Shown: positions 1 through 64,000 of the stretch, piece after piece | Numbering within the stretch: position 1 is the stretch's first letter | Layout of the letters: each line of letters begins with the position of its first letter | Assembly: GCA_019636275.1 (NCBI GenBank) | Contig: JAHBXY010000019.1 | Coordinates: forward strand, 8,764 to 72,763 | DNA: 64,000 bases | Origin: Planctomycetota bacterium | GTDB taxonomy: Bacteria; Planctomycetota; J058 | Direction of reading: 5' to 3' | Made by a program: the position numbers and the translations under genes | The notes under the pieces: generated by a model | Databases searched by the model: none | Seen by the model: only the letters and a program-made list of their open reading frames with translations | What the model was told of the DNA's origin: nothing

Positions 1-24
1 AGAGTCTGGCCGCTGGAGGCCCCC

Positions 25-561
25 GTGCGACCCACCTTCGCGGCCGTGCTCCTCGCGCTCACGGCGAGCGCGACGTGGGCCCAGGAGCGGGCGCCCGAGC
101 CGAAGCCCGGGTCCCTCTTCCGGCCCACGATCCACGCCGACGGGCAGGCCCGGCGCGCGGGGCACGCCTTCCCCGTCTCCTGGCGGGCGGGCGGCGACGA
201 GCCGCGCCCGCTCGTGCTCACCTGCCTGCATCTCTTCGGCCCGGCCGGAGGCCTGCCGCGGCAGCTCGACGGCGCGGCGCTCGCCGGGGCCGTCGAGCGC
301 CTGGAGCTCGCCGACGCCTTCGGCCGCGCGGCGACCGTCACGGTCCGGCGGGCCCTGGCGCTCCCGGGGAGCTTCCCGGCGGACGACGAGCGCGGGCCCG
401 GGGGGGACCTCGCCGCCTTCGACTGCCTGCGGGTCGTCTCCACGGCGAGCGGCGCGCCGCGCGTGACCCGCTGGTGGGCGCGCGACGTGGGCCTCGTCCG
501 TGAGCGCGTCGAGGGCGGCTCCGGCCTCGACCTGGTGCACGTGCGCCGCGGCGACGGGTAG
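25..561 (+). CDS. hypothetical secreted protein
   Basis: 178-aa ORF with a hydrophobic N-terminus (FAAVLLALTASATWAQE) consistent with a signal peptide; no recognisable family motif. Confidence 0.45.
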   Translation: MRPTFAAVLLALTASATWAQERAPEPKPGSLFRPTIHADGQARRAGHAFPVSWRAGGDEPRPLVLTCLHLFGPAGGLPRQLDGAALAGAVERLELADAFGRAATVTVRRALALPGSFPADDERGPGGDLAAFDCLRVVSTASGAPRVTRWWARDVGLVRERVEGGSGLDLVHVRRGDG

Positions 562-595
562 CGGCGGGCCGGTCGGCCGACGCGACCGGCGACGA

Positions 596-3291
<2,696 letters not shown>

Positions 3292-3331
3292 GCCCGGATG
3301 ATGCCGCGCCCGGGGCGCGCTCGCGAGGGCG

Positions 3332-6004
<2,673 letters not shown>

Positions 6005-7652
6005 CGGCTCCGCTCACCGAGGGCCTGGAGCACCGGCGCCCACCGGTCGGTCTCGAGGTCGCCGGCCGCCCGCGCGGCGTCGAGGAGCGCGCGCGCGGCC
6101 GCGGCGTCTCCGCGGCGCAGGTGGACGCGCGCCAGCAGCAGCCGCGCGTCGTTCCCCCGGCGGACCGCCGTGCGGCGGCCGCGGCGGTCCTGGCCGGGGC
6201 GCCGGGCGACCTCGGCCAGCACCTCGTCGGCGGCGGCGGCGGCGACGTCGAGGCGCTCCAGCGCGACGGCCAGCTCCGCCCGCCGCAGGTGCAGGACGTA
6301 AGGGAACGCCAGCTCCGTCGGCCCCTCCAGGGCGCGCAGCCGCTCGAGGCTCGCCGACGCGAGCGTCAGCCCCTCCTCGGCGCGCCCCCGGCGCTCGAGG
6401 AGGACGGACAGGCCGACGAACGGGCTCTCGAGGTAGCGGAGCACGTTGTCGACGTCGAAGCGGGCGTCGGCCGCGCCGAGGCTTCCGGCGCGGAAGTCGT
6501 CGCGCGCCTCGCCCCGGGCGGCGAGGGTGACGATCCGCCAGCCGACCTCGACCTGCGCCCGGAGCGACGCCTCGAGCGCCGCCTCGAGCTCCTCGCGCCA
6601 GGCCGCGTCCACCCCCGGCCAGGCGAGGAGCAGCTCGATGCACCGGTCCTCGAGGTGCAGGAGCTTGGCCGCGCGCGTCGGGTCCTTCTCCTCGCCGTCG
6701 CGCGCGCGGAAGGCCTGCACGAGCTCGAGGCCCGCCCGGGCCTGCGCGACGGCCGCCTCTCGCTCGTCGGCCGGCCGACGGAGCGCGAGCCCCACCGTGA
6801 GCGCCCCGACCCACGCGCGGGCGTGCGGCGCCCAGTAGGACGTCAGCGGCACCTCGAGCGGCTGCGGCGCCCCCAACCCCTGCAAGCGCTCGCGCTCCTC
6901 GAGCCCGAGGGAGGGGCCCAGCGCCTGCGCGAACGTGGCCCGGACCCTGGTCAGCTCGGGAGCGCCCAGCTCCGGCCAGTGCGCGCGCGCGCGCCCCTCC
7001 GCGTCGTCGCCGCCCCGGGGCTCCCGCGTCGCCCGGAGGAGCTCCGCCCACATGAGGTAGGCGTCGCCCGTCCGGTGCTCGCGCGCGAAGGTCTCGAGGA
7101 CCTGCTCGTCGAGGGCCCGCCGGAAGCGGTCGATGAACGCCAGGTTGTCCGTCGGCAGGCGGTGGAGCCCCGGCAGGGCCATGACGAGCGCCATGGGCGG
7201 GATCTTCTCCTGGGCGAGCGCCGGCCGCATGGCGTGCACGACGGCGTCGACGGTGTCGCGCCGGAACTGCTCGTCGCCCCAGTCGCCGAGGAGCTCGAGC
7301 CCGGCCTGCAGGACGTCGCCGAACCCCACCGACGCCGGCTCCGAGTCGGCCTCGTAGGAGCGCCGCCCCGCGAGCGTCGCCAGCTCGCGCGTGAGCGCGA
7401 CGAGCCGCCCCTCGCGCAGGCGCGCCCGCGGCTCGGCGCGCGCGAGCGGCGTGATCGCGCCGCGGAGCGCCTCGGCCAGCGCGGCGTAGGGCTCGTGCCG
7501 CTTCAGGCGCGGGTCGCCGTCGGGCGGGAAGCGCTCCACGAGCCGGGCGGCCGCGGCCGCGAGGGCCGCGGGCTTCCGCCGGCGCAGGGCCCCGAGCGCG
7601 AACGGCCGCGCGCGCGCGTCCACCTGCGACAGGGCCGGCAGCCCGGGGTCCG

Positions 7653-9641
<1,989 letters not shown>

Positions 9642-9750
9642 CGGCGGCGCCCCCTCCAGGGACCATATCCCTTCTTGGCAGCCCCCGGCCACCTCCGTAG
9701 ACTGCCCCGGCCCGAGGGAGACCCCTCGGCGCCCGGAGGCGGGACAGCAC

Positions 9751-11931
9751 ATGGTCGCCACGCAAGAGCCCGTCCTCGAGCTGCCCCGCGGCGGGGTCGT
9801 CGTCACGACCTCGGCCGGCCCGATCCAGTTCGGCTGCCCGCCCGAGACGATCAAGGACCACATGGCGCTCGGGCTCACCGTGCCCACGCACTACGTCGTC
9901 CCGCGCGAGCGCTTCGACCGCTCGCGCGGGGTCAACGTGAGCGAGGTCGAGTTCCCGGCGTACTTCAACTTCTTCGTGCTCAAGCGCACGGTGAACCTGA
10001 TCACGGACGAGGACGGCGAGGCGCGCCTGCGCCGGATCCTCACCGAGACCCTCTTCGGCCCCCAGGGGCGCTACGCGGGCGACGCCGAGTTCGACGCGTC
10101 GATCGCCCCGGCCGCGCGCCCCGACCACGCGACCGAGTGCGGCCAGTTCCGCAAGAACCCCTTCAAGCCGACCGAGCGCCTCGAGGTCGACACGCTCATC
10201 AGCTTCACCCGCTTCGACGCCGCCGGCGTGGCCCGCGTGGGCGACGACGTGACGATCGAGCGGCTGCCCGGCGACCAGGGCTACGTGGTGAAGGACGGCG
10301 GCGCCGAGCGCGCGCGCGTGCCCGCGCGCGTGCGCCTGCCCGAGAAGGAGCGCCCCTCGACCGAGGCGCCGGGCGCCTTCCACCCGCCCGCCTTCGGCGT
10401 GACGGTGCTCGGCTCCAGCCACGGCTTCGACCCCAAGGGCAAGACGACCGGGTTCATCGTGTGGATCAACCACCGCGGCCTGCTCGTCGACCCGCCCATG
10501 GGCTCGACCGACCTCTTGGCGCAGAGCGGGATCGCGCCCAAGCTCATCGACGGCGTGATCCTCACCCACTGCCACGCCGACCACGACAGCGGCACCTTCC
10601 AGAAGATCCTCGAGGAGGGGCGCGTCGTCCTCTACACGTCGCCCACGATCCTGGGCTCGTTCCTGCGCAAGTACGCCGCGCTCTCCGGCCTCGACGAGGA
10701 CTTCCTGCGCCGCCTGTTCATCTACCGGCCGGTGAAGATCGGCTCGAGCGTGCGCGTGCACGGCGGCGAGCTGCGCTTCTTCTACACGCTGCACTCGATC
10801 CCGACCGTCGGCTTCGAGGCCTACTACGGCGGCAAGAGCCTGGTGTTCTCGGCCGACACGCTCTACGACCCGGCCCGGATCGAGGACATGGTGAAGGCGG
10901 GCACGCTCACGCGCGAGCGCGCGGACGCCCTGATCCGCTTCCCGTGGCACCACACGGTCGTCCTGCACGAGGCGGGCGTGCCGCCGCTCCACACGCCGGT
11001 GCCCGTGCTCGCGGCCCTGCCGCCCGACGTGAAGAAGCGGCTCTACCTGCTGCACATCGCCCAGAAGGACCTCCCGGCCGACCAGGGGCTCAAGGTGGCC
11101 CCGGCCGGGGTCGAGAACACGCTGCGCATCCCGGTCGACCCGCCGCGCCACGCCGAGGCGATCGCGCTCCTCGACGTGTTCGTGGGCCTCGACCTGTTCC
11201 GCGGCTTCTCGCTGGCGCGCGCGCGCGAGCTCCTGCAGGTGGCGCGCACGCGCGAGTACCCGGCCGGGCAGCGGATCATCGCGCAGGACAGCCCGGGCGA
11301 CGCCTTCTACGTGATCGTCTCGGGCGTGGCCTCGGTCAAGCGCGACGGCGCCGAGCTCAAGCGCTACCAGGCGGGCGACTTCTTCGGCGAGACGGCACTG
11401 ATCCTCGGTCAGCCGCGCAACGCCGACGTCTTCGCCCACACCGACTGCGTGCTGGCGGAGATCGAGCGCTACGACTTCCTCTACCTGCTGCGCGGGACGG
11501 ACATCGCCGAGCGCCTTGTGCGGCTGGCCAACATGCGCGAGGAGCGCTCCTGGGAGCTGTTCGCGCGCAACTCGGCCCTGCAGGAGCTCACGTCGGCGCA
11601 GAAGACGCAGCTCCAGTCGTTCCTCGAGGTCGTCGAGCTGAAGCCCGGCGACGCGCTCTGGACGGCCGGCGCGCCGGCCGAGGCGGCCTTCCTCGTCGAC
11701 CAGGGCCGGGTGGCCGTCGACGGCTACGGCGGGGTCGCGCTCGAGCCGTTCGGCCCGGGCGCCTTCCTGGGCGAGGTCGACGCGCTCGTCGAGGGGCGCG
11801 CCTGCGCCGGCTCGGCCCGCGCCGTCGAGGCGGGGCGGGCCTTCCGCATCAAGCGGTCCGACCTCGTCCGCTGGTTCGAGGAGAACCCCGGCGTGCGCCT
11901 GGCCTTCCTCGGCACGAAGGCCGTCGAGTGA
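9751..11931 (+). CDS. metallo-β-lactamase-fold hydrolase fused to two cyclic-nucleotide-binding (CAP/cNMP) domains; candidate cNMP-regulated phosphodiesterase
   Basis: MBL motif ILTHCHADHDSG plus downstream His/Asp residues. Two CAP-type cNMP-binding segments (FFGETALILGQPRNADV and FLGEVDALVEGRACAG). The N-terminal 230 aa are unassigned. Confidence 0.85.
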   Translation: MVATQEPVLELPRGGVVVTTSAGPIQFGCPPETIKDHMALGLTVPTHYVVPRERFDRSRGVNVSEVEFPAYFNFFVLKRTVNLITDEDGEARLRRILTETLFGPQGRYAGDAEFDASIAPAARPDHATECGQFRKNPFKPTERLEVDTLISFTRFDAAGVARVGDDVTIERLPGDQGYVVKDGGAERARVPARVRLPEKERPSTEAPGAFHPPAFGVTVLGSSHGFDPKGKTTGFIVWINHRGLLVDPPMGSTDLLAQSGIAPKLIDGVILTHCHADHDSGTFQKILEEGRVVLYTSPTILGSFLRKYAALSGLDEDFLRRLFIYRPVKIGSSVRVHGGELRFFYTLHSIPTVGFEAYYGGKSLVFSADTLYDPARIEDMVKAGTLTRERADALIRFPWHHTVVLHEAGVPPLHTPVPVLAALPPDVKKRLYLLHIAQKDLPADQGLKVAPAGVENTLRIPVDPPRHAEAIALLDVFVGLDLFRGFSLARARELLQVARTREYPAGQRIIAQDSPGDAFYVIVSGVASVKRDGAELKRYQAGDFFGETALILGQPRNADVFAHTDCVLAEIERYDFLYLLRGTDIAERLVRLANMREERSWELFARNSALQELTSAQKTQLQSFLEVVELKPGDALWTAGAPAEAAFLVDQGRVAVDGYGGVALEPFGPGAFLGEVDALVEGRACAGSARAVEAGRAFRIKRSDLVRWFEENPGVRLAFLGTKAVE

Positions 11932-11971
11932 TCGCGCCTACGACGAGCGATGCCGGGCGCTGCCGTTCGTC

Positions 11972-11998
11972 GGGGTGTCGCGCTGCGCGCGACACCCC
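11972..11998 (+). terminator. GC-rich perfect hairpin (12-bp stem, 3-nt loop) 40 bp after the stop of 9751..11931
   Basis: ggggtgtcgcgc-tgc-gcgcgacacccc; there is no U-tract, so it may be a terminator or an RNA-stability element. Confidence 0.3.
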
Positions 11999-12019
11999 GA
12001 CCGCTCGGGCTCCCTCGGC

Positions 12020-12290
12020 GGCCGACGCTCACGCCCGGTGAAGCGCGGGCCGACGCTCACGGGACCCGGCCCATCGTCGTCCTCGTCGTCGACCACGATC
12101 GCGCCCGGCGACGCGCGGGTCGACGCTCACGGGACCCGGCCCGTCGTCGGCCGGATCGCGCCCGGCGGAGCGTGGACCGATGCTCACCGGACCCGATGCG
12201 TCGACGGCCTCGTCGTCGACGACGCTCCGCCCCTGGCGATGCGCGGCCGGAGCTCACGGGATCCTCGACGACGACGAGCGCAGGCGCCCC
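12020..12290. repeat. intergenic array of 4–5 degenerate direct repeats (about 60–70 bp period, core CGACGCTCACGGGACCCGGCCC)
   Basis: The core recurs at about 12023, 12051, 12121, 12178 and 12250, between two convergent genes. Confidence 0.5.
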
Positions 12291-12291
12291 A

Positions 12292-13179
12292 TCACGGCGC
12301 GACCTCGCCCACCACGAACACCATGCTCGACAGGTCCAGCCACGAGCGCCGGCGCGCCCCGTAGCGCGCCACGAGCGCGCGGGCCTCCACGAGCTCGACC
12401 AGCGTCAGGCCGTGCTCGCGCAGGAGCGGGGCGAGCCGCTCCTGCGGCGGGCCCCACACGAGCGGCTCGTGGTAGAGGAGGCGGAACGCCAGCGAGGGAA
12501 GGTCGCGGCGGGCGAGGCGGGCCAGCCCGCCCGCGGGCGGGCACCAGGCGTCGAAGGCCAGGAGGCTCCCGGGCGCCGAGAGGCCGCGCACCAGGTCGAG
12601 CGTGGCCCGCACCGCGGGCTCGTCGAGGTACATCGACACCCCCTCCCACACCCACACGGTCGACGCGCCGACCTCGAGGCCGGCCGCGCGCAGCCGCTCC
12701 TCGATCGAGTCGCGCTCGAAGTCGACCTGCACCGGGACGACCCTGGCCCGCGGCGCGTCGCCGTAGGCGGTCGCCGCCAGCGCGGCCTTGCGGCGCGCGG
12801 TCGCGGGGTGGTCGACCTCGAACAGCGTCCGGCCGCGCAGGGCCGGCTCGAGGCGCACGGCCCGCGAGTCGTAGCCCGCCCCCAGGAGCACCACCTGCGT
12901 GGCCCGCGGCGTGGCGGCGATCAGCTCGTCGATCGCCCGGTGCCGCGCCAGCACGAAGGTCATCGTCCCCTGGAGGGCGCGGTCGACCTGCCGCGCCAGC
13001 GCCGCGCGCGCCCGCGCCGGGAGCCGGTCGGCCAGGTCGAGGAGCGACGCCCGCCACGGGCCGACGAACGCGCGCGCCCAGGGGTCGGAGACGAGGCGCT
13101 CCTCCACGGGCAGCAGCGCCTCCAGCGCCCGCCAGGCGCACACCAGCTCGGCCGTGTCGCTCGGGCGGTCGGGTCGCAT
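12292..13179 (-). CDS. class I SAM-dependent methyltransferase, LCM/O-methyltransferase (TIGR00027-like) family
   Basis: VLLGAGYDSRAVRL and EVDHP motifs typical of the leucine carboxyl / mycobacterial O-methyltransferase family; 295 aa. Confidence 0.75.
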   Translation of the reverse strand: MRPDRPSDTAELVCAWRALEALLPVEERLVSDPWARAFVGPWRASLLDLADRLPARARAALARQVDRALQGTMTFVLARHRAIDELIAATPRATQVVLLGAGYDSRAVRLEPALRGRTLFEVDHPATARRKAALAATAYGDAPRARVVPVQVDFERDSIEERLRAAGLEVGASTVWVWEGVSMYLDEPAVRATLDLVRGLSAPGSLLAFDAWCPPAGGLARLARRDLPSLAFRLLYHEPLVWGPPQERLAPLLREHGLTLVELVEARALVARYGARRRSWLDLSSMVFVVGEVAP

Positions 13180-13256
13180 GGCTCGCCTCCTCGCGAGCGG
13201 TATAGCACCCGTCGAGCGGCTGCGCGCCGTCGGTCGGCCCGGTAGACTCGGCGGCC

Positions 13257-13529
13257 ATGCCGCGCGTCCAGTTCACCAGGCACCTCGCGCGCTACTTCCC
13301 GGCGCTCCGCGACGGGGAGTTCGACGGGGCGACCCTGGCCGAGGTCGTGGCCGCGATCGACCGGGCGCACCCGGGCCTCGGCGGCTACGTGCTCGACGAC
13401 CGCGGCGCGGTGCGCAAGCACGTCAACGTGTTCATAGGCGACGACCTCCTGCGCGACCGCGAGCGGCTCGACGAGCCGCTGCCGCCCGGGGTGACCGTCT
13501 CCATCTTCCAGGCGCTCTCGGGGGGGTAG
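13257..13529 (+). CDS. MoaD/ThiS-family ubiquitin-like sulfur-carrier protein (C-terminal Gly-Gly)
   Basis: 90 aa ending …SIFQALSGG; β-grasp-like pattern HVNVFIGDDLL…PGVTVSIF. Confidence 0.65.
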   Translation: MPRVQFTRHLARYFPALRDGEFDGATLAEVVAAIDRAHPGLGGYVLDDRGAVRKHVNVFIGDDLLRDRERLDEPLPPGVTVSIFQALSGG

Positions 13530-13533
13530 ACCG

Positions 13534-14619
13534 ATGTCCGCGACGCTCGTCCTCGGCACGAAGAAGGGGCTCCTCGTCCTCGAGCGAGGGGCCAGCGGCT
13601 GGCGCTCGCGGGCGCTCCAGCACGGCGGGATCCACGTCTCGCTCGCCCTGCACGACGCGCGCACGGGCACCCTCTGGGCGGCCCTCGACCATGGCCACTG
13701 GGGCGTGAAGCTCTCGCGCAGCAAGGACGGCGGCGAGACCTGGACCGAGGTCGCCCCGCCGCGCTACCCCGAGGGGACGATCACGCCCTGCACGCAGAAG
13801 CCGGCCGCCCTGCGCTACGTCTACGCCTTCCAGCCCGGGCGGCCCGAGGAGCCGGGCCGGCTCTACGTGGGCACCGTCCCTGGCGGCCTGTTCGTGAGCG
13901 ACGACGACGGCGCCAGCTTCACCCTCGACCGGGCGCTGTTCGACCACCCGACCCGCGGCGAGTGGGGGCAGGGCGGCAAGGACTTCGACGAGCCGGGGCT
14001 GCACTCGGTCGTCGTCGACCCGCGCGACGGGCGCAAGGTCCTCGTCGGGATCAGCTCGGCCGGCGTCATGCGCACGACGGACGGCGGCGAGACCTGGGCG
14101 CCGAGCAACCGCGGCCTGAAGAACTCCTACCTGCCCGACCCCGACGCCGCGGTCGGCCACGACCCGCACCTCGTCATGGCCTGCGCCGCGGAGCCGGACG
14201 TCGTGTGGCAGCAGAACCACTGCGGCGTGTTCCGCTCGACCGACGGCGGCGCGACCTGGACCGACATCGGGCAGGCCAAGGGCCCCGTCGGCTTCGGCTT
14301 CCCGATCGCCGCCGACGCGCGCGACCCGGCGCGCGCCTGGGTCGTCCCGGCGACCTCCGACGAGCGGCGCTACGCCGTCGGCGGCGCGCTGTGCGTGGCG
14401 CGGACCGACGACGGCGGCGCGAGCTGGAGCGTGCTGCGCGACGGGCTGCCGCAGGAGGACTGCTACGACGTGACCTACCGCCACGCGCTCGACGCGCGCG
14501 GCGACACGGTCGCCTTCGGCACGACGACGGGCAACCTCTACGTGAGCGAGGACCGCGGCGAGCGCTGGCGCTGCCTGGGCTCGAACTTCCCGCCGATCAC
14601 CTCGGTGCGCTTCGCGTGA
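13534..14619 (+). CDS. BNR/Asp-box repeat protein (sialidase/Ycf48-like β-propeller)
   Basis: Five or more S-x-D-x-G-x-T-W Asp-box motifs (SKDGGETW, TDGGETW, TDGGATW, TDDGGASW, SEDRGERW). It starts 4 bp after the MoaD-like gene. Confidence 0.8.
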   Translation: MSATLVLGTKKGLLVLERGASGWRSRALQHGGIHVSLALHDARTGTLWAALDHGHWGVKLSRSKDGGETWTEVAPPRYPEGTITPCTQKPAALRYVYAFQPGRPEEPGRLYVGTVPGGLFVSDDDGASFTLDRALFDHPTRGEWGQGGKDFDEPGLHSVVVDPRDGRKVLVGISSAGVMRTTDGGETWAPSNRGLKNSYLPDPDAAVGHDPHLVMACAAEPDVVWQQNHCGVFRSTDGGATWTDIGQAKGPVGFGFPIAADARDPARAWVVPATSDERRYAVGGALCVARTDDGGASWSVLRDGLPQEDCYDVTYRHALDARGDTVAFGTTTGNLYVSEDRGERWRCLGSNFPPITSVRFA

Positions 14620-15630
14620 TCAGCGCCGCGCGCCGGAGCCCGCGCGCCCGCCCGCGGCGGCCGGGGCGCGGCGCAGCCGGTTCGCGTCGGCGTTGGTCAG
14701 CCGCCGCACCTTGAACCCCTGCGCCTGGAGCAGCGCGACCACGCCCTCGTCGCCGTGGTAGTGCGCCGTGCCCACGGCGTAGAAGGTCGACCGGCCCGGC
14801 GCCTCGCGCAGCCGCGCCGTGATCCGCTCGGCCATGCGGTGGTTGCGGTCGACGATGAGCGCCTTGCGCATGCGGTCGACCAGCGCCTGGTCGTCGCCCG
14901 CGTTCGTGACCTCGATCGCGCGCACCAGCGCGTCGAGGTCGCCCGCGAGGTACTTGCTCACGAGCTCCTCCAGCGGCCGCTTGCGCGCCGCCCGGTCGCT
15001 CGGCGCCTCGACCGCGTCGAGGGCCGCGGCCAGCATGCGCGCCTGCTCCTCGTCGGTGAGCTGGTCGAAGCAGCCGAGCTGCTCCTCGATCGTCTCCAGG
15101 CCGCCGACCTCCTTGCCCTGCGCCCTGGCGCGGTCGAAGAGCCCCTGGTCGAGCGCCTTGGCGCCGCCCTCCTGCGCCCCGGCCTCGAGCATCTGCAGCT
15201 GCAGGCTCGTGCACCACACCTTGATCCGCTCGAAGGCCGCCGCGCCGCCCAGCCCCTTGCGCCGGGCGTAGGCGTCGAGGCGCTCGACGAGCTCGGGCGC
15301 CACCCGCGTGCTCAGCCCCTGGCCCGCGGGGAGCATGACGTGGCGGGCCATGGCCATCTGCAGGCCCTGGTCCATGGGGACCTCGGTGAGCAGGGCGTCC
15401 GACAGGTCGATCGCCTTGTTCACGACGTTCGGCAGCGCGGTCACGCGCGGGTCGGCCACGTGGATCGTCCCGTAGAGGAACGAGGGCGCCTCGCCCTCGA
15501 TCAGCCACAGGAACGGCTTGTCGGTCGGGCGGGCGGCGCGCCGCTCCTGCGCGTCGCTCAGCCCGGCGAAGCCGAGCACGAGCGCGGTGAGGCCGATCGC
15601 GAGATGGCGGATGAGCTTCATCGTGTTCAT
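14620..15630 (-). CDS. TraB/GumN family protein with signal peptide
   Basis: N-terminal signal sequence, then FLWLIEGE…YGTIHV, the TraB/GumN hallmark. Confidence 0.7.
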   Translation of the reverse strand: MNTMKLIRHLAIGLTALVLGFAGLSDAQERRAARPTDKPFLWLIEGEAPSFLYGTIHVADPRVTALPNVVNKAIDLSDALLTEVPMDQGLQMAMARHVMLPAGQGLSTRVAPELVERLDAYARRKGLGGAAAFERIKVWCTSLQLQMLEAGAQEGGAKALDQGLFDRARAQGKEVGGLETIEEQLGCFDQLTDEEQARMLAAALDAVEAPSDRAARKRPLEELVSKYLAGDLDALVRAIEVTNAGDDQALVDRMRKALIVDRNHRMAERITARLREAPGRSTFYAVGTAHYHGDEGVVALLQAQGFKVRRLTNADANRLRRAPAAAGGRAGSGARR

Positions 15631-15859
15631 CGACGACGTCCTCCGGGCAGGGCCCTGGTTGGGCCGTCCCCAGACACACCGCGGGCCAGACCGGAACTCC
15701 TGCGCGCGCAGGGCCCGCCACCCACCGCCTGCTTACGCTCGTTGACACCCGAACACGGGAAGCGGGAAGCTCCCGGCGCTCGCGCTTGCCTGCCGCCGGG
15801 CGGCCCAGGAAGGTGAGGCGTCCCCCCCAACAGCCATTCCCTCCCGAGCGCGCGCCCCC

Positions 15860-16795
15860 ATGACGAGCCCGACCGCCGAGAGCCCGATCCCCGTCCTCGA
15901 CCTGCACGACCTCGCCCGCCCCGCCGAGCGCATCCGCTTCGTCGACGCGCTCGGCCGCGCGCTCACCGAGGTCGGCTTCTTCGGCCTGCGCGGGCACGGT
16001 ATCCGCGACGAGGACGTCGCCGCCGTCTACGACGTGGCCCTGGCGTTCTTCCTCCTGCCCGACGAGGTGAAGGTCCGCCACGAGCGGCCGGCGCTCCTCG
16101 GCCAGCGCGGCTACACGCGCTTCGGGCGCGAGCACGCGCGCGATCACGCGGCGCCCGACCTCAAGGAGTACTTCAGCGTGGGCCCCGGCGAAGGCCCCTA
16201 CCCGCCGAACGTGTGGCCCGACGAGGCGCCCGCCCTGCGGGCCGTGGCGCCGGCGCTGTTCCGCCGCCTCGAGGGCGTCGCCGCGCAGGTGCTCGAGGCC
16301 GCCGCGGTCTACCTGGGCGAGCCGCCCCGGCGCTTCGCCGACCTGATCGACGGCGGCGACAGCCTCCTCAGGATCATCCACTACCCGCCGGTGCCGGCCG
16401 ACGCCGACCCGCAGAGCGTGCGGGCGGCGGCGCACGAGGACATCAACTTCATCACGCTCCTGGCCGGCGCCACGGACGACGGGCTCGAGGTGCTCACGAA
16501 CGACCGCGGCTGGCAAGCGGTGCCGGCCGCCCCGGGGCAGCTCGTCGTGAACGTCGGCGACATGCTGCAGCACCTCACCAACGGCGCCCTGCGCAGCACG
16601 ACCCACCGGGTCGTGAACCCGGGCGACTCGCGGGCCCGCCGCTTCTCCATGCCCTTCTTCGTCCACCCCCGCTCGGACGTCGACCTGACCCCGCTGCCCT
16701 CCTGCGTCGCGCGCCAGGGCGGCGCGCGCTTCGGCCCGCTCGACGCCGGGACCTTCCTGCGCGCGCGCCTGGAGGAGATCGGCCTGCGGGGCTGA
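15860..16795 (+). CDS. 2-oxoglutarate/Fe(II)-dependent dioxygenase (isopenicillin-N-synthase-like)
   Basis: HxD…H facial triad (HEDINFITLL … THRVV) and an RxS-like 2OG-binding region. Confidence 0.8.
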   Translation: MTSPTAESPIPVLDLHDLARPAERIRFVDALGRALTEVGFFGLRGHGIRDEDVAAVYDVALAFFLLPDEVKVRHERPALLGQRGYTRFGREHARDHAAPDLKEYFSVGPGEGPYPPNVWPDEAPALRAVAPALFRRLEGVAAQVLEAAAVYLGEPPRRFADLIDGGDSLLRIIHYPPVPADADPQSVRAAAHEDINFITLLAGATDDGLEVLTNDRGWQAVPAAPGQLVVNVGDMLQHLTNGALRSTTHRVVNPGDSRARRFSMPFFVHPRSDVDLTPLPSCVARQGGARFGPLDAGTFLRARLEEIGLRG

Positions 16796-16969
16796 GCCGC
16801 CACCCAGGGCTTTCCCCCACCCCGGGGGCTGATCACGACCCGCGCCCCGTGGCGCTCGCGGCACGCTCGCGCGCCCGGTGAGGTTGACGGGCCAGGCAGC
16901 GGGCCCACCCGAGGGGGCACCTCGATTGCGTCACTCACATCGGGGGGACGCGCCGGGCCGAGGTGGTGA

Positions 16970-18167
16970 CATGCGGGTGGGAGTCGTAGGGACCGGCTTC
17001 GTCGCGCGCGGGCTGATCCGCGCGCTGGCGGCCGCCGGGGACGAGTTCACCGTGACGCGGGTCCTGACTCGCCGGGACCCCCGGGGGGTCAGCGGTGTCC
17101 CGCGCGACCTCCTCACCCGCTCGACCGCCGACCTCGTCGAACACGCCGACGTGCTGTTCGAGGCCAGCGGCGACGCCGTGCACGGGACCGACGTCCTGCT
17201 CGAGGCGTTCGCCGCGGGGCGACCCGTCGTCACCATGGACTCGGAGCTCCAGGTGACCACGGGCTCGTGGTTCGCCGCCCGCGGTGTCCTGACCGAGGCC
17301 GACGGCGACCAGCCGGGCTGCCTGGCGCGCCTGGCCGACGAGGCGGTCGGCATGGGCTTCCGCCCGCTCGCCTACCTCAACCTCAAGGGCTTCCTCGACC
17401 CCGACCCCACCCCCGAGTCGATGGCCCACTGGAGCGAGCGGCAGGACCTGCGCCTCGAGCAGACGGTCTCGTTCACGGACGGCTCCAAGCTGCAGGCCGA
17501 GCAGGTCCTCGTCGCCAACGGCCTCGGCGCCTCGATCGCGCGCGAAGGCCTCCTCGGGCCCACGGTCGAGTCGCCGGCCGACGCCGGCGCCCTCGTCGAG
17601 GCGGCGCGCCGCCTGGGCCAGCCGCTGAGCGACTACCTGCTCTGGAGAGGCGGCCCGCCCGGGGTCCTGCTCCTGGCCGACCACCCCGAGGCCGCGGCGC
17701 TGCCCGGCTACCTGCCCTTCTCGCGCCTGTTCGTCGGTGACGACCGCCCCTGCTTCAGCCTCGTGCGCCCGCACCACCTGATCCACCTCGAGGCGGTCCG
17801 CACCCTGCGCGACGTGCGCGACGGCCGCCCGCCGCTGCTCAACAACGGGCCGCGCCCACGCTACGGCCTGGCCGCCGTGACCAAGCGGCCGCTCGCCGCC
17901 GGCGCCGAGATCGAGCGCGGCGTGGGGAGCTTCGACGTGCGCGGCACGGCGGTGCGCCTGGCGGACCGGCCGGACCACGTCCCGGCCACGCTCCTGGCCG
18001 GCGCGCGCGTGCGCGCCGACCTGCCGCGCGGCCACGTCGTGCGCTTCGAGGACGTCGAGCTGCGGCCCTGCGCCGCCCTCGAGCTCTACCGCGAGGTCCT
18101 CGCCCTCGCGCTGCGTCCGGCCGAGCCGGTCGTCCGTCCGGCGACCGACGAGGCGCGCGCCGCATGA
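16970..18167 (+). CDS. NAD(P)-binding Rossmann-fold oxidoreductase (homoserine-dehydrogenase-like/SAF-type)
   Basis: MRVGVVGTGFVARG dinucleotide-binding motif preceded by a GAGGTGGTGA Shine–Dalgarno. Its stop overlaps the start of the next gene (ATGA). Confidence 0.55.
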
Positions 18168-19225
18168 GCGAGCCCGACCTGGTCGTCGCCTGCGTCTCGA
18201 GCCACACCGGCCCCGAGTGGCGCTGGATCGACGCGCGCCTGCGCGCCGAGGGGATCGACTGCCGCTTCCACTACCTCAAGCCCACCGGCGACGGCGCGCC
18301 GCACGGGCGCGAGGCCTGCCGCCAGGCGATCGCCCTGGCCCGCGACACGGGCGGCGTCCTCGTCACCCACGGCGTGCCGGCGGCGCTCGCCTGCGCCACC
18401 CTGCAGCGCCTCTCCCGCGCGCGCGCGCGCCACGTGGCCTGGTCGTGGCACCACCCGACCACGCCGCGCCGCCGCGACCGCTGGCACGCGCGCCTGGTGG
18501 TCGGCGCCGTCGACGCGTTCGTCGTCCACAGCCGCCTCGAGGCGGAGTGGCAGCACGGCCTGCTCGGCATCCCGCCGCGCAAGCTCGAGGTCGTCCCCTG
18601 GCCCTACGAGGAGGGCGACGCCCTGAGCCTGGCCGCCCCGCCGCCGGCGCCTGCCGAGTACGCCTGCATGATCGGCGCCAGCGACCGCGACCTCCCCACG
18701 CTGTTCGCCGCCATGGAGCGCCTCCCCGACGTGCCGCTCGTGATCGCGGTCCGCCCCGAGAACCTCGAGGGCCTGCGCCCGCCCCCCAACGTGCAGGTGC
18801 ACCTGCGCCTCCCCAAGCCGCAGGCCTGGTCGCTGGTCGCCGGCTGCAAGGTGTTCGTCCTGCCGCTCGGGAGCCGCTCCGCCCGCACGGGCCACAGCTG
18901 CCTGGTGCAGGCCATGGCCTTCGGCCGCCCCGTCGTGACCACGGACAGCCTCGGCCTGTGGGAGTACGTGCGCCCCGGCGAGACGGCCCTCGTCGTGCCC
19001 CCGGGCGACCCCGACCGGCTGGCCGAGGCCCTGCGCACCCTGTGGACCGACGCCGCCTGGGCCGCGGCGATCGGCGACGCCGGCCGCGAGCTGGCCGAGA
19101 GCGCCCTCTCGGAGCGGCAGGTGGCGCGCGGCGCCGCCGACCTGCTCCGGCGCCTCGCCGGCCGACCCACGCGCCGGCGGCCGCCGCCCCTCCTGGCGCC
19201 GACGGCGGTCACCAGCGCCTCTTAG
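18164..19225 (+). CDS. glycosyltransferase, family 1 (GT4-like)
   Basis: C-terminal GT-B motif …GFGRPVVTTDS…PGETALVVPPGDPDRLAEAL; its start overlaps the stop of the upstream oxidoreductase. Confidence 0.65.
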   Translation: MSEPDLVVACVSSHTGPEWRWIDARLRAEGIDCRFHYLKPTGDGAPHGREACRQAIALARDTGGVLVTHGVPAALACATLQRLSRARARHVAWSWHHPTTPRRRDRWHARLVVGAVDAFVVHSRLEAEWQHGLLGIPPRKLEVVPWPYEEGDALSLAAPPPAPAEYACMIGASDRDLPTLFAAMERLPDVPLVIAVRPENLEGLRPPPNVQVHLRLPKPQAWSLVAGCKVFVLPLGSRSARTGHSCLVQAMAFGRPVVTTDSLGLWEYVRPGETALVVPPGDPDRLAEALRTLWTDAAWAAAIGDAGRELAESALSERQVARGAADLLRRLAGRPTRRRPPPLLAPTAVTSAS

Positions 19226-19360
19226 CCCGGGGTAGCGAGCGGTCACACCGACGGGCCGCCGTCACACGGCGGAGACGCCTCGCCCGACGACCGCCTCGGC
19301 GCCGCAACGGCTTGCGCGCGGCGCGCGGGTTGCGAGCTCCTCGCGCGACGAGGAGGAGCC

Positions 19361-20212
19361 ATGAAGGCATCCTGGGTGGGTGGAGTGATCGTGGCGCTCG
19401 GCCTGGTGGGGTGCGAGCCGGACCGCAGCAGGTTCGTGGTCGAGCTGCAGCCGGACGGCTCGGGAAGCTTCCGGATGGCCCGCGAGCGCGGCGCCATCGG
19501 CGCCGACGACGCGCTGAAGCCGGCGGCCCTGCGCGCCCTGGCCGAGATCGGCGGCGTGACCGCCTGGACCGACATCGTGGCCGACCGCTCGGAGGGCGGG
19601 GCGCTCGTCGTCGAGGCGCGCGGCTGGTTCGAGGCGCTCGGCGACGTGGGCCTGCCCGGCGGGCACGCGCTCGAGGCGTCCGCGCTGGGCGACGCGCTCG
19701 AGGTCCGCTACCGCGACCCGGTCCCCGACCGCCTGGCGCAGCTCCTCCTCGCCGACCGCGGGCGGGCGCGGGCGGCGCTCGCCAGCGGCGACGAGGACTT
19801 CGCCGCCACGTGCGACCGCATGCGGGGCTTCCTGCGCCTCTGGCTTGCCGGCTGGCGCTTCGAGGTCGAGCTCGCGCTCCCCGGGCCGCTCGAGCAGGTC
19901 CACGGCTTCCACGTCCTCGCCCCCGACCGCGTGGCCCTGCGCCAGGACGTGGGCACGGCGCTCGAGCTCCTCGAGCGCGACCTGCGCGTGGTGGCGGCCG
20001 CCCGCGAGGCGGTGCGCGCGGGCGAGCTGACGCCCGAGGAGGGGTTGGCGCGGGTCGAGGCGGGCCTGGTCACGGCCCGGCCCGTGGTCGCGCGCTGCGT
20101 CGTCCGCCGGCCGCCCCCCGGCCCCGACCCGGCCTTCGAGGCCGCCTTCCAGGACGCGGTCGTCCGCTGGCAGGCGTCCGACTGGCGGAACCTCCTCCCG
20201 CGCCCGAGGTAA
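19361..20212 (+). CDS. hypothetical lipoprotein
   Basis: Signal peptide with a lipobox (VALGLVGC). Confidence 0.5.
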   Translation: MKASWVGGVIVALGLVGCEPDRSRFVVELQPDGSGSFRMARERGAIGADDALKPAALRALAEIGGVTAWTDIVADRSEGGALVVEARGWFEALGDVGLPGGHALEASALGDALEVRYRDPVPDRLAQLLLADRGRARAALASGDEDFAATCDRMRGFLRLWLAGWRFEVELALPGPLEQVHGFHVLAPDRVALRQDVGTALELLERDLRVVAAAREAVRAGELTPEEGLARVEAGLVTARPVVARCVVRRPPPGPDPAFEAAFQDAVVRWQASDWRNLLPRPR

Positions 20213-20252
20213 CCGGAAGGGAGCGCCCAGGCGGCAGGTCGGAACCAAGGCC

Positions 20253-23200
20253 TTGCGGAGCTTCCGCGGTCGCGACGAAGATGGCCGGGGACCGCCCGTG
20301 CACCTCGCCCGGGGGCACCCGGGAGCGCGGTTGACCGAGCCCAGGCCTGAGCCCGTCGTAGAGGACGCCGCGAGCGCCGCGCGCCCGGCTGATCGGCCCG
20401 GACTCGCCCAGGTCGCCGGCGCGCTGGCCGACGCGGCGACCCTCGAGGCCGTCATCGAGGCGCTCGCGCCGGGCGCGCTCGGCGTGCGGGCCGTCGCCCT
20501 GTTCTGCCTGGCCTCCGACGGCGAGGCGCTCGAGCGCCTGACGGGCGCCGAGGCGGACGAGCGCGCGCTCGCCGCCGCGGCCCTGCGCGACGGAGGCCCG
20601 CGCGCGACGACGCCGCCGGCGCGGCGCTGCCGCTGCGCGCCGGCGGCCAGTCGTGGGCGCCCTCGTCGCGACCCCGACGGCCGCCTGACCGCGCCGCGCT
20701 CGTCGCCCCCTGCCGCCCTCGTCGGCCAGGCGCTCGAGCGGGCGCGCCTCGCCGGGGCGGCGGCGCGGGCGGAGGCGACCGCGCAGCAGCGGCAGCGCGA
20801 GGCCGAGCTCCTCCTGCGCGTGTCCGACGCCGTCGGCCGGGCCGACACCCTGGACGAGGTCCTCGAGCCGGCGCTCGACGCGGTGTGCGTGGCCCTGCGC
20901 GTCGACCGCGCCGCGGTGCTCATCGGCGACGACGCCGGCGTCATGCGCTTCCGCGCCTGGCGCGGCCTGTCCGACGGCTACCGGCGCGCCGTCGAGGGCC
21001 ACTCCCCCTGGCGCGTCGGCGACCCCGACCCGCGCCCTCTCTTCGTGCCCGACGCCGACGCCGACGCCGACCTCGCGGCCTACCGCCCCCTCCTGCGCGC
21101 CGAGGAGGTGGCCGCGCTGGGGTTCGTCCCCCTCGTCGCGCAGCGGCGCCTCCTGGGCAAGCTCATGGTCTACGCGCGCGCGCCGCGGGCCTTCTCCGAG
21201 CACGACGACCGGCTCGCCCGGGCGGTGGCGGCGCAGGTGGCGCAGGCGATCCGCCGGACGGAGCTCCTCGCCTCGGAGCGGCGCGAGCGCGACCTCGCCC
21301 GCCGCCTCGCCGACCAGGCGAGCCGCCTCCAGGCCGTCACGGCCGCCCTGTCGACCGCCTCGAGCGTGAGCGACGTGGCCGCCGTCATCGTGATCCAGGG
21401 GGCGGCGGCCGCCGGCGCGGCGACCGCCGGCCTGTGGCTCCTCGACGAGGCCGACGCCGCCCTCGAGCTGACGAGCCAGCAGAACTTCAGCGCCGCGGCC
21501 GACGCGTTCCGCCGCCTCCCGCTCGACCATCCGCGACCCGTGCCCGTGCTCGACGCCGTGCGCAGGGGCGAGGCGGTGTTCCTCGAGGACCGGCGCGCCT
21601 TCGCCGCCCGCTACCCCGACATCGAGCGCGTGGCCGCGCCGCGGCCCGAGCTGGCCATCGCCGCCCTGCCCCTGCTCGTCGGCGGCTGCGTGGGGGCGCT
21701 CGCCCTCACCTTCGACGAGGCGCGCGCGTTCACGTCCGACGAGCGGCACGCCCTCCTGCTCCTCGCCCGGCACTGCGCCCAGGCGATCGGCCGCGCGCGG
21801 CTGTTCGACCTCGAGGCGCGCGCCCGGGCCGAGGCCGAGGCGGCGCAGCAGCGCACCTCGTTCTTGCTCACCGCCAGCGCCCTGCTCGCCTCGTCGCTCG
21901 ACTTCGAGGAGACGCTGCGGCGCCTGCCCCGCCTGGCCGTCCCGCGCGTGGCCGACGGCTTCGCGGTCGAGCTGGCGACGGAGCGCGGGCGGTCCGCCCA
22001 GCCGCTCGCCCTGGCCCACGTCGATCCGGAGCGGATGGCGGCGCTCCAGGAGCTGCGCCGGCGCTGGCCGCCGGACCCGGACGCGCCCCACGGCGCGCCG
22101 CGGGTGATCCGCACCGGCCGCTCGGCGCTGTACGCGGTCGTCGACGACGCGCTGCTGAACGAGGTCGCGGTCGACGCCGAGCACCTGCGCGCGCTGCGGA
22201 CCGTCGGCATCGCCTCGGCGCTCATCGTCCCCATGGAGGCGCGCGGGCGGACCTACGGCGCGCTCGCGTTCTACTCGGGGGCGCCGGGCCGCTTCGGCGA
22301 GCAGGACCTGCAGCTCGCCGAGCTCCTCGGGCGGCGCGCCGGGATCGCGATCGACAACGCGCTGCTCTACCGCACCGCGCAGGCGGCGGTCCGCGCCCGC
22401 GAGAAGGTCCTGGCGGTCGTGTCGCACGACCTGCGGGGGCCGCTGCAGGTCGTCCAGATGGGCGCGGCCGCCCTGCAGCGGGTCGAGCCCGCGCCGCCGG
22501 TCGTGCGCCGGACGTCCGGGTCGATCCTGCGCGCCGGCGAGCGCATGTCGCGCCTGATCGAGGACCTGCTCGACTTCACCGGGATCCAGGGCGACCGCCT
22601 GGCGATCGCGGCGGGCCCGTGCCGGGCCGAGGAGGTCGTCGCGGCGACGCTCGAGACGTTCGCCGCCCTGGCGAGCGAGCGCGGCGTGCGCCTCGCGGCG
22701 GACGTCGCGCCCGACTTGCCAGGGCTCCACGCCGACCGCGACCGCCTGATCCAGGCCCTGGGCAACCTGGTCTCGAACGCCGTGCGGGTGACCCCCGAGG
22801 GCGGGCGCGTCGTGGTGCGGGCCCGCGCGGAGGGCGGCGAGCTCGCGCTCGCGGTCGAGGACACGGGGCCGGGCCTCGACCCGCGCGAGGTCGCGCGCCT
22901 GTTCGAGCCGTTCTGGCGGGGCGAGCAGGTCCGCTACAAGGGCACCGGGCTGGGCCTGGCGATCGCCAAGGCGATCGCCGAGGGCCACGGCGGCCGGATC
23001 TCGGCCGACGGCCGGCCAGGGGCGGGGAGCACGTTCACGCTCGCGGTGCCGCTCCAGGCCAGGCCGCAGCCTTCGAAGGCCGGCGATCGGGCGGCCAGGC
23101 CGTGGGACGACGGCCTGGGCGCGGCGCCCGCGATCGACGTCGGGACCCCCGAGGAGGCGCCGCGCCGGCATCACGACCTGTTCATGCAGACGCCGGCGCC

Positions 23201-24689
23201 GATCTGCATCCTGCGCGGCCACGACCTCGTGTTCGAGCTCGCCAACGGCTCGTTCCTCGCCGCGACCAGCCGGCGCGACGTCGTCGGGCGGCGGCTCCTC
23301 GACGCCTTTCCGGAGCTCGCGGGGCAGGGCCTCGACGAGCTGTTCCGGGACGTCCTGCGCAGCGGCAGCCCCTACGTCGGCGACGAGCTCCTCCTGCGGC
23401 TGGACCGGACCGGGACCGGCGCGCTCGAGGACTCCTACTGGTCGATCAGCCTCTCGCCCCTGCGCGACGGGGGGCGCGCCGACCGCGTCGTGGCGATCGG
23501 CTTCGACCGCACGGCGCAGGTCCGCCAGCGGCGGGAGCTCGAGCTCGCTCGAGGCCGGGCCGAGGCCGCCAGCCGGGCCAAGGACGAGTTCTTCGCCGTG
23601 CTCGGCCACGAGCTGCGCAACCCGATCGCCCCGATCGTCACCGCGCTCCAGCTCATGCGCCTGCGCCCGGACGCGCCGTTCGCCCGCGAGCGCGCCCTCA
23701 TCGAGCGGCAGGTCGGGCACGTCAAGCGGCTCGTCGACGACCTCCTCGACGTGTCGCGCCTGGCGCGCGGCAAGGTCACGCTCGCCCGCCGGCCGGTCGA
23801 CCTGGCGCGCGCCCTGGCCCGCGCCGTCGACGCGGCCGCGCCGCTGCTCGAGGAGCGGCGCCACCGGCTCGCCATGGACGTCCCGGCGGCGGCGAGCCTC
23901 GTCGTCCTGGGCGACGAGGACCGCCTCGTGCAGGTCGCGGCCAGCCTGCTCACGAACGCGGCCCAGCACATGGACCAGGGCGGGACGGTCCGCCTGGCCG
24001 CCCGGCGGGCGGGCGACGAGGTCACGTTCACCGTCACCGACGACGGGCCCGGGATCGAGGCCGCCCTCCTCCCGCGCGTGTTCGAGCCGTTCGTGCAGGG
24101 GCGCCGGCCGGACGACCGCGTCCAGGGGGGGCTCGGCCTCGGGCTGTCGATCGTGCGCAGCCTGGTCGAGCTGCACGGCGGGACCGTCGCGGCGGCGAGC
24201 CCCGGCCGCGGGCAGGGGAGCGCCTTCACGGTCGCGTTGCCCGCCGCGCCGGCCGAGGAGGCGGCGGCCGGACCGGACCGGGCGGCGCCCGCCGCGCGCG
24301 CGCGCCGGGTCCTCGTCGTCGACGACAACCGCGACGCGGCGGACCTGCTGGCCGAGGCCCTGACCGCCCTCGGCCACGAGGCGCGGCGGGCGTTCGACGC
24401 GCCGTCGGCCCTCGAGGTCGCCGCCGAGTTCGCGCCGGAGGTGGCCCTCCTCGACCTCGGGCTGCCGATCATGAACGGCTGGGAGCTGGCGCGCCGCCTG
24501 CGCGAGCTGCCGGCCTGCCGCGGCGCGCGCCTGTTCGCGGTCACCGGCTACGGCCTCGACGCCGACGTCGAGCGCTCGCGCGAGGCCGGGTTCGAGCGGC
24601 ACTTCGTCAAGCCGGTCGACCTCGAGGTCATCGTCGAGGCCATCGAGGAGGCCGTCGACGCGGGGCCCATCCCCGCGCCGACCGCGTGA
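20253..24689 (+). CDS. hybrid sensor histidine kinase with GAF domains, PAS domain, two complete HisKA+HATPase transmitter modules and a C-terminal receiver
   Basis: First H-box VVSHDLRGPL with G-box GTGLGLAIAK. Second H-box VLGHELRNPI with GGLGLGLSIV. C-terminal REC RVLVVDDNRD…ALLDLGLP…KP. Confidence 0.85.
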   Translation: MRSFRGRDEDGRGPPVHLARGHPGARLTEPRPEPVVEDAASAARPADRPGLAQVAGALADAATLEAVIEALAPGALGVRAVALFCLASDGEALERLTGAEADERALAAAALRDGGPRATTPPARRCRCAPAASRGRPRRDPDGRLTAPRSSPPAALVGQALERARLAGAAARAEATAQQRQREAELLLRVSDAVGRADTLDEVLEPALDAVCVALRVDRAAVLIGDDAGVMRFRAWRGLSDGYRRAVEGHSPWRVGDPDPRPLFVPDADADADLAAYRPLLRAEEVAALGFVPLVAQRRLLGKLMVYARAPRAFSEHDDRLARAVAAQVAQAIRRTELLASERRERDLARRLADQASRLQAVTAALSTASSVSDVAAVIVIQGAAAAGAATAGLWLLDEADAALELTSQQNFSAAADAFRRLPLDHPRPVPVLDAVRRGEAVFLEDRRAFAARYPDIERVAAPRPELAIAALPLLVGGCVGALALTFDEARAFTSDERHALLLLARHCAQAIGRARLFDLEARARAEAEAAQQRTSFLLTASALLASSLDFEETLRRLPRLAVPRVADGFAVELATERGRSAQPLALAHVDPERMAALQELRRRWPPDPDAPHGAPRVIRTGRSALYAVVDDALLNEVAVDAEHLRALRTVGIASALIVPMEARGRTYGALAFYSGAPGRFGEQDLQLAELLGRRAGIAIDNALLYRTAQAAVRAREKVLAVVSHDLRGPLQVVQMGAAALQRVEPAPPVVRRTSGSILRAGERMSRLIEDLLDFTGIQGDRLAIAAGPCRAEEVVAATLETFAALASERGVRLAADVAPDLPGLHADRDRLIQALGNLVSNAVRVTPEGGRVVVRARAEGGELALAVEDTGPGLDPREVARLFEPFWRGEQVRYKGTGLGLAIAKAIAEGHGGRISADGRPGAGSTFTLAVPLQARPQPSKAGDRAARPWDDGLGAAPAIDVGTPEEAPRRHHDLFMQTPAPICILRGHDLVFELANGSFLAATSRRDVVGRRLLDAFPELAGQGLDELFRDVLRSGSPYVGDELLLRLDRTGTGALEDSYWSISLSPLRDGGRADRVVAIGFDRTAQVRQRRELELARGRAEAASRAKDEFFAVLGHELRNPIAPIVTALQLMRLRPDAPFARERALIERQVGHVKRLVDDLLDVSRLARGKVTLARRPVDLARALARAVDAAAPLLEERRHRLAMDVPAAASLVVLGDEDRLVQVAASLLTNAAQHMDQGGTVRLAARRAGDEVTFTVTDDGPGIEAALLPRVFEPFVQGRRPDDRVQGGLGLGLSIVRSLVELHGGTVAAASPGRGQGSAFTVALPAAPAEEAAAGPDRAAPAARARRVLVVDDNRDAADLLAEALTALGHEARRAFDAPSALEVAAEFAPEVALLDLGLPIMNGWELARRLRELPACRGARLFAVTGYGLDADVERSREAGFERHFVKPVDLEVIVEAIEEAVDAGPIPAPTA

Positions 24690-24870
24690 CCCGGCGCCAC
24701 GCCCGGGCCGCTCACTGGACGCCTCGGGCGCTCACAGGCGACCTCGGCCGGGGGCAGGCCACGACCCCGGGTCGATGCGACCCGAGCACGCTCGTCGAGC
24801 ACGTCGAGCACGGCGCGCGGGCGTCGCGACGGGTGGCGCCCGCCGCGGCCGGGCGCCATCGTGCTGGTGC

Positions 24871-27641
24871 TTGAGCGACGGCGACACGACGAAGCGGGAC
24901 GCGAGGGTCCTCCCCCTGCCCGGCGACACGCTCCAGGGCGCGTCGCTGCTCCCGCTGCCGCGCCCGGGCGAGCTCTCCGTGACCGCGCTCGACGGCCCCC
25001 CCGCGCCGGCCGCCCCGGCGCCCGCCGCCCGGCGCCTCGGCGCCTACGAGGTCGAGCGCGAGCTGGCCCGCGGCGGCATGGGCGTCGTCTACGCGGCGCG
25101 CAGCCTGCGCCTCGGCCGGCGCGTCGCGCTCAAGGTGCTCCAGGCGGGCGCCTTCGCCGACGCCGAGGAGGTCGAGCGGTTCCTGCTCGAGGCGCGGGCG
25201 GTGGCGCGGCTGCGGCACCCCAACATCGTCGCCGTTCACGAGGTCGACCGCGACGGCGCCACCTGGTTCCTGGCCATGGACCTGATCGAGGGCGGCTCGC
25301 TCCGCGGGCGGGTCCTGCGCGACGGCCCGCTCCCCCTGCGGCAGGCGGCGGCGCTCGCGCGCGACGTGGCGCGGGCGCTGCACCACGCGCACGAGCGGGG
25401 GATCGTCCACCGCGACGTCAAGCCCCACAACGTGCTCCTGGACGCCGCGGGGACCCCCTACGTGGCGGACTTCGGCCTGGCGAAGGAGGTCGGGCGTGAC
25501 GGGTCGGGGCTGACGGTCACGGGGCAGGTCGTGGGCACGCCCGCCTACATGCCGCCCGAGCAGGCGCAGGGCGACCTGGCGCGCATCGACCGGCGCAGCG
25601 ACGTCTACTCGCTCGGGGCCACCCTCTTCGAGCTGCTCACCGGGCGCCCGCCCTTCGCTGCGTCGAACGCGGTGGCGCTCCTCCGCGCCGTCCTGGAGGA
25701 CGAGCCGCCGGCGCCGTCGACGGTCCGACCCGAGGTCGACCGCGACCTGGAGACGATCGTCCTCACCTGCCTGGCCAAGGACGGGGCGCGGCGCTACGAC
25801 ACGTGCGCGCTGCTGGCGGAGGACCTGGACCGCTGGCTCGCGGACGAGCCGATCGCGGCGCGGCGGCCTGGCGCGCTCGAGCGCGCGGCCCGCTGGCGCG
25901 GCAGGCGGCCCGGCCTCGTCGCGGTCGTGCTGGCGGCGCCGCTGGTGGTCGGCGCCGTGGCCGGCGGCAGCGGTCGCGGCGTGCCGGCGGCGGCGCGGAG
26001 CAGGCCGGGTCGCCTGGCCGTCGAGGCCGCCGCGAGGGGGCCCTGGCTGTGGCGGTCGCGCCCGACCAGCGGGTGGCGCGGGCGCAGGACCTGCTCGACG
26101 CGGCGCGGCGCTGGCTCGAGGTCGAGCCCGGCGACCGCTCGCGGCGGGCCGTGACGGACGCCGCGCTCGGGCTGGGCGACCTCGCGCGCGCGGCGGGCGA
26201 CTGGAGCCGGGCCGGCGACGCGTACGCCCACGCCGGCGCCGCAGGCCTCGAGTCCGTGCGCGCGGCGGCCGCGGTGCGGTGGTGCGGCCATCTCTCGTCC
26301 GCGCGGGCGGCCGAGGCCCGGGGCGAGCCGCTCGAGGCGCTGGCGGCGCTGGACAGCGCGCTGGCGCTCGACCTGGGCTGGCCCGAGGCGTACCTGGAGC
26401 GCGCCCGCGTGCTGCGCGACATCGGGTCGGGCCTGACCGCCCTGCGCGAGTTCGACCGCTACCTGGCGCAGCGGCCCGACGACCTGCGCGCGCTGGTGGA
26501 GCGGGCGTCGGCGCGCGACCTCTCGTCATGGCGCGAGGCGCTGGCGGACCTGGACCGCGCGATCGCCCTGCGGCCCGACGCGGCCTGGCTGCGGCTCAAG
26601 CGCGCCGAGGTCCTCATCCGGGCGGGGCAGCTGCGCGAGGCCATCGACGACGCTCGCCGGGCCGTCGCGCTGGCGCCGGCGTGGGGCGAGGCCTGGGGCG
26701 GGCTCGGCTGGATGCTCATGCGGCTCGACGAGGTCGACGAGGCGTCGGCGGCGCTCGAGCGAGGGGTCGCGCTGGCGCCGGAGGTGGTCCGGCTGCGGCA
26801 CTGGCTGGCGGAGTGCCACCTGCGGCGCCGGGACCCGCGGGCGGTCGTCGAGGCCGAGCGCGCGCTGGCGCTGCTGCCGGAGGACATCCCCGCCCGGCTG
26901 GTGCTGGCGGCGGCCAGCCTGCGGCTCGAGGGCGACGCCGCGCGCGCCCGCCGCGAGCTCGAGGCGGTCCTGCGCGCCTCGCCCAGGCAGCCGGAGGCGC
27001 TCGCGCTCCTGGCCGAGGCGCTGCAGGTGGAGGGGGACCTGCCCCGCGCGCGGGCGCGCGCGGAGGAGGCGCTCGCCGTCGACCCGGCGAACGTCACGGC
27101 GCTCCTGATGCGGGCGCAGGGGCGGGTGCGCGAGCACGACCTGGCGGGCGCCCGCGCGGACGCGGGGCGCGTCCTGGAGCTCGCCCCCGGCCGGGCCGAG
27201 GCGTGGCTCGTGCTCGCGGCCATCGAGCGTCTGGAGGGAGCTCCGGGGGCCGCCCTCGCGGCCAGCGCCCGGGCGGCGGCCGCCGCCCCGCGCCACGGCA
27301 AGGTGCGGCTGGAGGTGGGGGTGATCCACGCCGAGCTGGGCCAGGCGCGCGCGGCCCTGGCCCACTTCGACGCCGCGCTGGAGCTCGGCGAGCGGCAGGC
27401 GCACGTGGGGCGCGGCGTGGCGCGCCTCCAGCTCGGGGAGCTGGACGCGGCCCTGGCCGATGCCGAGGCCGGCCTCGCGGCGGGCGACCCATCCGGGCTC
27501 CTCCTCCGGGCCATGGTCCATGGCGCGCGCCGCGACTTCGCCCGCGCGCGCGCCGACGCCGCGGCCTTCCTGCGCGAGGTTCCGGACGACCACCCCCACG
27601 CCGCGAAGGCGCGCGAGCTGCTCGAACGCTGGGGGCGCTGA
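24871..27641 (+). CDS. Ser/Thr protein kinase – TM – TPR protein; frame changes between the TM segment and the TPR domain (about 25990–26050)
   Basis: Kinase motifs (ARGGMGVVY, ALKVL, HRDVKPHNVL, DFGLAK, AYMPPE) and TM (GLVAVVLAAPLVVGAVAGG) are in frame 1 (start TTG 24871, alternative GTG 24979). At least ten TPR-like repeats are in the frame of ORF 25803..27641. Confidence 0.65.
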
Positions 27642-27709
27642 CGCGCGTCAGCGGCAGCGAGACGACCCCGCGCCGCTGGTGGACGACGACGACGGTCGCG
27701 CGGCGCCCG

Positions 27710-28459
27710 TCAGAGCCAGGCCGTGATCTGCCGCGTGCGCAGGCGGTCGTCGAGCAGGCGCTGGTCGAAGGCCGGCTCGTCGGTGGGCTCGATCTGCCAG
27801 CCGGGGTCGCCGTGGCGGGCCTTCAGGGCGCAGACGATGCGGTGGAAGTCCCAGGCCGCCTCGGCGTTGCCGTCGACGTGGAACGTGCCCGGCGCGCCGC
27901 CCTCGAGCAGGGTCACGAGGGCCGCCGCCGTGTCCTCGAGGAACGACGTGGCCGGGACCCAGCGCGTGCTGGCGCGCAGCGCCTCGCCGGCGGCGGCGCG
28001 CGCGTGGAGGTGCTCGAGCATGGTGTTGCCGCCGCGCCGCGCGGCGAGCTGCCAGCCCAGGCGGGCGACGATCGCCGCCGGGTTCGCCGCCCGGACGGCC
28101 TCCTCGCAGCGCGCCTTGTAGCGGCCGTACTCGTCGCGGGCCGTGGGAGGGGCGCCGGGCCGGTGCGGGCCGCCGGGCTCGTGGTGGAACACCATGACGG
28201 TGCTCGTGAACAGGAACGGGCGCCCCCGGCGCGCGCACCAGCCGGCGAGCGCCGCGGCCCAGGCCTCGGCGCCGAGCGCCAGGTGGCACACGGCCCGCGG
28301 GTCGACGCGGTCGAGGTGCGCCTCGACCGCGGCCGGGTCGTCGGGCGAGGCGACGGCGCGGTCCCAGCCGACGCAAGGGCGGCCGCCGTCGTCGACGAGC
28401 GCCTGGCGCAGCGCCGGGGCGACGGTCCCGCCGAGGCCGGTGATCAGCGTGGGTCGCAC
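27710..28459 (-). CDS. NAD-dependent epimerase/dehydratase-like protein
   Basis: N-terminal LITGLGGTVAPAL Rossmann motif; 4 bp downstream of sufT on the same strand. Confidence 0.55.
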   Translation of the reverse strand: MRPTLITGLGGTVAPALRQALVDDGGRPCVGWDRAVASPDDPAAVEAHLDRVDPRAVCHLALGAEAWAAALAGWCARRGRPFLFTSTVMVFHHEPGGPHRPGAPPTARDEYGRYKARCEEAVRAANPAAIVARLGWQLAARRGGNTMLEHLHARAAAGEALRASTRWVPATSFLEDTAAALVTLLEGGAPGTFHVDGNAEAAWDFHRIVCALKARHGDPGWQIEPTDEPAFDQRLLDDRLRTRQITAWL

Positions 28460-28463
28460 CCGG

Positions 28464-29030
28464 CTAAAGCATGCCGAGCTGCAGCTTGGCCGCGTCGGAC
28501 ATCTTGTCGCGGTCCCACGGCGGGTCCCACACGATCTCGACGTCGACGTCCTTCACGCCCGGCAGGGCGGCGACCTTCGTCTCGGCGTCGCTCTTGAGCA
28601 CGCCCGACATGCCGCAGCCGGGCGCCGTGAGCGTCATCTGGATGTGGACCTTGTGCCCCTGCGGCTCGGCGGGCGTGACGAAGACGTTGTAGACCAGGCC
28701 CAGGTCGACGACGTTCACCGGGATCTCCGGGTCGAAGATCGTGCGCAGGACCTTCCACACGGCGTCCGGATCCGTGGTCCCCTCCGCCGCCGGCGCCTGG
28801 CCCTCGGGGGGGACCTCGCGGCCGAGGGCGTCGGCGTCCCTGGCGGCGATGCGGTAGAGCATCCCGTAGGGCCCGGCCGCGACGGTGAAGTTGCCGCCGA
28901 GCGTCTGCGTGATGGTCACGGGCGTGCCCGCGGGCAGGGTCACCGTCGTGCCCGCCGGGATCTCGACCGCGTCCACCGCCCGCGACAGCGCCACGTGCAG
29001 GCGCTCGCCCGGCTTCCTCGGCTCGTCCAC
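28464..29030 (-). CDS. sufT: SufT-type Fe-S assembly protein (DUF59/MIP18 domain)
   Basis: DUF59 core NVVDLGLVY…HIQMTLTAPGCGMSG…VDVEIVWDPPW plus the SufT N-terminal region (VTLPAGTPVTITQTLGGNFTV). The start is set at a GTG that has a GGAGG Shine–Dalgarno, to avoid overlapping sufU. Confidence 0.7.
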   Translation of the reverse strand: MDEPRKPGERLHVALSRAVDAVEIPAGTTVTLPAGTPVTITQTLGGNFTVAAGPYGMLYRIAARDADALGREVPPEGQAPAAEGTTDPDAVWKVLRTIFDPEIPVNVVDLGLVYNVFVTPAEPQGHKVHIQMTLTAPGCGMSGVLKSDAETKVAALPGVKDVDVEIVWDPPWDRDKMSDAAKLQLGML

Positions 29031-29071
29031 CGTCTTCAACCTCCGCCCTCGTGCCTCCACCGCGGTCACCG

Positions 29072-29521
29072 CTACTCCGTGCTCGCCGCGCCGGTCCCGT
29101 CCAGGGCGGCCTTGAGCGTGTGCCAGGCCAGGCTGGCGCACTTGACGCGCGCGGGGAACTCGCGCACCCCGGCGAAGACCTTCAGCTTGCCCAGCCCCTC
29201 CGTGTCGACGGGCTGGTCGACGGGCGAGGTGAGCATCGCGTGCACGCGCTGGAAGAGGGCCTCGACCTCGGGCCGCGGCTTGCCCTTGACCGCGGTCGCC
29301 ATGAGCGACGCGGACGCGGTCGAGATCGCGCAGCCGGCGCCCTTGAAGGCGATGTCGCGGATGACGTCGCCCTCGACCTGCACGCCGAGCGTCAGGTGGT
29401 CGCCGCAGAGCGGGTTCCTGCCGTCGGCCGAGCAGGTCGGCTGCTCGAGCGACCCGAAGCAGCGGGGCCGCTTGCTGTGCTCGAGGATGACCTCCTGGTA
29501 GAGCTCGCGCAGGTCGGACAT
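29072..29521 (-). CDS. sufU: SufU/IscU-like Fe-S scaffold (NifU N-terminal domain)
   Basis: Conserved Cys ligands in LCGDHLTL … KGAGCAISTAS … KCASL; 149 aa. Confidence 0.85.
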   Translation of the reverse strand: MSDLRELYQEVILEHSKRPRCFGSLEQPTCSADGRNPLCGDHLTLGVQVEGDVIRDIAFKGAGCAISTASASLMATAVKGKPRPEVEALFQRVHAMLTSPVDQPVDTEGLGKLKVFAGVREFPARVKCASLAWHTLKAALDGTGAASTE

Positions 29522-30753
29522 CAGCCGAACAGCTCCTGCACCTTGCGCAGGGCGGCGACGAGCGCGTCGACCTCCTCGAGCGTGTTGTAGAAGGCGAACG
29601 AGGCCCGGGCCGTGGCCGGCACGCCGAAGCGCTCCATGAGCGGCTGCGCGCAGTGGTGCCCGGCGCGGACCGCCACGCCCTCGTGGTCGAGGATCGTGGC
29701 GATGTCGTGCGGGTGGGCGCCCTCGAGCGTGAACGACACGACGCTCACCTTGTCGCGCGCCTGGCCGACGATCCGGAGCCCCGGGAGCTCCTCGAGGGCG
29801 GCCGTGGCCCGGGCGAGGAGCTCCTGCTCCCAGGCGGCGGCCGCCTCGCGGTCGAGCGCCAGCAGGTAGTCGGCGGCGGCGCCCAGGCCGATCACGCCGG
29901 CGATGTTCGGCGTGCCCGCCTCGAACTTGACCGGGATCGGCGCCCAGGTCGACTTCGCGAACGTCACCTGCCGGATCATGTCGCCGCCGCCCTGGTAGGG
30001 CGGCATGGCCTCGAGGTGCGCCGCCTTGCCCCACAGGACGCCGATGCCGGTCGGCCCGAAGGCCTTGTGGCCGGAGAAGGCGTAGAAGTCGCAGCCGAGC
30101 GCCTTCACGTCGACCGGCCCGTGCGGGACGCCCTGCGCGCCGTCGACGACCACCGGCACGCCGCGGCTGCGGGCCAGCTCGACGATCTTCGCGATCGGGT
30201 TGATCGTCCCCAGGGCGTTGGAGGCGTGCGACACCGAGAGGACCTTCGTCCGCGGGCCGAGGAGCGCCTCGAGCGCCTCCCAGACGAGCTCGCCCCGGTC
30301 GTCGATCGGCACGACCTTCAGCGTCGCGCCCGTCTGCTCGCACACGAGCTGCCAGGGGACGATGTTGGCGTGGTGCTCGAGGTGGGTGACGAGCACCTCG
30401 TCGCCCTCGCGCAGGCGCGGGCGGGCGAAGCTCTGCGCGACGAGGTTGATCGCCTCGGTCGTGCCGCGCACGAACACGCACTCGCGCGGCTCGGCGTTCA
30501 GGAGCCGCGCCACCTTGCCCCGGGCCTCCTCGTAGGCGCGCGTGGCGCGCTCGGCGAGCGCGTGGACGCCGCGATGCACGTTGGCGCAGTCGCGCAGGTA
30601 GTAGCGCTCCTCCGCCTCGACGACCGCCCGCGGCTTCTGCGCCGTGGCCGCGCTGTCGAGGTAGACGAGCGGCCTGCCGTGGACCTCCTGGGCCAGGGCC
30701 GGGAAGTCGCGCCGGACGGCCTGGACGTCGAAGGCCTGCTGGGTCGCGGTCAC
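29521..30753 (-). CDS. sufS: cysteine desulfurase SufS (class V aminotransferase)
   Basis: SGHK PLP-lysine motif ([18 protein letters not shown]) and catalytic-Cys region ([10 protein letters not shown]). GTG start overlaps the sufD stop (GTGA). Confidence 0.85.
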
Positions 30754-32077
30754 GCGGGCACCTCCGTCAGCGCCGTCAGCCGCGCCTTGACCAGGTCGCC
30801 CACCCAGGCGGCGGCGGCCGGCAGGGCGTCGACGACCTCGGCCGCGAACGCGCGCGTGAGGAGCGCCCGGGCGACGTCGCGGTCGAGCCCGCGCGCGCGC
30901 AGGTAGAAGAGCGCGTCCTCGTCGAGCTGGCCGATCGTGGCCCCGTGACTGCACTTCACGTCGTCGGCGTGGATCGTCAGGCGCGGGTTCGTGTTCACGG
31001 CCGCCTGCGGCGAGAGGAGGAGGTTGCGGTTGGTCTGCTGGGCCGAGGTCTTCTGCGCGTCCTCGCGCACGTGGACCTGCCCGTCGAACACGGCCCGCCC
31101 GGCGCCGCCGACGACGCCCTTGAACAGCTGCGCGCTCGTCCCGTGGGGGCGCGCGTGCTCCATCCACACGTGGTCGTCGACGTGCTGCCCGTCGCCGGCC
31201 AGGTAGAGGCCGCCCACGCGCGCCTCGGCCCCCTCGCCGTCGAGGAGCAGGCGCAGGTCCTCGCGGACGAGCCGCCCGCCGAGCTGCACGAGCGTCAGGC
31301 CGAGCCCGCCGTCGCGCTCGACGCGCGCGTGGTGGCCGTGGACGCGGACGCCGTCGTCGTCCTGGAGCTGGGCCACGACGAGGTCCAGCCGAGCGCCCTG
31401 CCCGACGTGGACCTGCGTGAGGCCGTCGTGGACCACGCGCGGGGCCGGCGTGGCGCCGGGCTCGAGCGCGAGGTGCAGCTCGATCACCGTCGCCTGCGCG
31501 CCGCGCTCGAGGGCCACGACCACGCGCGGCAGGGCCAGGAGGGGCTCGTCGCCAGCGGCCGTGGCCAGGACGACGACGACCGGGTCCGGCAGGGCCGCGC
31601 CCGGGCCCACGCGCAGGAGCGCGCCATCGGTGAAGGCGCCCGCGTTCAGGGCGGCGAGCGCGCCGGCCTCCGGCGCGACGTCGCGCAGGAGGTCGGCCAG
31701 GGCCGGCTCGCGGGCGAGCGCGTCGGCGAGGCCGCCGAAGGTCAGGCCGTCGGCGTCACCCGCGTCGACCGCGGCCGCCCAGCCGTTGACGACGACCAGG
31801 CGCGGGCCGCGCCAGGCGGCGCCGAGCGCCTCGGCCGCCCTGCGCTCGACGGCGGCGAAGGTCGCCGCGTCCGGCCGCGGCGCCGGGGCGAAGCTCCCGC
31901 GGGCGATCGGCGCCAGGCTGGTGAAGCGCCAGGCCTCGTCGCGCGGGCCGGGGAGGCCCGCGGACCGGAACGCCTCGAGCGCCGCCCTGCGCCGCTCGCC
32001 CAGCGCGCCGGCGTCGAGGGCGGCCGGCGCGGCCAGCCGGTCGAGGTCGAACGGGGTGGAGGTCGCCGTGGCCTGCG

Positions 32078-32081
<4 letters not shown>
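30750..32081 (-). CDS. sufD: Fe-S cluster assembly protein SufD
   Basis: SufBD-family C-terminal β-helix region (…[35 protein letters not shown]). ATGA overlap with sufC. Confidence 0.85.
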
Positions 32082-32830
<749 letters not shown>

Positions 32831-32981
32831 GGGTGTCGTCCGTCTTCCGTCTTCGGTCTTCCGTCTACACGCCGCGAGGCCGCCGAGGGTGAGGCCGAGG
32901 CGCGCGCGCGCGAGCGACGTCGTCGTGACTACTTCGAGCGAGCGCGCGCGCGCTTCGGCCACCATCGGCGGGCGGCCGCAG

Positions 32982-34427
<1,446 letters not shown>

Positions 34428-34444
34428 GGTGCGCTCCTGATGGG

Positions 34445-34543
34445 CCACGCGTGGCGCGGCGCGCCACGACGAGTCGAGGCACACCGCGGGCGGGCGACAT
34501 CCGAAACTATACTAAACGGTATGGATTCCCGCCAAGGCCCAAG
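34445..34543 (-). promoter_or_regulatory. AT-rich island upstream of sufB (candidate suf promoter/Rrf2 operator)
   Basis: …ccgaaactatactaaacggtatggattcc… is the only AT-rich stretch in about 10 kb of GC-rich DNA, and sits between the Rrf2 regulator gene and sufB. Confidence 0.3.
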
Positions 34544-35017
34544 TCAGCGCGCTGACGACGAGCGGATCACCGGCAGCGGCGTGGGCGCCGGGGGGGCGTG
34601 GGCGGCGGCGAGGTCGGAGAGCATCGTCCGGTCGAGGACCGAGTGGACGAGGCCATCGACCCGCCCCCAGAGCGAGCGAATCGAGCAGTCGGTCGAGTGG
34701 ACGCACGAGGCGTCGTTGCCCGGGTGGCGGGCGCAGAACTCGGGCGTGTAGAGGCGGCCGCCCAGGGCCACGAGCACCTCGCCCACGCTGACCTCGGCGG
34801 CCGGGCGCGTGAGGCGGTAGCCGCCCTTCTGGCCGCGCGTGGCGTCGACGAGCCCGGCGGTGCGCAGGGTGCGCAGGAGCTTGGCCACGTAGGCGGGCGT
34901 GAGCGACTCCGCCTCGGCGATCTCGGCCATGCTCAGGCTCTCGGCCGGCGTCGGCGCGCGACGGGCGAGCTGCAGCATGCAGCGCAGGCCGTACTCCTCC
35001 TGGGCGGTGAACCTCAC
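34544..35017 (-). CDS. Rrf2-family transcriptional regulator (IscR/SufR-like, Cys-x6-Cys-x5-Cys)
   Basis: N-terminal HTH (LSMAEIAEAESLTPAYVAKLLRTLRTAGLV) and the CARHPGNDASCVHSTDC ligand motif; it lies upstream of sufB. Confidence 0.8.
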   Translation of the reverse strand: MRFTAQEEYGLRCMLQLARRAPTPAESLSMAEIAEAESLTPAYVAKLLRTLRTAGLVDATRGQKGGYRLTRPAAEVSVGEVLVALGGRLYTPEFCARHPGNDASCVHSTDCSIRSLWGRVDGLVHSVLDRTMLSDLAAAHAPPAPTPLPVIRSSSAR

Positions 35018-35135
35018 GGTCTCATGCTAACCGACGGGCGCGGCCGCGCGCGCCGGGTGACCTCGAAGGCCCTTCGAAGGCCCTTGACGGGCAGCGACCG
35101 ACTGCGGAAGGTGCTCGGCTCCCCGGAGGAAGCCC

Positions 35136-35828
35136 ATGCCCACGACCCTGATCACCGGCGCCAACCGCGGCCTCGGCCTCGAGTTCGTCCGCCAGTACGC
35201 CGAGGCGGGCTGGCGGGTGCTGGCCTGCTGCCGCGACCCGAAGGCGGCGACCGACCTGGCCGCCCTGGCCGGCGGCTCGGGCGGCCGCGTGACGGTGCAC
35301 GCGCTGGACGTGACCGACCCGGCCCGGGCCGCGGCGCTCGCGGCGGAGCTGGACGGCGAGGCGATCGACCTCCTGCTGAACAACGCCGGCGTCTACGAGC
35401 GCGAGGGGCCCCTCGGGCAGCTCGACCTCGCCGCCTGGGAGCGCTCGTTCCGCGTCAACACGCTGGCGCCGCTCCGCCTGGCCGAGGCGCTCGTCGAGCA
35501 CGTGGCGCGCAGCCAGGGCAAGCGCATCGTGAACCTCACCAGCCTCATGGGCAGCATCGCCGACAACCAGAGCGGCGGCAGCTACGCCTACCGCAGCAGC
35601 AAGGCCGCGCTGAACATGGCGACGGTGTGCCTGGCCAAGGACCTGCGCCCGCGCGGGGTCATCTGCCTGCTCCTGCACCCCGGCTGGGTGAAGACCGACA
35701 TGGGCGGCGAGCAGGCCCCGCTCGAGGCGCCCGAGAGCGTGCGCGGCATGCGCGCCGTGATCGAACGAGCCACGCTCGAGGACACGGGCGCGTTCCTCGA
35801 CTACGAGGGCGACGTCCTCCCCTGGTAG
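35136..35828 (+). CDS. short-chain dehydrogenase/reductase, CsgA (C-signal)-like
   Basis: TGANRGLG cofactor motif, YRSSKAALN active site, and the C-terminal tail …LLHPGWVKTDMGG…FLDYEGDVLPW that closely resembles the Myxococcus CsgA C-terminus. Confidence 0.75.
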   Translation: MPTTLITGANRGLGLEFVRQYAEAGWRVLACCRDPKAATDLAALAGGSGGRVTVHALDVTDPARAAALAAELDGEAIDLLLNNAGVYEREGPLGQLDLAAWERSFRVNTLAPLRLAEALVEHVARSQGKRIVNLTSLMGSIADNQSGGSYAYRSSKAALNMATVCLAKDLRPRGVICLLLHPGWVKTDMGGEQAPLEAPESVRGMRAVIERATLEDTGAFLDYEGDVLPW

Positions 35829-36265
35829 CCCGTATCACTCTGTTCATGTGACGCGCGCGGATGACGACGCGCTTCGAGCCCGCGCGCACCTCCTCCCCGC
35901 GCCGTCAGCGACGTCACCCGGGGGCGAGCGGGCCTTCATCGCCTCGGCGGTCGCAGGCGTCGACCACACGCCCTGCCTTGAATGCGCAGCCTGTGATCGA
36001 CACGCCACGGGGGGAATGGAACCACTCGCGAGGCGAGGCCGCGGAGGCCGAGGCGAGGGGGTGCGCGCGCGGGTCGTATCAGACGCCCTGATCCCCGGTG
36101 GGCCGCCGGAGCGAGCGGGAGGCCCGCGGCTGCGGACAGCCGCGAGCGGTAGGGCCCGCATGGGCTGCAGCACCGCCAGCCGCGGGACGGAGCTCGCGGA
36201 GGCGGGCCACACCGACGACCCGCGCGCGCCCTCCATCGGCCGGCATCCGCGGCCGCAGCCGTCGA

Positions 36266-36418
36266 TCAGTTCAAGGGCGCGGCGAGCTCCATCTGCACGA
36301 GCAGGTCGCGCGCCTGATCGGTCAGGACAGACTCGAGCTCAACCGACACGCCGTCCTGGATGGCCTGCGCGTACCGCAGGACGACCAAGAGCGAGTCGAG
36401 GTCGACGTTCGGGCTCAT
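36266..36418 (-). CDS. possible small protein (50 aa), unlisted ORF
   Basis: ATG preceded by GGGGGGAG 8 nt upstream; GC3 about 94 %, typical of genuine coding sequence in this genome; no homology recognised. Confidence 0.3.
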   Translation of the reverse strand: MSPNVDLDSLLVVLRYAQAIQDGVSVELESVLTDQARDLLVQMELAAPLN

Positions 36419-36526
36419 GTGGCGACTCCCCCCGGAGCGCCACGACTGTCGCGTTCGCGCGTCGGGCGGGACATCATCAACCCTGATGAGGCAGGCTCCG
36501 GGGTTACCCCCGAACGGAGCCGCGCG

Positions 36527-37291
36527 TCATGCCTTGCGGGCCCACAGGAGCAGCCGCTTGAAGCCGTAGAAGTACGGCCGCTCTGCCGGCAGGCGCTCGA
36601 GGAGCAGCGCCCGGTAGCGCTCGAGGAAGGCGGGGAAGCGCGGCCCGAGCCGCTCCTCGAAGGTGGTGAGCAGGCTGCCGCGCACCCAGTCGACCACGGC
36701 CTCGGGCCCCTCGAGGACGTGGGGGTAGACGACCAGCCGCACGTGCTGCCGCGCCCACCCGAGCCGGTGAAGGAGCTCGGCGTAGGCGCGCGGGTCGAGC
36801 ACCCGGTCGCCCCAGCGCCAGCCGCCCAGCGCCTCGCAGAACGGCGCCTCGGCGGCGACGTCGTCGGCCGTGCGGTGCGAGGCGTGGTCGAAGTTGGCGG
36901 GCATCTGCACGGCGAGCTGCCCGCCCGGCGCGACCGCACGGGTCAGGCGCGCCAGGAGCGCCGGGTGGTCGTCGACCCAGTGCAGCGCGGCGTTGGAGAA
37001 CACGAGGTCGTACGCCGCCTCGGCGTCGACGGCGCCCAGGTCGCCCTGCGCGAAGCGCAGCCCGGGCGCCGCGTGCGCGGCGCTCCGGGCGAGCATGGCG
37101 GCCGAGCGATCGACCCCCAGCGTGTCGCGCGCGCCCAGGCGCTCGTGGAGCGCCCGGGTCAGCTCGCCCGTCCCGCAGCCGAGGTCGAGCGCGCGCAGGC
37201 CCGGCGCGGGCTCGACCAGGGCCAGCAGGTCCTCGAACGGGCGCCGCCGCTCCGCCGCGAAGCGGGCGTAGACGTCCGGGCGCCAGGCGTC
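36527..37291 (-). CDS. tam: trans-aconitate 2-methyltransferase-like (Tam); the N-terminal part lacks a canonical start codon
   Basis: Tam-like motifs DAWRPDVYARFAAERRRPFEDLL and LDLGCGTGELT lie in frame upstream of the first ATG (37096), with no ATG/GTG/TTG between them and the pilB-like stop at 37302. Confidence 0.55.
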   Translation of the reverse strand, partial: DAWRPDVYARFAAERRRPFEDLLALVEPAPGLRALDLGCGTGELTRALHERLGARDTLGVDRSAAMLARSAAHAAPGLRFAQGDLGAVDAEAAYDLVFSNAALHWVDDHPALLARLTRAVAPGGQLAVQMPANFDHASHRTADDVAAEAPFCEALGGWRWGDRVLDPRAYAELLHRLGWARQHVRLVVYPHVLEGPEAVVDWVRGSLLTTFEERLGPRFPAFLERYRALLLERLPAERPYFYGFKRLLLWARKA

Positions 37292-37301
37292 GCCCCCGGC
37301 G

Positions 37302-39959
37302 CTACTCGTACTCGTCCTGCTTGGCGTCCTTGCGCTCGTCGGCCTTGACGTTGGCCATGACGTCCTCGAGGTCGGTGATGCCGATCTTCACCTTGTGCAG
37401 GGCGTCCTGGAAGATCGTCGCCATGCCCACGCGGATGGCCGCCTCCTTGATCTCGTGGGACGAGGCCGACTTGTTGATCAGCTCGCGCAGCTCGTCGTTG
37501 AGCGTCAGCACCTCGTGGGTGCCCACGCGGCCCTTGTAGCCCACCCCGCTGCAGCGAGCGCAGAGCTTCTTCTCGCCCGACTTCCGCGCGTCGTTGTGGA
37601 TGTACATCTGCGGCGGGCAGGCCCGCGGGTCGCGCATGAGGAGCTTCATCTCGCGCTCGCTCGGCGTCCACTCCTTGCGGCACTTGTCGCACACGCGGCG
37701 CAGGAGGCGCTGCGCGCAGACGACGAGCAGCGACGAGCTCACCATGAAGGGCTCGATGCCCATCTCGATGAAGCGCGTCACCGTGCCGGCGGCGTCGTTC
37801 GTGTGCAGGGTCGAGAACAGGAGGTGACCCGTGAGCGAGGCCTCGATGGCGATCTCCGCCGTCTCGAGGTCACGGATCTCGCCGACGAGGATGATGTCCG
37901 GGTCCATACGCAGGTAGCACTTCAGCGCCGCCGCGAAGGTCAGGCCGATGTCCTTCTGCATCTGCATCTGGTTGATGCCGTCGAGCGGGTACTCGATCGG
38001 GTCCTCGGCCGTCTGGATGTTGACGTCGATCGAGTTCACCTCGGTGAGGCCCGAGTAGAGCGTCGTCGTCTTGCCCGAGCCGGTGGGGCCGACGTTGAGC
38101 ACCATGCCGTAAGGCTGCTTGCAGCCCCAGCGGTACTTGGCCAGGTTCTGCTCGGAGAAGCCCATGGCGTCGAGGCCGAGGGCGATCGAGCCCTTGGCCA
38201 GGAGGCGCATGACGCACTTCTCGCCGAAGGCCATGGGGCCGGTGGCGACGCGCAGGTCGAGGTCGAGGCCGCGCTTGGAGAAGCGCTTGAACTTGATCTT
38301 GCCGTCCTGCGGCAGGCGCCGCTCGGCGATGTCGAGGTTCGACATGATCTTGATGCGCGAGAGCACCGCCGGGATCGCCTTGAGCGGCAGGCTCATGCGC
38401 TCCTGCAGGTCGCCGTCGACGCGGTAGCGCACGCGCGCCTTGCCCTCGTAGGGCTCGATGTGGATGTCCGACGCGCCGCGCGTGTAGGCGTCCTCGATGA
38501 TGCGGTTGACGAGCTTGATGATCGGGCTCGAGTCCTCCTCGGACTCGCCATCCTTGATCTCGACCCGCTCCGCCTCGCCGCCGAGCTCGTTGGTGAGCTC
38601 GTCGAACTCGGCCGCCGTCTGGTCCTTCTTGCGCCGCTTGAGGCGCTCGTCGAGCACGTGCTTGATCTGGGCCTCGGTCGAGACGAGGACCTCGCCGATC
38701 TGCAGGTCGGTGGCCGCCTCGAACGACGCCCGCCGCGGCTGGTCGAGCGGGTTGGCCATGATGACCTGCAGCGACTTGCTGTCGAGCTTCTTCAGCGGCA
38801 GGATCTCGAACTTCTGCACCGCGTCGACGCCGACGACCTCCCACAGGCGGTCGTCCCACTCGAGGTCGGGGTTGGTGCAGTCGAACACCTCGGCGTTCGC
38901 CAGGCGCGCGTAGTAGCCGGCGATCTCCTGGTCGGAGCGCTCGAGGCCCGGCTCGCGGCAGATGTGGATCAGCCGGCCCATGTAGGCGGCGATCTCCTCG
39001 AGCAGCTTGAGGTCCTGGTAGCTGAAGAACTCCTCCCCGCTCTGCGGGTCCTTGTTCATCACCTGGATCGCGCCGTACGACTGCTCGCCGTCGCAGATGG
39101 GGATGGTGAGCATCGTGCGCACCTCGTAGCCGGTGAGGCGGCCGAGGTGGTTCTCGAACTCGCGGTCGCCGCGCGCGTCGAGCGAGGTGATCGACTTGCG
39201 CCCGTCCACGGCGCGGCCCAGGATCCCGGCGCCCGGCGGGATGACCGTCTGCCCCAGCTTGTCGAGGCTGCGCGTGAAGCGCTCCTCGAGGCCCGGATGG
39301 TTCTTGAACAGCGCCTTGGAGTAGAAGAGGTGCGCGAAGTGCGCCGCGCGCTTCTCGTCGAGCGAGTAGACGATGATCACCTCGGCGCTCAGCGGGTCGA
39401 CGAGCTTGCCCACCGTGAGCCGGTAGATCGTGTCGAGCTGCGACTCGCGGACCGGGTCCTTGCGCGTCAGGTAGCGGACGAGGGTGTTGACGACCTTCTC
39501 GACCCGCTGGTCGCCGGCGACGCCCGCGCGCTGCTTGCGCGGGCGGCGGCGGCCCGTGACGACCGTCGCGGCCGGGTCGACCTCGACGGGCTTCTTCTCC
39601 TCCGTCGTCTCGAGCCCCTCGAAGAAGTCGTCCAGGGCGGTGGAGAAGATCGAGACCCCGGCGTCGTCCTGGTCCTCGTCCTCGTGGGTGAGGGCGGGCG
39701 CGTCGCCGTCGCCGCCGCCCAGCCAGTCGAGGCCCGCGCCCTCGTCGGCCGGCTCGTCGCCGCCGCTCTCCTTGAGCCACTCGAGCGCGTCCTGGAAGTC
39801 CTCCTCGACCTCCTTCTTGGCCGCCGGCTTGGCCGCCGCGGGCTTGGCCGGCGCGGGCTTGGCCGGCGCGGGCTTGGCCGGCGCGGGCCTGGCCGCCGCC
39901 GGCTTCTTGGGGGTTTCAGCCTCGTCGAGCCAGCCCAGCGCGTCGTCGTCGTCGCTCAT
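37302..39959 (-). CDS. GspE/PilB-family secretion ATPase with N-terminal (PAKPA)n repeats and a GAF domain
   Basis: Walker A GPTGSGKTT, Asp box, Walker B DPDIILVGEIRD, His box LLFSTLHTND, C-terminal tetracysteine (CDKC…CARCSG). An N-terminal GAF-like region lies at about aa 180–330. Confidence 0.85.
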   Translation of the reverse strand: MSDDDDALGWLDEAETPKKPAAARPAPAKPAPAKPAPAKPAAAKPAAKKEVEEDFQDALEWLKESGGDEPADEGAGLDWLGGGDGDAPALTHEDEDQDDAGVSIFSTALDDFFEGLETTEEKKPVEVDPAATVVTGRRRPRKQRAGVAGDQRVEKVVNTLVRYLTRKDPVRESQLDTIYRLTVGKLVDPLSAEVIIVYSLDEKRAAHFAHLFYSKALFKNHPGLEERFTRSLDKLGQTVIPPGAGILGRAVDGRKSITSLDARGDREFENHLGRLTGYEVRTMLTIPICDGEQSYGAIQVMNKDPQSGEEFFSYQDLKLLEEIAAYMGRLIHICREPGLERSDQEIAGYYARLANAEVFDCTNPDLEWDDRLWEVVGVDAVQKFEILPLKKLDSKSLQVIMANPLDQPRRASFEAATDLQIGEVLVSTEAQIKHVLDERLKRRKKDQTAAEFDELTNELGGEAERVEIKDGESEEDSSPIIKLVNRIIEDAYTRGASDIHIEPYEGKARVRYRVDGDLQERMSLPLKAIPAVLSRIKIMSNLDIAERRLPQDGKIKFKRFSKRGLDLDLRVATGPMAFGEKCVMRLLAKGSIALGLDAMGFSEQNLAKYRWGCKQPYGMVLNVGPTGSGKTTTLYSGLTEVNSIDVNIQTAEDPIEYPLDGINQMQMQKDIGLTFAAALKCYLRMDPDIILVGEIRDLETAEIAIEASLTGHLLFSTLHTNDAAGTVTRFIEMGIEPFMVSSSLLVVCAQRLLRRVCDKCRKEWTPSEREMKLLMRDPRACPPQMYIHNDARKSGEKKLCARCSGVGYKGRVGTHEVLTLNDELRELINKSASSHEIKEAAIRVGMATIFQDALHKVKIGITDLEDVMANVKADERKDAKQDEYE

Positions 39960-40045
39960 GACCCCTCATCGAGCCCGCGGCCGGGTCGCTGCCCGGTCGC
40001 GGAAGTCTCGGCGCGTGAGCGTACAGGGTCGGCCGGGGGCCTTCA

Positions 40046-40099
40046 AGCCGGGAGGTGGGTCACCCGCCGCCGGGGAGCGCCAGCAGGTCGGCGACGGCG
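40046..40099. repeat. direct repeat A (copy of the 3' end of the 40974..42902 gene)
   Basis: agccgggaggtgggtcacccgccgccggggagcgccagcaggtcggcgacggcg is nearly identical to 40961..41014. Confidence 0.5.
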
Positions 40100-40153
40100 G
40101 CGCGGGCGAACGAACGCCGGCGCATGACGCGTCCGTGACCGCCGCCGACCAGG

Positions 40154-40948
40154 TTGGCGCGCATGAGCCGACGCGCCGCCCTCCTCACCCTGACCGCCCT
40201 CGCCGCCTGCGCCTGCCCCCGGCCCGCGGCGACGGCGTCCGCAGACGAACAGGCCCCCGCCTCCGCGGCGCCCGCCCCGGTCACCTCGAGCGCGGTGACG
40301 GTCCGTCGCCTGGTCCGCTACGCCGCGTTCGCGGCGGCCACGGACGAGCGCGGCGCCGCCACGAACGTGCTCGTCACGGTCGTGCGGGCCGACGACGTCG
40401 CGGTCGGCGACCTTTCGCTGCGCGGGACCTGGGCGGCGGCGGTCGGCGTCGTCCCTGCGAACCGGACCTGCCCCGAGCGCTACGCGCTGTTCGGCGACGC
40501 GCGCGCGGAGCCGGCGCGGCGCGAGGCCATGCTCGTCGTGCTCCGCGAGCACCTCTCGCGGTCGGAGCACGCGTGGTACCGGCCGACGTTCGAGGCGCCG
40601 CTCCTGGCGGAGCTCGGCGCGCACGGCTACGTGCAGCTCAAGGAGTCCGCCGACGGCGACACCGCCGACGTCGACGTGAGCTCGGGCTCGCTGCCCACGG
40701 CCGTGACTGTCCGCCCGCCGGGCGGCGGGGCGCCGTGGATCGACCTGCGCCTGCCGCCGCCGATCGAGCAGCTCCGGGGGCCGCCGATCCCGTCGCTGGA
40801 GGCGACGGCCGACCTGGCCCACCCGGTCATGCCCGTGCTCGGCCTGACCGTCGTCGACCCGATCAGCGGACGGCGCCTCGCCGCGCGGCCGGGGACCTAC
40901 GCGTTCGGCGCGCACTGGACGCCGCGCGACCCGGCGCTGGTCAGGTGA
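40154..40948 (+). CDS. hypothetical lipoprotein (opposite strand, embedded in the ATPase cluster)
   Basis: Signal peptide with a lipobox (LTALAACAC); no family motif. Confidence 0.5.
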   Translation: MARMSRRAALLTLTALAACACPRPAATASADEQAPASAAPAPVTSSAVTVRRLVRYAAFAAATDERGAATNVLVTVVRADDVAVGDLSLRGTWAAAVGVVPANRTCPERYALFGDARAEPARREAMLVVLREHLSRSEHAWYRPTFEAPLLAELGAHGYVQLKESADGDTADVDVSSGSLPTAVTVRPPGGGAPWIDLRLPPPIEQLRGPPIPSLEATADLAHPVMPVLGLTVVDPISGRRLAARPGTYAFGAHWTPRDPALVR

Positions 40949-40960
40949 CCACGCAGGCGA

Positions 40961-41014
40961 GCCGGGAGGTGGGTCACCCTCCGCCCGGGAGCCCCAGCAG
41001 GTCGGCGACGGCGT
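40961..41014. repeat. direct repeat B (the authentic 3' end of the 40974..42902 gene)
   Basis: See repeat A; together the two repeats flank the lipoprotein gene. Confidence 0.5.
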
Positions 41015-42902
41015 CCACCGGGGTGTCACCCTGGCGCACGAGCTCGAGGGCCCGCGCGGCGAGCGGCGTCGAGCCGGGGGCCGGGGAGAGCTGGCCGTCC
41101 GGGCCCGGGCGCATGAGCTCGGCGAGGGCCAGGACGCCCTGCGCGCCCTGGTCGGCGCAGGCGGGGCAGCCCAGGCCCACCCAGCGCGGCAGCCGCTCGA
41201 GGAGCGCCGGGTCGAGGCGCAGGCGGCGCGTGGGCGCCTTCGTCTGCTGGCAGGCGATGCGGCAGCGCGGGCAGATGAGCGGGACGACGCGGCGGGCCAG
41301 CACGGCGCGCACGTGGGTGCGGGCGAGCTCGGCCGGGAGGCCCGCGAGCTGCAGGCGCAGGAGGGCCGACCGCGCGTCGGGGGCCGTGACCGTGACCACG
41401 GCGGCGCCGCCGGCGAGCGCCACGTCGGTGATCAGGCGCAGGGCGTCGTCGGCGCCGTCGTCGACCCCGAGCCAGTCGGGGGCCGGGTGCAGGAGGGCGT
41501 CGCGGTGCGGTGCCGCCTCGTCGAGGTCGAGGAGCGTGATCCCCGGCAGGTCGCGCCGCGGGCGCCGCTCGAGCGACACGACCGCGCCGCCGATGCGCGT
41601 GGCCCGCTCGAGGACGGCGTGGTACGCCTCCGTCTTGCCGCCGCGGCGCGGCCCGGCGATCACGACGATCCCCGCGCCGTGGGCGAGCGCCGCCTCGAAC
41701 GAGGCCAGCGCGTCGAGCGACAGGCCGAGCTGCGAGAGGCCGGCCGGGGCCCGCTCCTCGTCGCCCTCGAGCTCGATGGCCACGGCGGGCCCGAGCGCGG
41801 TGTGCAGGATGCGGAAGTCGAGGGTCACCGGCAGGCCCGAGACCTCGCAGCGGGCGCGCCCCTGGCGCACGCGCGCCCCGCCGCGGGCCGGCTCGAGGGC
41901 CAGCTCCTCCAGGCGCTCGGCCAGGGCTGGCGCGACCTCGGGGCCGACCTCGCGCTCCTTGCGCAGCTCGCCGCGCACCCGGAAGCGCAGGCTGCCGCGC
42001 CCGGCGCGCGGCTCGACGAGGACCTCGGCCGCGCCCTCCTCCAGCGCCTCGAGGAGGATCCCCTCGAACGGCAGGGCGAGGTCGAGCGGCGCGGCGTCCG
42101 CGCGCTCGTCGAGCTCCGGCGGCGGCGCGTCGTCGGCGCGCGGGCGCACGCCCAGGTCGGCCAGGGCCCCCGTCAGGGCGTCGGACGAGGCCAGGATCGC
42201 GTGCACCGGCCCGCCGACGAGGGCCTCGAGGTCGGTGTGGAGCTCGTCGTCGAGCGGGTCCCAGGCGGCCACGACGAGGGCGTCCTCCTCGCGGCGCACG
42301 GGCACGGCGCGGTAGACCTCGAGCGCGCGCGCCGGCAGGGCGCGGCGGCAGGCGGGGTCGACCTCGCCCGGGGCGGTGAGCGCCGGCAGACCGAGCTCGA
42401 GCCCGACGCCGCGCAGCGACGCGCCGAGCCGCTCGAGCACGCGGTCGCGCAGGAGCTCGTTGAGGACGCCGCCGCGGGCGCGGCGGTCCTCGAGGGCGCG
42501 CTCGACCTCCTCCGGCAGGACGAGGTCGCGCAGCGGCGCCGCTCCGTAAGCGAACGCCCGCGCGTCGAGGTCGAGGTCGAGCGTGAGGCGCAGGTCGCGC
42601 CGCAGGGCGCCGCGCGCCAGCAGCGCCTCGAGCCCCTCGCCCGGCCGGTCCTCGGGCGTGACCGCCCCCAGGGCCAGCAGGCGCTCGGCGAGGGCCGCCG
42701 CGCCCTGCTCGCGCTCGACCGCGCGCGCCCGCTCGATCGCGAGGTTGCGCCCGCAGCCGGCGCACAGGGCCTCGAGCAGGTTGTCGAGCAGGCGCACGGG
42801 CGTGCGCGCGCCGTCGCAGCGCGGGCACGGGACCGCCCGGCGCCCGATCCCGGCGGGGCGCCAGCGGAAGAACTCACCGGCCGGGGTCGCGCGCTCTCCC
42901 AT
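40974..42902 (-). CDS. divergent GspE-like ATPase with N-terminal zinc ribbon and T2SSE_N-like domains
   Basis: N-terminal CPRCDG…CAGCG; T2SSE_N-like LAERLLALGAVTPED…LEALLARGAL; Walker A GPRRGGKT; C-terminal CPRCRIAC…CPACADQG. The start lies 2 nt after the upstream stop. Confidence 0.7.
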   Translation of the reverse strand: MGERATPAGEFFRWRPAGIGRRAVPCPRCDGARTPVRLLDNLLEALCAGCGRNLAIERARAVEREQGAAALAERLLALGAVTPEDRPGEGLEALLARGALRRDLRLTLDLDLDARAFAYGAAPLRDLVLPEEVERALEDRRARGGVLNELLRDRVLERLGASLRGVGLELGLPALTAPGEVDPACRRALPARALEVYRAVPVRREEDALVVAAWDPLDDELHTDLEALVGGPVHAILASSDALTGALADLGVRPRADDAPPPELDERADAAPLDLALPFEGILLEALEEGAAEVLVEPRAGRGSLRFRVRGELRKEREVGPEVAPALAERLEELALEPARGGARVRQGRARCEVSGLPVTLDFRILHTALGPAVAIELEGDEERAPAGLSQLGLSLDALASFEAALAHGAGIVVIAGPRRGGKTEAYHAVLERATRIGGAVVSLERRPRRDLPGITLLDLDEAAPHRDALLHPAPDWLGVDDGADDALRLITDVALAGGAAVVTVTAPDARSALLRLQLAGLPAELARTHVRAVLARRVVPLICPRCRIACQQTKAPTRRLRLDPALLERLPRWVGLGCPACADQGAQGVLALAELMRPGPDGQLSPAPGSTPLAARALELVRQGDTPVDAVADLLGLPGGG

Positions 42903-42904
42903 CG

Positions 42905-44716
42905 TCAGGACCTGAGCTCCTCCACGAAGACCTTCCAGGCGGCCTCGAGCGCCTTGTCGAACGCCCGGCGCACGCGCGGGTCGTCGGTCCGCAGGGCGGC
43001 CCCATTCGTGGCGGGGGCGACGGCGGCGGCCGGCGCGGCCGGCGCGACCGGGGCGGCGGCCTCGACCGGCGCCGACCGGGCGGGGGCGACCGGGGGCGCG
43101 GCCACGGCCGCCGCCGCCGCATGGCGCGCCGAGTCGCCCGACATCGCCTCCTCGAGGCGCCGCGCGCTCTGGCGCAGGCGGTCGCGCAGCGCCGCCTCCT
43201 CGTCGTCGTCGTCATCGCGGGCGTCGTCGACCGGGCGCCCGGCGTCGATCATGCGGCCGACCTCGCTGGCGCTGAGCGGCACCTCGTCGTCGAGCGCCGG
43301 CACGGGGACGTCCTCGTCGTCGTCGGCCGGGTGCGAGGCCGAGGCCGCGCGCGACCCGGACAGGCCCGAGTCGAACACGTCGCCGCCGGGGATCGTCGCC
43401 GGCGGGGGCGGCGGCGGCGCGGCGACGTCGTCCGCGCTCTGGAAGGGGGACGACGCCGTGGCCGCCAGCTCCGGCTCGGGCCGCCGCGGGGGCACCGGCG
43501 GCGCCGGCGGCTGCGTCGGCGCCGGCGGCGCGGCGGCCTGCGTCCGCTCGGAGCCGGCGCGCGCCGGCTCTTCGAGGGCGCGCCTGGCGAGCCGCTCCGA
43601 CGCCGGCCGCTGGCTGATCGGCCGGTCGTCGAACGCCTCGGCCGCCCAGGCCCCGTCGGTCTCCATCTCGTCGCCGCTGTCCATGCGCTCGATCGCGCGC
43701 AGGTCGTCCTCGTCGAGGTCGACGTCGGAACCGATCTCGCTCACGTCCTCGGCCAGGTCCGCCTCGTCCTCGCCGCCCTCGGCTGCCACCTTCTCGACCA
43801 GGTCGTCGAGCTTGGCGGGGTCGATGTCCAGCTTGTCCTCGTCGTCGTCGAGGTCCTCGTCGAGGTTCACCCCGTCGAGGTCGTCGTCGTCCTCGTCGAG
43901 GTCCACGTCCTTGAGGTCGTCGTCGTCGAGGTCCACGCCCTTGAGGTCGTCGTCGTCGAGGTCGTCCTCGTCGAGGTCCACGTCCTTCAGGTCGTCGTCC
44001 TTCAGGTCGTCGTCCTTCAGGTCGTCGTCCTTCAGGTCGTCGTCCTTCAGGTCGTCGTCGTCGAGGTCCACCCCGTCGAGGTCGGCGCCGGCGTCGTCGA
44101 GGTCGGCCTCGTCGAGGTCGTCGTCGTCGAGGTCCACGTCCTTGAGGTCGTCGTCGTCGGCGTCGTCGTCGGCGGCCGGGGCCGGGCGGGCCGGCGCGGG
44201 CCTGGCCGGCGCCTCGGGCGCGCCCTTGAGGACGGGCGTCGGCCCGCTGGCGCTGAGCGCCCGCGTGTTGCCGCTGCGCGCCTTGGCCCGGTCGCGCTCA
44301 TCGATCCCCTTGCGCACGTCGGCGGCCTGCTTCGACGTGAGCTTCCCCTGCGCGACGAGGATCTCGGCCAGCCCCTCGACCTTGCCCTTGCCCTGGTAGG
44401 CGTCCTTCTGGGCGTCGAGGGCGCGCTCGATGTCGGCCTGCTGCAGGAGCTCCATGCGCAGGCACTGCCGCCCGAAGCGCTTGTCGAGGTCGCGCTGCTC
44501 GCGGTAGCGGCAGGCGTTGACCACCGACTGGTGCTGCCGCTCGCTCAGGAAGCCGAGGCGCACCATCACCTCGCCCAGCGGCGGCTTCTTCTTGCCGCCC
44601 TTGGCGAGCGAGTCCAGCTCCTCGGCCGCCTTGCGCACCTGGAAGCGCGTGACGAGCTTGTTGTCGAGGGCGATCTTCGTGTAGAGGTCCTCGACCGCCT
44701 GCGGATCAGAGCTCAC
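42905..44716 (-). CDS. T2SSE_N/MshEN-like domain protein with extreme acidic (DDDLKDVDL)n repeats and a Pro/Ala-rich tail
   Basis: Two GspE-N-like repeats at the N-terminus (…PLGEVMVRLGFLSERQ… and …GLAEILVAQGKLTSKQAADV…), then about 150 aa of Asp/Leu/Lys repeats. Confidence 0.6.
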   Translation of the reverse strand: MSSDPQAVEDLYTKIALDNKLVTRFQVRKAAEELDSLAKGGKKKPPLGEVMVRLGFLSERQHQSVVNACRYREQRDLDKRFGRQCLRMELLQQADIERALDAQKDAYQGKGKVEGLAEILVAQGKLTSKQAADVRKGIDERDRAKARSGNTRALSASGPTPVLKGAPEAPARPAPARPAPAADDDADDDDLKDVDLDDDDLDEADLDDAGADLDGVDLDDDDLKDDDLKDDDLKDDDLKDDDLKDVDLDEDDLDDDDLKGVDLDDDDLKDVDLDEDDDDLDGVNLDEDLDDDEDKLDIDPAKLDDLVEKVAAEGGEDEADLAEDVSEIGSDVDLDEDDLRAIERMDSGDEMETDGAWAAEAFDDRPISQRPASERLARRALEEPARAGSERTQAAAPPAPTQPPAPPVPPRRPEPELAATASSPFQSADDVAAPPPPPPATIPGGDVFDSGLSGSRAASASHPADDDEDVPVPALDDEVPLSASEVGRMIDAGRPVDDARDDDDDEEAALRDRLRQSARRLEEAMSGDSARHAAAAAVAAPPVAPARSAPVEAAAPVAPAAPAAAVAPATNGAALRTDDPRVRRAFDKALEAAWKVFVEELRS

Positions 44717-44859
44717 CTGAACGCTCCTGCGCGGCCGGCCCGCCCGGGCCCGCCGCCAACCACCTGATTGAACCTCGCCGCCCGGCCGGACGCATCAACT
44801 GAAGTCGAACCCGCGCTGGATCCCGGACCGCCGCGGCTCGTCTTGCGGCGGCGGCCCGC

Positions 44860-46200
44860 TCACCATCCGCCTGGCGGGGGCCCGGGGCACCGCCCGCATC
44901 GGGCCCGCCCCGGGCCCGGCCGGCAACCCCGCCCCAGGCCCGGCCGGCGGCGCCCCGCCCCGGGGCGCGGCGCCGCTCCGCCGGGCGGCGGCGTCGGCGC
45001 CGCGGGCGGCGGCGCGACCTCCCCGCTGTCGGCGAGGTTGATCGCGGCCGACGAGGTGACGTTCGTCGTGGCGCCCGGGTCGGCGCGGCGCAGCTCGACG
45101 TCCTTGCGGCCGAGCAGCGCGGTGGCCCCGCCGCGCTGCATGCCCTTGAGCATCAGCTTCAGGTCGCCCGGCGACGCGCTGTTCTCGAGCGCCGCCTCGG
45201 GCGTGATCAGGCGCCGGTTGACCAGCTCGACCAGCGCCTGGTTGAAGCTCAGCATGCGGTAGTAGCTGGACGAGCTCTCGATGGCCCGCGCCATGTCGTC
45301 GATCGCGCCCTTCTCGATGAGCTGCTTGATCGTCGGCGAGCAGACCATGACCTCGAACGCGGCCACGCGGCCGGTGCCGTCGGCCCGCCGGATGAGCCGC
45401 TGCGACACGACCCCGCGCAGGCACACCGACAGCGTGCGCAGGAGGCCCTGGCGGCCGTCGGCCGGGAACGCGTCGGTGATGCGGGTGATGCTCTGCTTGG
45501 CGTCGTTGGTGTGCAGCGTCGAGAGGACGAGGTGGCCGGTGCCGGCGGCGTGCAGGGCCAGCTCCATCGTCTCGCGGTCGCGCATCTCGCCGGCGAGGAT
45601 CACGTCGGGGTTCTGGCGCAGGGCGGCGCGCAGGGCGCGCGAGGTGTCGAGCACGTCCTCGCCGATCCCGCGCTGCGTGATGGTCGCCTTCCGGTCGGTG
45701 TAGACGAACTCGACCGGGTCCTCGATCGTGATGATGTGGGCGTGGCGCGTCTCGTTGATGTGCTCGACGATCGCCGCCAGCGTCGTCGACTTTCCGCTGC
45801 CGGTCGGCCCCGTGACGAGGATGATCCCGTGCGGCGCGCCGGCCAGGTCCTTCAGCACCGGCGGCAGCTTCAGCGCGTCGACCGTGGGCGTCTCGAGCGG
45901 GATGGACCGGATCACCGCGCCGACGCGGTTGCGCTGGTAGAAGACGTTCACGCGGAAGCGCGCCACGTCCTCGATCTCGAACGACAGGTCCACCTCGCGC
46001 TCGCGCTCGAGCCGCTTCACCCAGCCCTCGTCGAGCAGCGGCGCGACGTTCTGCCACAGCCGCTCCTTCGTCTGCACCGGGTGGTCCGACGGCAGGAGCT
46101 GCCCCGAGATGCGCATGAGCGGCGGGCGGCCCTCCTTGAGGATCAGGTCCGACCCGCCGCGGCGGTGCAGGTCGGTGAGGAGCTGCGTGAGCTGCGACAC
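44860..46200 (-). CDS. PilT/PilU-like retraction-type ATPase with an about 80-aa C-terminal extension
   Basis: Walker A GPTGSGKSTT, Walker B ILAGEMRD, His box LVLSTLHTNDA, AIRN-like motif; GTG start 1 nt after the stop of the upstream GAF gene. Confidence 0.85.
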   Translation of the reverse strand: MSQLTQLLTDLHRRGGSDLILKEGRPPLMRISGQLLPSDHPVQTKERLWQNVAPLLDEGWVKRLEREREVDLSFEIEDVARFRVNVFYQRNRVGAVIRSIPLETPTVDALKLPPVLKDLAGAPHGIILVTGPTGSGKSTTLAAIVEHINETRHAHIITIEDPVEFVYTDRKATITQRGIGEDVLDTSRALRAALRQNPDVILAGEMRDRETMELALHAAGTGHLVLSTLHTNDAKQSITRITDAFPADGRQGLLRTLSVCLRGVVSQRLIRRADGTGRVAAFEVMVCSPTIKQLIEKGAIDDMARAIESSSSYYRMLSFNQALVELVNRRLITPEAALENSASPGDLKLMLKGMQRGGATALLGRKDVELRRADPGATTNVTSSAAINLADSGEVAPPPAAPTPPPGGAAPRPGAGRRRPGLGRGCRPGPGRARCGRCPGPPPGGW

Positions 46201-46201
46201 G

Positions 46202-46777
46202 TCAGGCCCTCGCCGCGCGCAGCGTCCGGAGCTCGCAGCCGAGCGACACGAGCCCGCCGATGTAGCGGCCGAGGTGGCGGGCGAACTCGACCTCCTCGCC
46301 GCTGAAGGTCGAGCCGCAGCGCCTGTTCATGACCTGCAGGGCGCCGATGGGCTGGCCGTCGCACACGACGGGCGTCGTGAGCATGGAGCTCACCTCGTAG
46401 CCCACGGCGTCCGAGACCTCACGCGCGAAGCGCGGGTCCTTGTCGGCGTCGGAGACGGCGATCACCTCGTTGTCCCGGAAGGCGCTGCCGGCGATCCCCT
46501 GCCCGGGCTTGATCGTGATGTCGAGGGCCAGGACCTCCTGCGCCTTGGGGCCGCGCGCGGCGGCGAAGTAGAGCGCGCCCTGCTCGTCGTCGAACATGTA
46601 GAGGGCGCCCGAGCGGGCGTGGAAGAAGTCCATGGCCGCGTCCATGACGCCGTCGAACACGGCGGCGAAGTCGTCGGGCGCGGCGAACAGGTGCAGGAGC
46701 CGCTGCAGCACCTGGACCTGCGCCTGGAGCTGCGCGGTGTCGTCGAGCAGCGCCCGGTACTCCGTCTCCGTGGTCAA
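46202..46777 (-). CDS. stand-alone GAF-domain protein
   Basis: About 190 aa with a GAF-like pattern (…FDGVMDAAMDFFHARSGALYMFD…GQGIAGSAF…PIGALQVMN). TTG start with an upstream AGGGGG. The rest of the listed 499-aa ORF overlaps the kinase gene in another frame. Confidence 0.55.
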   Translation of the reverse strand: MTTETEYRALLDDTAQLQAQVQVLQRLLHLFAAPDDFAAVFDGVMDAAMDFFHARSGALYMFDDEQGALYFAAARGPKAQEVLALDITIKPGQGIAGSAFRDNEVIAVSDADKDPRFAREVSDAVGYEVSSMLTTPVVCDGQPIGALQVMNRRCGSTFSGEEVEFARHLGRYIGGLVSLGCELRTLRAARA

Positions 46778-46923
46778 GCGGCGCCCCCTGTCCGGCGGAC
46801 GGGGCCGACTATAGCCCGCGCGCCGGGCGTTGTGTGATCGACGGCGATGCCGGCGAGGGGGGCGCGCGCGGGCCGCCCGCTCGCTGAGGCGGCCGCCGAG
46901 GACCCGGCGATCGATCCCTGCCG

Positions 46924-48147
46924 TCAGAGGCTCCGGCGGGCGTCGCGCGCGAGGGCCACGACCTCGGCCGCCTCGCGGGGGCGGACGTCGGGCGCGGCCA
47001 GGAGGCGCTCGAGCAGGGCGAGCACGGCCGGCGGGAGGTCGGGGAGCAGGTCGCGCGGGCGGGGGAAGTCGCCGTCGAGGATGCGGCCGATCAGGGCCAT
47101 GGAGTCGTCGTCGGCCATGGGCGGGCGGCCGAGGAGCACCTCGAACGCCGAGACGCCGAGCGAGTAGAGGTCGACGCTCTCGTCGAACTCGGGCGAGCGG
47201 AACACCTCGGGCGCGAGGTACAGCGGGGTGCCGATGAACTCGCGCGAGAGCGTGATCCCGCGGTCGGAGAGGCGGCGCGCCAGGCCGAAGTCGCCGAGGA
47301 CGTGGCCGCCGTCGGCGTCGTAGAACACGTTGCCGGGCTTGACGTCGCGGTGCACGAGGCCGGCGGCGTGGAGGTGTTCGAGCGCCTCGCCCACCTGCTC
47401 GACGAGGCGCAGCGCGGCCTCGACCGGCTGGGGGCCGGCGCGCCGCACGCGCTGGCGCACGGAGCCGCCGGGGAGGAAGTCCATGACGTAGTAGAAGCAA
47501 TCCTCGTGGCGCCCGCTCTCGACGAAGCGCACGAGGCGCGGGTGCGTGAGCCCGCAGAGGGTGTCGATCTCGCGGCGGAAGCGCAGGAGCGTCTCGGTGC
47601 TGCCGACGAGGTGCGGCCAGACGACCTTGAGGGCGCGGACCGTCGGGTCGCCGTCGCGCACGGCCGTGAACACGCAGGCCGTGCCGCCGCGGCCGATGCA
47701 CTCGAGGAGCGCCCAGGGGCCGACGCGGTCGGGGATCGGGGTGAACTGCGCGACCTTGCGCGGCCGCAGGGCCCGCTCGAGCTTGGCCCCCAGCTCGGCC
47801 TCGTTGACGGGCTTGAGCAGGTAGTCGGTGGCGCCCAGGCGGAAGGCCTCCTCGAGCATGGCCTCCTCATCGGTGGCCGAGACGACGAGCACGGGCGGCG
47901 CGTTGGCGCCGAGCTGGTGCTTGACCTCCTGCACGACCTCGAGGCCGCTCATGTGCGGCATGCGCAGGTCGGTGATCACGGCCGCCGGCAGGTCGAGCGG
48001 GAGCTGGCGCATGGCCTCGCGCGGGTCGCCGTAGGCGCACACGTCGAAGCCGCGCTTGCGCAGGCGCGAGCTGAGCATGGCCAGGCACACGCCGTCATCA
48101 TCGACGAGCACGACCCGGCGCGAGGGGGAGGCGAGCGGTTCCGTCAC
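46924..48147 (-). CDS. response-regulator receiver domain fused to a Ser/Thr protein kinase
   Basis: REC (RRVVLVDDD…ITDLRMPHMSG…KP) then kinase (IGRGGTACV, ALKVV, HRDVKPGNV, DFGLAR, LAPE). GTG start at 48147. Confidence 0.75.
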   Translation of the reverse strand: MTEPLASPSRRVVLVDDDGVCLAMLSSRLRKRGFDVCAYGDPREAMRQLPLDLPAAVITDLRMPHMSGLEVVQEVKHQLGANAPPVLVVSATDEEAMLEEAFRLGATDYLLKPVNEAELGAKLERALRPRKVAQFTPIPDRVGPWALLECIGRGGTACVFTAVRDGDPTVRALKVVWPHLVGSTETLLRFRREIDTLCGLTHPRLVRFVESGRHEDCFYYVMDFLPGGSVRQRVRRAGPQPVEAALRLVEQVGEALEHLHAAGLVHRDVKPGNVFYDADGGHVLGDFGLARRLSDRGITLSREFIGTPLYLAPEVFRSPEFDESVDLYSLGVSAFEVLLGRPPMADDDSMALIGRILDGDFPRPRDLLPDLPPAVLALLERLLAAPDVRPREAAEVVALARDARRSL

Positions 48148-48476
48148 GTCCTGGCCCAGGGCGTCCCCCCCGCGTCCGCCGGCCCCGCCGGCGTGGCCAC
48201 ACGCTACTCGCCGCGACAGCGACGTTCCAGTCGGTCGTCCCACCGGCCGGGCCGGCGCCGACGCTCAACTCGTTGGCGCGAGAACGGCTACGACGACCGC
48301 CCGGGGGGGCGCCCTTGAGCGGCCCGATGGGCAGGGCTAGAGTCCCCAAAGGTGCGCGCGGATGGCGAGGACGCCGGCCTCTCAGGCGAACTTTCCTGCC
48401 CGGGTGCAAGTTTCTCGGATCGTGTGTCTTTCTCGATGTGACGAGCAACCGAGCGCGCTGGGCCGGGGGTTGACCC

Positions 48477-51169
48477 ATGGAAATCCGTAAGTTGTCGCCG
48501 GGCGACCGCATCCTCGACTACCGCATCCTCGAGCGCCTGGGCGAGGGCGGCTTCGGGGAGGTGTTCCGCGCCGAGCACGAGGTGCTCGGGCGGATCGTCG
48601 CCATCAAGGTCCCGCGGGACCAGGGCAGCCTCACGGCCCTGCGGCACGAGGGCGTGGTCCAGGCGTCGCTCGACCACCCCAACATCGTGCGCACGCTGGA
48701 GCTGAGCATCTCCCACGACCCGCCCTACGTCGTCATGGAGTACGTCGCCGGCGCGTCGCTGGCCGACCTCCTGCGCCGCGACGGGGCGCTGCCGTGGCGC
48801 CGGGCGGGCAAGGTCCTGCTCGAGGTGGCCCGAGCGCTGGCCCACGCGCACGGCCACGGGGTCGTCCACGGCGACGTGAAGCCGGGCAACGTCCTGGTGG
48901 AGAACGCCCGCATGACCGCCCCGGGGCAGCCGGCGCGCGTGCTGCTGACCGACTTCGGGCTCGGCCGCGTGTTCGAGGGGCCGCAGGGCTGCCTGCAGAT
49001 CTCGCGCAGCCTGGAGCTGGCCACGTCGGGCACCGAGGTCCAGGGCACGATCCGCTACCTGGCGCCGGAGCTGCTCCGCGGCGAGACGGCCGACGAGCGG
49101 GCCGACGTCTACTCGTTCGGCGTGCTCCTGTTCGAGATCCTGACCGGCCGCCTGCCCGAGGGGCGCGAGGTGCCGAGCGACCTGGCGCGCGACCTTCCGC
49201 CCGAGTTCGACCGGATCTTCGCTCGCACCTTCACGCGGCGGGAGCGGCGGCCGCGGTCGCTCGGGCCGACGATCGAGGACCTCGAGCAGGTGCTCGGTGA
49301 GCGGGTCGCGATCAAGGCGCCCGAGGCGCCGGCGCCGGCGCCGACGAACCTCGTCGTGCGGGCGGAGCCGGCGGCGCCGCCGCCGGTGGTCGCCTGCGCC
49401 GCGCCGCCGGTCGTCCGGGCGATCCCGGCCAGCCCGGGCCGGCGACCGCCCGCGCTGCGGCCGCTGGCACGCGTCGCCGCCCGCCGCCGGGGTGGCGCCG
49501 CCGCCGCCCGAGGTCGTGGCCGCCGTGCCCGCGCCGGCCCCGCGGCGCCGGTGGCCGCGATGCCGGCCGTCCCGGCCGCGTTCGCGCGCTGGCGCGACGC
49601 CGTCGTCGCGCAGGTCCGCGACCGCATGACGGCGGTGCGGGCGATGAACGTGAGCGACGGGCAGGGCTTCGACGTGTGCTTCGGCGTCAGCGCCGACGGC
49701 GAGCCGCACCACCGCGTCTACGCCCTGTTCCTCCCCGTCCTCGACGCGGCGACGGCGCGCTCGACGGTGGCCACGGCGCGGCAGATCTTCGAGCGCGAGA
49801 AGGGGATCTGGGAGAAGGAGGTCACCTTCGCGGTGGTCGCGCAGCAGGTGCGCGACCTCGACCAGGTGCTCTGGGCGTTCAAGTCGTTCTCGATGGGCTG
49901 GTGGCGCCGCCGCCGCATGATGCTCCACGACCTGGAGAGCGACCGCCTCTACGCGGCGGAGCTCGGCTGCGACCCGCGCGGCAACCCGCTCAAGCGCGCG
50001 TTCCTCGACGCCTCGTTCGAGGCGGTGCGGGCCGTCCCGCGAGGCGAGCCCGAGGTCACGGCCACGCCGGTGCGCCGGCGCTCGGTCCGCGGCACGGCGT
50101 GGGGCGCGGCCCTGGCCCTGATCATGGCCGTCGGCCTCATGGGCAGCGTCATGGCGATCGAGTTCGCCAGCCGGCAGGTGCGCAAGAGCCGGGCGCGGAA
50201 GAAGGCCACGCCCACGCTGACGACGGCCCTCGAGGGCCCGAGCCGCGCCGCGGCGACCTCGCGCCAGGCCGAGGGCGCGGTCGCCCCGCGGGCACCGGAG
50301 TCGCCCGACGCCGCGATCGCCCCGCGCGCCACGGGCTCGGCGACGACGCTCGACGGCGCCGTCGCCCCGCGCGCCCCAGGCTCGGCCACCGAGGGCGCCG
50401 TCGCCCGCGCGCGCCCGGGCTCGGCCCCGAGGGGCGCCGTCGCCCGCGGGCGCCCGGCTCGGCCACCGAGGGCGCCGTCGCCCCGCGCGCCCCGGGCTCG
50501 GCCACCGGGCGCCGTCGCCCCGCCGCGCCAGGCTCGGCCACCGGGGGCGCCGTCGCCCCGCGGGCACCCGGCTCGGCCACCGAGGGCGCCGTCGCCCCGC
50601 AGGCGCCCGGCTCGGCCACCGGGGGGCCGTCGCCCCAGGCGCCCGGCTCGGCCACCGAGGGCGCCGTCGCCCCGCGTGCGCCCGGCTCGGCCACCGAGGG
50701 CGCCGTCGCCCCGCAGGCGCCCGGCTCGGCCACCGAGGGCGCCGTCGCCCCGCGGGCGCCCGGCTCGGCCACCGGGGGCGCCGTCGCCCGCGTGCGCCCG
50801 GCTCGGCCACCGAGGGCGCCGTCGCCCCGCGGGCGCCCGGCTCGGCCACCGAGGGGCGCCGTCGCCCCGCGGGCGCCCGGCTCGGCCACCGGGGCGCCGT
50901 CGCCCCGCGTGCGCCGGTTCGGCCACCGGGCGCCGTCGCCCCGCGTGCGCCCGGCTCGGCCACCGATGGCGCCGTCGCCCGCGTGCCGGCTACGGCCACC
51001 GGGGCGCCGTCGCCCGCGTGCCCCGGGCTCGGCCACCGAGGGCGCCGTCGCCCCGCGCGCGCCCGGCTCGGCCACCGAGGGCGCCGTCGCCCCGCGTCGC
51101 AAGGTCCCCGCGCGCGTGCCCGACGAGTTCACGCCGCGCGAGGAGCCGCGGGTCCTCGAGTGGTTCTGA
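48477..51169 (+). CDS. kinase-like protein (probable pseudokinase, HGD loop) – TM – (GSATEGAVAPRAP)n repeat protein; the frame is scrambled inside the repeats
   Basis: GEGGFGEV, AIKV, VHGDVKPGNVL, DFGLGR, YLAPE; TM GAALALIMAVGLMGSVMAI. The repeat region is open in all three frames; a clean non-repeat C-terminus (…PDEFTPREEPRVLEWF*) and a stop at 51169 are in frame 2. Confidence 0.55.
50270..51110 (+). repeat. about 20 tandem copies of a 39-bp unit (cccggctcggccaccgagggcgccgtcgccccgcgggcg) with ±1-nt variants
   Basis: Direct visual periodicity; the translated motif PGSATEGAVAPRA hops between frames. Confidence 0.8.
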
Positions 51170-51194
51170 CCTGAACGAAGAACGGTCTCCCGCC

Positions 51195-51223
51195 GCGCCC
51201 GGCCTCCACACGAGGCCGGGCGC
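51195..51223 (+). terminator. perfect 10-bp GC hairpin after the repeat-protein stop
   Basis: gcgcccggcc-tccacacga-ggccgggcgc; no U-tract. Confidence 0.35.
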
Positions 51224-51329
51224 GCGCGTTCCGGATCAACACGCCCTCTGCTCCCTCTGCTCCTCTGTGGTGAACCATCGAAGCCAGGGCGAGGTTGACC
51301 GTACACCTCACGGAGCGATAGAAGGGGGC

Positions 51330-52163
51330 ATGCCCCCCACCGCCGTCGAGAAGAAGCTCAAGGTCGGCCGCAGCCTCGCCGCCCAGGCCGACCCCTACGC
51401 GCTCTACCAGCGCGCCGTCCAGCAGCCGGACGCCGACCTGGACTTCGTCTCGCGCGTCTTCCGCCGCCGCTACGGCCGCCCGCCGCGCGACGTGCGCGAG
51501 GACTTCTGCGCCGCGGCGTTCACGGCCTGCCACTGGGTGCGCCGCAACCGCGAGAACCGGGCCTGGGGCGTGGACCTCGACCCCGCGCCGCTGGCCTGGG
51601 GCCGGACCCACAACGTGTCGGGGCTGCGCGACGACCAGCGGGCGCGCCTGACGCTCGTCCAGGCCGACGTCCTGGCGCCGTCGGTCGTGCCGCCGGTGGA
51701 CATCGTGCTCGCGCAGAACTTCTCCTACTTCATCTTCAAGACGCGCGAGGCCCTGCGCAGCTACTTCGCGGCGGCGCGCGCGGGCCTGCGCCCCGAGGGC
51801 CTCCTCGTGCTCGACCTGTTCGGCGGGCCCGACTCGCAGCGCATGGGAGAGGAGCGCACCCGGCACAAGGGCTTCACCTACGTGTGGGACCAGGCGCGCT
51901 ACGACGCGATCACCAACGAGATCCTGTGCCACATCCACTTCGAGTTCCCCGACCGGAGCAAGCTGCGCAAGGCGTTCAGCTACGACTGGCGCCTGTGGAC
52001 GATCCGCGAGGTGCGCGAGCTCCTGGCCGAGGCCGGCTTCCAGGCCTCCGAGGCCTACTGGGAGGGGGCCACGGCCGAGGGCGAGGGCAACGGGATCTAC
52101 ACGCGACGCGAGTCGGCGATCAACGAGGACTCGTGGCTGGCGTACGTCGTCGGGATCGCCTGA
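51330..52163 (+). CDS. class I SAM-dependent methyltransferase-like protein
   Basis: Own start with an AGAAGGGGG Shine–Dalgarno (gaagggggcATG). Motifs …LVLDLFGGPD… and a Rossmann-like β-strand pattern. The 1228-aa fused ORF is judged an artefact. Confidence 0.6.
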   Translation: MPPTAVEKKLKVGRSLAAQADPYALYQRAVQQPDADLDFVSRVFRRRYGRPPRDVREDFCAAAFTACHWVRRNRENRAWGVDLDPAPLAWGRTHNVSGLRDDQRARLTLVQADVLAPSVVPPVDIVLAQNFSYFIFKTREALRSYFAAARAGLRPEGLLVLDLFGGPDSQRMGEERTRHKGFTYVWDQARYDAITNEILCHIHFEFPDRSKLRKAFSYDWRLWTIREVRELLAEAGFQASEAYWEGATAEGEGNGIYTRRESAINEDSWLAYVVGIA

Positions 52164-52233
52164 CCGCGCCGACCGGCCTCGACCTCTCGCGGCGCGCTGG
52201 CCCGGGTCGGGGCCGAGGGCTACACTCCAGCCG

Positions 52234-53652
52234 ATGATGCTCGAGGACGCGGAGATCCTCCTGGGCAAGATCGCCATCGGCCGCGCCTACCTGAGCCGCG
52301 AGAACGCCCTCAAGGTCGTGGAGACGCTGTCCGAGTGGGGACGCGCCGGGCGTCGCGAGCCGTTCCACTCGGCCGCCGTGCGCCTGGGCTTCCTGGAGCG
52401 GCGCCGCGCCGAGGAGCTGCTCGCCCTGCTCGGCTCGGGCGAGCTGATCTGCCGCGGCCGCTGCGGGCGGCGGGTCCGGCTGGCGCACCTGCACCCGCGC
52501 GACTCTGTCGCCTGCGCCATCTGCGGCGGCCCGCTCTACCTCGCCGTCGGCCCGGCGCCGGTCGCCGCCGCGGACGCCGCGCCCGCCGAGCCCGGGCGGC
52601 GCACCGTCCTCGACCTCGCCGTCCCCGACCTCGGTGACGACCCGGCGCCCGCGCTCGCCTCGCACGAGGACGACCTGCCGACGCTCGCCGCGCGCGCCGG
52701 CGACGACGGCGAGCGGACCGAGGAGCTCGACGCGCCGACGCGGGCGCCCACGGGCGGCGCGGAGGGCGGCGCCGATCCGCTCGACCGAACGTGGCGCTCC
52801 GACGCGCCGGCGGGCGAGGAGTTCGCGCCCTTCGCCGTGGGTGACCTGCAGGTGCTCGCCCCGATCGGGCGCGGCGGCATGGGCAGCGTCTACCGCGCGC
52901 GCTGGCGCGGCCAGGCCGTGGCCGTGAAGATCCTCTCCGCCTCGCCGGACCACCCCGAGGTGATCGCCCGCTTCCAGCGCGAGGTGAAGCTGGCCGGCGC
53001 GCTCGACCACCTGAACATCGTGCGCGTCCTTGCCACGGGCGTCCTCCCCGACGAGGGCACGGAGCGCGGGCGGCCCTACTTCGTCATGGACCACGTCCAG
53101 GGCCGCGACCTCGCCGCCTGGGCCAAGGAGCGCCCGCGCGCGCTGGGCGAGTGCGTGCGCATGGTCGTGACCCTGTGCCAGGCCATGGAGCACGCCCACT
53201 CGCGCGGCGTGATCCACCGCGACCTCAAGCCCGCCAACGTGGTCGTGCGCGCGAAGGACGACCAGCCGATGATCTGCGACTTCGGCCTGGCGAAGGTCAA
53301 GGCCGAGCTGCAGGACCTGACCCGCACGGGGGACATCCTGGGCACGCCCAGCTACATGCCGCCCGAGCAGGCGCTCGGGCACCGGCAGAAGATCGGCCCG
53401 CCGACGGACGTCTACGCCCTCGGCGCCCTCCTCTACCACCTCGTGACCGGGCGCCCGCCGTTCCTCGCGGCGTCGGCGTTCCTGACCATCGCCAGGGTGA
53501 TCAAGGAGCCGCCCGAGCCGCCGCGCGCCCTCAACCCGGCCGTGCCGCCGGCGCTCGAGCAGGTGCTCCTGAAGGCGCTCGAGAAGGACCCCGTCGCGCG
53601 CTACCACACGTGCGGCGAGCTGCGGACGGCGCTGGAGCGGCTGGGGCTCTGA
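52234..53652 (+). CDS. Ser/Thr protein kinase with N-terminal T2SSE_N/MshEN-like domain and zinc ribbon
   Basis: N-terminal …FHSAAVRLGFLERRRAEELLALL… then CRGRCG…CAICGG. Kinase motifs IGRGGMGSVY, AVKIL, HRDLKPANVV, DFGLAK, SYMPPE. Confidence 0.85.
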   Translation: MMLEDAEILLGKIAIGRAYLSRENALKVVETLSEWGRAGRREPFHSAAVRLGFLERRRAEELLALLGSGELICRGRCGRRVRLAHLHPRDSVACAICGGPLYLAVGPAPVAAADAAPAEPGRRTVLDLAVPDLGDDPAPALASHEDDLPTLAARAGDDGERTEELDAPTRAPTGGAEGGADPLDRTWRSDAPAGEEFAPFAVGDLQVLAPIGRGGMGSVYRARWRGQAVAVKILSASPDHPEVIARFQREVKLAGALDHLNIVRVLATGVLPDEGTERGRPYFVMDHVQGRDLAAWAKERPRALGECVRMVVTLCQAMEHAHSRGVIHRDLKPANVVVRAKDDQPMICDFGLAKVKAELQDLTRTGDILGTPSYMPPEQALGHRQKIGPPTDVYALGALLYHLVTGRPPFLAASAFLTIARVIKEPPEPPRALNPAVPPALEQVLLKALEKDPVARYHTCGELRTALERLGL

Positions 53653-53673
53653 CCGCGATGAGCGAGCTCGAGC

Positions 53674-54138
53674 TCAGGTCGCCGCGGAGTCCTCGGGCAT
53701 CTCCTCCTCGACCTCGTTGGGGTTGATGTCCCCGTCGCGGATCGAGAGGGCCAGGCCGACGATGCGGGTCATGTGCTCGACCGACCCGTCCTGCAGGAAC
53801 ACGACGTTCGAGGCGCGCCCGGCGATGCGGTGGCGCGGCGGCCGGTTCCGGGGCTCGACGACGACCGCGATGATCGGCTCGTTCTGCGCGCCCTTGTTGA
53901 TCTCCTGCACCAGCTCCTTGGTGTCGTAGAGGTCGGAGTGCGCGTCGAGGACGGCGAGGTCGAACACGTCGTCCTTCAGCATCTTCAGCGCCTCGCGCCG
54001 CCCCGGCACCGTGATGATCTGGTGCCCCTCCTGGGCGATGCGGCGGGAGAACTCGCGCCGCTTGGCCCGGTCGGGCGCGATGTCCAGGACCTTGAGCCTC
54101 GAGCCATCCCGACCGTCCGACGCGAAGTCCGAAGCCAT
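53674..54138 (-). CDS. single-domain response regulator (receiver) with atypical acidic pocket
   Basis: LKVLDIAPD…DLAVLDAHS…IIAVVV…K-like pattern; 154 aa. Confidence 0.6.
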   Translation of the reverse strand: MASDFASDGRDGSRLKVLDIAPDRAKRREFSRRIAQEGHQIITVPGRREALKMLKDDVFDLAVLDAHSDLYDTKELVQEINKGAQNEPIIAVVVEPRNRPPRHRIAGRASNVVFLQDGSVEHMTRIVGLALSIRDGDINPNEVEEEMPEDSAAT

Positions 54139-54272
54139 CAGTCCCCCTCCTCTGGCTGGGTACAGCCCCCGGATGCTACCCGGGGCGCCCAGGACGTCAA
54201 GATGGGCGGCAGATGGGCCCCGGGGCGCTCGGCCCCGGCCAGGGCCGCCGTGAAGCTTGACGGGGGAGCGGC

Positions 54273-54521
54273 TCAGGCGGGGGTGATGCTGGCGATCTTC
54301 AGCTCGACCCAGCGGTTGTTCACGAAGGGCCGCAGGATGAGCGTGTAGCGGCGGCCGACCTCGAGCCGCACCCCGGGCAGCTCCTTGAGCTGGCCCTCGA
54401 ACAGGTGCAGGGTCTGGCCGTCCTCGCTCACGAGCCGGACCTCGTGGTACTCGCGGCCGAACTGGTTCGTGCCCTCGCTCGTGACCTCGACGACGGCCTC
54501 GAGCCGCTGGTCGAGCAGCAC
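54273..54521 (-). CDS. hypothetical small protein
   Basis: GTG start 1 nt after the upstream stop; 82 aa; no motif. Confidence 0.3.
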   Translation of the reverse strand: MLLDQRLEAVVEVTSEGTNQFGREYHEVRLVSEDGQTLHLFEGQLKELPGVRLEVGRRYTLILRPFVNNRWVELKIASITPA

Positions 54522-54522
54522 G

Positions 54523-54933
54523 TCAGTGCTTGTCCACGCCGAAGAGGTCGCGCTCGTAGCGGTCGGCATAGGCGGCGAGGTTGCCGATCGCCGCGCCGAC
54601 CTCCATGGGGTCGGCGTCCTGGACGAGCTGCGTGTCCATGAGGACGAGCTGCTCCTCCTTCAGCGCGAACGCGCCGTAGCACAGGCGCGCGTTCTCCTCG
54701 AGGCAGCGGCGGAACTCGATGTCGTCGGCCGGCCCGATCACGCTCCAGTAGCGCACGATCTGCTGGTCGGCGATGTCCTGGTCCTCGGTGATGAGCACGA
54801 CCTGCGAGCGGCCGTTGCCCGTCGGCACCTCGATGGACAGGGCGCCGCCCTCGGCGGTCACCTGCCAGCCGCACGCCTTGGCGATGCTGTCGACGATCTC
54901 GCGGAACCTCACGGGGGCCTCCGGGGGCCGCAT
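54523..54933 (-). CDS. hypothetical protein (YbjN-like?)
   Basis: 136 aa starting MRPPEAPVRF; the longer listed ORF is upstream frame noise. Confidence 0.4.
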   Translation of the reverse strand: MRPPEAPVRFREIVDSIAKACGWQVTAEGGALSIEVPTGNGRSQVVLITEDQDIADQQIVRYWSVIGPADDIEFRRCLEENARLCYGAFALKEEQLVLMDTQLVQDADPMEVGAAIGNLAAYADRYERDLFGVDKH

Positions 54934-54982
54934 GATACCATCGGCGCCTCGACGGCTGCGGCCGCCGTAGGTCAGGTCCGCC

Positions 54983-55816
54983 ATGCCCGAGCTCCCCGAG
55001 GTCGAGACCATGCGGCGCGGGATCGCCGGCGCCCTGGGGGCGCGCGTCGCCGACGTCGTCCGGCCGCCGCGGTCGCGCCTGCGCCCCATGACGATCGAGC
55101 CGGCCGGGCCGCGGCTGCGGGCCCGCCTGCGCGGGGCCACGATCACGGACGTCGGCCGCGTCGGCAAGCGGGTGGTCCTGGGGCTCGGCACGGGCGATCG
55201 CCTGGTGTTCGAGCCGCGGATGACCGGCCTCGTCCTGTTCCGCGACCCGCCCTCGGCCGAGCACGTGCGCCTGCGCCTGACCCTCGAGGGCGCCCCCTGG
55301 CCCGAGCTGATCTTCTGGGACCGACGCGGGCTCGGCACCGTGCGCCTGCTCGACGACGCCGGCTTCCGCGCGGCCTGCGGCCCGCCGCGCCTCGGCCCCG
55401 ACGCGCTGGGCCTGCCGCTCGAGGCCCTCCGCGCGCGCCTCGAGGGGCGCCGGCGGCCGATCAAGGTGGCCCTCCTCGACCAGGCCGCGCTGGCGGGCGT
55501 GGGCAACATCTACGCCGCCGAGGCCCTGCACCGCGCCTGCATCCACCCGGCCCGCCCCTGCGACCGGCTCGCGCCGGGCGAGTGGGCGGCCCTTCACCGC
55601 GCCCTGCAGGGGGTCCTCGACGAGGCGATCCGGGCCCGCGGCTCGACGCTCTCCGACCGGACCTACCGCGCCGCCGACAGCGCCGAGGGCGGGTTCCAGC
55701 TGGCGCATCTCGTCTACGCCCGCGCCGGCCAGCCGTGCCGCGGCTGCGGCGCGGCGGTCGCGCGCATCGTGCAGGCCCAGCGCTCGACCTTCTTCTGCCC
55801 GACCTGCCAGGTGTGA
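54983..55816 (+). CDS. mutM: formamidopyrimidine-DNA glycosylase
   Basis: N-terminal MPELPEVE (catalytic Pro2/Glu3) and a C-terminal zinc finger CRGCG…CPTCQ. Confidence 0.9.
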   Translation: MPELPEVETMRRGIAGALGARVADVVRPPRSRLRPMTIEPAGPRLRARLRGATITDVGRVGKRVVLGLGTGDRLVFEPRMTGLVLFRDPPSAEHVRLRLTLEGAPWPELIFWDRRGLGTVRLLDDAGFRAACGPPRLGPDALGLPLEALRARLEGRRRPIKVALLDQAALAGVGNIYAAEALHRACIHPARPCDRLAPGEWAALHRALQGVLDEAIRARGSTLSDRTYRAADSAEGGFQLAHLVYARAGQPCRGCGAAVARIVQAQRSTFFCPTCQV

Positions 55817-55925
55817 TGCGTCCGGATCCGCACGTGGCCGCCTCTCATGGGGTTCAGGTCACAGCCATTGCCAGGGAGGCCCCCGGGGGGCAACCTGGGG
55901 CCCCCCCGAGGATCAGGAGAGAACC

Positions 55926-58424
<2,499 letters not shown>

Positions 58425-58499
58425 GGGCTGGTCCCGGGTTGTCCCGCGGCGCCCGCCTGGGACAATCGCACGCCGATCGAGCTGCAAGAGGAGGGGCGG

Positions 58500-58880
58500 A
58501 TGAGCACCTGGCGGGTCACGTACGTGGGCGAGGGGATCGCCCAGATCGACGGCGTCGGCAACTTCCAGAAGCACACCACCGCCTCGGTCGCCGAGGAGGT
58601 GGCCGCCCGGCTCAAGGGTGACGCCCGCTGGCAGGTCGTCGCGCCCGGCGCGACGCCGCCCGCCGCCCCGGCGGCCCCCGCGGAGAAGAAGCCCGAGCCC
58701 GCGCCCGCCCCGGCGGCGGAGAAGAAGCCCGAGCCCGCGCCCGCCCCGGCGGCGGCCGAGAAGAAGCCCGAGCCGGCGACGGAGAAGAAGCCCGAGCCGG
58801 CCAAGGCCGACGACAAGCCCAAGGTCGACGACAAGCCCAAGGCCGACGACAAGCCCAAGGCCGACGCGCCCAAGGCGTAG
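58500..58880 (+). CDS. small protein with a folded N-terminal domain and a histone-H1-like Lys/Pro/Ala repeat tail
   Basis: (EKKPEPAPAPAA)x3 then (DDKPK)x3; 126 aa. Confidence 0.5.
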   Translation: MSTWRVTYVGEGIAQIDGVGNFQKHTTASVAEEVAARLKGDARWQVVAPGATPPAAPAAPAEKKPEPAPAPAAEKKPEPAPAPAAAEKKPEPATEKKPEPAKADDKPKVDDKPKADDKPKADAPKA

Positions 58881-58883
58881 GGC

Positions 58884-59198
58884 CTACTCGTCCTGATCGC
58901 GGTGCGGGAGGAGGAAGTTGATCTCCACCCCGTGCCGTCCGAGGGCCTTCGACTTCACGACGCCGGCGCGCTCGAGCACCCGCAGGCTGCGGCGGATCGA
59001 CACGGGCGAGCGCCCGCACTGGTCCGAGAGCATCTGGCAGGTGCCCTTCCAGCGGCCCCCGAGCAGGACCGGCAGGAGGTGGGCGAGGGTGGCCTCGGCG
59101 GCCAGGATGGTCGAGCCCGACGCCCCCACCTGCTCCAACCGGCGCCGCATGTCGAACAGGATCGTGTGGATCAACGTGGCGCACGTGCTGAGCTTCAT
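58884..59198 (-). CDS. hypothetical winged-helix protein
   Basis: VSIRRSLRVLERAGVV helix-turn-helix-like segment; 104 aa. Confidence 0.35.
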   Translation of the reverse strand: MKLSTCATLIHTILFDMRRRLEQVGASGSTILAAEATLAHLLPVLLGGRWKGTCQMLSDQCGRSPVSIRRSLRVLERAGVVKSKALGRHGVEINFLLPHRDQDE

Positions 59199-59385
59199 GC
59201 CTGACGTTACTCAAGCGGCGCGCCACCCGATCGGATGAGGTCGGCCAGACGTAACCGCCGTCAGCACAATGGCTGGGACGCTCCCCGACCCGGCTGGACA
59301 TGTCTCGCATTGAGACGTGCGCATCGAATCGAGACGCCGCGCTCCAGGGGCTGGCGCTGACACCCCGGAGGGCGCGGCGACGCGG

Positions 59386-59931
59386 TCAGCGACCTTCGAC
59401 CACCTGGCGATGCGCTCTCCGCCAGGTCCAGGGCGTCTCGAAGTCCACCGGGCGCGCGCGCGCGACCACCTGCGCGGCGATCTCGGGGAAGCCGCCGTCG
59501 CCGTAGAGCCCGACCGTCTCGCAGGCCAGGCCCGCCTCGACCAGGAGCACCGCGAGCGGCACGTCGTCGACGAGGACGTGGACGAGCTCGCGCCCGCGCG
59601 CGTCCGCCCGGCCGCTGCGCAGGATGCTGGCCTGCCGCGCGCCGCGCAGGGCGTCCTCGACCAGCGCCCGCGCGCGCCCGGCCCAGGGCTCCTGGTCGCC
59701 GTCGAACCAGGGCGCCGCGCACTCGGGCGTGTCGACGGCCAGGAAGCGCAGGAGGCGCCCCTCGTGGACGACGGTGTCGCCGTCGAGCACGACGATCGCC
59801 CGCGGGTCGACCTCCTCGCGGCCGACCCGGGGCGGGTCGAAGTAGCGCCCGCGCGCGGCGGCCAGGAGCAGCCAGCCGACGAGCAGGCCCAGGAGCGTGA
59901 CGGCGCGAGCGATCCGGCGGGCGCGGGACAT
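59386..59931 (-). CDS. thermonuclease (staphylococcal-nuclease-like) with N-terminal TM/signal anchor
   Basis: IVVLDGDTVV SNase motif plus Arg/Glu catalytic residues; hydrophobic N-terminus. Confidence 0.7.
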   Translation of the reverse strand: MSRARRIARAVTLLGLLVGWLLLAAARGRYFDPPRVGREEVDPRAIVVLDGDTVVHEGRLLRFLAVDTPECAAPWFDGDQEPWAGRARALVEDALRGARQASILRSGRADARGRELVHVLVDDVPLAVLLVEAGLACETVGLYGDGGFPEIAAQVVARARPVDFETPWTWRRAHRQVVEGR

Positions 59932-60093
59932 GATGCCGCGGCGCGAGGCGAACCGCGGGCCGCCCGGCGGCCGTTACGCCGTCAGCGCCCCACACGACCG
60001 CTCCGAGCGGGGGCCGCTCGCCGCGGGCAGGCCTTGCCCGCCGGGCGCCCCGGGCGCGACGCAGTCGTCGCACGCTCGTCGCTCAGACGTCGG

Positions 60094-61410
60094 TCAGACC
60101 TGGGGCGTGACCTTCTGGATCCAGCTCGCGTAGTCGTCGTAGCCGACCTCGCGCTGCCGCGCGCGGGCGCGCTCGAGCAGGGCATCGACCTTCTCGGCCG
60201 GCAGCGGCCCCTTCCGCGCGAGGTGCTCCGTCACGGCGGCGGCCGTCGTGGCGGCGGCCGCGCTGGCCGGGCCGCAGTCGAGGTAGCGGTCGATCAGGTG
60301 CTGAGCGACCTGCTTGCCATGGTCGAGCGACGCCTTGATGTTGCCCTGGCCGGTCACGACGTTGCCCGAGGCGAAGACGCCGGGCAGCGGGCCGTACTCG
60401 CCCGTGTCCCAGTCCTTGAACGCGTAGTAGACGCCCTTCATCTCCACGCCGGTCAGCGGCTCGGGGATGCTGCCGATCGAGCTGACGACCAGGTCGGTGC
60501 GCAGGGTCTCCTCGGTGCCGGGGACCGGGGCGGCGTCGCGCCCCTGCACCTCGGACTTGCAGACGACCAGGCCGCGCAGCCGGCCGTCCTCGATCACCAG
60601 CTCGCGCGTGAGCGTCTGCGGGCGCACCTGGAAGAGGAAGTTCGACTGGCACTTCGACAGGATCTTGTGCCGGACCTCGCCCGCCTTGGCGATCTGCTTC
60701 TCGTTGGCCCCCTTGGGCATGGGCGACAGCGGCATGTCGTCGATGCGCCGGCGGTAGAGGAGGATGCCGCCCTTGACCCCGAGCGCGGACGGGTCGTCGA
60801 TGCCGTGCGCCTGGCAGTACTTGGGGATCCCCTCGTGCTCCATGGCGATCACGTCGGGCGTGACGCCGCGGGCGCGCAGGGCGCGCGCGTAGAGCTCGAG
60901 CTGGATGATCTTGATCACGTCGATCGAGGCCAGGCCGCCGCCGACCACGACCGCCTCGTCGGGCACCTCGTAGCGCGGGCCGGCGTAGCCGACCTCGTGG
61001 TAGTGGTTGAACCAGTAGACGAACGGGTTCTGGTAGACGAGGCCGCGGTCGACCACGTCGCCCGCCCCGGCCGCGTCGAGCGGGCGGTCCTTCCAGGCCC
61101 CGTTGGCCAGCACGACCGCGCTCCAGCCCCAGTCGCGGGCGAGCGCGAGGAAGTCGAGGTCCTGGCCGAGCTTCGTCCGCGGGACGAAGGTCACGCCGGG
61201 CCGGCGCAGCCGCTCGTCGATCTTGCGGTACTCCATCTCCCGCTGCTTGTCGTGCCAGCGGGGCAGGCCGTCCTCGATCTTCCCGTACGGGCGCTCGTTC
61301 TGCTCGAAGACGACCACCTGGCAGCCGGCGGCGGCCAGGATCTCGGCCACCGTCGAGCCGGCGGTGGCGCCGCCGATCACGGCGACGGCGTGGCAGGGCT
61401 TGTCGACCAT
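60094..61410 (-). CDS. FAD/NAD(P)-binding oxidoreductase (adrenodoxin-reductase/FprA-like)
   Basis: Two dinucleotide-binding motifs (VAVIGGATAGS and VVVGGGLASIDV); 438 aa. Confidence 0.7.
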   Translation of the reverse strand: MVDKPCHAVAVIGGATAGSTVAEILAAAGCQVVVFEQNERPYGKIEDGLPRWHDKQREMEYRKIDERLRRPGVTFVPRTKLGQDLDFLALARDWGWSAVVLANGAWKDRPLDAAGAGDVVDRGLVYQNPFVYWFNHYHEVGYAGPRYEVPDEAVVVGGGLASIDVIKIIQLELYARALRARGVTPDVIAMEHEGIPKYCQAHGIDDPSALGVKGGILLYRRRIDDMPLSPMPKGANEKQIAKAGEVRHKILSKCQSNFLFQVRPQTLTRELVIEDGRLRGLVVCKSEVQGRDAAPVPGTEETLRTDLVVSSIGSIPEPLTGVEMKGVYYAFKDWDTGEYGPLPGVFASGNVVTGQGNIKASLDHGKQVAQHLIDRYLDCGPASAAAATTAAAVTEHLARKGPLPAEKVDALLERARARQREVGYDDYASWIQKVTPQV

Positions 61411-61498
61411 TCCTCGCGCTCCCCCTCCGCCGCGGCCGCGGCGAGGAGCGCATCGTAAGCGCTCGGGGCCCTCACGAAAACATGCCCCGCGCCATCGA

Positions 61499-62152
61499 TC
61501 AGCCCTCGTCGCCCTGCTGGCGCTTCTTGTCCCGGGCGGCCCAGGCCTTGCCGATCACCGGCACGGCCTGCTTCCAGCGGGTGAAGTCGATCCACAGCTC
61601 GCGGGCGATCGTGTAGGCGTCGGCGATGAGGAAGGCGGCCACGAGGACGAGCGCCATGCCGCCGAAGATCAGCGGGTCGATCTCGCGCGTCTTCTCGCTC
61701 GGGTCGCGCTGCAGGGTCGAGCCCTCGGGCGCCTCGACGCGCTGGCGGTCGCGCCACACCTGGAACACGAACTGCGCCGCGACGAAGGTCACCAGGCCGC
61801 CCGAGGCGCCCAGCCAGAAGCGCACGACCAGGCGCCGGCGGGCGTCCTCCTTGCGCTGCGCCTCGGCGACGATGTCCGACTGCGTGCGGGGCGCGCGGGC
61901 GCCGGGGCCGTCCTCGAGGAGGAGCATGCGGCAGGGCTTGCAGGCGGCCGTGTGAGCGAGGAGCCGCGCGACGGTCTCGGGGCCGAGCTGGTGCTCGACC
62001 GCCAGCGGCGCCTCGTAGGCGTCGGACAGGGCGCGCAGGGCGCGCGCCAGCTCCGGGTCCGCGCCCTCGCCCTCGGCCGGCGGCGGCCGGTCCTTGATCG
62101 CCCACATGAGCGCGAAGAGCTGGTCGTCGCGCAGGTGCTCGTCGTCCGTCAT
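61499..62152 (-). CDS. hypothetical membrane protein
   Basis: Two predicted TM helices (GGLVTFVAAQFVFQVW; GGMALVLVAAFLIADAY); divergent from the downstream SDR. Confidence 0.45.
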   Translation of the reverse strand: MTDDEHLRDDQLFALMWAIKDRPPPAEGEGADPELARALRALSDAYEAPLAVEHQLGPETVARLLAHTAACKPCRMLLLEDGPGARAPRTQSDIVAEAQRKEDARRRLVVRFWLGASGGLVTFVAAQFVFQVWRDRQRVEAPEGSTLQRDPSEKTREIDPLIFGGMALVLVAAFLIADAYTIARELWIDFTRWKQAVPVIGKAWAARDKKRQQGDEG

Positions 62153-62217
62153 CCCCGTGATCCTACCCGGGCCGGCGCGGGATGGACGGACGCCGCCTCG
62201 TCGCGCATCATCTCTCC

Positions 62218-62982
62218 ATGACGCAACGAATGGACGACGACCGCGGCCTCACGGGACGGGTCGCCCTGGTGACGGGGGCGGGCAAGGGGATCGGCGCGGC
62301 GACCGCCGTGCAGCTCGCGTCGGCGGGCGCGCGCGTGGCGCTCGCCGCGCGCACCGACGGCGACCTGGCGAAGATCGCCGCGTTCATCCACGAGAGCGGC
62401 GGCGAGGCCCTGCCGGTCCGCTGCGACGTGACCGACGAGGCGCAGGTCGAGCGGCTGTTCCGCGAGGTCGGCGACCGCCTCGGCCCGGTCGACGTGCTCG
62501 TGAACAACGCCGGGCTCGCGGCGGCCGCGCCCTTCGACGAGCAGGCGACGGCCGAGTGGCGGCGGCTCCTGGACACGAACCTCGTCTCGACGCTCCTCTG
62601 CGCGCGCGCCGCCCTGCGCGACATGCGCGCGCGCCGGCGGGGCGTGATCGTCAACGTGGCCAGCGTGTCGGGCGTGTCGGGCGTGGAGAAGCTCCCCGGG
62701 CTGTGCGTCTACGCCGCCGCCAAGGCCGGTGTGATCGCCTTCAGCGAGGCCCTCGCCGCCGAGGCCCGCCCGCACGGCGTGCGCGTCCTGTGCGTGAGCC
62801 CGGCCTCGGTCAAGACCGACGGCCTGCGCGCCGTCGCCCCGCCCGAGGTCGTGGACAAGGCCATGACGCCGGGGCGCGTGGCCGGCCTGATCACCTTCCT
62901 CTGCGGCGACGTGGCCAGCGCCGTCAGCGGGTCGAACCTCGTCGTGTGGGGGCCGCCGGCGACGACGCCGGCGGCGGTCTGA
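62218..62982 (+). CDS. short-chain dehydrogenase/reductase (3-oxoacyl-ACP-reductase-like)
   Basis: TGAGKGIG, NNAG, S…YAAAKAG motifs; the start is taken at the second in-frame ATG (MTQRMDDDRGLTGRVALVTGAG). Confidence 0.8.
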   Translation: MTQRMDDDRGLTGRVALVTGAGKGIGAATAVQLASAGARVALAARTDGDLAKIAAFIHESGGEALPVRCDVTDEAQVERLFREVGDRLGPVDVLVNNAGLAAAAPFDEQATAEWRRLLDTNLVSTLLCARAALRDMRARRRGVIVNVASVSGVSGVEKLPGLCVYAAAKAGVIAFSEALAAEARPHGVRVLCVSPASVKTDGLRAVAPPEVVDKAMTPGRVAGLITFLCGDVASAVSGSNLVVWGPPATTPAAV

Positions 62983-63018
62983 CCGACCCCGTCGAGTGAC
63001 GCGGCGGCCAGGCCGCGC

Positions 63019-63557
63019 TCAGCCGGGTGGCTCGTCGTCGCGCGAGAGCAGGCCGGCGCCGGCCAGGACGGCGGCGGCGAGCGCGGCGGCGAGCGCGGAG
63101 GGCGCGCCCCGGCGGCCCGCGAGCGGCGACCACGCTGTCGCCGCGCCGGCCAGGGTCGCCAGCGCGAGCACGGCGACTCCGCGCAGGCGCCCCGGCGCGC
63201 CGCCCCGACGCGCCGCACCCCCACGCACGCCGCGCCGGCCAGCGCGCCGGCCAGGGCCACGGTCACGACCAGGGGCGTCGTCGGTCGCGCGTCGAGGAGC
63301 CCGGCGCCCCGCCCGGCCAGGAAGAGCAGCTCGAGCAGGAGGACGCTCAGCGCCGCGCCCGCCGGGACCTGCACGAGGAGCGCGCCCGCCGCCGTCGCGC
63401 CGTCGAACAGGCGCCGGGGCAGGTGCTGCTCCGGCCCCTGCGCCGGGCGCGCCCGCCAGGCCGTGACGGCCTCGAGCCCGGACAGCAGCAGGTCGAGCAG
63501 CGCGAGCGTCAACGCCGTCACGACGACGACGACGCCGGTCAGCACCCAGCCGCTCAT
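63019..63557 (-). CDS. hypothetical polytopic membrane protein, apparently frameshifted near 63200
   Basis: Three or more hydrophobic helices from the start at 63557, then GC-frame noise; the hydrophobic C-terminus continues in the frame of ORF 63019..63621. Confidence 0.3.
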
Positions 63558-63980
63558 GGCGCCGGGTCCGTCGGCTCACCCGGACCGGCGACGCCGTCGA
63601 CGCTCGGCGTCGGGCGGGCAAACGACTCGCTCGCTCCGGCCGGCGCGAGGAGCGCGGCGGCGAGCGTCGCCGCCGTGGAGAGGAGGATCACCGGCCCGAA
63701 CAGCGAGTCGCGACGGCCTCGAGCCCGGCCAGCAGCAGGTCGAGCCACGCGAGCGTCAGCGCCGTCACGACGATCCACGACGACGGCCAGCACCCGGCCG
63801 CTCATGGCGCCGGGTCCGTCGGCTCGGTCGAACCAGCGACGGCGTCGATCCTCGGCGCCGGGCGGACGCACGGCTCGCGCGCTCCGGACGGCGCGAGGAG
63901 CGCGGCGCCAAGCGCACCGGCGAGCGTCGCCGCCGTGGAGAGGAGGATCACCGGCACGAACAGCGAGTCGCTCACGCGTC
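63466..63980. repeat. tandem duplication (2 × about 245 bp) reaching the window edge
   Basis: gacggcctcgagcccgg[a/c]cagcagcaggtcgag… recurs at 63466 and 63711. Each unit carries the 5' end of the membrane-protein gene (MSGxVL…) and a small TM peptide (…VILLSTAATLAAALLAP…). Confidence 0.6.
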
Positions 63981-64000
63981 GTCGGCCGCCGGGCGCTCGG

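Follow-up and report, generated by a model that had tools for sequence, protein, structure and literature searches.

Background

What is known about phosphodiesterases (PDEs) of the metallo-β-lactamase (MBL) fold that carry their own cyclic-nucleotide (cNMP) sensors? [quoted passage not shown] The experimental facts on these enzymes are taken from a review (PMC11988041), from PMC8684759, which gives published and unpublished results, and from the genome paper (PMC3188802), in which DICPUDRAFT_98774 is listed as PdeD and HCHADHDS is given as the PdeD/PdeE motif. More remote are Apyc1 and YhfI, whose cyclic-mononucleotide PDE activities have been reported (PMC9117128), and the atypical class II PDEs, a grouping based on PF12706 that includes YhfI, Rv1339 and CpdA (PMC9293780). 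Our literature searches found no experimentally characterised bacterial member of the PdeD/PdeE family. Here we describe a planctomycetotal gene of this kind in a 64-kb window, that is, the whole stretch of DNA that was analysed.

A complete gene of the PdeD/PdeE family

The gene was taken from the list of open reading frames.

9751..11931, plus strand: complete gene predicted to encode a PdeD-type phosphodiesterase, ATG to TGA, 726 aa, stop codon at 11929-11931

With a GC3 of 0.99 and a GC2 of 0.48, the ORF has a strong coding signature in a window of 70-80% GC. The AF2 model of the full-length 726-aa protein is confident as a single body (pLDDT 89.4, pTM 0.88). When 8000 candidates were scored, 1902 homologues were found at E <= 1e-5, well above chance level. 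The best 120 are all full-length, and the full-length homologues are 53-96% identical to the 726-aa protein. Pfam on the ORF confirmed the domain order read by the initial annotation, an MBL domain with an HxHxDH motif followed by two CNB domains. The PdeD/PdeE-like architecture proposed there also holds, and the relationship is stronger than one of layout alone, for the protein is a full-length sequence homologue of Dictyostelium PdeD. It is 48% identical to D. purpureum PdeD (DICPUDRAFT_98774, P0362) over aa 203-726 (E 3e-176) and 57% identical over aa 9-104 (E 2e-32); the two values for a protein of D. citrinum (P0360), which at 90% clusters with sequences from D. discoideum, are 43% and 58%.

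The product is probably a 3',5'-cyclic-nucleotide phosphodiesterase that acts in the cytosol as a stand-alone enzyme and belongs with PdeD/PdeE (GbpA/GbpB) in the family called 'class IIb' or lactamase_B-type. Its hydrolysis of cNMP to 5'-NMP is predicted from homology and from the intact active site. By independent naming, the bacterial members are called "cAMP/cGMP-dependent 3',5'-cyclic-AMP/GMP phosphodiesterase" at NCBI. Since the databases already recognise the family and name it correctly, the gene is an ordinary family member and opens no new category; a bacterial counterpart of the Dictyostelium enzymes, as proposed in the initial annotation, is not new.

The catalytic domain

The features of the catalytic region are as follows. 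Conservation was counted on an alignment of 75 bacterial and 10 eukaryotic members.

10336..10392, plus strand: linker from the N-terminal domain to the catalytic domain, aa 196-214; pLDDT 62 (block 201-210), with length and sequence varying in the alignment
10393..11148, plus strand: catalytic MBL domain, aa 215-466, from Pfam and from profile comparison with the PDB
10483..10995, plus strand: stretch in which the other MBL ligand motifs lie, D247 (LVDPP), H348 (LHSIP), D369 (FSADT), H406 (LHEAG) and H414 (PLHT), each unchanged in all 75 bacterial and all 10 eukaryotic members
10567..10584, plus strand: HxHxDH metal-binding motif H273-C-H275-A-D277-H278, part of HCHADHDS; every one of the 75 bacterial and 10 eukaryotic members has it unchanged

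The longer string THCHADHDSG occupies aa 272-281 (nt 10564-10593), with HCHADHDS at aa 273-280. The nine ligand positions (D247, H273, H275, D277, H278, H348, D369, H406, H414) are invariant in 85/85 members. The ligand set for a binuclear metal site is thus complete, and catalytic competence is predicted. Pfam Lactamase_B matches aa 235-381 with an E of 3.8e-11 for the whole protein and 4e-12 for the isolated domain. Lactamase_B_2 (PF12706) matches with an E of 2.4e-8 (34.3 bits, the cut-off being 27) for the whole protein and 7.4e-9 for the isolated domain.

Which MBL proteins are closest to this core? When its profile was compared with the PDB, the best matches were Apyc1 7T28 (1e-7), 1ZKP (2.8e-7), YhfI 6KNS (7e-6) and Apyc1 7U2R/7U2S (1.3e-5). 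In the same comparison RNase J and CPSF73 were weaker (E > 1e-3), as were RNase Z and glyoxalase II (E about 0.1-0.4). Two outcomes had been named beforehand as speaking against a cNMP-gated PDE: a core that groups with RNase Z, RNase J or glyoxalase II, and CNB domains that fail their profile. Neither was found, as Apyc1 and YhfI are the nearest solved structures and both CNB domains pass cNMP_binding. The label 'class II PDE' used in the initial annotation needs qualifying. Pfam PDEase_II (PF02112) gives no match at E <= 1 for the whole protein, nor at E <= 10 for the isolated core, and the Dictyostelium enzymes are termed 'class IIb / lactamase_B type' (PMC11988041, PMC3188802). With PF12706 above its gathering score and cyclic-mononucleotide PDEs as nearest solved relatives, the protein falls among the atypical class II PDEs. 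It falls outside Apyc1 proper, for which the profile Anti-Pycsar_Apyc1 (PF23023) gives a weak match of 14.6-16.9 bits against a cut-off of 50.

The cyclic-nucleotide-binding domains

The C-terminal part of the protein carries two CNB domains, here called CNB-A and CNB-B.

11188..11550, plus strand: CNB-A, aa 480-600, canonical CNB domain (best Pfam stretch 501-581; matches to PKG and PKA)
11383..11430, plus strand: CNB-A phosphate-binding cassette FGETALILGQPRNADV, aa 545-560, from the family alignment
11563..11928, plus strand: CNB-B, aa 605-726, with a degenerate phosphate-binding cassette (second cNMP_binding stretch; matches to 5H5O and 5D1I)
11764..11811, plus strand: CNB-B cassette FLGEVDALVEGRACAG, aa 672-687, from its position in the sequence

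Pfam cNMP_binding finds two stretches in the whole protein (E 3.7e-34), and the tandem pair resembles the tandem CNB structures of PKA RI-alpha and PKG (phmmer E 8e-28; Foldseek E 1e-17). Two CAP-family CNB domains had been claimed, and both indeed pass the profile, but only the first has a canonical cassette; the second, read as FLGEVDAL...RACAG, is without the conserved Arg. In CNB-A, 74-75 of the 75 bacterial members retain G546, E547, R556 and A558, while the residue after the Arg is variable (T in 23, S in 22 and N in 15 of the 75). The intact cassette is compatible with allosteric activation by cNMP, and CNB-A is likely the allosteric sensor. In CNB-B the family alignment has no conserved Arg, and the GE of the cassette is often replaced, by AD, AP, AK, GR, GD or CN. 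The CNB-B cassette is likewise degenerate in Dictyostelium PdeD.

The N-terminal domain

The remaining part of the protein is the N-terminal domain (N-domain).

9751..10365, plus strand: N-domain, aa 1-205, predicted MBL-like fold without metal ligands, from AF2 and Foldseek
9838..9858, plus strand: motif PPETIKD, aa 30-36; P31, E32, T33, K35 and D36 are the same in every one of the 75 bacterial and 10 eukaryotic members
9943..9963, plus strand: motif E-V-E-F-P-A-Y (ExEFPxY), aa 65-71; E67, F68, P69 and Y71 identical in 75/75 bacterial and 10/10 eukaryotic members, position 65 being E or D

An extra, unassigned N-terminal domain of 230 aa had been noted at first sight. Unassigned it is, with no match in Pfam, NCBIfam or PDB sequence searches, but its length is about 205-215 aa. 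Nor is it an extra of the bacterial proteins, for the eukaryotic members, among them those of Dictyostelium, Protostelium, oomycetes and algae, have it too, and in highly conserved form. We found it in 553 representative clusters, and in eukaryotes it is often internal in longer proteins. The motifs PPETIKD and ExEFPxY are as invariant as the metal ligands.

What kind of domain is it? Several searches give no significant match. Pfam finds nothing even at E <= 10, and the profile of the domain finds nothing among PDB sequences (best E 0.5). A BFVD search gives nothing significant, one of its two best matches being a beta-lactamase-superfamily domain. Comparison of the N-domain with the catalytic domain by hhalign (global, local and restricted) gives no similarity (probability 0.1-0.3%), and therefore the idea of an internal duplication is without sequence support. 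The domain-only AF2 model has a pLDDT of 88.5, and in a single Foldseek search with it against the PDB, 50/50 of the best matches are MBL-fold proteins from many subfamilies. The best is Apyc1 7U2R (E 1.1e-4, TM 0.42), and ELAC1 is also among the best. The top matches have probability 1.00 over 173-200 aligned columns, with TM values of 0.35-0.45 against a usual threshold of 0.5 and rmsd of 5-15 A. In the full-length AF2 model, the secondary-structure elements of residues 1-100 follow one another in an order and at a spacing that parallel the catalytic domain. Going by the order of these elements, ExEFPxY would sit in the loop before a helix that corresponds to the position of HxHxDH in the catalytic domain; hhalign gives no support for this register of ExE and HxH. 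The N-domain is proposed to be a degenerate MBL pseudo-protomer, because the 50 best PDB matches of its predicted fold are MBL proteins only.

One alternative is that the N-domain is an unrelated alpha/beta regulatory, ligand-binding or oligomerisation domain, whose MBL likeness is a generic beta-sandwich resemblance; the remainder of our explanation would then be unchanged. The low TM values and high rmsd in Foldseek point this way, as do the empty hhalign, PDB profile and BFVD searches and the size of the domain, with ~190 structured residues against ~250 in a full MBL domain. We nevertheless consider it rather unlikely, given that all 50 best PDB matches have the MBL fold with a top probability of 1.00, that the first 100 residues mirror the catalytic domain in secondary structure, and that a beta-lactamase-superfamily domain stands among the two best BFVD matches. 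What is more, long-form tRNase Z provides a precedent for an inactive and an active MBL domain in tandem.

If the N-domain is a pseudo-protomer, what might it do? We tentatively suggest that it may be a built-in second protomer, in which PPETIKD and ExEFPxY complete or gate the pocket in cis, comparable to E74 and Y112 of the opposing protomer of Apyc1, and that cNMP binding to CNB-A would reposition it. If this is true, the PdeD/PdeE family, the Dictyostelium enzymes included, would use a structural mechanism that has yet to be described for it.

Genomic context and family evolution

Upstream of the gene there is one candidate promoter.

9675..9703, plus strand: promoter-like site TTGGCA-17-TAGACT, 48 nt upstream of the ATG; a consensus match only, with 1 site against 0.0 expected in shuffles

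It lies inside a divergent intergenic region of roughly 106 nt, the start of the neighbouring kinase being placed near 9640 by tblastn with the kinase of locus L081. The window has no Rfam RNA family. The neighbourhood is kinase-rich, as first described: Pfam finds six Pkinase genes in the 64 kb, and there is also a GAF hybrid histidine kinase. The only recurring neighbour, at 17/80 loci, is a divergent Ser/Thr kinase, which was considered as a family-wide partner; it is orthologous only in close Planctomycetota, the distant phyla have unrelated neighbours, and the candidate was rejected. No partner gene is conserved across phyla at the loci examined, and no nucleotide cyclase is found among the 39 scanned ORFs of the window; therefore the context gives cNMP signalling no independent support. 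Phage or defence neighbours are found neither in the window nor at the loci examined.

The family is present in the genomes of at least 533 bacterial species, from Planctomycetota, Polyangiaceae, Sericytochromatia, Riflebacteria, Wallbacteria and Leptospirales, and in many protists too. Labilithrix luteola DSM 27648 has an orthologue of the present gene. On a rough tree the bacterial members all fall into one clade, next to which the eukaryotic ones make up a deep grade. One possible scenario from this topology is a single crossing between eukaryotes and bacteria, after which the family would have spread through bacteria of complex lifestyle.

Proposed mechanism and alternative substrates

If the protein works as its characterised homologues from Dictyostelium do, cAMP or cGMP would bind to CNB-A. 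The conformational change would be passed to the catalytic domain, probably via CNB-B as a relay or lid module, a role for CNB-B that is conjecture, and the activity of the catalytic domain would be raised. The two-metal site would then hydrolyse the 3',5'-cyclic phosphodiester to 5'-NMP. With an activator that is identical to the substrate, or a congener of it, clearance of cNMP pulses would be threshold-like and self-limiting. Less certainly, the N-domain might play in cis the part of the second protomer in homodimeric Apyc1, YhfI and RNase Z, and the residues of PPETIKD and ExEFPxY would help to shape the substrate pocket or a regulatory interface.

Might the enzyme be gated by cNMP and yet hydrolyse something else? 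It could be an RNase-Z-like nuclease, or a diesterase whose substrate is 2',3'-cNMP, a cyclic pyrimidine, a cyclic dinucleotide or some other phosphodiester, cAMP or cGMP then being an allosteric signal only. We regard this as improbable. Homologues at JGI are variously annotated as 'ribonuclease BN', 'phosphoribosyl 1,2-cyclic phosphodiesterase' and 'glyoxylase-like', and nucleotide specificity differs within the Apyc1/YhfI clade (PMC9117128). NCBIfam models of RNase Z also match weakly and N-terminally (E about 6e-4, 18-19 bits). The RNase Z equivalog models all stay below their cut-offs (TIGR02651 18.1 bits against 292.95; NF00080x 14-19 bits against 252-416), and the NF00080x matches cover only the first ~65 residues of the core. 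A component of Pycsar-like anti-phage immunity, or a counter-measure to it, in which a cNMP-sensing Apyc1-like enzyme clears cCMP or cUMP signals, is hardly credible: Apyc1 is among the closest solved structures, its Pfam profile matches weakly, and PADLOC models of Pycsar effectors (PycTIR, TIR effectors) and of PycC match with E of 3e-15 to 1e-8, but the profile score is the sub-threshold one given above, those PADLOC matches are confined to CNB-A (aa 491-592) and reflect shared-domain similarity, no pyrimidine cyclase, TIR or other effector adjoins the gene here or at any locus examined, and a conserved, single-copy-like, housekeeping-style distribution over hundreds of bacterial species and many eukaryotes does not fit the patchy one of defence islands. 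A defence-system reading of the window at large was rejected likewise, as its PADLOC hits are CNB-domain or generic kinase similarity only.

Significance

A hydrolase of 3',5'-cAMP or cGMP activated by cNMP is the reading that we prefer. Members of the family are widely distributed in Planctomycetota, Myxococcota and several candidate phyla. Because eukaryote-like signalling repertoires are large there, a PDE that its substrate activates would have a key part in shaping cAMP/cGMP dynamics. The bacterial proteins are compact (about 720 aa, without low-complexity inserts and with confident AF2 models) and so would be much better suited than the Dictyostelium enzymes for a first structure of this PDE class. 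What is more, the N-domain is as conserved as the active site and is a putative part of the mechanism, and this applies equally to Dictyostelium PdeD and PdeE.

Comparison with known systems

The closest system is PdeD (GbpA, DdPDE5), which shares the N-domain, the MBL core, CNB-A and CNB-B, is alignable with the present protein end to end, and has an identical HCHADHDS. In both proteins CNB-A is canonical and the CNB-B cassette is without Arg. There are differences: the bacterial protein is compact, 726 aa against about 800-870 aa, and is without the ~125-aa insertion that the Dictyostelium proteins have inside the N-domain. The residue after the CNB-A Arg is Asn in the bacterial protein and Ser in Dictyostelium. 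The cellular context differs as well, as no sGC/GbpC pathway is known for the bacterial protein. PdeE (GbpB, DdPDE6) is longer, about 1100 aa. A protein of 1096 aa (P0211) was suspected from its length to be Dictyostelium GbpB, but its composition and source did not support this. By literature description only, PdeE is alike in family, motif and domain order (PMC3188802, PMC11988041). As PdeE acts on cAMP and PdeD on cGMP, the family holds both cAMP- and cGMP-preferring members.

Apyc1, YhfI, Rv1339 and CpdA include the closest solved structures to the core and act on cyclic mononucleotides by the shared two-metal HxHxDH chemistry (PMC9117128, PMC9293780). They are single-domain homodimers of ~250 aa without CNB sensors, whereas in the present protein a putatively degenerate MBL-like domain precedes the core and two CNB domains follow it, and the similarity is remote. 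The typical class II enzymes (PF02112: yeast Pde1, Vibrio CpdP, Dictyostelium PdsA/Pde7) are alike in having an MBL-type fold and a related motif of the HxHxDH type (HSHLDH in their case) that acts on cAMP/cGMP (PMC3188802). Unlike the present protein, which has no PF02112 match, those enzymes are without CNB domains and are mostly secreted or periplasmic.

Two more distant comparisons concern parts of the proposed mechanism. In long-form tRNase Z (ELAC2-type), an N-terminal MBL half without metal ligands and an active C-terminal half replace the homodimer of the short form. Its substrate is pre-tRNA, it has no CNB domains and no detectable sequence relationship to the present protein, and the analogy is a hypothetical one. 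In mammalian PDE2, which is cGMP-stimulated, and in other sensor-fused PDEs, a cyclic nucleotide allosterically activates the hydrolysis of itself or of its sibling. The regulatory logic proposed here would be the same, while PDE2 has an unrelated catalytic fold, of class I HD-type, and a GAF sensor in place of CNB domains.

Gene, domain composition and homology to PdeD

The window has a GC content of 70-80%, and in such GC-rich DNA the contrast between GC3 (0.99) and GC2 (0.48) in the codons of the open reading frame at 9751-11931 is the signature of a real gene. Its features are as follows.

9675-9703, promoter-like site of the phosphodiesterase (PDE) gene, 1 found against 0.0 expected in shuffles
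9751-11931, + strand, PDE gene, ATG to TGA, 726 aa
aa 235-381, Lactamase_B (Pfam, E 3.8e-11)
aa 272-281, THCHADHDSG
aa 545-560, FGETALILGQPRNADV
aa 672-687, FLGEVDALVEGRACAG

Pfam also reports Lactamase_B_2 above its gathering score (E 2.4e-8) and cNMP_binding in two stretches (E 3.7e-34). The metallo-β-lactamase (MBL) domain and two cyclic-nucleotide-binding (CNB) domains read here by the initial annotation are thus confirmed, and every motif string it quoted was located in the translated protein. The C-terminal half resembles the tandem CNB domains of PKG and of PKA regulatory subunits both in sequence (E 8e-28) and in predicted fold (Foldseek, E 1e-17). Residues 1 to 205-215 match nothing in Pfam, NCBIfam or PDB sequences.

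Is this a PdeD-like enzyme in a bacterium, as had been proposed? With a protein from the amoebozoan Protostelium as query, dictyostelid proteins were found, among them D. purpureum DICPUDRAFT_98774, listed as PdeD in the genome paper (PMC3188802). It aligns with the window protein at 48% identity over aa 203-726 (E 3e-176) and, in the N-terminal part, at 57% over aa 9-104 (E 2e-32). D. citrinum P0360 aligns in like manner; D. discoideum sequences fall in its 90% cluster. The HCHADHDS motif of PdeD and PdeE, noted together with their likeness to the lactamase_B family (PMC3188802), is exactly the same in the window protein. Judged by these alignments and the shared motif, the protein is a genuine full-length PdeD homologue, N-terminal domain included, and the proposed architecture stands.

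Catalytic core

Nine positions (D247, H273, H275, D277, H278, H348, D369, H406 and H414) are identical in 85/85 sequences when 75 bacterial loci are aligned with 10 eukaryotic proteins, and activity is accordingly expected of the window enzyme. The core (aa 215-466) was also searched by itself, as a profile, against all PDB sequences. The top matches were Bsp38 Apyc1 7T28 (1e-7) and BA1088 1ZKP (2.8e-7), followed by B. subtilis YhfI 6KNS (7e-6) and Paenibacillus Apyc1 7U2R and 7U2S (1.3e-5); RNase J and CPSF73 scored E > 1e-3, and RNase Z and glyoxalase II about 0.1-0.4. A placing with RNase Z, RNase J or glyoxalase II instead of PDEs, which would have spoken against the initial annotation, is therefore not what the search gives, as Apyc1 and YhfI rank first. 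Both are cyclic-mononucleotide phosphodiesterases, YhfI with a preference for cAMP/cGMP (PMC9117128).

The term class II PDE holds in the broad sense only: the relatives are cyclic-mononucleotide PDEs, but none of the thresholds tried gave a match to Pfam PDEase_II (PF02112). For the YhfI/Rv1339/CpdA group the name "atypical class II PDEs (PF12706)" has been used, as against the "typical" PF02112 group (PMC9293780). The testable features of the broader atypical group are present in the window protein, which came out negative for PF02112, Apyc1 (PF23023) and RNase Z. The absence of PF02112 agrees with the literature, where PdeD and PdeE form a lactamase_B type of their own, "class IIb" (PMC11988041, PMC3188802).

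N-terminal domain

What is the N-terminal domain (aa 1-205)? It had been regarded as an extra of the bacterial protein; instead it is present throughout the family, bacterial and eukaryotic, Dictyostelium PdeD included, where the PdeD-type protein carries an insertion of about 125 residues within it. P31, E32, T33, K35, D36, E67, F68, P69 and Y71 are identical in 85/85 sequences and hence as constrained as the metal ligands. AF2 models are confident for the whole protein (pLDDT 89.4, pTM 0.88) and for the domain alone (pLDDT 88.5). With the latter, the top 50 Foldseek matches in the PDB were all MBL-fold proteins, best Apyc1 7U2R (E 1.1e-4), then ELAC1, YhfI, PhnP-like enzymes, L1, RNase Z and RNase J, in alignments of 173-211 columns with low TM-scores of 0.35-0.45. 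A BFVD search found no significant match. The first ~100 residues are modelled as three strands, helix, strand, loop, helix, strand and long helix, an order and spacing that mirror the start of the catalytic domain. If that register holds, E65-x-E67-F-P-x-Y71 would stand in the place of HxHxDH; hhalign of the two domains confirmed no register (probability <1%). The models suggest that the domain is probably a degenerate MBL fold.

Cyclic-nucleotide-binding domains

Both domains pass the Pfam profile, as annotated, but only the first, CNB-A (aa 480-600), has a canonical phosphate-binding cassette. Its G546, E547, R556 and A558 are kept in 74-75/75 bacterial members; the position that follows the Arg is variable (T, S, N) and does not reveal which nucleotide is preferred. 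CNB-B (aa 605-726) keeps the fold, while its cassette shows no conserved Arg in any part of the family and often has other residues in place of the Gly-Glu. Dictyostelium PdeD has a likewise degenerate cassette (FLGDINAM...PPSIHKTT). With one cassette intact and the other degenerate in bacteria and PdeD alike, CNB-A is most likely the family's single functional cNMP site, and CNB-B a degenerate domain that may serve as a relay or lid.

Distribution of the family

A search of 5.8 billion proteins gave 1902 significant matches among 8000 candidates scored. The best 120 of these are all ~720 aa long, with 95-100% query coverage and at least 53% identity, the closest (96%) being from a Planctomycetes MAG. 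Several matches from Planctomycetota, Deltaproteobacteria and Polyangiaceae are already named "cAMP/cGMP-dependent 3',5'-cyclic-AMP/GMP phosphodiesterase" by NCBI, so the bacterial occurrence of the architecture is known and not a discovery. Literature searches turned up no experimental study of a bacterial member. At least 533 bacterial loci were counted in a scan that took a single genome for each species; the best 80 belong to Planctomycetota, Polyangiaceae, Labilithrix, Sericytochromatia, Wallbacteria, Riflebacteria, Lindowbacteria and Leptospirales, with L. luteola DSM 27648 as a cultured carrier.

The N-terminal domain alone, searched against 1.84 billion cluster representatives, matched 553 clusters. 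Many of the proteins are longer (850-2179 aa) and carry the domain internally; the long ones examined are eukaryotic (Phytophthora, Paulinella, Protostelium, Triparma) and contain Lactamase_B and cNMP_binding as bacterial members do. A profile of eukaryotic members found oomycete, labyrinthulid, green-algal, Rhodelphis and other proteins, 38-45% identical to the bacterial ones, and some eukaryotic matches are annotated "cGMP-dependent 3',5'-cGMP phosphodiesterase (A)". In a rough neighbour-joining tree, midpoint-rooted and without support values, all 76 bacterial sequences (75 loci and the window) form one clade, and stramenopiles, green algae, Paulinella, Thecamonas, Amoebozoa and Rhodelphis a deeper eukaryotic grade. 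This hints at one inter-domain transfer behind the bacterial clade, the direction of which such a tree cannot give.

Two unusual chains were seen. In P0136 (2179 aa, ENA metagenome) the N-terminal domain and a CNB domain are present, but the place expected for the MBL core holds an intein splicing domain (PF14890, aa 1297-1808), apparently an intein inserted into the catalytic domain of a PdeD-type PDE. Rhodelphis marinus P0182 and P0382 (~1100 aa) join PdeD-type MBL and CNB modules to a class I PDEase_I (PF00233), two unrelated PDE catalytic folds in each chain.

Genomic neighbourhood

Does the PDE gene have conserved partners? The annotated kinase-rich setting is borne out by six Pkinase genes (Pfam) within 64 kb, of which one also encodes TPR repeats and another a fused receiver domain.

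2587-3246, - strand, seventh kinase-like match (tblastn)
3335-6004, - strand, Pkinase-domain gene
6016-9640, - strand, divergent kinase homologue, split over two frames, change between ~7719 and 7800
7656-9887, - strand, Pkinase-domain gene
12295-13179, - strand, LCM-family methyltransferase, 3' of the PDE gene
13257-13529, + strand, ThiS/MoaD-like small protein, 3' of the PDE gene
13534-14619, + strand, BNR/sialidase-like repeat protein, 3' of the PDE gene
14623-15630, - strand, TraB/GumN family protein, 3' of the PDE gene
20253-24686, + strand, hybrid histidine kinase, 1478 aa, three GAF, two HisKA/HATPase modules, PAS, receiver
24475-26151, + strand, Pkinase-domain gene
37305-46326, - strand, cluster of three T2SSE-type secretion ATPase genes, one with N-terminal GAF, one with MshEN
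46927-48264, - strand, Pkinase-domain gene
48474-52160, + strand, Pkinase-domain gene
51652-53649, + strand, Pkinase-domain gene

The PDE gene is divergent from a Ser/Thr kinase gene starting near 9640, orthologous in the closest Planctomycetota loci (L002 and L016, 57-67% identity; also L081). In L081, from the 96%-identical MAG, it is a single 1251-aa gene (4163-7918). In the window, frame -3 holds the counterpart of its aa 3-654 (9638..7800) and frame -2 that of its aa 681-1249 (7719..6016). The split is a frameshift, assembly error or pseudogene. The Pfam-empty ORF 6004-7974 is the C-terminal part of this kinase, a half with 87% protein identity to L081. ARAGORN calls a tRNA-Ser (anticodon cga) at 6515-6608 (- strand) inside that coding half, probably a spurious call given the 80% GC content there; no Rfam family matched anywhere in the window.

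In many Polyangiaceae loci a kinase lies 1.5-2.5 kb upstream of the PDE gene with other genes between, in L083 PRK and an MFS transporter. There (6141-10169) the phosphoribulokinase/uridine-kinase-family gene and the transporter precede the PDE gene on the same strand, similarly in L017-L023, L040, L041, L051 and L060, and loci of this type have, upstream, a Ser/Thr kinase in divergent orientation together with an FHA-GAF-SpoIIE phosphatase. This arrangement is lineage-specific, unlike that of the window. The neighbours are unrelated in another Planctomycetota-like contig and five distant phyla. The LCM, ThiS-like, BNR and TraB/GumN genes downstream have a counterpart in 0/80 related loci and hence no link to the PDE; a 2OG oxygenase gene, also downstream, is likewise missing from the related loci. 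No nucleotide cyclase occurs in the 39 scanned ORFs of the window. With neither conserved neighbours nor a cyclase, the PDE is a stand-alone gene whose partners should be sought genome-wide. The GAF domains are possibly another class of cNMP or c-di-GMP sensor nearby. A defence role is unlikely, since PADLOC matches reflect only CNB-A, a domain that Pycsar effectors have too, and the general resemblance of kinases.

Proposed working and comparison with PdeD and PdeE

The domain composition, intact two-metal site, intact CNB-A, degenerate CNB-B and full-length PdeD homology are established. On this basis, cAMP or cGMP would bind CNB-A, the occupied domain would activate the MBL core, and the core would hydrolyse 3',5'-cNMP to 5'-NMP, making cNMP removal self-limiting and threshold-like. 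What is added to the known family is that the N-terminal domain is family-wide and probably a degenerate MBL fold, and that one CNB site alone is canonical; the compact bacterial proteins would be good material for a first structure of this PDE class. In Dictyostelium, PdeD hydrolyses cGMP and PdeE cAMP, each being stimulated by its own substrate through the CNB domains (PMC3188802, PMC11988041, PMC8684759), and every testable defining feature of the PdeD/PdeE family was found in the window protein.

What the first reader, a model, noticed from the sequence alone, without database searches (positions are those of the whole stretch)
37302..48147. Compact cluster of three secretion-superfamily ATPases wired to GAF, T2SSE_N/MshEN, zinc-ribbon, receiver and Ser/Thr-kinase modules, with no pilin, platform, secretin or peptidase
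Six minus-strand genes run 5' to 3': a REC–Ser/Thr kinase, a stand-alone GAF protein, a PilT-like ATPase with a C-terminal extension, an acidic-repeat T2SSE_N protein, a zinc-ribbon GspE-like ATPase, and a GspE/PilB-like ATPase with a GAF domain and (PAKPA)n repeats. Several are coupled by 1–2 nt gaps (GAF/PilT: TGAcGTG; acidic protein/GspE-like: TGAcgATG). Classical T2SS/T4P/Tad loci pair each ATPase with an inner-membrane platform (GspF/PilC/TadBC), pilins and a secretin; none is seen within 10 kb either side. The module therefore looks like a cytoplasmic, signal-gated motor or regulator set, possibly c-di-GMP-gated if the T2SSE_N-like domains are true MshEN-like receptors (an inference from the family, not established here), plus phospho-gated via REC–STK. 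It may be a self-contained, undescribed system, or a regulatory pod acting on a machine encoded elsewhere.
Basis: partly seen in the sequence, partly recalled or inferred. Interest (0 to 1): 0.8.

Follow-up and report, generated by a model that had tools for sequence, protein, structure and literature searches.

The report
Pilus-motor ATPases with lineage-specific regulators
An uncultured planctomycete keeps the two cytoplasmic motor ATPases of a type IV pilus-like machine next to a catalytically dead copy of one motor, an acidic adaptor-like protein, a small sensor protein and a protein kinase. It is a conserved, undescribed control module, but most likely not a new kind of machine.

Summary
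The six minus-strand genes are real and have essentially the reported domains. Four corrections apply.
- The source is a Planctomycetota MAG (locus tags KF878_…), not Myxococcota.
- The "zinc-ribbon GspE-like ATPase" (B) belongs to a pseudo-ATPase family. It keeps the PilB/GspE fold and its Cys4 sites but has lost the Asp box, the Walker B glutamate and both His-box histidines. Half the family has also lost the Walker A lysine.
- The acidic protein (C) gets no Pfam T2SSE_N hit. Its N-terminus is only a tandem of MshEN_N-like helical hairpins, and it fails the published c-di-GMP motif.
- A plus-strand ORF inside a 914-nt insertion bracketed by 54-nt direct repeats splits B from A. A 93%-identical relative lacks it.

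The full order, REC-kinase / GAF / PilT / C / B / GAF-PilB, recurs in three species-level genomes. Sub-modules (C-B-A, kinase-C-A, GAF-PilT-C) recur in about ten more, all uncultured Planctomycetota. No platform, pilin, secretin or peptidase lies nearby in any of them.

Best reading (about 0.6): these are the extension and retraction motors of a type IVa-like filament whose membrane parts are encoded elsewhere, together with clade-specific regulators. It is a new variant of a known kind, of moderate interest.

The parts
46924..48147 (-). F: REC + Ser/Thr protein kinase (407 aa from the GTG at 48147)
   Evidence: Pfam Response_reg 6e-23 and Pkinase 2e-42. The REC acidic pocket, D, T/S and K residues are present, as are HRDVKPGN, DFG and APE. 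The start matches the L001 orthologue. Orthologues sit next to C/E in L001, L002, L010, L013 and L022.
46202..46777 (-). E: stand-alone GAF protein (191 aa, TTG start), coupled to D by TGAcGTG
   Evidence: Pfam GAF 3.5e-17. The same 191-aa product is annotated at NCBI as MBX3466856.1. It is 36% identical to A's GAF domain. The junction was read directly. The E-D-C order recurs in L001, L010, L024 and L026.
44795..46200 (-). D: PilT/PilU-family ATPase core, a Pro-rich repeat linker and a conserved C-terminal ...RGFDFS tail. An apparent frameshift lies at about 44950-44980 (the core frame stops at 44860; the tail frame stops at 44795).
   Evidence: TIGR01420 scores 411.5 bits against a 319.1 cutoff. 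It aligns over residues 1-353 to Geobacter PilT4 (6ojx) at 3.7e-92 with Walker A, Asp box, Walker B and His box intact. The L001 and L010 orthologues carry the tail in frame. Tandem repeats lie at 44904-45015.
42905..44716 (-). C: N-terminal domain of four helical hairpins resembling MshEN_N (residues 1-140), a long acidic disordered region and a conserved C-terminal helix. Coupled to B by TGAcgATG.
   Evidence: No Pfam hit. NF053729 scores 27.9 bits against a 38 cutoff. The AF2 model has pLDDT 84.5 and is all-helical. The best low-rmsd fold matches are PilF-GSPIIA and MshE-c-di-GMP, with probabilities 0.96 and 0.92 but E-values above 0.5. A profile search hits only MshE (0.0095) and PilB N-termini in the PDB. 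C is the common denominator of all the module variants.
43839..44171 (-). Acidic (DDDLK)n tandem-repeat array inside C
   Evidence: TRF: period 15, 21.6 copies; 45-nt super-period.
40974..42902 (-). B: PilB/GspE-fold pseudo-ATPase with an N-terminal CxxC...CxxC zinc ribbon, a degenerate MshEN domain, an N2 domain and a degenerate C-terminal domain that keeps the tetracysteine site
   Evidence: Pfam MshEN 1.5e-10 and T2SSE 2e-19. PDB alignments show EDPxE->ERRPR, GEIRD->VDDGAD and TGH..HTNDA->AGG..TAPDA. In the 14-member family alignment the Walker A GK[ST] is kept in only 7 of 14, both histidines are lost in all, and the Cys sites are conserved. The AF2 model matches GspE/PilF/PilB at E about 1e-25, with low confidence across residues 440-484.
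40163..40948 (+). X: plus-strand ORF (261 aa, lipoprotein-like N-terminus) inside an insertion. Not part of the conserved module.
   Evidence: The GC3 frame signal is on the plus strand. No Pfam, NCBIfam or PADLOC hit. NCBI annotates it as KF878_08135 and it is a singleton cluster. It is absent from the L001 B-A spacer.
40046..40099 (.). Direct repeat copy 1, a duplicate of B's last codons plus 3' flank, bounding the X insertion
   Evidence: the repeat finder: 54 nt, 94% identity, spacing 914. The L001 alignment shows the interval between the repeats is extra.
40960..41013 (.). Direct repeat copy 2, the true 3' end of B
37302..39959 (-). A: active PilB/GspE-type ATPase (885 aa). In order: an acidic N-terminal disordered region with three conserved LxWL motifs, GAF, the MshEN alpha/beta half only, N2, and the C-terminal ATPase domain.
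   Evidence: T2SSE 1.6e-123 and GAF. It aligns to Geobacter PilB at 3e-130 with Walker A, Asp box, Walker B, His box and CDKC..CARC intact. TIGR02538 scores 556 against a 675.65 cutoff, and TIGR02533 scores 509 against 630.25. The N-terminal motifs are conserved in orthologues of 47-93% identity.
39820..39905 (-). (PAKPA)n repeat in A's N-terminal disordered region
   Evidence: TRF: period 15, 5.7 copies. It is present only in the closest orthologues.
48477..52163 (+). STK2: divergently transcribed Ser/Thr kinase of 1228 aa with one predicted TM helix (540-565). It is a conserved neighbour of F.
   Evidence: Pkinase 2.3e-42. TM prediction. The divergent STK2/F pair is conserved in L001, L002, L010, L013 and L022.

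Best explanation
The locus encodes the cytoplasmic motor and control layer of a type IVa-pilus-like (type IV filament) machine in an uncultured Planctomycetota clade. The platform, pilins, secretin and peptidase are encoded elsewhere in the genome.

Shown:
- A is an intact hexameric-type assembly ATPase whose usual N-terminal helical subdomain (MshEN_N) is replaced by a GAF domain, preceded by a motif-bearing disordered region.
- D is an intact PilT-family (retraction-type) ATPase with a Pro-rich tail that ends in a conserved RGFDFS peptide.
- B is a family-wide catalytically dead paralogue that keeps the PilB fold and both zinc sites.
- C carries two MshEN_N-like helical units followed by an acidic disordered region.
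- E is a free-standing paralogue of A's GAF domain and is translationally coupled to D.
- F is a receiver-kinase with all its catalytic residues.
- The gene order is conserved.

Inferred:
- C is the hub. It is the only gene present in every variant of the module. It would act as an adaptor that recruits or sequesters A and/or B, possibly supplying in trans the helical N1 subdomain that A lacks.
- B modulates A, either by forming mixed rings with it or by competing for the same docking site on the platform.
- E gates D.
- F, and probably the membrane kinase STK2, add phospho-control, with the disordered regions of A and C as plausible substrates.
- The net output would be a signal-dependent choice between filament extension and retraction.
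For: - A and D have intact catalytic motifs and family-level scores.
- B's catalytic motifs are degenerate across 14 family members, while the fold and Cys sites are kept.
- The accessory proteins mirror pieces of a PilB N-terminus. E is 36% identical to A's GAF and B is 22% identical to A's MshEN-ATPase part. C resembles MshEN_N.
- Synteny: F-E-D-C-B-A in the window, L001/L008 and L010. F-C-B-A in L013. F-C-A in L002 and L022/23. C-B-A in L006/12 and L011/18. E-D-C in L024 and L026.
- The E/D and C/B junctions are tightly coupled.
- A's N-terminal disordered region and D's C-terminus carry conserved short motifs, which suggests docking interactions.
- An A-type ATPase lies directly downstream of two GFTLLE prepilin-like genes and a protein with an N-terminal TM segment in L003.
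- Established knowledge: PilB/GspE- and PilT-type ATPases are known to act only on GspF/PilC-type platforms of type IV filament machines, and accessory cofactors and second ATPases (PilZ-FimX, SgmX, TfpB, PilU) are common (PMC11656802).
Against: - No platform, pilin, secretin or peptidase gene was seen in the 64-kb window or in the roughly 10-kb flanks of about 12 related loci. I could not search the rest of any genome, so the existence of the machine is assumed.
- A falls below both the PilB and the GspE equivalog cutoffs.
- The pilin adjacency in L003 is not conserved in its relative L028.
- D's AIRNLIRE-equivalent motif is divergent (TIKQLIEK).
- Planctomycetes are reported to lack a retraction ATPase and twitching motility (bioRxiv 10.1101/817700), so canonical behaviour cannot be assumed.
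- All protein-protein interactions are untested.
Confidence: 0.6

Rival explanations
1. It is a self-contained cytoplasmic machine unrelated to pili. An A ring, possibly mixed with dead B subunits, would work on a soluble or acidic substrate or adaptor (C). D would be the opposing motor, and the GAF domains and kinases would be inputs.
For: Membrane and filament genes are consistently absent around the module in all sampled genomes. No TM segment is predicted in any of A-F. A lacks the helical half of the N1 domain that other extension ATPases possess. C-B occurs without A nearby in L019 and L007.
Against: No PilB/GspE/PilT-family ATPase is known to work without a GspF/PilC platform (own knowledge; PMC11656802). 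Planctomycetal genes for a single machine are often dispersed (own knowledge). A-type ATPases occur as orphans across Planctomycetota and Opitutaceae without C or B. One A-type ATPase sits with prepilins.
Confidence: 0.12
2. A is the motor of a type II secretion-like pseudopilus rather than a retractile pilus. D would be an unrelated or separately used PilT paralogue.
For: A scores nearly as well on GspE (509 bits) as on PilB (556 bits) and passes neither cutoff. B scores slightly better on GspE (99 bits) than on PilB (84 bits). The E-D pair is missing from many module variants (L002, L006, L013, L018, L022). Planctomycetes are reported not to twitch (10.1101/817700).
Against: E-D-C adjacency recurs in five lineages. 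A's best structural and sequence relatives are type IVa PilB proteins from Geobacter and Myxococcus.
Confidence: 0.15
3. The genes are neighbours by chance in a kinase-rich genome and have no functional link.
For: The window holds at least six Ser/Thr kinases. A is an orphan in more distant taxa.
Against: The gene order is conserved down to 47-49% identity of A. B and C orthologues are found almost only next to each other and/or A. The stop/start gaps are 1-2 nt.
Confidence: 0.03

Closest known systems
Type IVa pilus motor pair PilB / PilT (Myxococcus xanthus, Geobacter, Pseudomonas)
   Same: A aligns end to end over N2 and the C-terminal domain with Geobacter PilB (3e-130) with all catalytic and Zn motifs present. 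D aligns with PilT4 (4e-92) and passes TIGR01420.
   Different: A is below the PilB equivalog cutoff, carries GAF instead of the MshEN_N helical subdomain, and has a motif-rich disordered N-terminus. D has a Pro-rich tail ending in RGFDFS and a divergent AIRNLIRE motif. No pilC, pilM-Q or pilA lies nearby.
c-di-GMP-binding MshEN ATPases (V. cholerae MshE, T. thermophilus PilF, C. perfringens PilB2; PMC5013675)
   Same: C's N-terminal hairpins give MshE as the only non-PilB PDB sequence hit. Their top low-rmsd fold matches are MshE and PilF GSPII domains. B has both MshEN subdomains.
   Different: The helical unit is on a separate, ATPase-less protein. The two best repeats each miss the relaxed 24-residue motif at two positions and are spaced by 10 residues rather than 5. 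A and B have no motif match at all.
PilB cofactors and adaptors: PilZ-FimX (Xanthomonas/Pseudomonas), MglA-SgmX-FrzS (M. xanthus) (PMC11656802, PMC7519303)
   Same: The concept is the same: dedicated soluble proteins that recruit or license the extension ATPase in response to signals.
   Different: There is no sequence relationship. Here the accessory proteins are paralogues of pieces of the ATPase itself (GAF, MshEN_N, dead ATPase), combined with Ser/Thr kinases.
Two ATPases serving one machine: PilB+TfpB (Acinetobacter baylyi) and PilT+PilU (PMC11656802)
   Same: A second paralogous ATPase is encoded alongside the primary motor and presumably acts on the same machine.
   Different: TfpB and PilU are catalytically active, whereas the B family has lost its catalytic residues. 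A scores only 413 bits on the TfpB model against an 850 cutoff, and B scores 78.

Membership tests
PilT/PilU family type IVa pilus ATPase (TIGR01420) | Whole-protein score above the curated cutoff | tested here: met
   D scores 411.5 bits against a 319.1 cutoff.
PilT/PilU family type IVa pilus ATPase (TIGR01420) | Walker A, Asp box, Walker B and His box intact | tested here: met
   GPTGSGKS, EDPVEF, NPDVILAGEMRD and TGHLVLSTLHTNDA are all present.
PilT/PilU family type IVa pilus ATPase (TIGR01420) | AIRNLIRE motif of retraction-competent PilT | tested here: inconclusive
   D has TIKQLIEK where Geobacter PilT4 has AIRNLIRE. The hydrophobic positions are kept and the polar ones are changed.
Type IV-A pilus assembly ATPase PilB (TIGR02538 equivalog) | Whole-protein score above the curated cutoff | tested here: not met
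   A scores 556.3 against 675.65; B scores 84.3.
Type IV-A pilus assembly ATPase PilB (TIGR02538 equivalog) | Catalytic motifs and tetracysteine Zn site | tested here: met
   A has GPTGSGKT, EDPIEY, DPDIILVGEIRD, TGHLLFSTLHTNDA and CDKC...CARC. B keeps only the Cys site, plus Walker A in its close relatives.
Type II secretion ATPase GspE (TIGR02533 equivalog) | Whole-protein score above the curated cutoff | tested here: not met
   A scores 509.4 against 630.25; B scores 99.2.
MshEN c-di-GMP receptor domain (PMC5013675) | Two 24-residue motifs, in relaxed form [RKPN]hGxxhhxx[GAS]hhxxxxhxxxhxx[QNKRYWST], joined by a 5-residue spacer | tested here: not met
   No exact match in A-F, STK2 or STK3. 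C residues 46-69 and 80-103 each have 2 mismatches and are 10 residues apart.
MshEN c-di-GMP receptor domain (PMC5013675) | MshEN_N four-helix fold / profile match | tested here: inconclusive
   For C's N-terminus, NF053729 scores 27.9 bits against a 38 cutoff. Foldseek top hits are 9g1w and 5htl with rmsd 2.7-2.9 A over 53-64 residues and probabilities 0.96 and 0.92, but E-values of 0.6-1.3. The profile hits 5htl at E=0.0095.
MshEN c-di-GMP receptor domain (PMC5013675) | Binds c-di-GMP | not testable with these tools
   Needs ITC or DRaCALA on C(1-150), B(1-255) and A.
Canonical T4P / T2SS / Tad gene cluster | ATPase encoded with a GspF/PilC/TadBC platform, pilins, a secretin and a prepilin peptidase | tested here: not met
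   None is found among the gene calls across the window or in the flanks of related loci. The only exception is prepilin-like genes beside an A-type ATPase in L003.
Canonical T4P / T2SS / Tad gene cluster | Platform and pilin genes present elsewhere in the same genome | not testable with these tools
   Whole MAGs could not be retrieved.
GAF domain proteins | Pfam GAF above the gathering score | tested here: met
   E scores 63.6 bits against 22.4. A scores 33.9 against 22.4, and on GAF_2 38.7 against 28.6. The ligand is unknown.
Known anti-phage defence systems (PADLOC) | Specific model hits to system components | tested here: not met
   Only generic kinase-domain hits for F and a weak P-loop hit for D. 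There are no hits for A, B, C, E or X.

The most novel reading that the evidence does not exclude
C-B-A, with D-E in some genomes, is an autonomous cytoplasmic apparatus. A PilB-fold ring built from active (A) and permanently dead (B) subunits would be organised by an acidic protein bearing MshEN_N units (C) and would do mechanical work on something other than a pilus platform. That would be the first platform-independent member of the secretion-ATPase superfamily.
Probability: 0.1. Interest if true: 0.85.

Novelty: new variant of a known kind. Interest (0 to 1): 0.45.

Why it matters
How extension and retraction ATPases are chosen and licensed at type IV filament machines is an open question. 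The known answers (PilZ-FimX, SgmX/MglA, c-di-GMP-MshEN, TfpB, PilU) are lineage-specific.

This locus offers a different solution that is conserved across a clade. It combines a dead paralogue of the extension motor, a trans-encoded tandem of the MshEN_N helical unit on an acidic disordered protein, GAF domains both fused to the extension motor and free beside the retraction motor, and Ser/Thr kinases. The dead paralogue gives a direct way to test whether PilB-type rings can be regulated by mixed oligomers or by site competition.

It also shows that a PilT-family ATPase is conserved in part of the Planctomycetota, a phylum reported to lack retraction ATPases (bioRxiv 10.1101/817700).

The limits are that the organisms are uncultured and that the machine the module serves has not been seen.

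Tried and rejected
1. Myxococcota origin: rejected. B is 100% identical to a protein of a Planctomycetes MAG, and all close homologues are from Planctomycetota.
2. Tad/Flp ATPase, the NCBI name given to some homologues: rejected. The TadA-type model scores only 29 bits, whereas the PilB and GspE models score over 500.
3. Anti-phage defence system: rejected. PADLOC returns only generic kinase and P-loop hits.
4. c-di-GMP riboswitch or any other Rfam element in the window: none found.
5. Promoter and terminator scans of the cluster were uninformative at this GC content.
6. Word-indexed homologue search with C's N-terminus found only 8 proteins. The exhaustive profile search was needed. It showed about 12 orthologue clusters plus a broad superfamily of 646 representatives that co-occurs with DUF4388/PatA_N, FapA, kinases, zinc ribbons and FHA.
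7. Looking for C-like domains in other window proteins with the narrow C profile found only C itself. STK3's N-terminal resemblance rests on one weak BLAST hit (7e-5).
8. Retrieving the source contig's official gene calls by exact protein look-up failed.
9. Literature searches for a GAF-PilB, a PilB pseudo-ATPase, or MshEN in Planctomycetes found nothing relevant.
10. More A-type contexts (L004, L005, L027, L028) were checked for a pil operon. A is an orphan there.

Full report
**Observation.**
The window is 70-80% GC, so raw ORF lists are swamped by spurious frames. Third-position GC and a codon model single out six minus-strand genes between 37302 and 48147:
- F, 46924..48147
- E, 46202..46777
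- D, 44860..46200
- C, 42905..44716
- B, 40974..42902
- A, 37302..39959

Pfam confirms the following:
- REC plus Ser/Thr kinase in F
- GAF in E
- T2SSE in D
- MshEN plus a weak T2SSE in B
- GAF, a marginal MshEN and a very strong T2SSE in A

So are the PAKPA repeats (39820-39905) and the acidic repeats (43839-44171).

The flanks hold a SUF Fe-S operon, a short-chain dehydrogenase, a methyltransferase, further Ser/Thr kinases, Fpg and glycogen phosphorylase. No platform, pilin, secretin or peptidase appears anywhere in the window. No Rfam family is present.

**Corrections to the observation.**
1. B is 100% identical to KF878_08140 of a Planctomycetes MAG, and every close homologue of A, B and C comes from uncultured Planctomycetota.
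2. A plus-strand ORF, X (40163..40948), lies between B and A, as shown by the frame signal.
   - It sits in a 914-nt interval bracketed by 54-nt direct repeats that duplicate B's 3' end.
   - The interval is absent from the 93%-identical relative L001, where B and A are 85 nt apart.
   - X is a singleton protein with no family hit.
3. D's PilT core frame stops at 44860. However, the C-terminal peptide conserved in orthologues (...GIQRGFDFS in L001...KINRGFDFS in L010) is encoded in another frame ending at 44795. A frameshift or assembly error therefore lies at about 44950-44980, inside a Pro-rich tandem-repeat linker.

**The proteins.**
*A (885 aa)* aligns with Geobacter PilB at 3e-130. Walker A, the Asp box, Walker B, the His box and the tetracysteine site are all intact.
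- It falls below both the PilB cutoff (556 against 676 bits) and the GspE cutoff (509 against 630 bits).
- Its Pfam MshEN match covers only the alpha/beta half of that domain. Where the helical half would be, A has a GAF domain.
- Ahead of the GAF lies an acidic disordered region. It carries three conserved LxWL motifs, an APAL motif, an SIFSxALDDFFEGLE motif and a basic patch.
- These motifs are kept in orthologues of 47-93% identity but are missing from the roughly 727-aa Opitutaceae versions.

*D* passes the PilT/PilU family cutoff (411 against 319 bits) and has all catalytic motifs. Its AIRNLIRE-equivalent motif is divergent.

*B* has the PilB/GspE fold: the AF2 model has pLDDT 77, and Foldseek matches GspE, PilF and PilB at about 1e-25. 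Its active site is gone.
- EDPxE has become ERRPR, GEIRD has become VDDGAD, and TGH..HTNDA has become AGG..TAPDA.
- Across 14 family members, both histidines are lost in all and the Walker A GK[ST] survives in only 7.
- The C-terminal tetracysteine and an N-terminal CxxC..CxxC ribbon are conserved.
- B is therefore a pseudo-ATPase under selection for something other than catalysis.

*C* has no Pfam hit.
- Its first 140 residues form four helical hairpins (AF2 pLDDT 84.5).
- The only PDB sequence matches of this region are MshE and PilB N-termini.
- Its best low-rmsd fold matches are PilF-GSPIIA and the MshE-c-di-GMP complex, though with non-significant E-values.
- It scores below threshold on NCBIfam's MshE-related c-di-GMP motif.
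- An exhaustive profile search finds about 12 orthologue clusters and a wider superfamily of 646 representatives. That superfamily is fused to PatA_N/DUF4388, FapA, kinases, zinc ribbons and FHA.
- Neither C nor any other cluster protein matches even the relaxed published 24-residue MshEN motif, and C's two near-matches are spaced by 10 residues rather than 5 (PMC5013675).
- c-di-GMP gating is therefore unproven and not predicted by the defining motif.

*E* is 36% identical to A's GAF domain.

*F* has all the residues expected of an active REC domain and an active kinase.

Hydropathy scanning finds no TM segment in A, C, D, E or F, and only two marginal peaks in Ala/Val-rich stretches of B. 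The divergent neighbour STK2 has one.

**Conservation.**
Each variant below lists the loci that carry it.
- Full order F-E-D-C-B-A, with STK2 divergent from F: the window, L001/L008 (A 93% identical) and L010 (A 49%, B 54%).
- F-C-B-A: L013.
- F-C-A: L002 and L022/23.
- C-B-A: L006/12, L011/18, and probably a JGI contig.
- B-A: L009.
- C-B without A nearby: L019.
- E-D-C: L024 and L026.

C is present in nearly every variant. The B family comprises only about 28 clusters, all from Planctomycetota.

A-type GAF-PilB proteins are much more widespread across Planctomycetota and Opitutaceae, and there they are usually orphans. In L003 one lies directly behind two prepilin-like genes (GFTLLE) and a protein with an N-terminal TM segment. 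This adjacency is not kept in the related L028.

No locus shows a platform, secretin or peptidase nearby.

**Interpretation.**
The module pairs an extension-type ATPase with a retraction-type ATPase. Both belong to families known only as motors of type IV filament machines (PMC11656802). The simplest reading is that these are the motors of a T4aP-like machine whose membrane parts lie elsewhere, with clade-specific regulators attached.

The accessory proteins correspond to separated pieces of a PilB N-terminus:
- a free GAF (E)
- a tandem MshEN_N unit on an acidic disordered protein (C)
- a dead MshEN-N2-CTD body (B)

This suggests regulation by mimicry, competition or mixed assembly, with C as the hub and kinases as inputs. 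These interactions are inferred, not shown.

**Rivals.**
- An autonomous cytoplasmic machine. The consistent absence of membrane genes favours it, but it has no precedent.
- A T2SS-type assignment of A.
- Chance adjacency, which the synteny refutes.

**Novelty.**
I found no description of a GAF-PilB, of a PilB-family pseudo-ATPase, or of this module in the searchable literature. The 2024 review of PilB cofactors does not mention GAF.

It is best classed as a new variant of a known kind. The motors are familiar and the control layer is new. Interest is moderate because the organisms are uncultured and the served machine has not been seen.

Noticed in passing
window 40046-41013: A 914-nt insertion carries a singleton plus-strand ORF (X, lipoprotein-like N-terminus). 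It is bracketed by 54-nt direct repeats at 94% identity that duplicate the last codons of gene B. The closest relative lacks it. The mechanism is unknown, and the repeats are far longer than a usual target-site duplication.
   Followed up: partly
window 44795-45015: The PilT gene appears frame-shifted within a Pro-rich tandem-repeat linker. The orthologues' conserved C-terminal peptide RGFDFS is encoded out of frame here. This could be real slippage or a MAG assembly error.
   Followed up: partly
window 39480-39959 (A residues 1-160): The N-terminal disordered region of the GAF-PilB carries three conserved LxWL motifs, an APAL motif, an SIFSxALDDFFEGLE motif and a basic RRRPRKQR patch. All are conserved at 47-93% identity and look like docking motifs.
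   Followed up: partly
window 48477-53652: Two further Ser/Thr kinases are transcribed divergently from the cluster. STK2 (1228 aa) has one TM helix and keeps its position next to F in five other lineages. STK3 has an N-terminus with weak similarity to C's hairpins plus a CxxC..CxxC ribbon.
   Followed up: partly
L003 6842-14264 and L028 12942-14294: In a related lineage the A-type ATPase follows two prepilin-like genes and a 560-aa protein with an N-terminal TM segment. A conserved protein of 421-450 aa with no Pfam hit follows it in both L003 and L028. The L003 copy has about five predicted TM segments; the L028 copy was not scanned for TM segments.
   Followed up: partly
window 9751-11931: A metallo-beta-lactamase-fold protein is fused to two cyclic-nucleotide-binding domains. 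Together with the many kinases (3332-6004, 7653-9641), this marks a signalling-rich region.
   Followed up: no
L019 4365-5546: A protein combining an MshEN domain with TPR repeats is encoded about 4.5 kb upstream of a C-B pair that lacks an adjacent A.
   Followed up: no
proteins P0166-P0262: Pfam's FumaraseC_C model hits 21 of 66 proteins carrying the MshEN_N-like hairpin domain. This is probably a spurious match to the helical repeat and may cause mis-annotation.
   Followed up: no

Follow-up and report, generated by a model that had tools for sequence, protein, structure and literature searches.

How is the frame of a gene to be read when its repeats carry it through all three frames? Within a 64-kb stretch of planctomycete DNA (the window), a kinase gene enters a 39-bp tandem array whose units differ in length. 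An earlier note on this DNA had offered three readings of the scrambled frame: a contingency or phase-variable locus, a decaying gene, or a homopolymer/indel assembly artefact in a GC-rich repeat. Synonymous substitutions, deletion bias, clean orthologues, and similar patches elsewhere in the window favor the third. On the sequence features described below, the frame scrambling appears, with good probability, to consist of unpolished consensus indels that are not in the organism's DNA, and the gene itself is probably intact and ordinary. The 39-bp array is a real, coding, lineage-specific expansion of the family's tail unit. Features and coordinates are collected in Table 1.

Table 1. Features of the repeat-tailed kinase locus and frame-hop patches in the window
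Feature	Position	Strand	Basis
N-terminal Hanks-type Ser/Thr kinase domain, non-RD (VVHGDVKPGN)	48477..49290	+	Pfam Pkinase, invariant catalytic residues, GC3
Pro/Ala-rich linker with conserved VVRAIPA motif	49291..49559	+	Sequence
Frame-hop patch in the linker of the repeat-tailed kinase	49434-49528	+	GC3-HMM
Conserved family-specific juxtamembrane domain	49560..50090	+	Many invariant alignment columns
Single hydrophobic TM helix GTAWGAALALIMAVGLMGSVMAI	50103..50171	+	Sequence; position conserved in orthologue alignment
Two degenerate leading repeat copies, GAVAPRAPESPDA / AIAPRATGSATTLD, still in frame 0	50270..50350	+	TRF, translation
39-bp tandem array coding for VAPRAPGSATEGA, ~19.5 copies	50351..51096	+	TRF, unit alignment
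True C-terminus ...VAPRRKVPARVPDEFTPREEPRVLEWF, stop at 51167-51169	51085..51169	+	Family motif, tblastn
Perfect 13-bp GC-rich hairpin CGCGCCCGGCCUC-CACAC-GAGGCCGGGCGCG	51194..51224	+	RNA folding
Separate downstream SAM-methyltransferase-like gene, 277 aa, weak match	51330..52163	+	Pfam below cut-off, GC3, synteny
Frame-hop patch inside GAF domain	20590-20715		GC3-HMM; stitched-frame Pfam
Frame-hop patch splitting kinase-TPR gene	2178-2438		Pfam domains in separate frames

Kinase domain

The N-terminal domain matched Pfam Pkinase over residues 15 to 229 (E 6e-43), and GC at third codon positions (GC3) was ~100% across it in the frame of the start codon. The ATG at 48477 agreed with the orthologue N-terminus MEIRKLxPGDR. 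The sequence VHGDVKPGNVL was found as the earlier note had described it, and from its HGD in place of HRD a likely pseudokinase had been proposed. Aligning the window protein with 24 orthologues (25 sequences) pointed elsewhere. H131-G132-D133 was invariant, as were the beta3 Lys K44, the alphaC Glu E58, K135, N138, DFG (D159-F160-G161), and APE (A196-P197-E198). The Gly-rich loop GEGGFGEV and VAIK were also present, with G22-G27 and K44 invariant in the 25 sequences. At the sequence level, the features expected of a catalytically competent kinase (GxGxxG, beta3 Lys, HxDxKxxN, DFG Asp, and APE) are thus complete, and the three residues of which one would be lost in a pseudokinase, namely, the beta3 Lys, the catalytic Asp, and the DFG Asp, are all present and invariant.

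The protein is not an RD kinase, a type that depends on activation-loop phosphorylation, as Gly132 rather than Arg precedes the catalytic Asp in 25/25 family members. In non-RD kinases the Arg of HRD is replaced, and the class includes active kinases (PMC3630090); its definition is credited to Dardick & Ronald 2006, as cited in PMC3630090. Replacement of the HRD Arg by Gly makes this a non-RD kinase and does not amount to losing the catalytic Asp. We therefore dropped the pseudokinase reading; by its conserved residues, the kinase is classed as non-RD and is not a demonstrable pseudokinase.

Linker, juxtamembrane domain, and TM helix

Inside the linker, a GC3-based hidden Markov model (GC3-HMM) switched frame over a compensated patch of 89% GC. 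In the +1 frame the patch reads ASPPAAGVAPPPPEVVAAVPAPAP, with G or C at all third positions; in frame 0 it reads RRRGGAAAARGRGRRARAG, with 7 non-GC3 codons (counted by eye).

The juxtamembrane domain carries the motifs FARWRD...GFD...GEPHHRVY...FEREKGIWEKEVTF...GWWRRRR...ELGCDPxGNPLKR. Pfam returned no match in the protein apart from the kinase domain, and the AF2 model of the juxtamembrane domain (pLDDT 89, pTM 0.75) had no PDB match at E<=0.001. Among 1.84 billion representatives, the domain occurred in 14 clusters only, 14/14 of them belonging to the same family. The model suggests a domain that folds confidently without known relatives.

The TM helix expected after the kinase domain was present as a hydrophobic helix of residues 543 to 565, and it belongs to a long helix in the AF2 model (model residues 178-209). 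Arg/Lys clusters flank it on both sides; with both flanks strongly positive, the extracytoplasmic location of the tail is putative.

The 39-bp array as assembled

The array call (19.5 copies, 89% matches, 5% indels, score 1120) agreed with the ~20 copies counted earlier, and the TRF rows of 77 and 153 bp began at 50269-50270. Splitting the array on the anchor CGTCGCCC yielded units of 39, 39, 38, 37, 38, 39, 38, 37, 39, 39, 39, 38, 40, 38, 36, 39, 35, 38, and 39 nt, a net change of -16 nt. Relative to the 39-nt consensus, the 19 aligned units lacked ~20 nt, had 4 nt in excess, and differed by 27 substitutions. Indels were carried by 12/19 units, at a density of ~1 per 31 nt or ~3% of bases. 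The 38- and 40-nt copies that the earlier note had reported do exist, but its limit of ±1 nt was too narrow, since lengths of 35 to 40 nt correspond to deviations of up to -4. A higher-order repeat spreading the indels was ruled out; TRF periods of 114 and 153 were no better than 39.

The indels were deletion biased (20 nt lost versus 4 nt gained) and all lay in 89% GC sequence, mostly in C4 or G3-5 runs. As read by eye from the alignments, 5 units had GCCCG where GCCCCG is expected, and 6 had a shortened CCGAGGGC/CCGGGGGC run. No mononucleotide run in the consensus unit exceeded 4 nt (C4). Under uniform placement of ~20 indels over the gene, the array and the linker patch (31% of the gene) would receive all of them with a probability of ~8e-11.

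As assembled, these indels shift the consensus peptide through all three frames. None of the three forward frames contained a stop over 50270-51100, and the decamer GSATEGAVAP (<=2 mismatches) occurred 9, 1, and 2 times in them, in keeping with the earlier statement that all three are open and that the consensus peptide hops between frames. Open frames are, however, a trivial result of the array's GC content of 89%. They are also the sole basis for programmed recoding, in which ribosomal frameshifting or transcriptional slippage would restore the frame, and nothing specific speaks for it. About a dozen efficient shifts in mixed directions would be needed within 750 nt, in an array that has neither slippery heptamers nor A/T homopolymers, and the orthologues require no shifts. 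Programmed frameshifting was dropped on these grounds, its probability being practically negligible.

Restored frame and the end of the gene

Restoring every unit to 39 nt gave a single ORF of 2709 nt (902 aa) that terminates in the family's conserved C-terminal motif. GC3 in this ORF was 0.955, and no more than 6 amino-acid changes distinguished the 19 units. In this register, 22/27 between-unit substitutions fell at codon position 3, 5 at position 2, and 0 at position 1 (binomial P 4e-7 for the position-3 excess); 21 codon changes were synonymous and 6 nonsynonymous. Counting distinct variants only, 9/11 were at position 3 (P 1.4e-3). Such a bias indicates that the array evolved as VAPRAPGSATEGA coding sequence and that purifying selection acted on one frame as its units diverged, a frame that the indels disregard. 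Recent copying of variants that had already passed selection would also yield a position-3 bias among the units, and the bias would then date the indels as very recent rather than prove them unreal.

Real indels of recent date would make this a very recent pseudogene with the array as a mutational hot spot; either its kinase would no longer be produced, or it would end in an Arg/Pro-rich tail that is read out of frame and continues into the ORF downstream. The indels do stand in the sequence as given, and GC-rich tandem arrays can adopt secondary structures that promote replication errors. However, the rest of the gene shows no sign of relaxed selection: GC3 is ~100%, the conserved motifs have all been retained, and the C-terminal motif reads intact in the very frame that 39-nt units predict. 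The gene would have to have acquired at least 12 frame breaks, each independent, ahead of its first position-random substitution. Unrelated genes of the window hop frame too; on this reading, several genes would have turned into pseudogenes at about the same time, every one of them only where GC is ~88-89%. Outside the patches, the position-random substitutions, lost motifs, and degraded codon bias of a decaying gene were not seen, and we regard decay as unlikely.

The C-terminus fits the family motif P.R.PD.F.P.E...[YF]F and, as assembled, is not in frame with the start codon. A tblastn search with protein P0001 placed residues 610 to 662 in frame 2 (51026-51166) and residues 1 to 656 in frame 3; the frame with the real C-terminus corresponds to ORF 49676..51169. 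Beginning 25 nt past the stop, the hairpin had a folding energy of -42.2 kcal/mol (z -4.18) that 0/200 shuffles equaled, and codon periodicity was lost over 51130-51300. It is likely a transcript-end structure that marks the real end of the gene. A scan for consensus promoters and terminators found nothing, the hairpin having escaped it for want of a U-tract.

Frame 0 is open from 48477 to 52163, and the six-frame track does merge the gene with the downstream methyltransferase into a 1228-aa ORF, as had been noted. This fusion results from the lack of stops in frame 0 across the intergenic gap at this GC content. GC3 is ~100% from 51330 onward, and a syntenic 266-aa gene stands separate in L081. 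Matches of the downstream protein to Methyltransf_12/25 were below the Pfam cut-off (E 1e-3).

Tail repeats in orthologues

Homology to the orthologues was full length, extending from residue 1 to the TM helix. Among the matches listed by a profile-guided search of genome and metagenome contigs, orthologous loci showed <=61-72% identity over the gene, and L004 reached 82% in a partial match to residues 1 to 273. The closest match in the protein database was 73-78% identical. For an exact 32-mer taken from the repeat, the metagenome contigs searched gave 0 matches. Exact-protein look-ups of the two downstream genes likewise gave no match, and no independent copy of the array turned up among the sequences covered. 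Relatives came mostly from metagenomes or metagenome-assembled genomes (MAGs).

Three orthologous tails contained arrays of a 36-bp unit, with 21.5 (L002), 10 (L001), and 7.4 (L082) copies, all in frame and with 0% indels. Across family members, copy number ranged from 0 to ~23, again in frame. The comparison of orthologues that the earlier note had suggested thus confirmed that repeat number varies, but it lent no support to frame breakage. The wide spread in copy number points to whole-unit slippage or recombination over evolutionary time.

This spread and the three open frames are the points in favor of a phase-variable or contingency locus, at which array slippage would switch the tail and the open frames would be alternative tails. 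A unit of 39 nt (3x13) means that slippage by whole units preserves the frame. Known phase variation at simple-sequence contingency loci is driven by tracts well above 4 nt, the length of the longest run in the consensus unit. In place of one switchable tract, the array has its frame broken at 12 or more separate points; the open frames carry little meaning at this GC content, and the orthologous arrays are free of indels. We consider phase variation extremely unlikely. It is very unlikely, too, that the indels are real and that a hypermutable GC-rich array re-frames the tail through small deletions in short G/C runs. The population would then make a range of different kinase tails, among them PGSATEGAVAPRA and RPARPPRAPSPR, some of which would run on into the methyltransferase-like gene. 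If true, this would be an unprecedented, new kind of stop-free frame-shuffling diversity generator.

Frame-hop patches elsewhere in the window

Because GC3 is ~100% in this window, it serves as a sharp reference-free detector of frame errors, and the GC3-HMM was used in this way to locate frame switches. Four patches were located, and at least 3 further to the array lie in the 64 kb, all of ~88-89% GC. In the patch inside the GAF domain, a weak GAF_2 match (E 0.002) appeared only after frames were stitched; as assembled, Pfam gave none. A homology search with this gene returned only generic GAF histidine kinases, which aligned to another part of the protein. Around 2178-2438, one strand encodes a kinase domain (E 4e-46) in one frame, a TPR region of 528 aa (E 3e-37) in a second, and between the two a TM-like helix in the remaining frame; in tblastn over this region, none of the proteins used matched in two frames. 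The remaining genes of the window hold one frame from start to stop.

Stretches of 86-88% GC at 9260-9477, 24944-25084, and 43444-43584 were without frame hops, and GC content as the sole cause was ruled out. That GC content alone does not forecast the patches counts against an artefact.

Origin of the indels

In long-read bacterial assemblies, residual errors are mostly in homopolymer length, and such errors survive short-read polishing in repeats (PMC8812927; also PMC9262707 and PMC12007338). The locus shows the pattern of an artefact: one type of indel prevails, it sits in mononucleotide runs within repeat or extreme-GC sequence, unrelated genes at 2178-2438 and 20590-20715 are broken alike, and the orthologous arrays are clean. 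On the other side, modern base-callers usually have trouble only with homopolymers longer than the 3 to 5 nt affected here. Had the contig been built from short reads only, k-mers bearing the indels would be present in the reads, and the variants would more likely be real.

A variant of the artefact reading, which we rate as possible though somewhat unlikely, is that mixed alleles were collapsed. Co-existing strains would differ in the copy number or unit order of their arrays, and a metagenome consensus drawn over mis-registered alignments would acquire spurious indels. Since the known relatives are mainly metagenomic or MAG, the source of this contig may be likewise; the array varies between lineages, and ~1 indel per 31 nt is far over any plausible residual base-calling error in a polished assembly. 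Mixed alleles would, however, leave the non-repetitive hops in the GAF domain and the kinase-TPR linker unaccounted for, and a deletion bias in short G/C runs is more like base-calling or consensus error.

With consensus indels as the preferred reading, the gene would be intact and would belong to a small family of Planctomycetota proteins, non-RD Hanks-type Ser/Thr kinases anchored in the membrane, with the layout kinase, Pro/Ala linker, juxtamembrane domain, TM helix, variable low-complexity tail, and C-terminal motif. Its array would hold ~21 copies of the 13-residue unit VAPRAPGSATEGA, and the ~24 small indels would be errors left in the consensus, chiefly bases missing from short G/C runs, in an 89%-GC repeat of the sort on which long-read consensus or short-read polishing fails; misaligned reads or mixed alleles collapsed within the array would have the same effect. 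The native product would be one 902-aa protein ending ...PDEFTPREEPRVLEWF, from whose tail a repeated tryptic peptide, APGSATEGAVAPR, is predicted. The disordered tail is probably a spacer of variable length through which the C-terminal motif would reach a partner across the membrane. Gain and loss of whole units by slippage or recombination would set its length between lineages.

What remains as biology is modest and comprises a narrow family of non-RD membrane kinases in planctomycetes, a juxtamembrane domain modeled with confidence but free of Pfam and PDB matches, and a variable tail repeat. The wider point concerns annotation. Stop codons are rare at 75-80% GC, so a few consensus indels re-frame or fuse ORFs silently instead of truncating them. 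Gene callers then report chimeras, here one of 1228 aa, which calls for caution with very GC-rich genomes.

Comparison with known systems

The locus resembles bacterial and MAG assemblies, long-read or hybrid, that contain residual indels (PMC8812927, Polypolish; PMC12007338, Kastor; PMC9262707, an evaluation of ONT R10.4) in its deletion-biased indels in mononucleotide runs. As in those assemblies, errors are concentrated in repeats or hard-to-polish DNA with several patches per contig, and conserved ORFs are broken into "pseudogenes" while neighboring genes are clean. It differs in that the array's runs are short (3-5 nt), ~3% of bases are affected, and some stretches of equal GC content are clean. 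Its likeness to simple-sequence contingency loci is superficial, being limited to repeats within an ORF and changes of frame. The unit here is 39 nt (3x13), long homopolymers and short non-triplet units are absent, and the frame is broken many times rather than at one switch.

PknG of M. tuberculosis is a bacterial non-RD kinase. With non-RD Hanks-type kinases the window protein shares a full Pkinase domain in which a residue other than Arg, here an invariant Gly, precedes the catalytic Asp, whereas its predicted TM anchor on the C-terminal side, lineage-restricted juxtamembrane domain, and repeat tail set it apart. Some bacterial envelope proteins contain in-frame repeats that vary between strains, such as the group B streptococcal alpha C protein and the staphylococcal SD-repeat proteins. 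Like these, the tail is built of near-identical units whose length is a multiple of 3 and whose differences are mostly synonymous, its copy number varies widely (0 to ~23), and its low-complexity sequence, rich in Pro, Ala, Gly, and Ser, is spacer-like. Unlike them, it is attached to a kinase rather than an adhesin, it may be either periplasmic or cytoplasmic, and the variation was seen between lineages rather than strains.

The repeat array and its reading frame

In the tail of the membrane kinase gene, TRF detected a 39-bp tandem array of 19.5 copies (89% matches, 5% indels). When the array was split at a fixed anchor, the units measured 39, 39, 38, 37, 38, 39, 38, 37, 39, 39, 39, 38, 40, 38, 36, 39, 35, 38, and 39 nt, a net change of -16 nt. 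Relative to the consensus CGTCGCCCCGCGGGCGCCCGGCTCGGCCACCGAGGGCGC, the aligned units lack 20 bases, have 4 extra ones, and carry 27 substitutions, and an indel is present in 12 of the 19 units. No stop was found across 50270-51100 in any of the three plus-strand frames, and the decamer GSATEGAVAP of the array consensus occurred 9, 1, and 2 times in these frames. From the ATG at 48477, frame 0 stays open to 52163, giving a 1228-aa ORF. The array, its three open frames, and this ORF were all present as described in an earlier note based on the sequence alone. Of the ±1-nt unit variants that it had reported, those of 38 and 40 nt were confirmed, but lengths extended down to 35 nt.

Coordinates of the target gene, its parts, and frame-hopping patches in the window
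Feature	Position	Strand	Remarks
Target gene	48477-51169	+	membrane kinase
Linker patch	49434-49528	+	target gene's own linker, frame hop
Juxtamembrane domain	49560-50090	+	WEKEVTF / GWWRRRR / ELGCDPxGNPLKR
Second ORF	49676..51169	+	last repeats and stop at 51167-51169
TM helix	50103-50215 (with basic clusters)	+
39-bp array	50351-51096
Kinase/TPR break	2178-2438, within 596-3340	-	89% GC linker, three frames
GAF-domain patch	20590-20715, inside 20403-24689	+	4-kb sensor gene; GC3 HMM

When each array unit was swapped for its 39-nt-registered version, the target gene became one 2709-nt ORF (902 aa) that begins at the 48477 ATG and continues into the conserved C-terminal motif. Each of the 19 restored units reads VAPRAPGSATEGA, with three R-to-Q, two E-to-G, and one E-to-D change as the only differences, and G/C content at third codon positions (GC3) of the restored sequence was 0.955. 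In the 39-nt register, 22 of the 27 substitutions between units fell at codon position 3, 5 at position 2, and 0 at position 1 (binomial P of 4e-7 for the position-3 excess), corresponding to 21 synonymous and 6 nonsynonymous codon changes. Over distinct variants only, the excess was 9/11 (P of 1.4e-3). This bias argues that the units diverged while translated in a single frame. The indels are foreign to the coding history of the units: they either arose extremely recently or are not real. Real recent decay of the gene, which had been offered as one reading, is unlikely, as the substitutions keep the codon frame and the C-terminal motif is retained.

Boundaries of the target gene

The GC content of the window is 75.9%, and its real genes carry G or C at ~98-100% of third codon positions. 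By this measure, the target gene is clean in frame 0 from 48477 to ~50360, except for its short linker patch; the signal is mixed or lost within the array and clean again, in another frame, over the ~85 nt that lead up to the stop at 51169. The following stretch, 51170-51329, is aperiodic, with clean signal resuming from the ATG at 51330, and a perfect 13-bp GC hairpin (-42 kcal/mol, z -4.2) starts 25 nt past the stop. Position 51169 is therefore the end of the target gene, and the methyltransferase-like ORF constitutes a gene of its own, as does its syntenic counterpart in L081, the contig locus of the closest relative among the matches listed, where positions 4415-10539 match a four-gene block at 46924-53652 of the window. 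The block comprises, in order, a divergent response-regulator-kinase, the non-RD membrane kinase, the methyltransferase-like gene of ~270 aa (266 aa in L081), and a further kinase (HRD). Throughout the window, composition is extreme (2-kb windows of up to 80% GC), and both strands commonly carry wrong-frame ORFs of 300-900 aa.

Family architecture and tail repeats in relatives

Orthologues of the N-terminal 600 aa showed 55-78% identity and were 580-770 aa long; where named, their sources were all Planctomycetota MAGs or metagenomes. The family architecture consists of a Pkinase domain, a Pro/Ala linker with a VRAIPA motif, the ~175-aa, very conserved juxtamembrane domain, a single hydrophobic helix, a variable tail, and a conserved C terminus, P.R.PD.F.P.E...[YF]F, which the target gene's ...VPARVPDEFTPREEPRVLEWF fits. 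In a tblastn search with the orthologous protein P0001, aa 1-656 matched frame 3, and aa 610-662 matched frame 2 at 51026-51166.

The earlier note had proposed comparing orthologues for repeat number and frame, and in three contig loci the tail arrays were in frame with 0% indels: 36 bp × 21.5 in L002 (96% matches; 882-aa ORF ending PSRWF), 36 bp × 10 in L001 (open through to LRYF), and 36 bp × 7.4 in L082. Two further orthologous proteins, P0014 and P0017, hold 3-4 repeat copies, and in P0001 the target gene's unit is present once or twice in degenerate form (GSPAEGALTPR). A GAV.P core, read by eye, is common to several tail units. Judged from these sequences, in-frame tail repeats are a family trait. 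A ~20-copy array is therefore normal for the family, and only the indels of the window are abnormal. Past the orthologue stop, L001 contains a second array of its 36-bp unit (6416-6628; 5.9 copies, 0% indels) that runs into the contig end. This second array could belong to an adjacent gene that shares the repeat, or the assembly could have broken within a repeat.

The tail may act as a Pro/Ala/Gly/Ser-rich spacer, presumably disordered, between the TM helix and the C-terminal motif, and its length would be tuned by whole-unit slippage or recombination, because copy number varies from 0 to ~23 between lineages. The TM helix is preceded by RRRSVRG and followed by RQVRKSRARKK, and orthologues show the same basic pattern on both sides; the positive-inside rule therefore gives no side for the repeat tail.

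The juxtamembrane domain has no Pfam match. Its AF2 model is confident (pLDDT 89, pTM 0.75) and shows an a-b-b-b-a-b-a-b-b-a core followed by the long TM helix. No PDB entry matched it significantly, and the weak best matches were restriction-endonuclease-like (PD-(D/E)xK nuclease-like) folds. Only 14 clusters, at 50% identity, were found among 1.84 billion representative proteins, and in full-length matches common to the kinase search the domain sits behind the kinase domain. It is a real, uncharacterised, and lineage-restricted domain.

Frame hopping elsewhere in the window

A seven-state GC3 HMM was run over the whole window. Most genes hold one frame from start to stop, and frame hopping (reading frame shifting within one gene) was also seen in other short patches of ~87-89% GC. 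At 596-3340, a kinase domain (Pfam E 4e-46), a TM-like helix GVAAGLAAGAVACSVGAGLAL, and a 528-aa TPR region (E 3e-37) each lie in a different frame, with no stop-start pair between the pieces; all three probably belong to a single kinase-TM-TPR gene that indels of this type have disrupted. The GAF-domain patch undergoes ~5 frame hops within ~130 nt; its pieces ALPLRAGGQ, VVGALVATPTAA, and DRAALVAP, all of perfect GC3, are spread over different frames. GAF_2 was not matched by Pfam in the as-assembled frame of this patch and was matched only after the frames were stitched (model positions 83-136 of 136, E 0.002).

Two other repeats were noticed. The minus-strand gene at 42914-44702 contains a 15-bp array (43839-44171; ~21.6 copies, 9% indels by TRF), whose unit, read by eye, is Asp-rich on the coding strand. 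The array appears not to be frame-scrambled, the gene keeping a single GC3 frame. At the window end, two copies of a 248-bp direct repeat (85% matches, 5% indels) lie at 63465-63971.

Indels in the window are biased towards deletions, fall preferentially in short G/C runs, and persist in repeats. Residual long-read assembly errors show that pattern and, where they lie in repeats, are not removed by short-read polishing (PMC8812927; PMC9262707; PMC12007338). Because several unrelated patches are broken in genes that are otherwise perfect, patchy consensus error is favoured over multiple fresh pseudogenes, each broken only in GC-rich patches, as real decay would need, which is much less plausible. 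The scrambling most likely has no biological origin. The artefact that the earlier note had listed among its options is favoured by the restored single ORF, the in-frame relatives, and the same hopping elsewhere in the window, and we consider it quite probable that the consensus is at fault, including mixed alleles collapsed in it. Against this, the affected homopolymer runs are short, some stretches of 86-88% GC are clean of frame hopping, and a purely short-read contig would make real variants more likely. The matches listed in contig and protein searches included no same-species copy of the locus. Phase variation, with slippage changing the tail, is very improbable, and programmed recoding has a negligible chance of accounting for the frame changes.

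Classification of the kinase

The kinase had been called a likely pseudokinase from its HGD motif. H131-G132-D133 is invariant in 25/25 aligned sequences, as are K44 (VAIK), E58, K135, N138, D159-F160-G161, and A196-P197-E198. The sole HRD change in the family is the replaced Arg. The pseudokinase reading is unsupported, because every residue whose loss marks a pseudokinase is retained in this alignment. By its residues, the protein classifies as a non-RD kinase; functional kinases such as FLS2 and XA21 belong to this class, in which regulation through the activation loop differs (PMC3630090). The underlying gene joins a known kind, its product being a Hanks kinase of the non-RD class whose in-frame repeat tail is variable.
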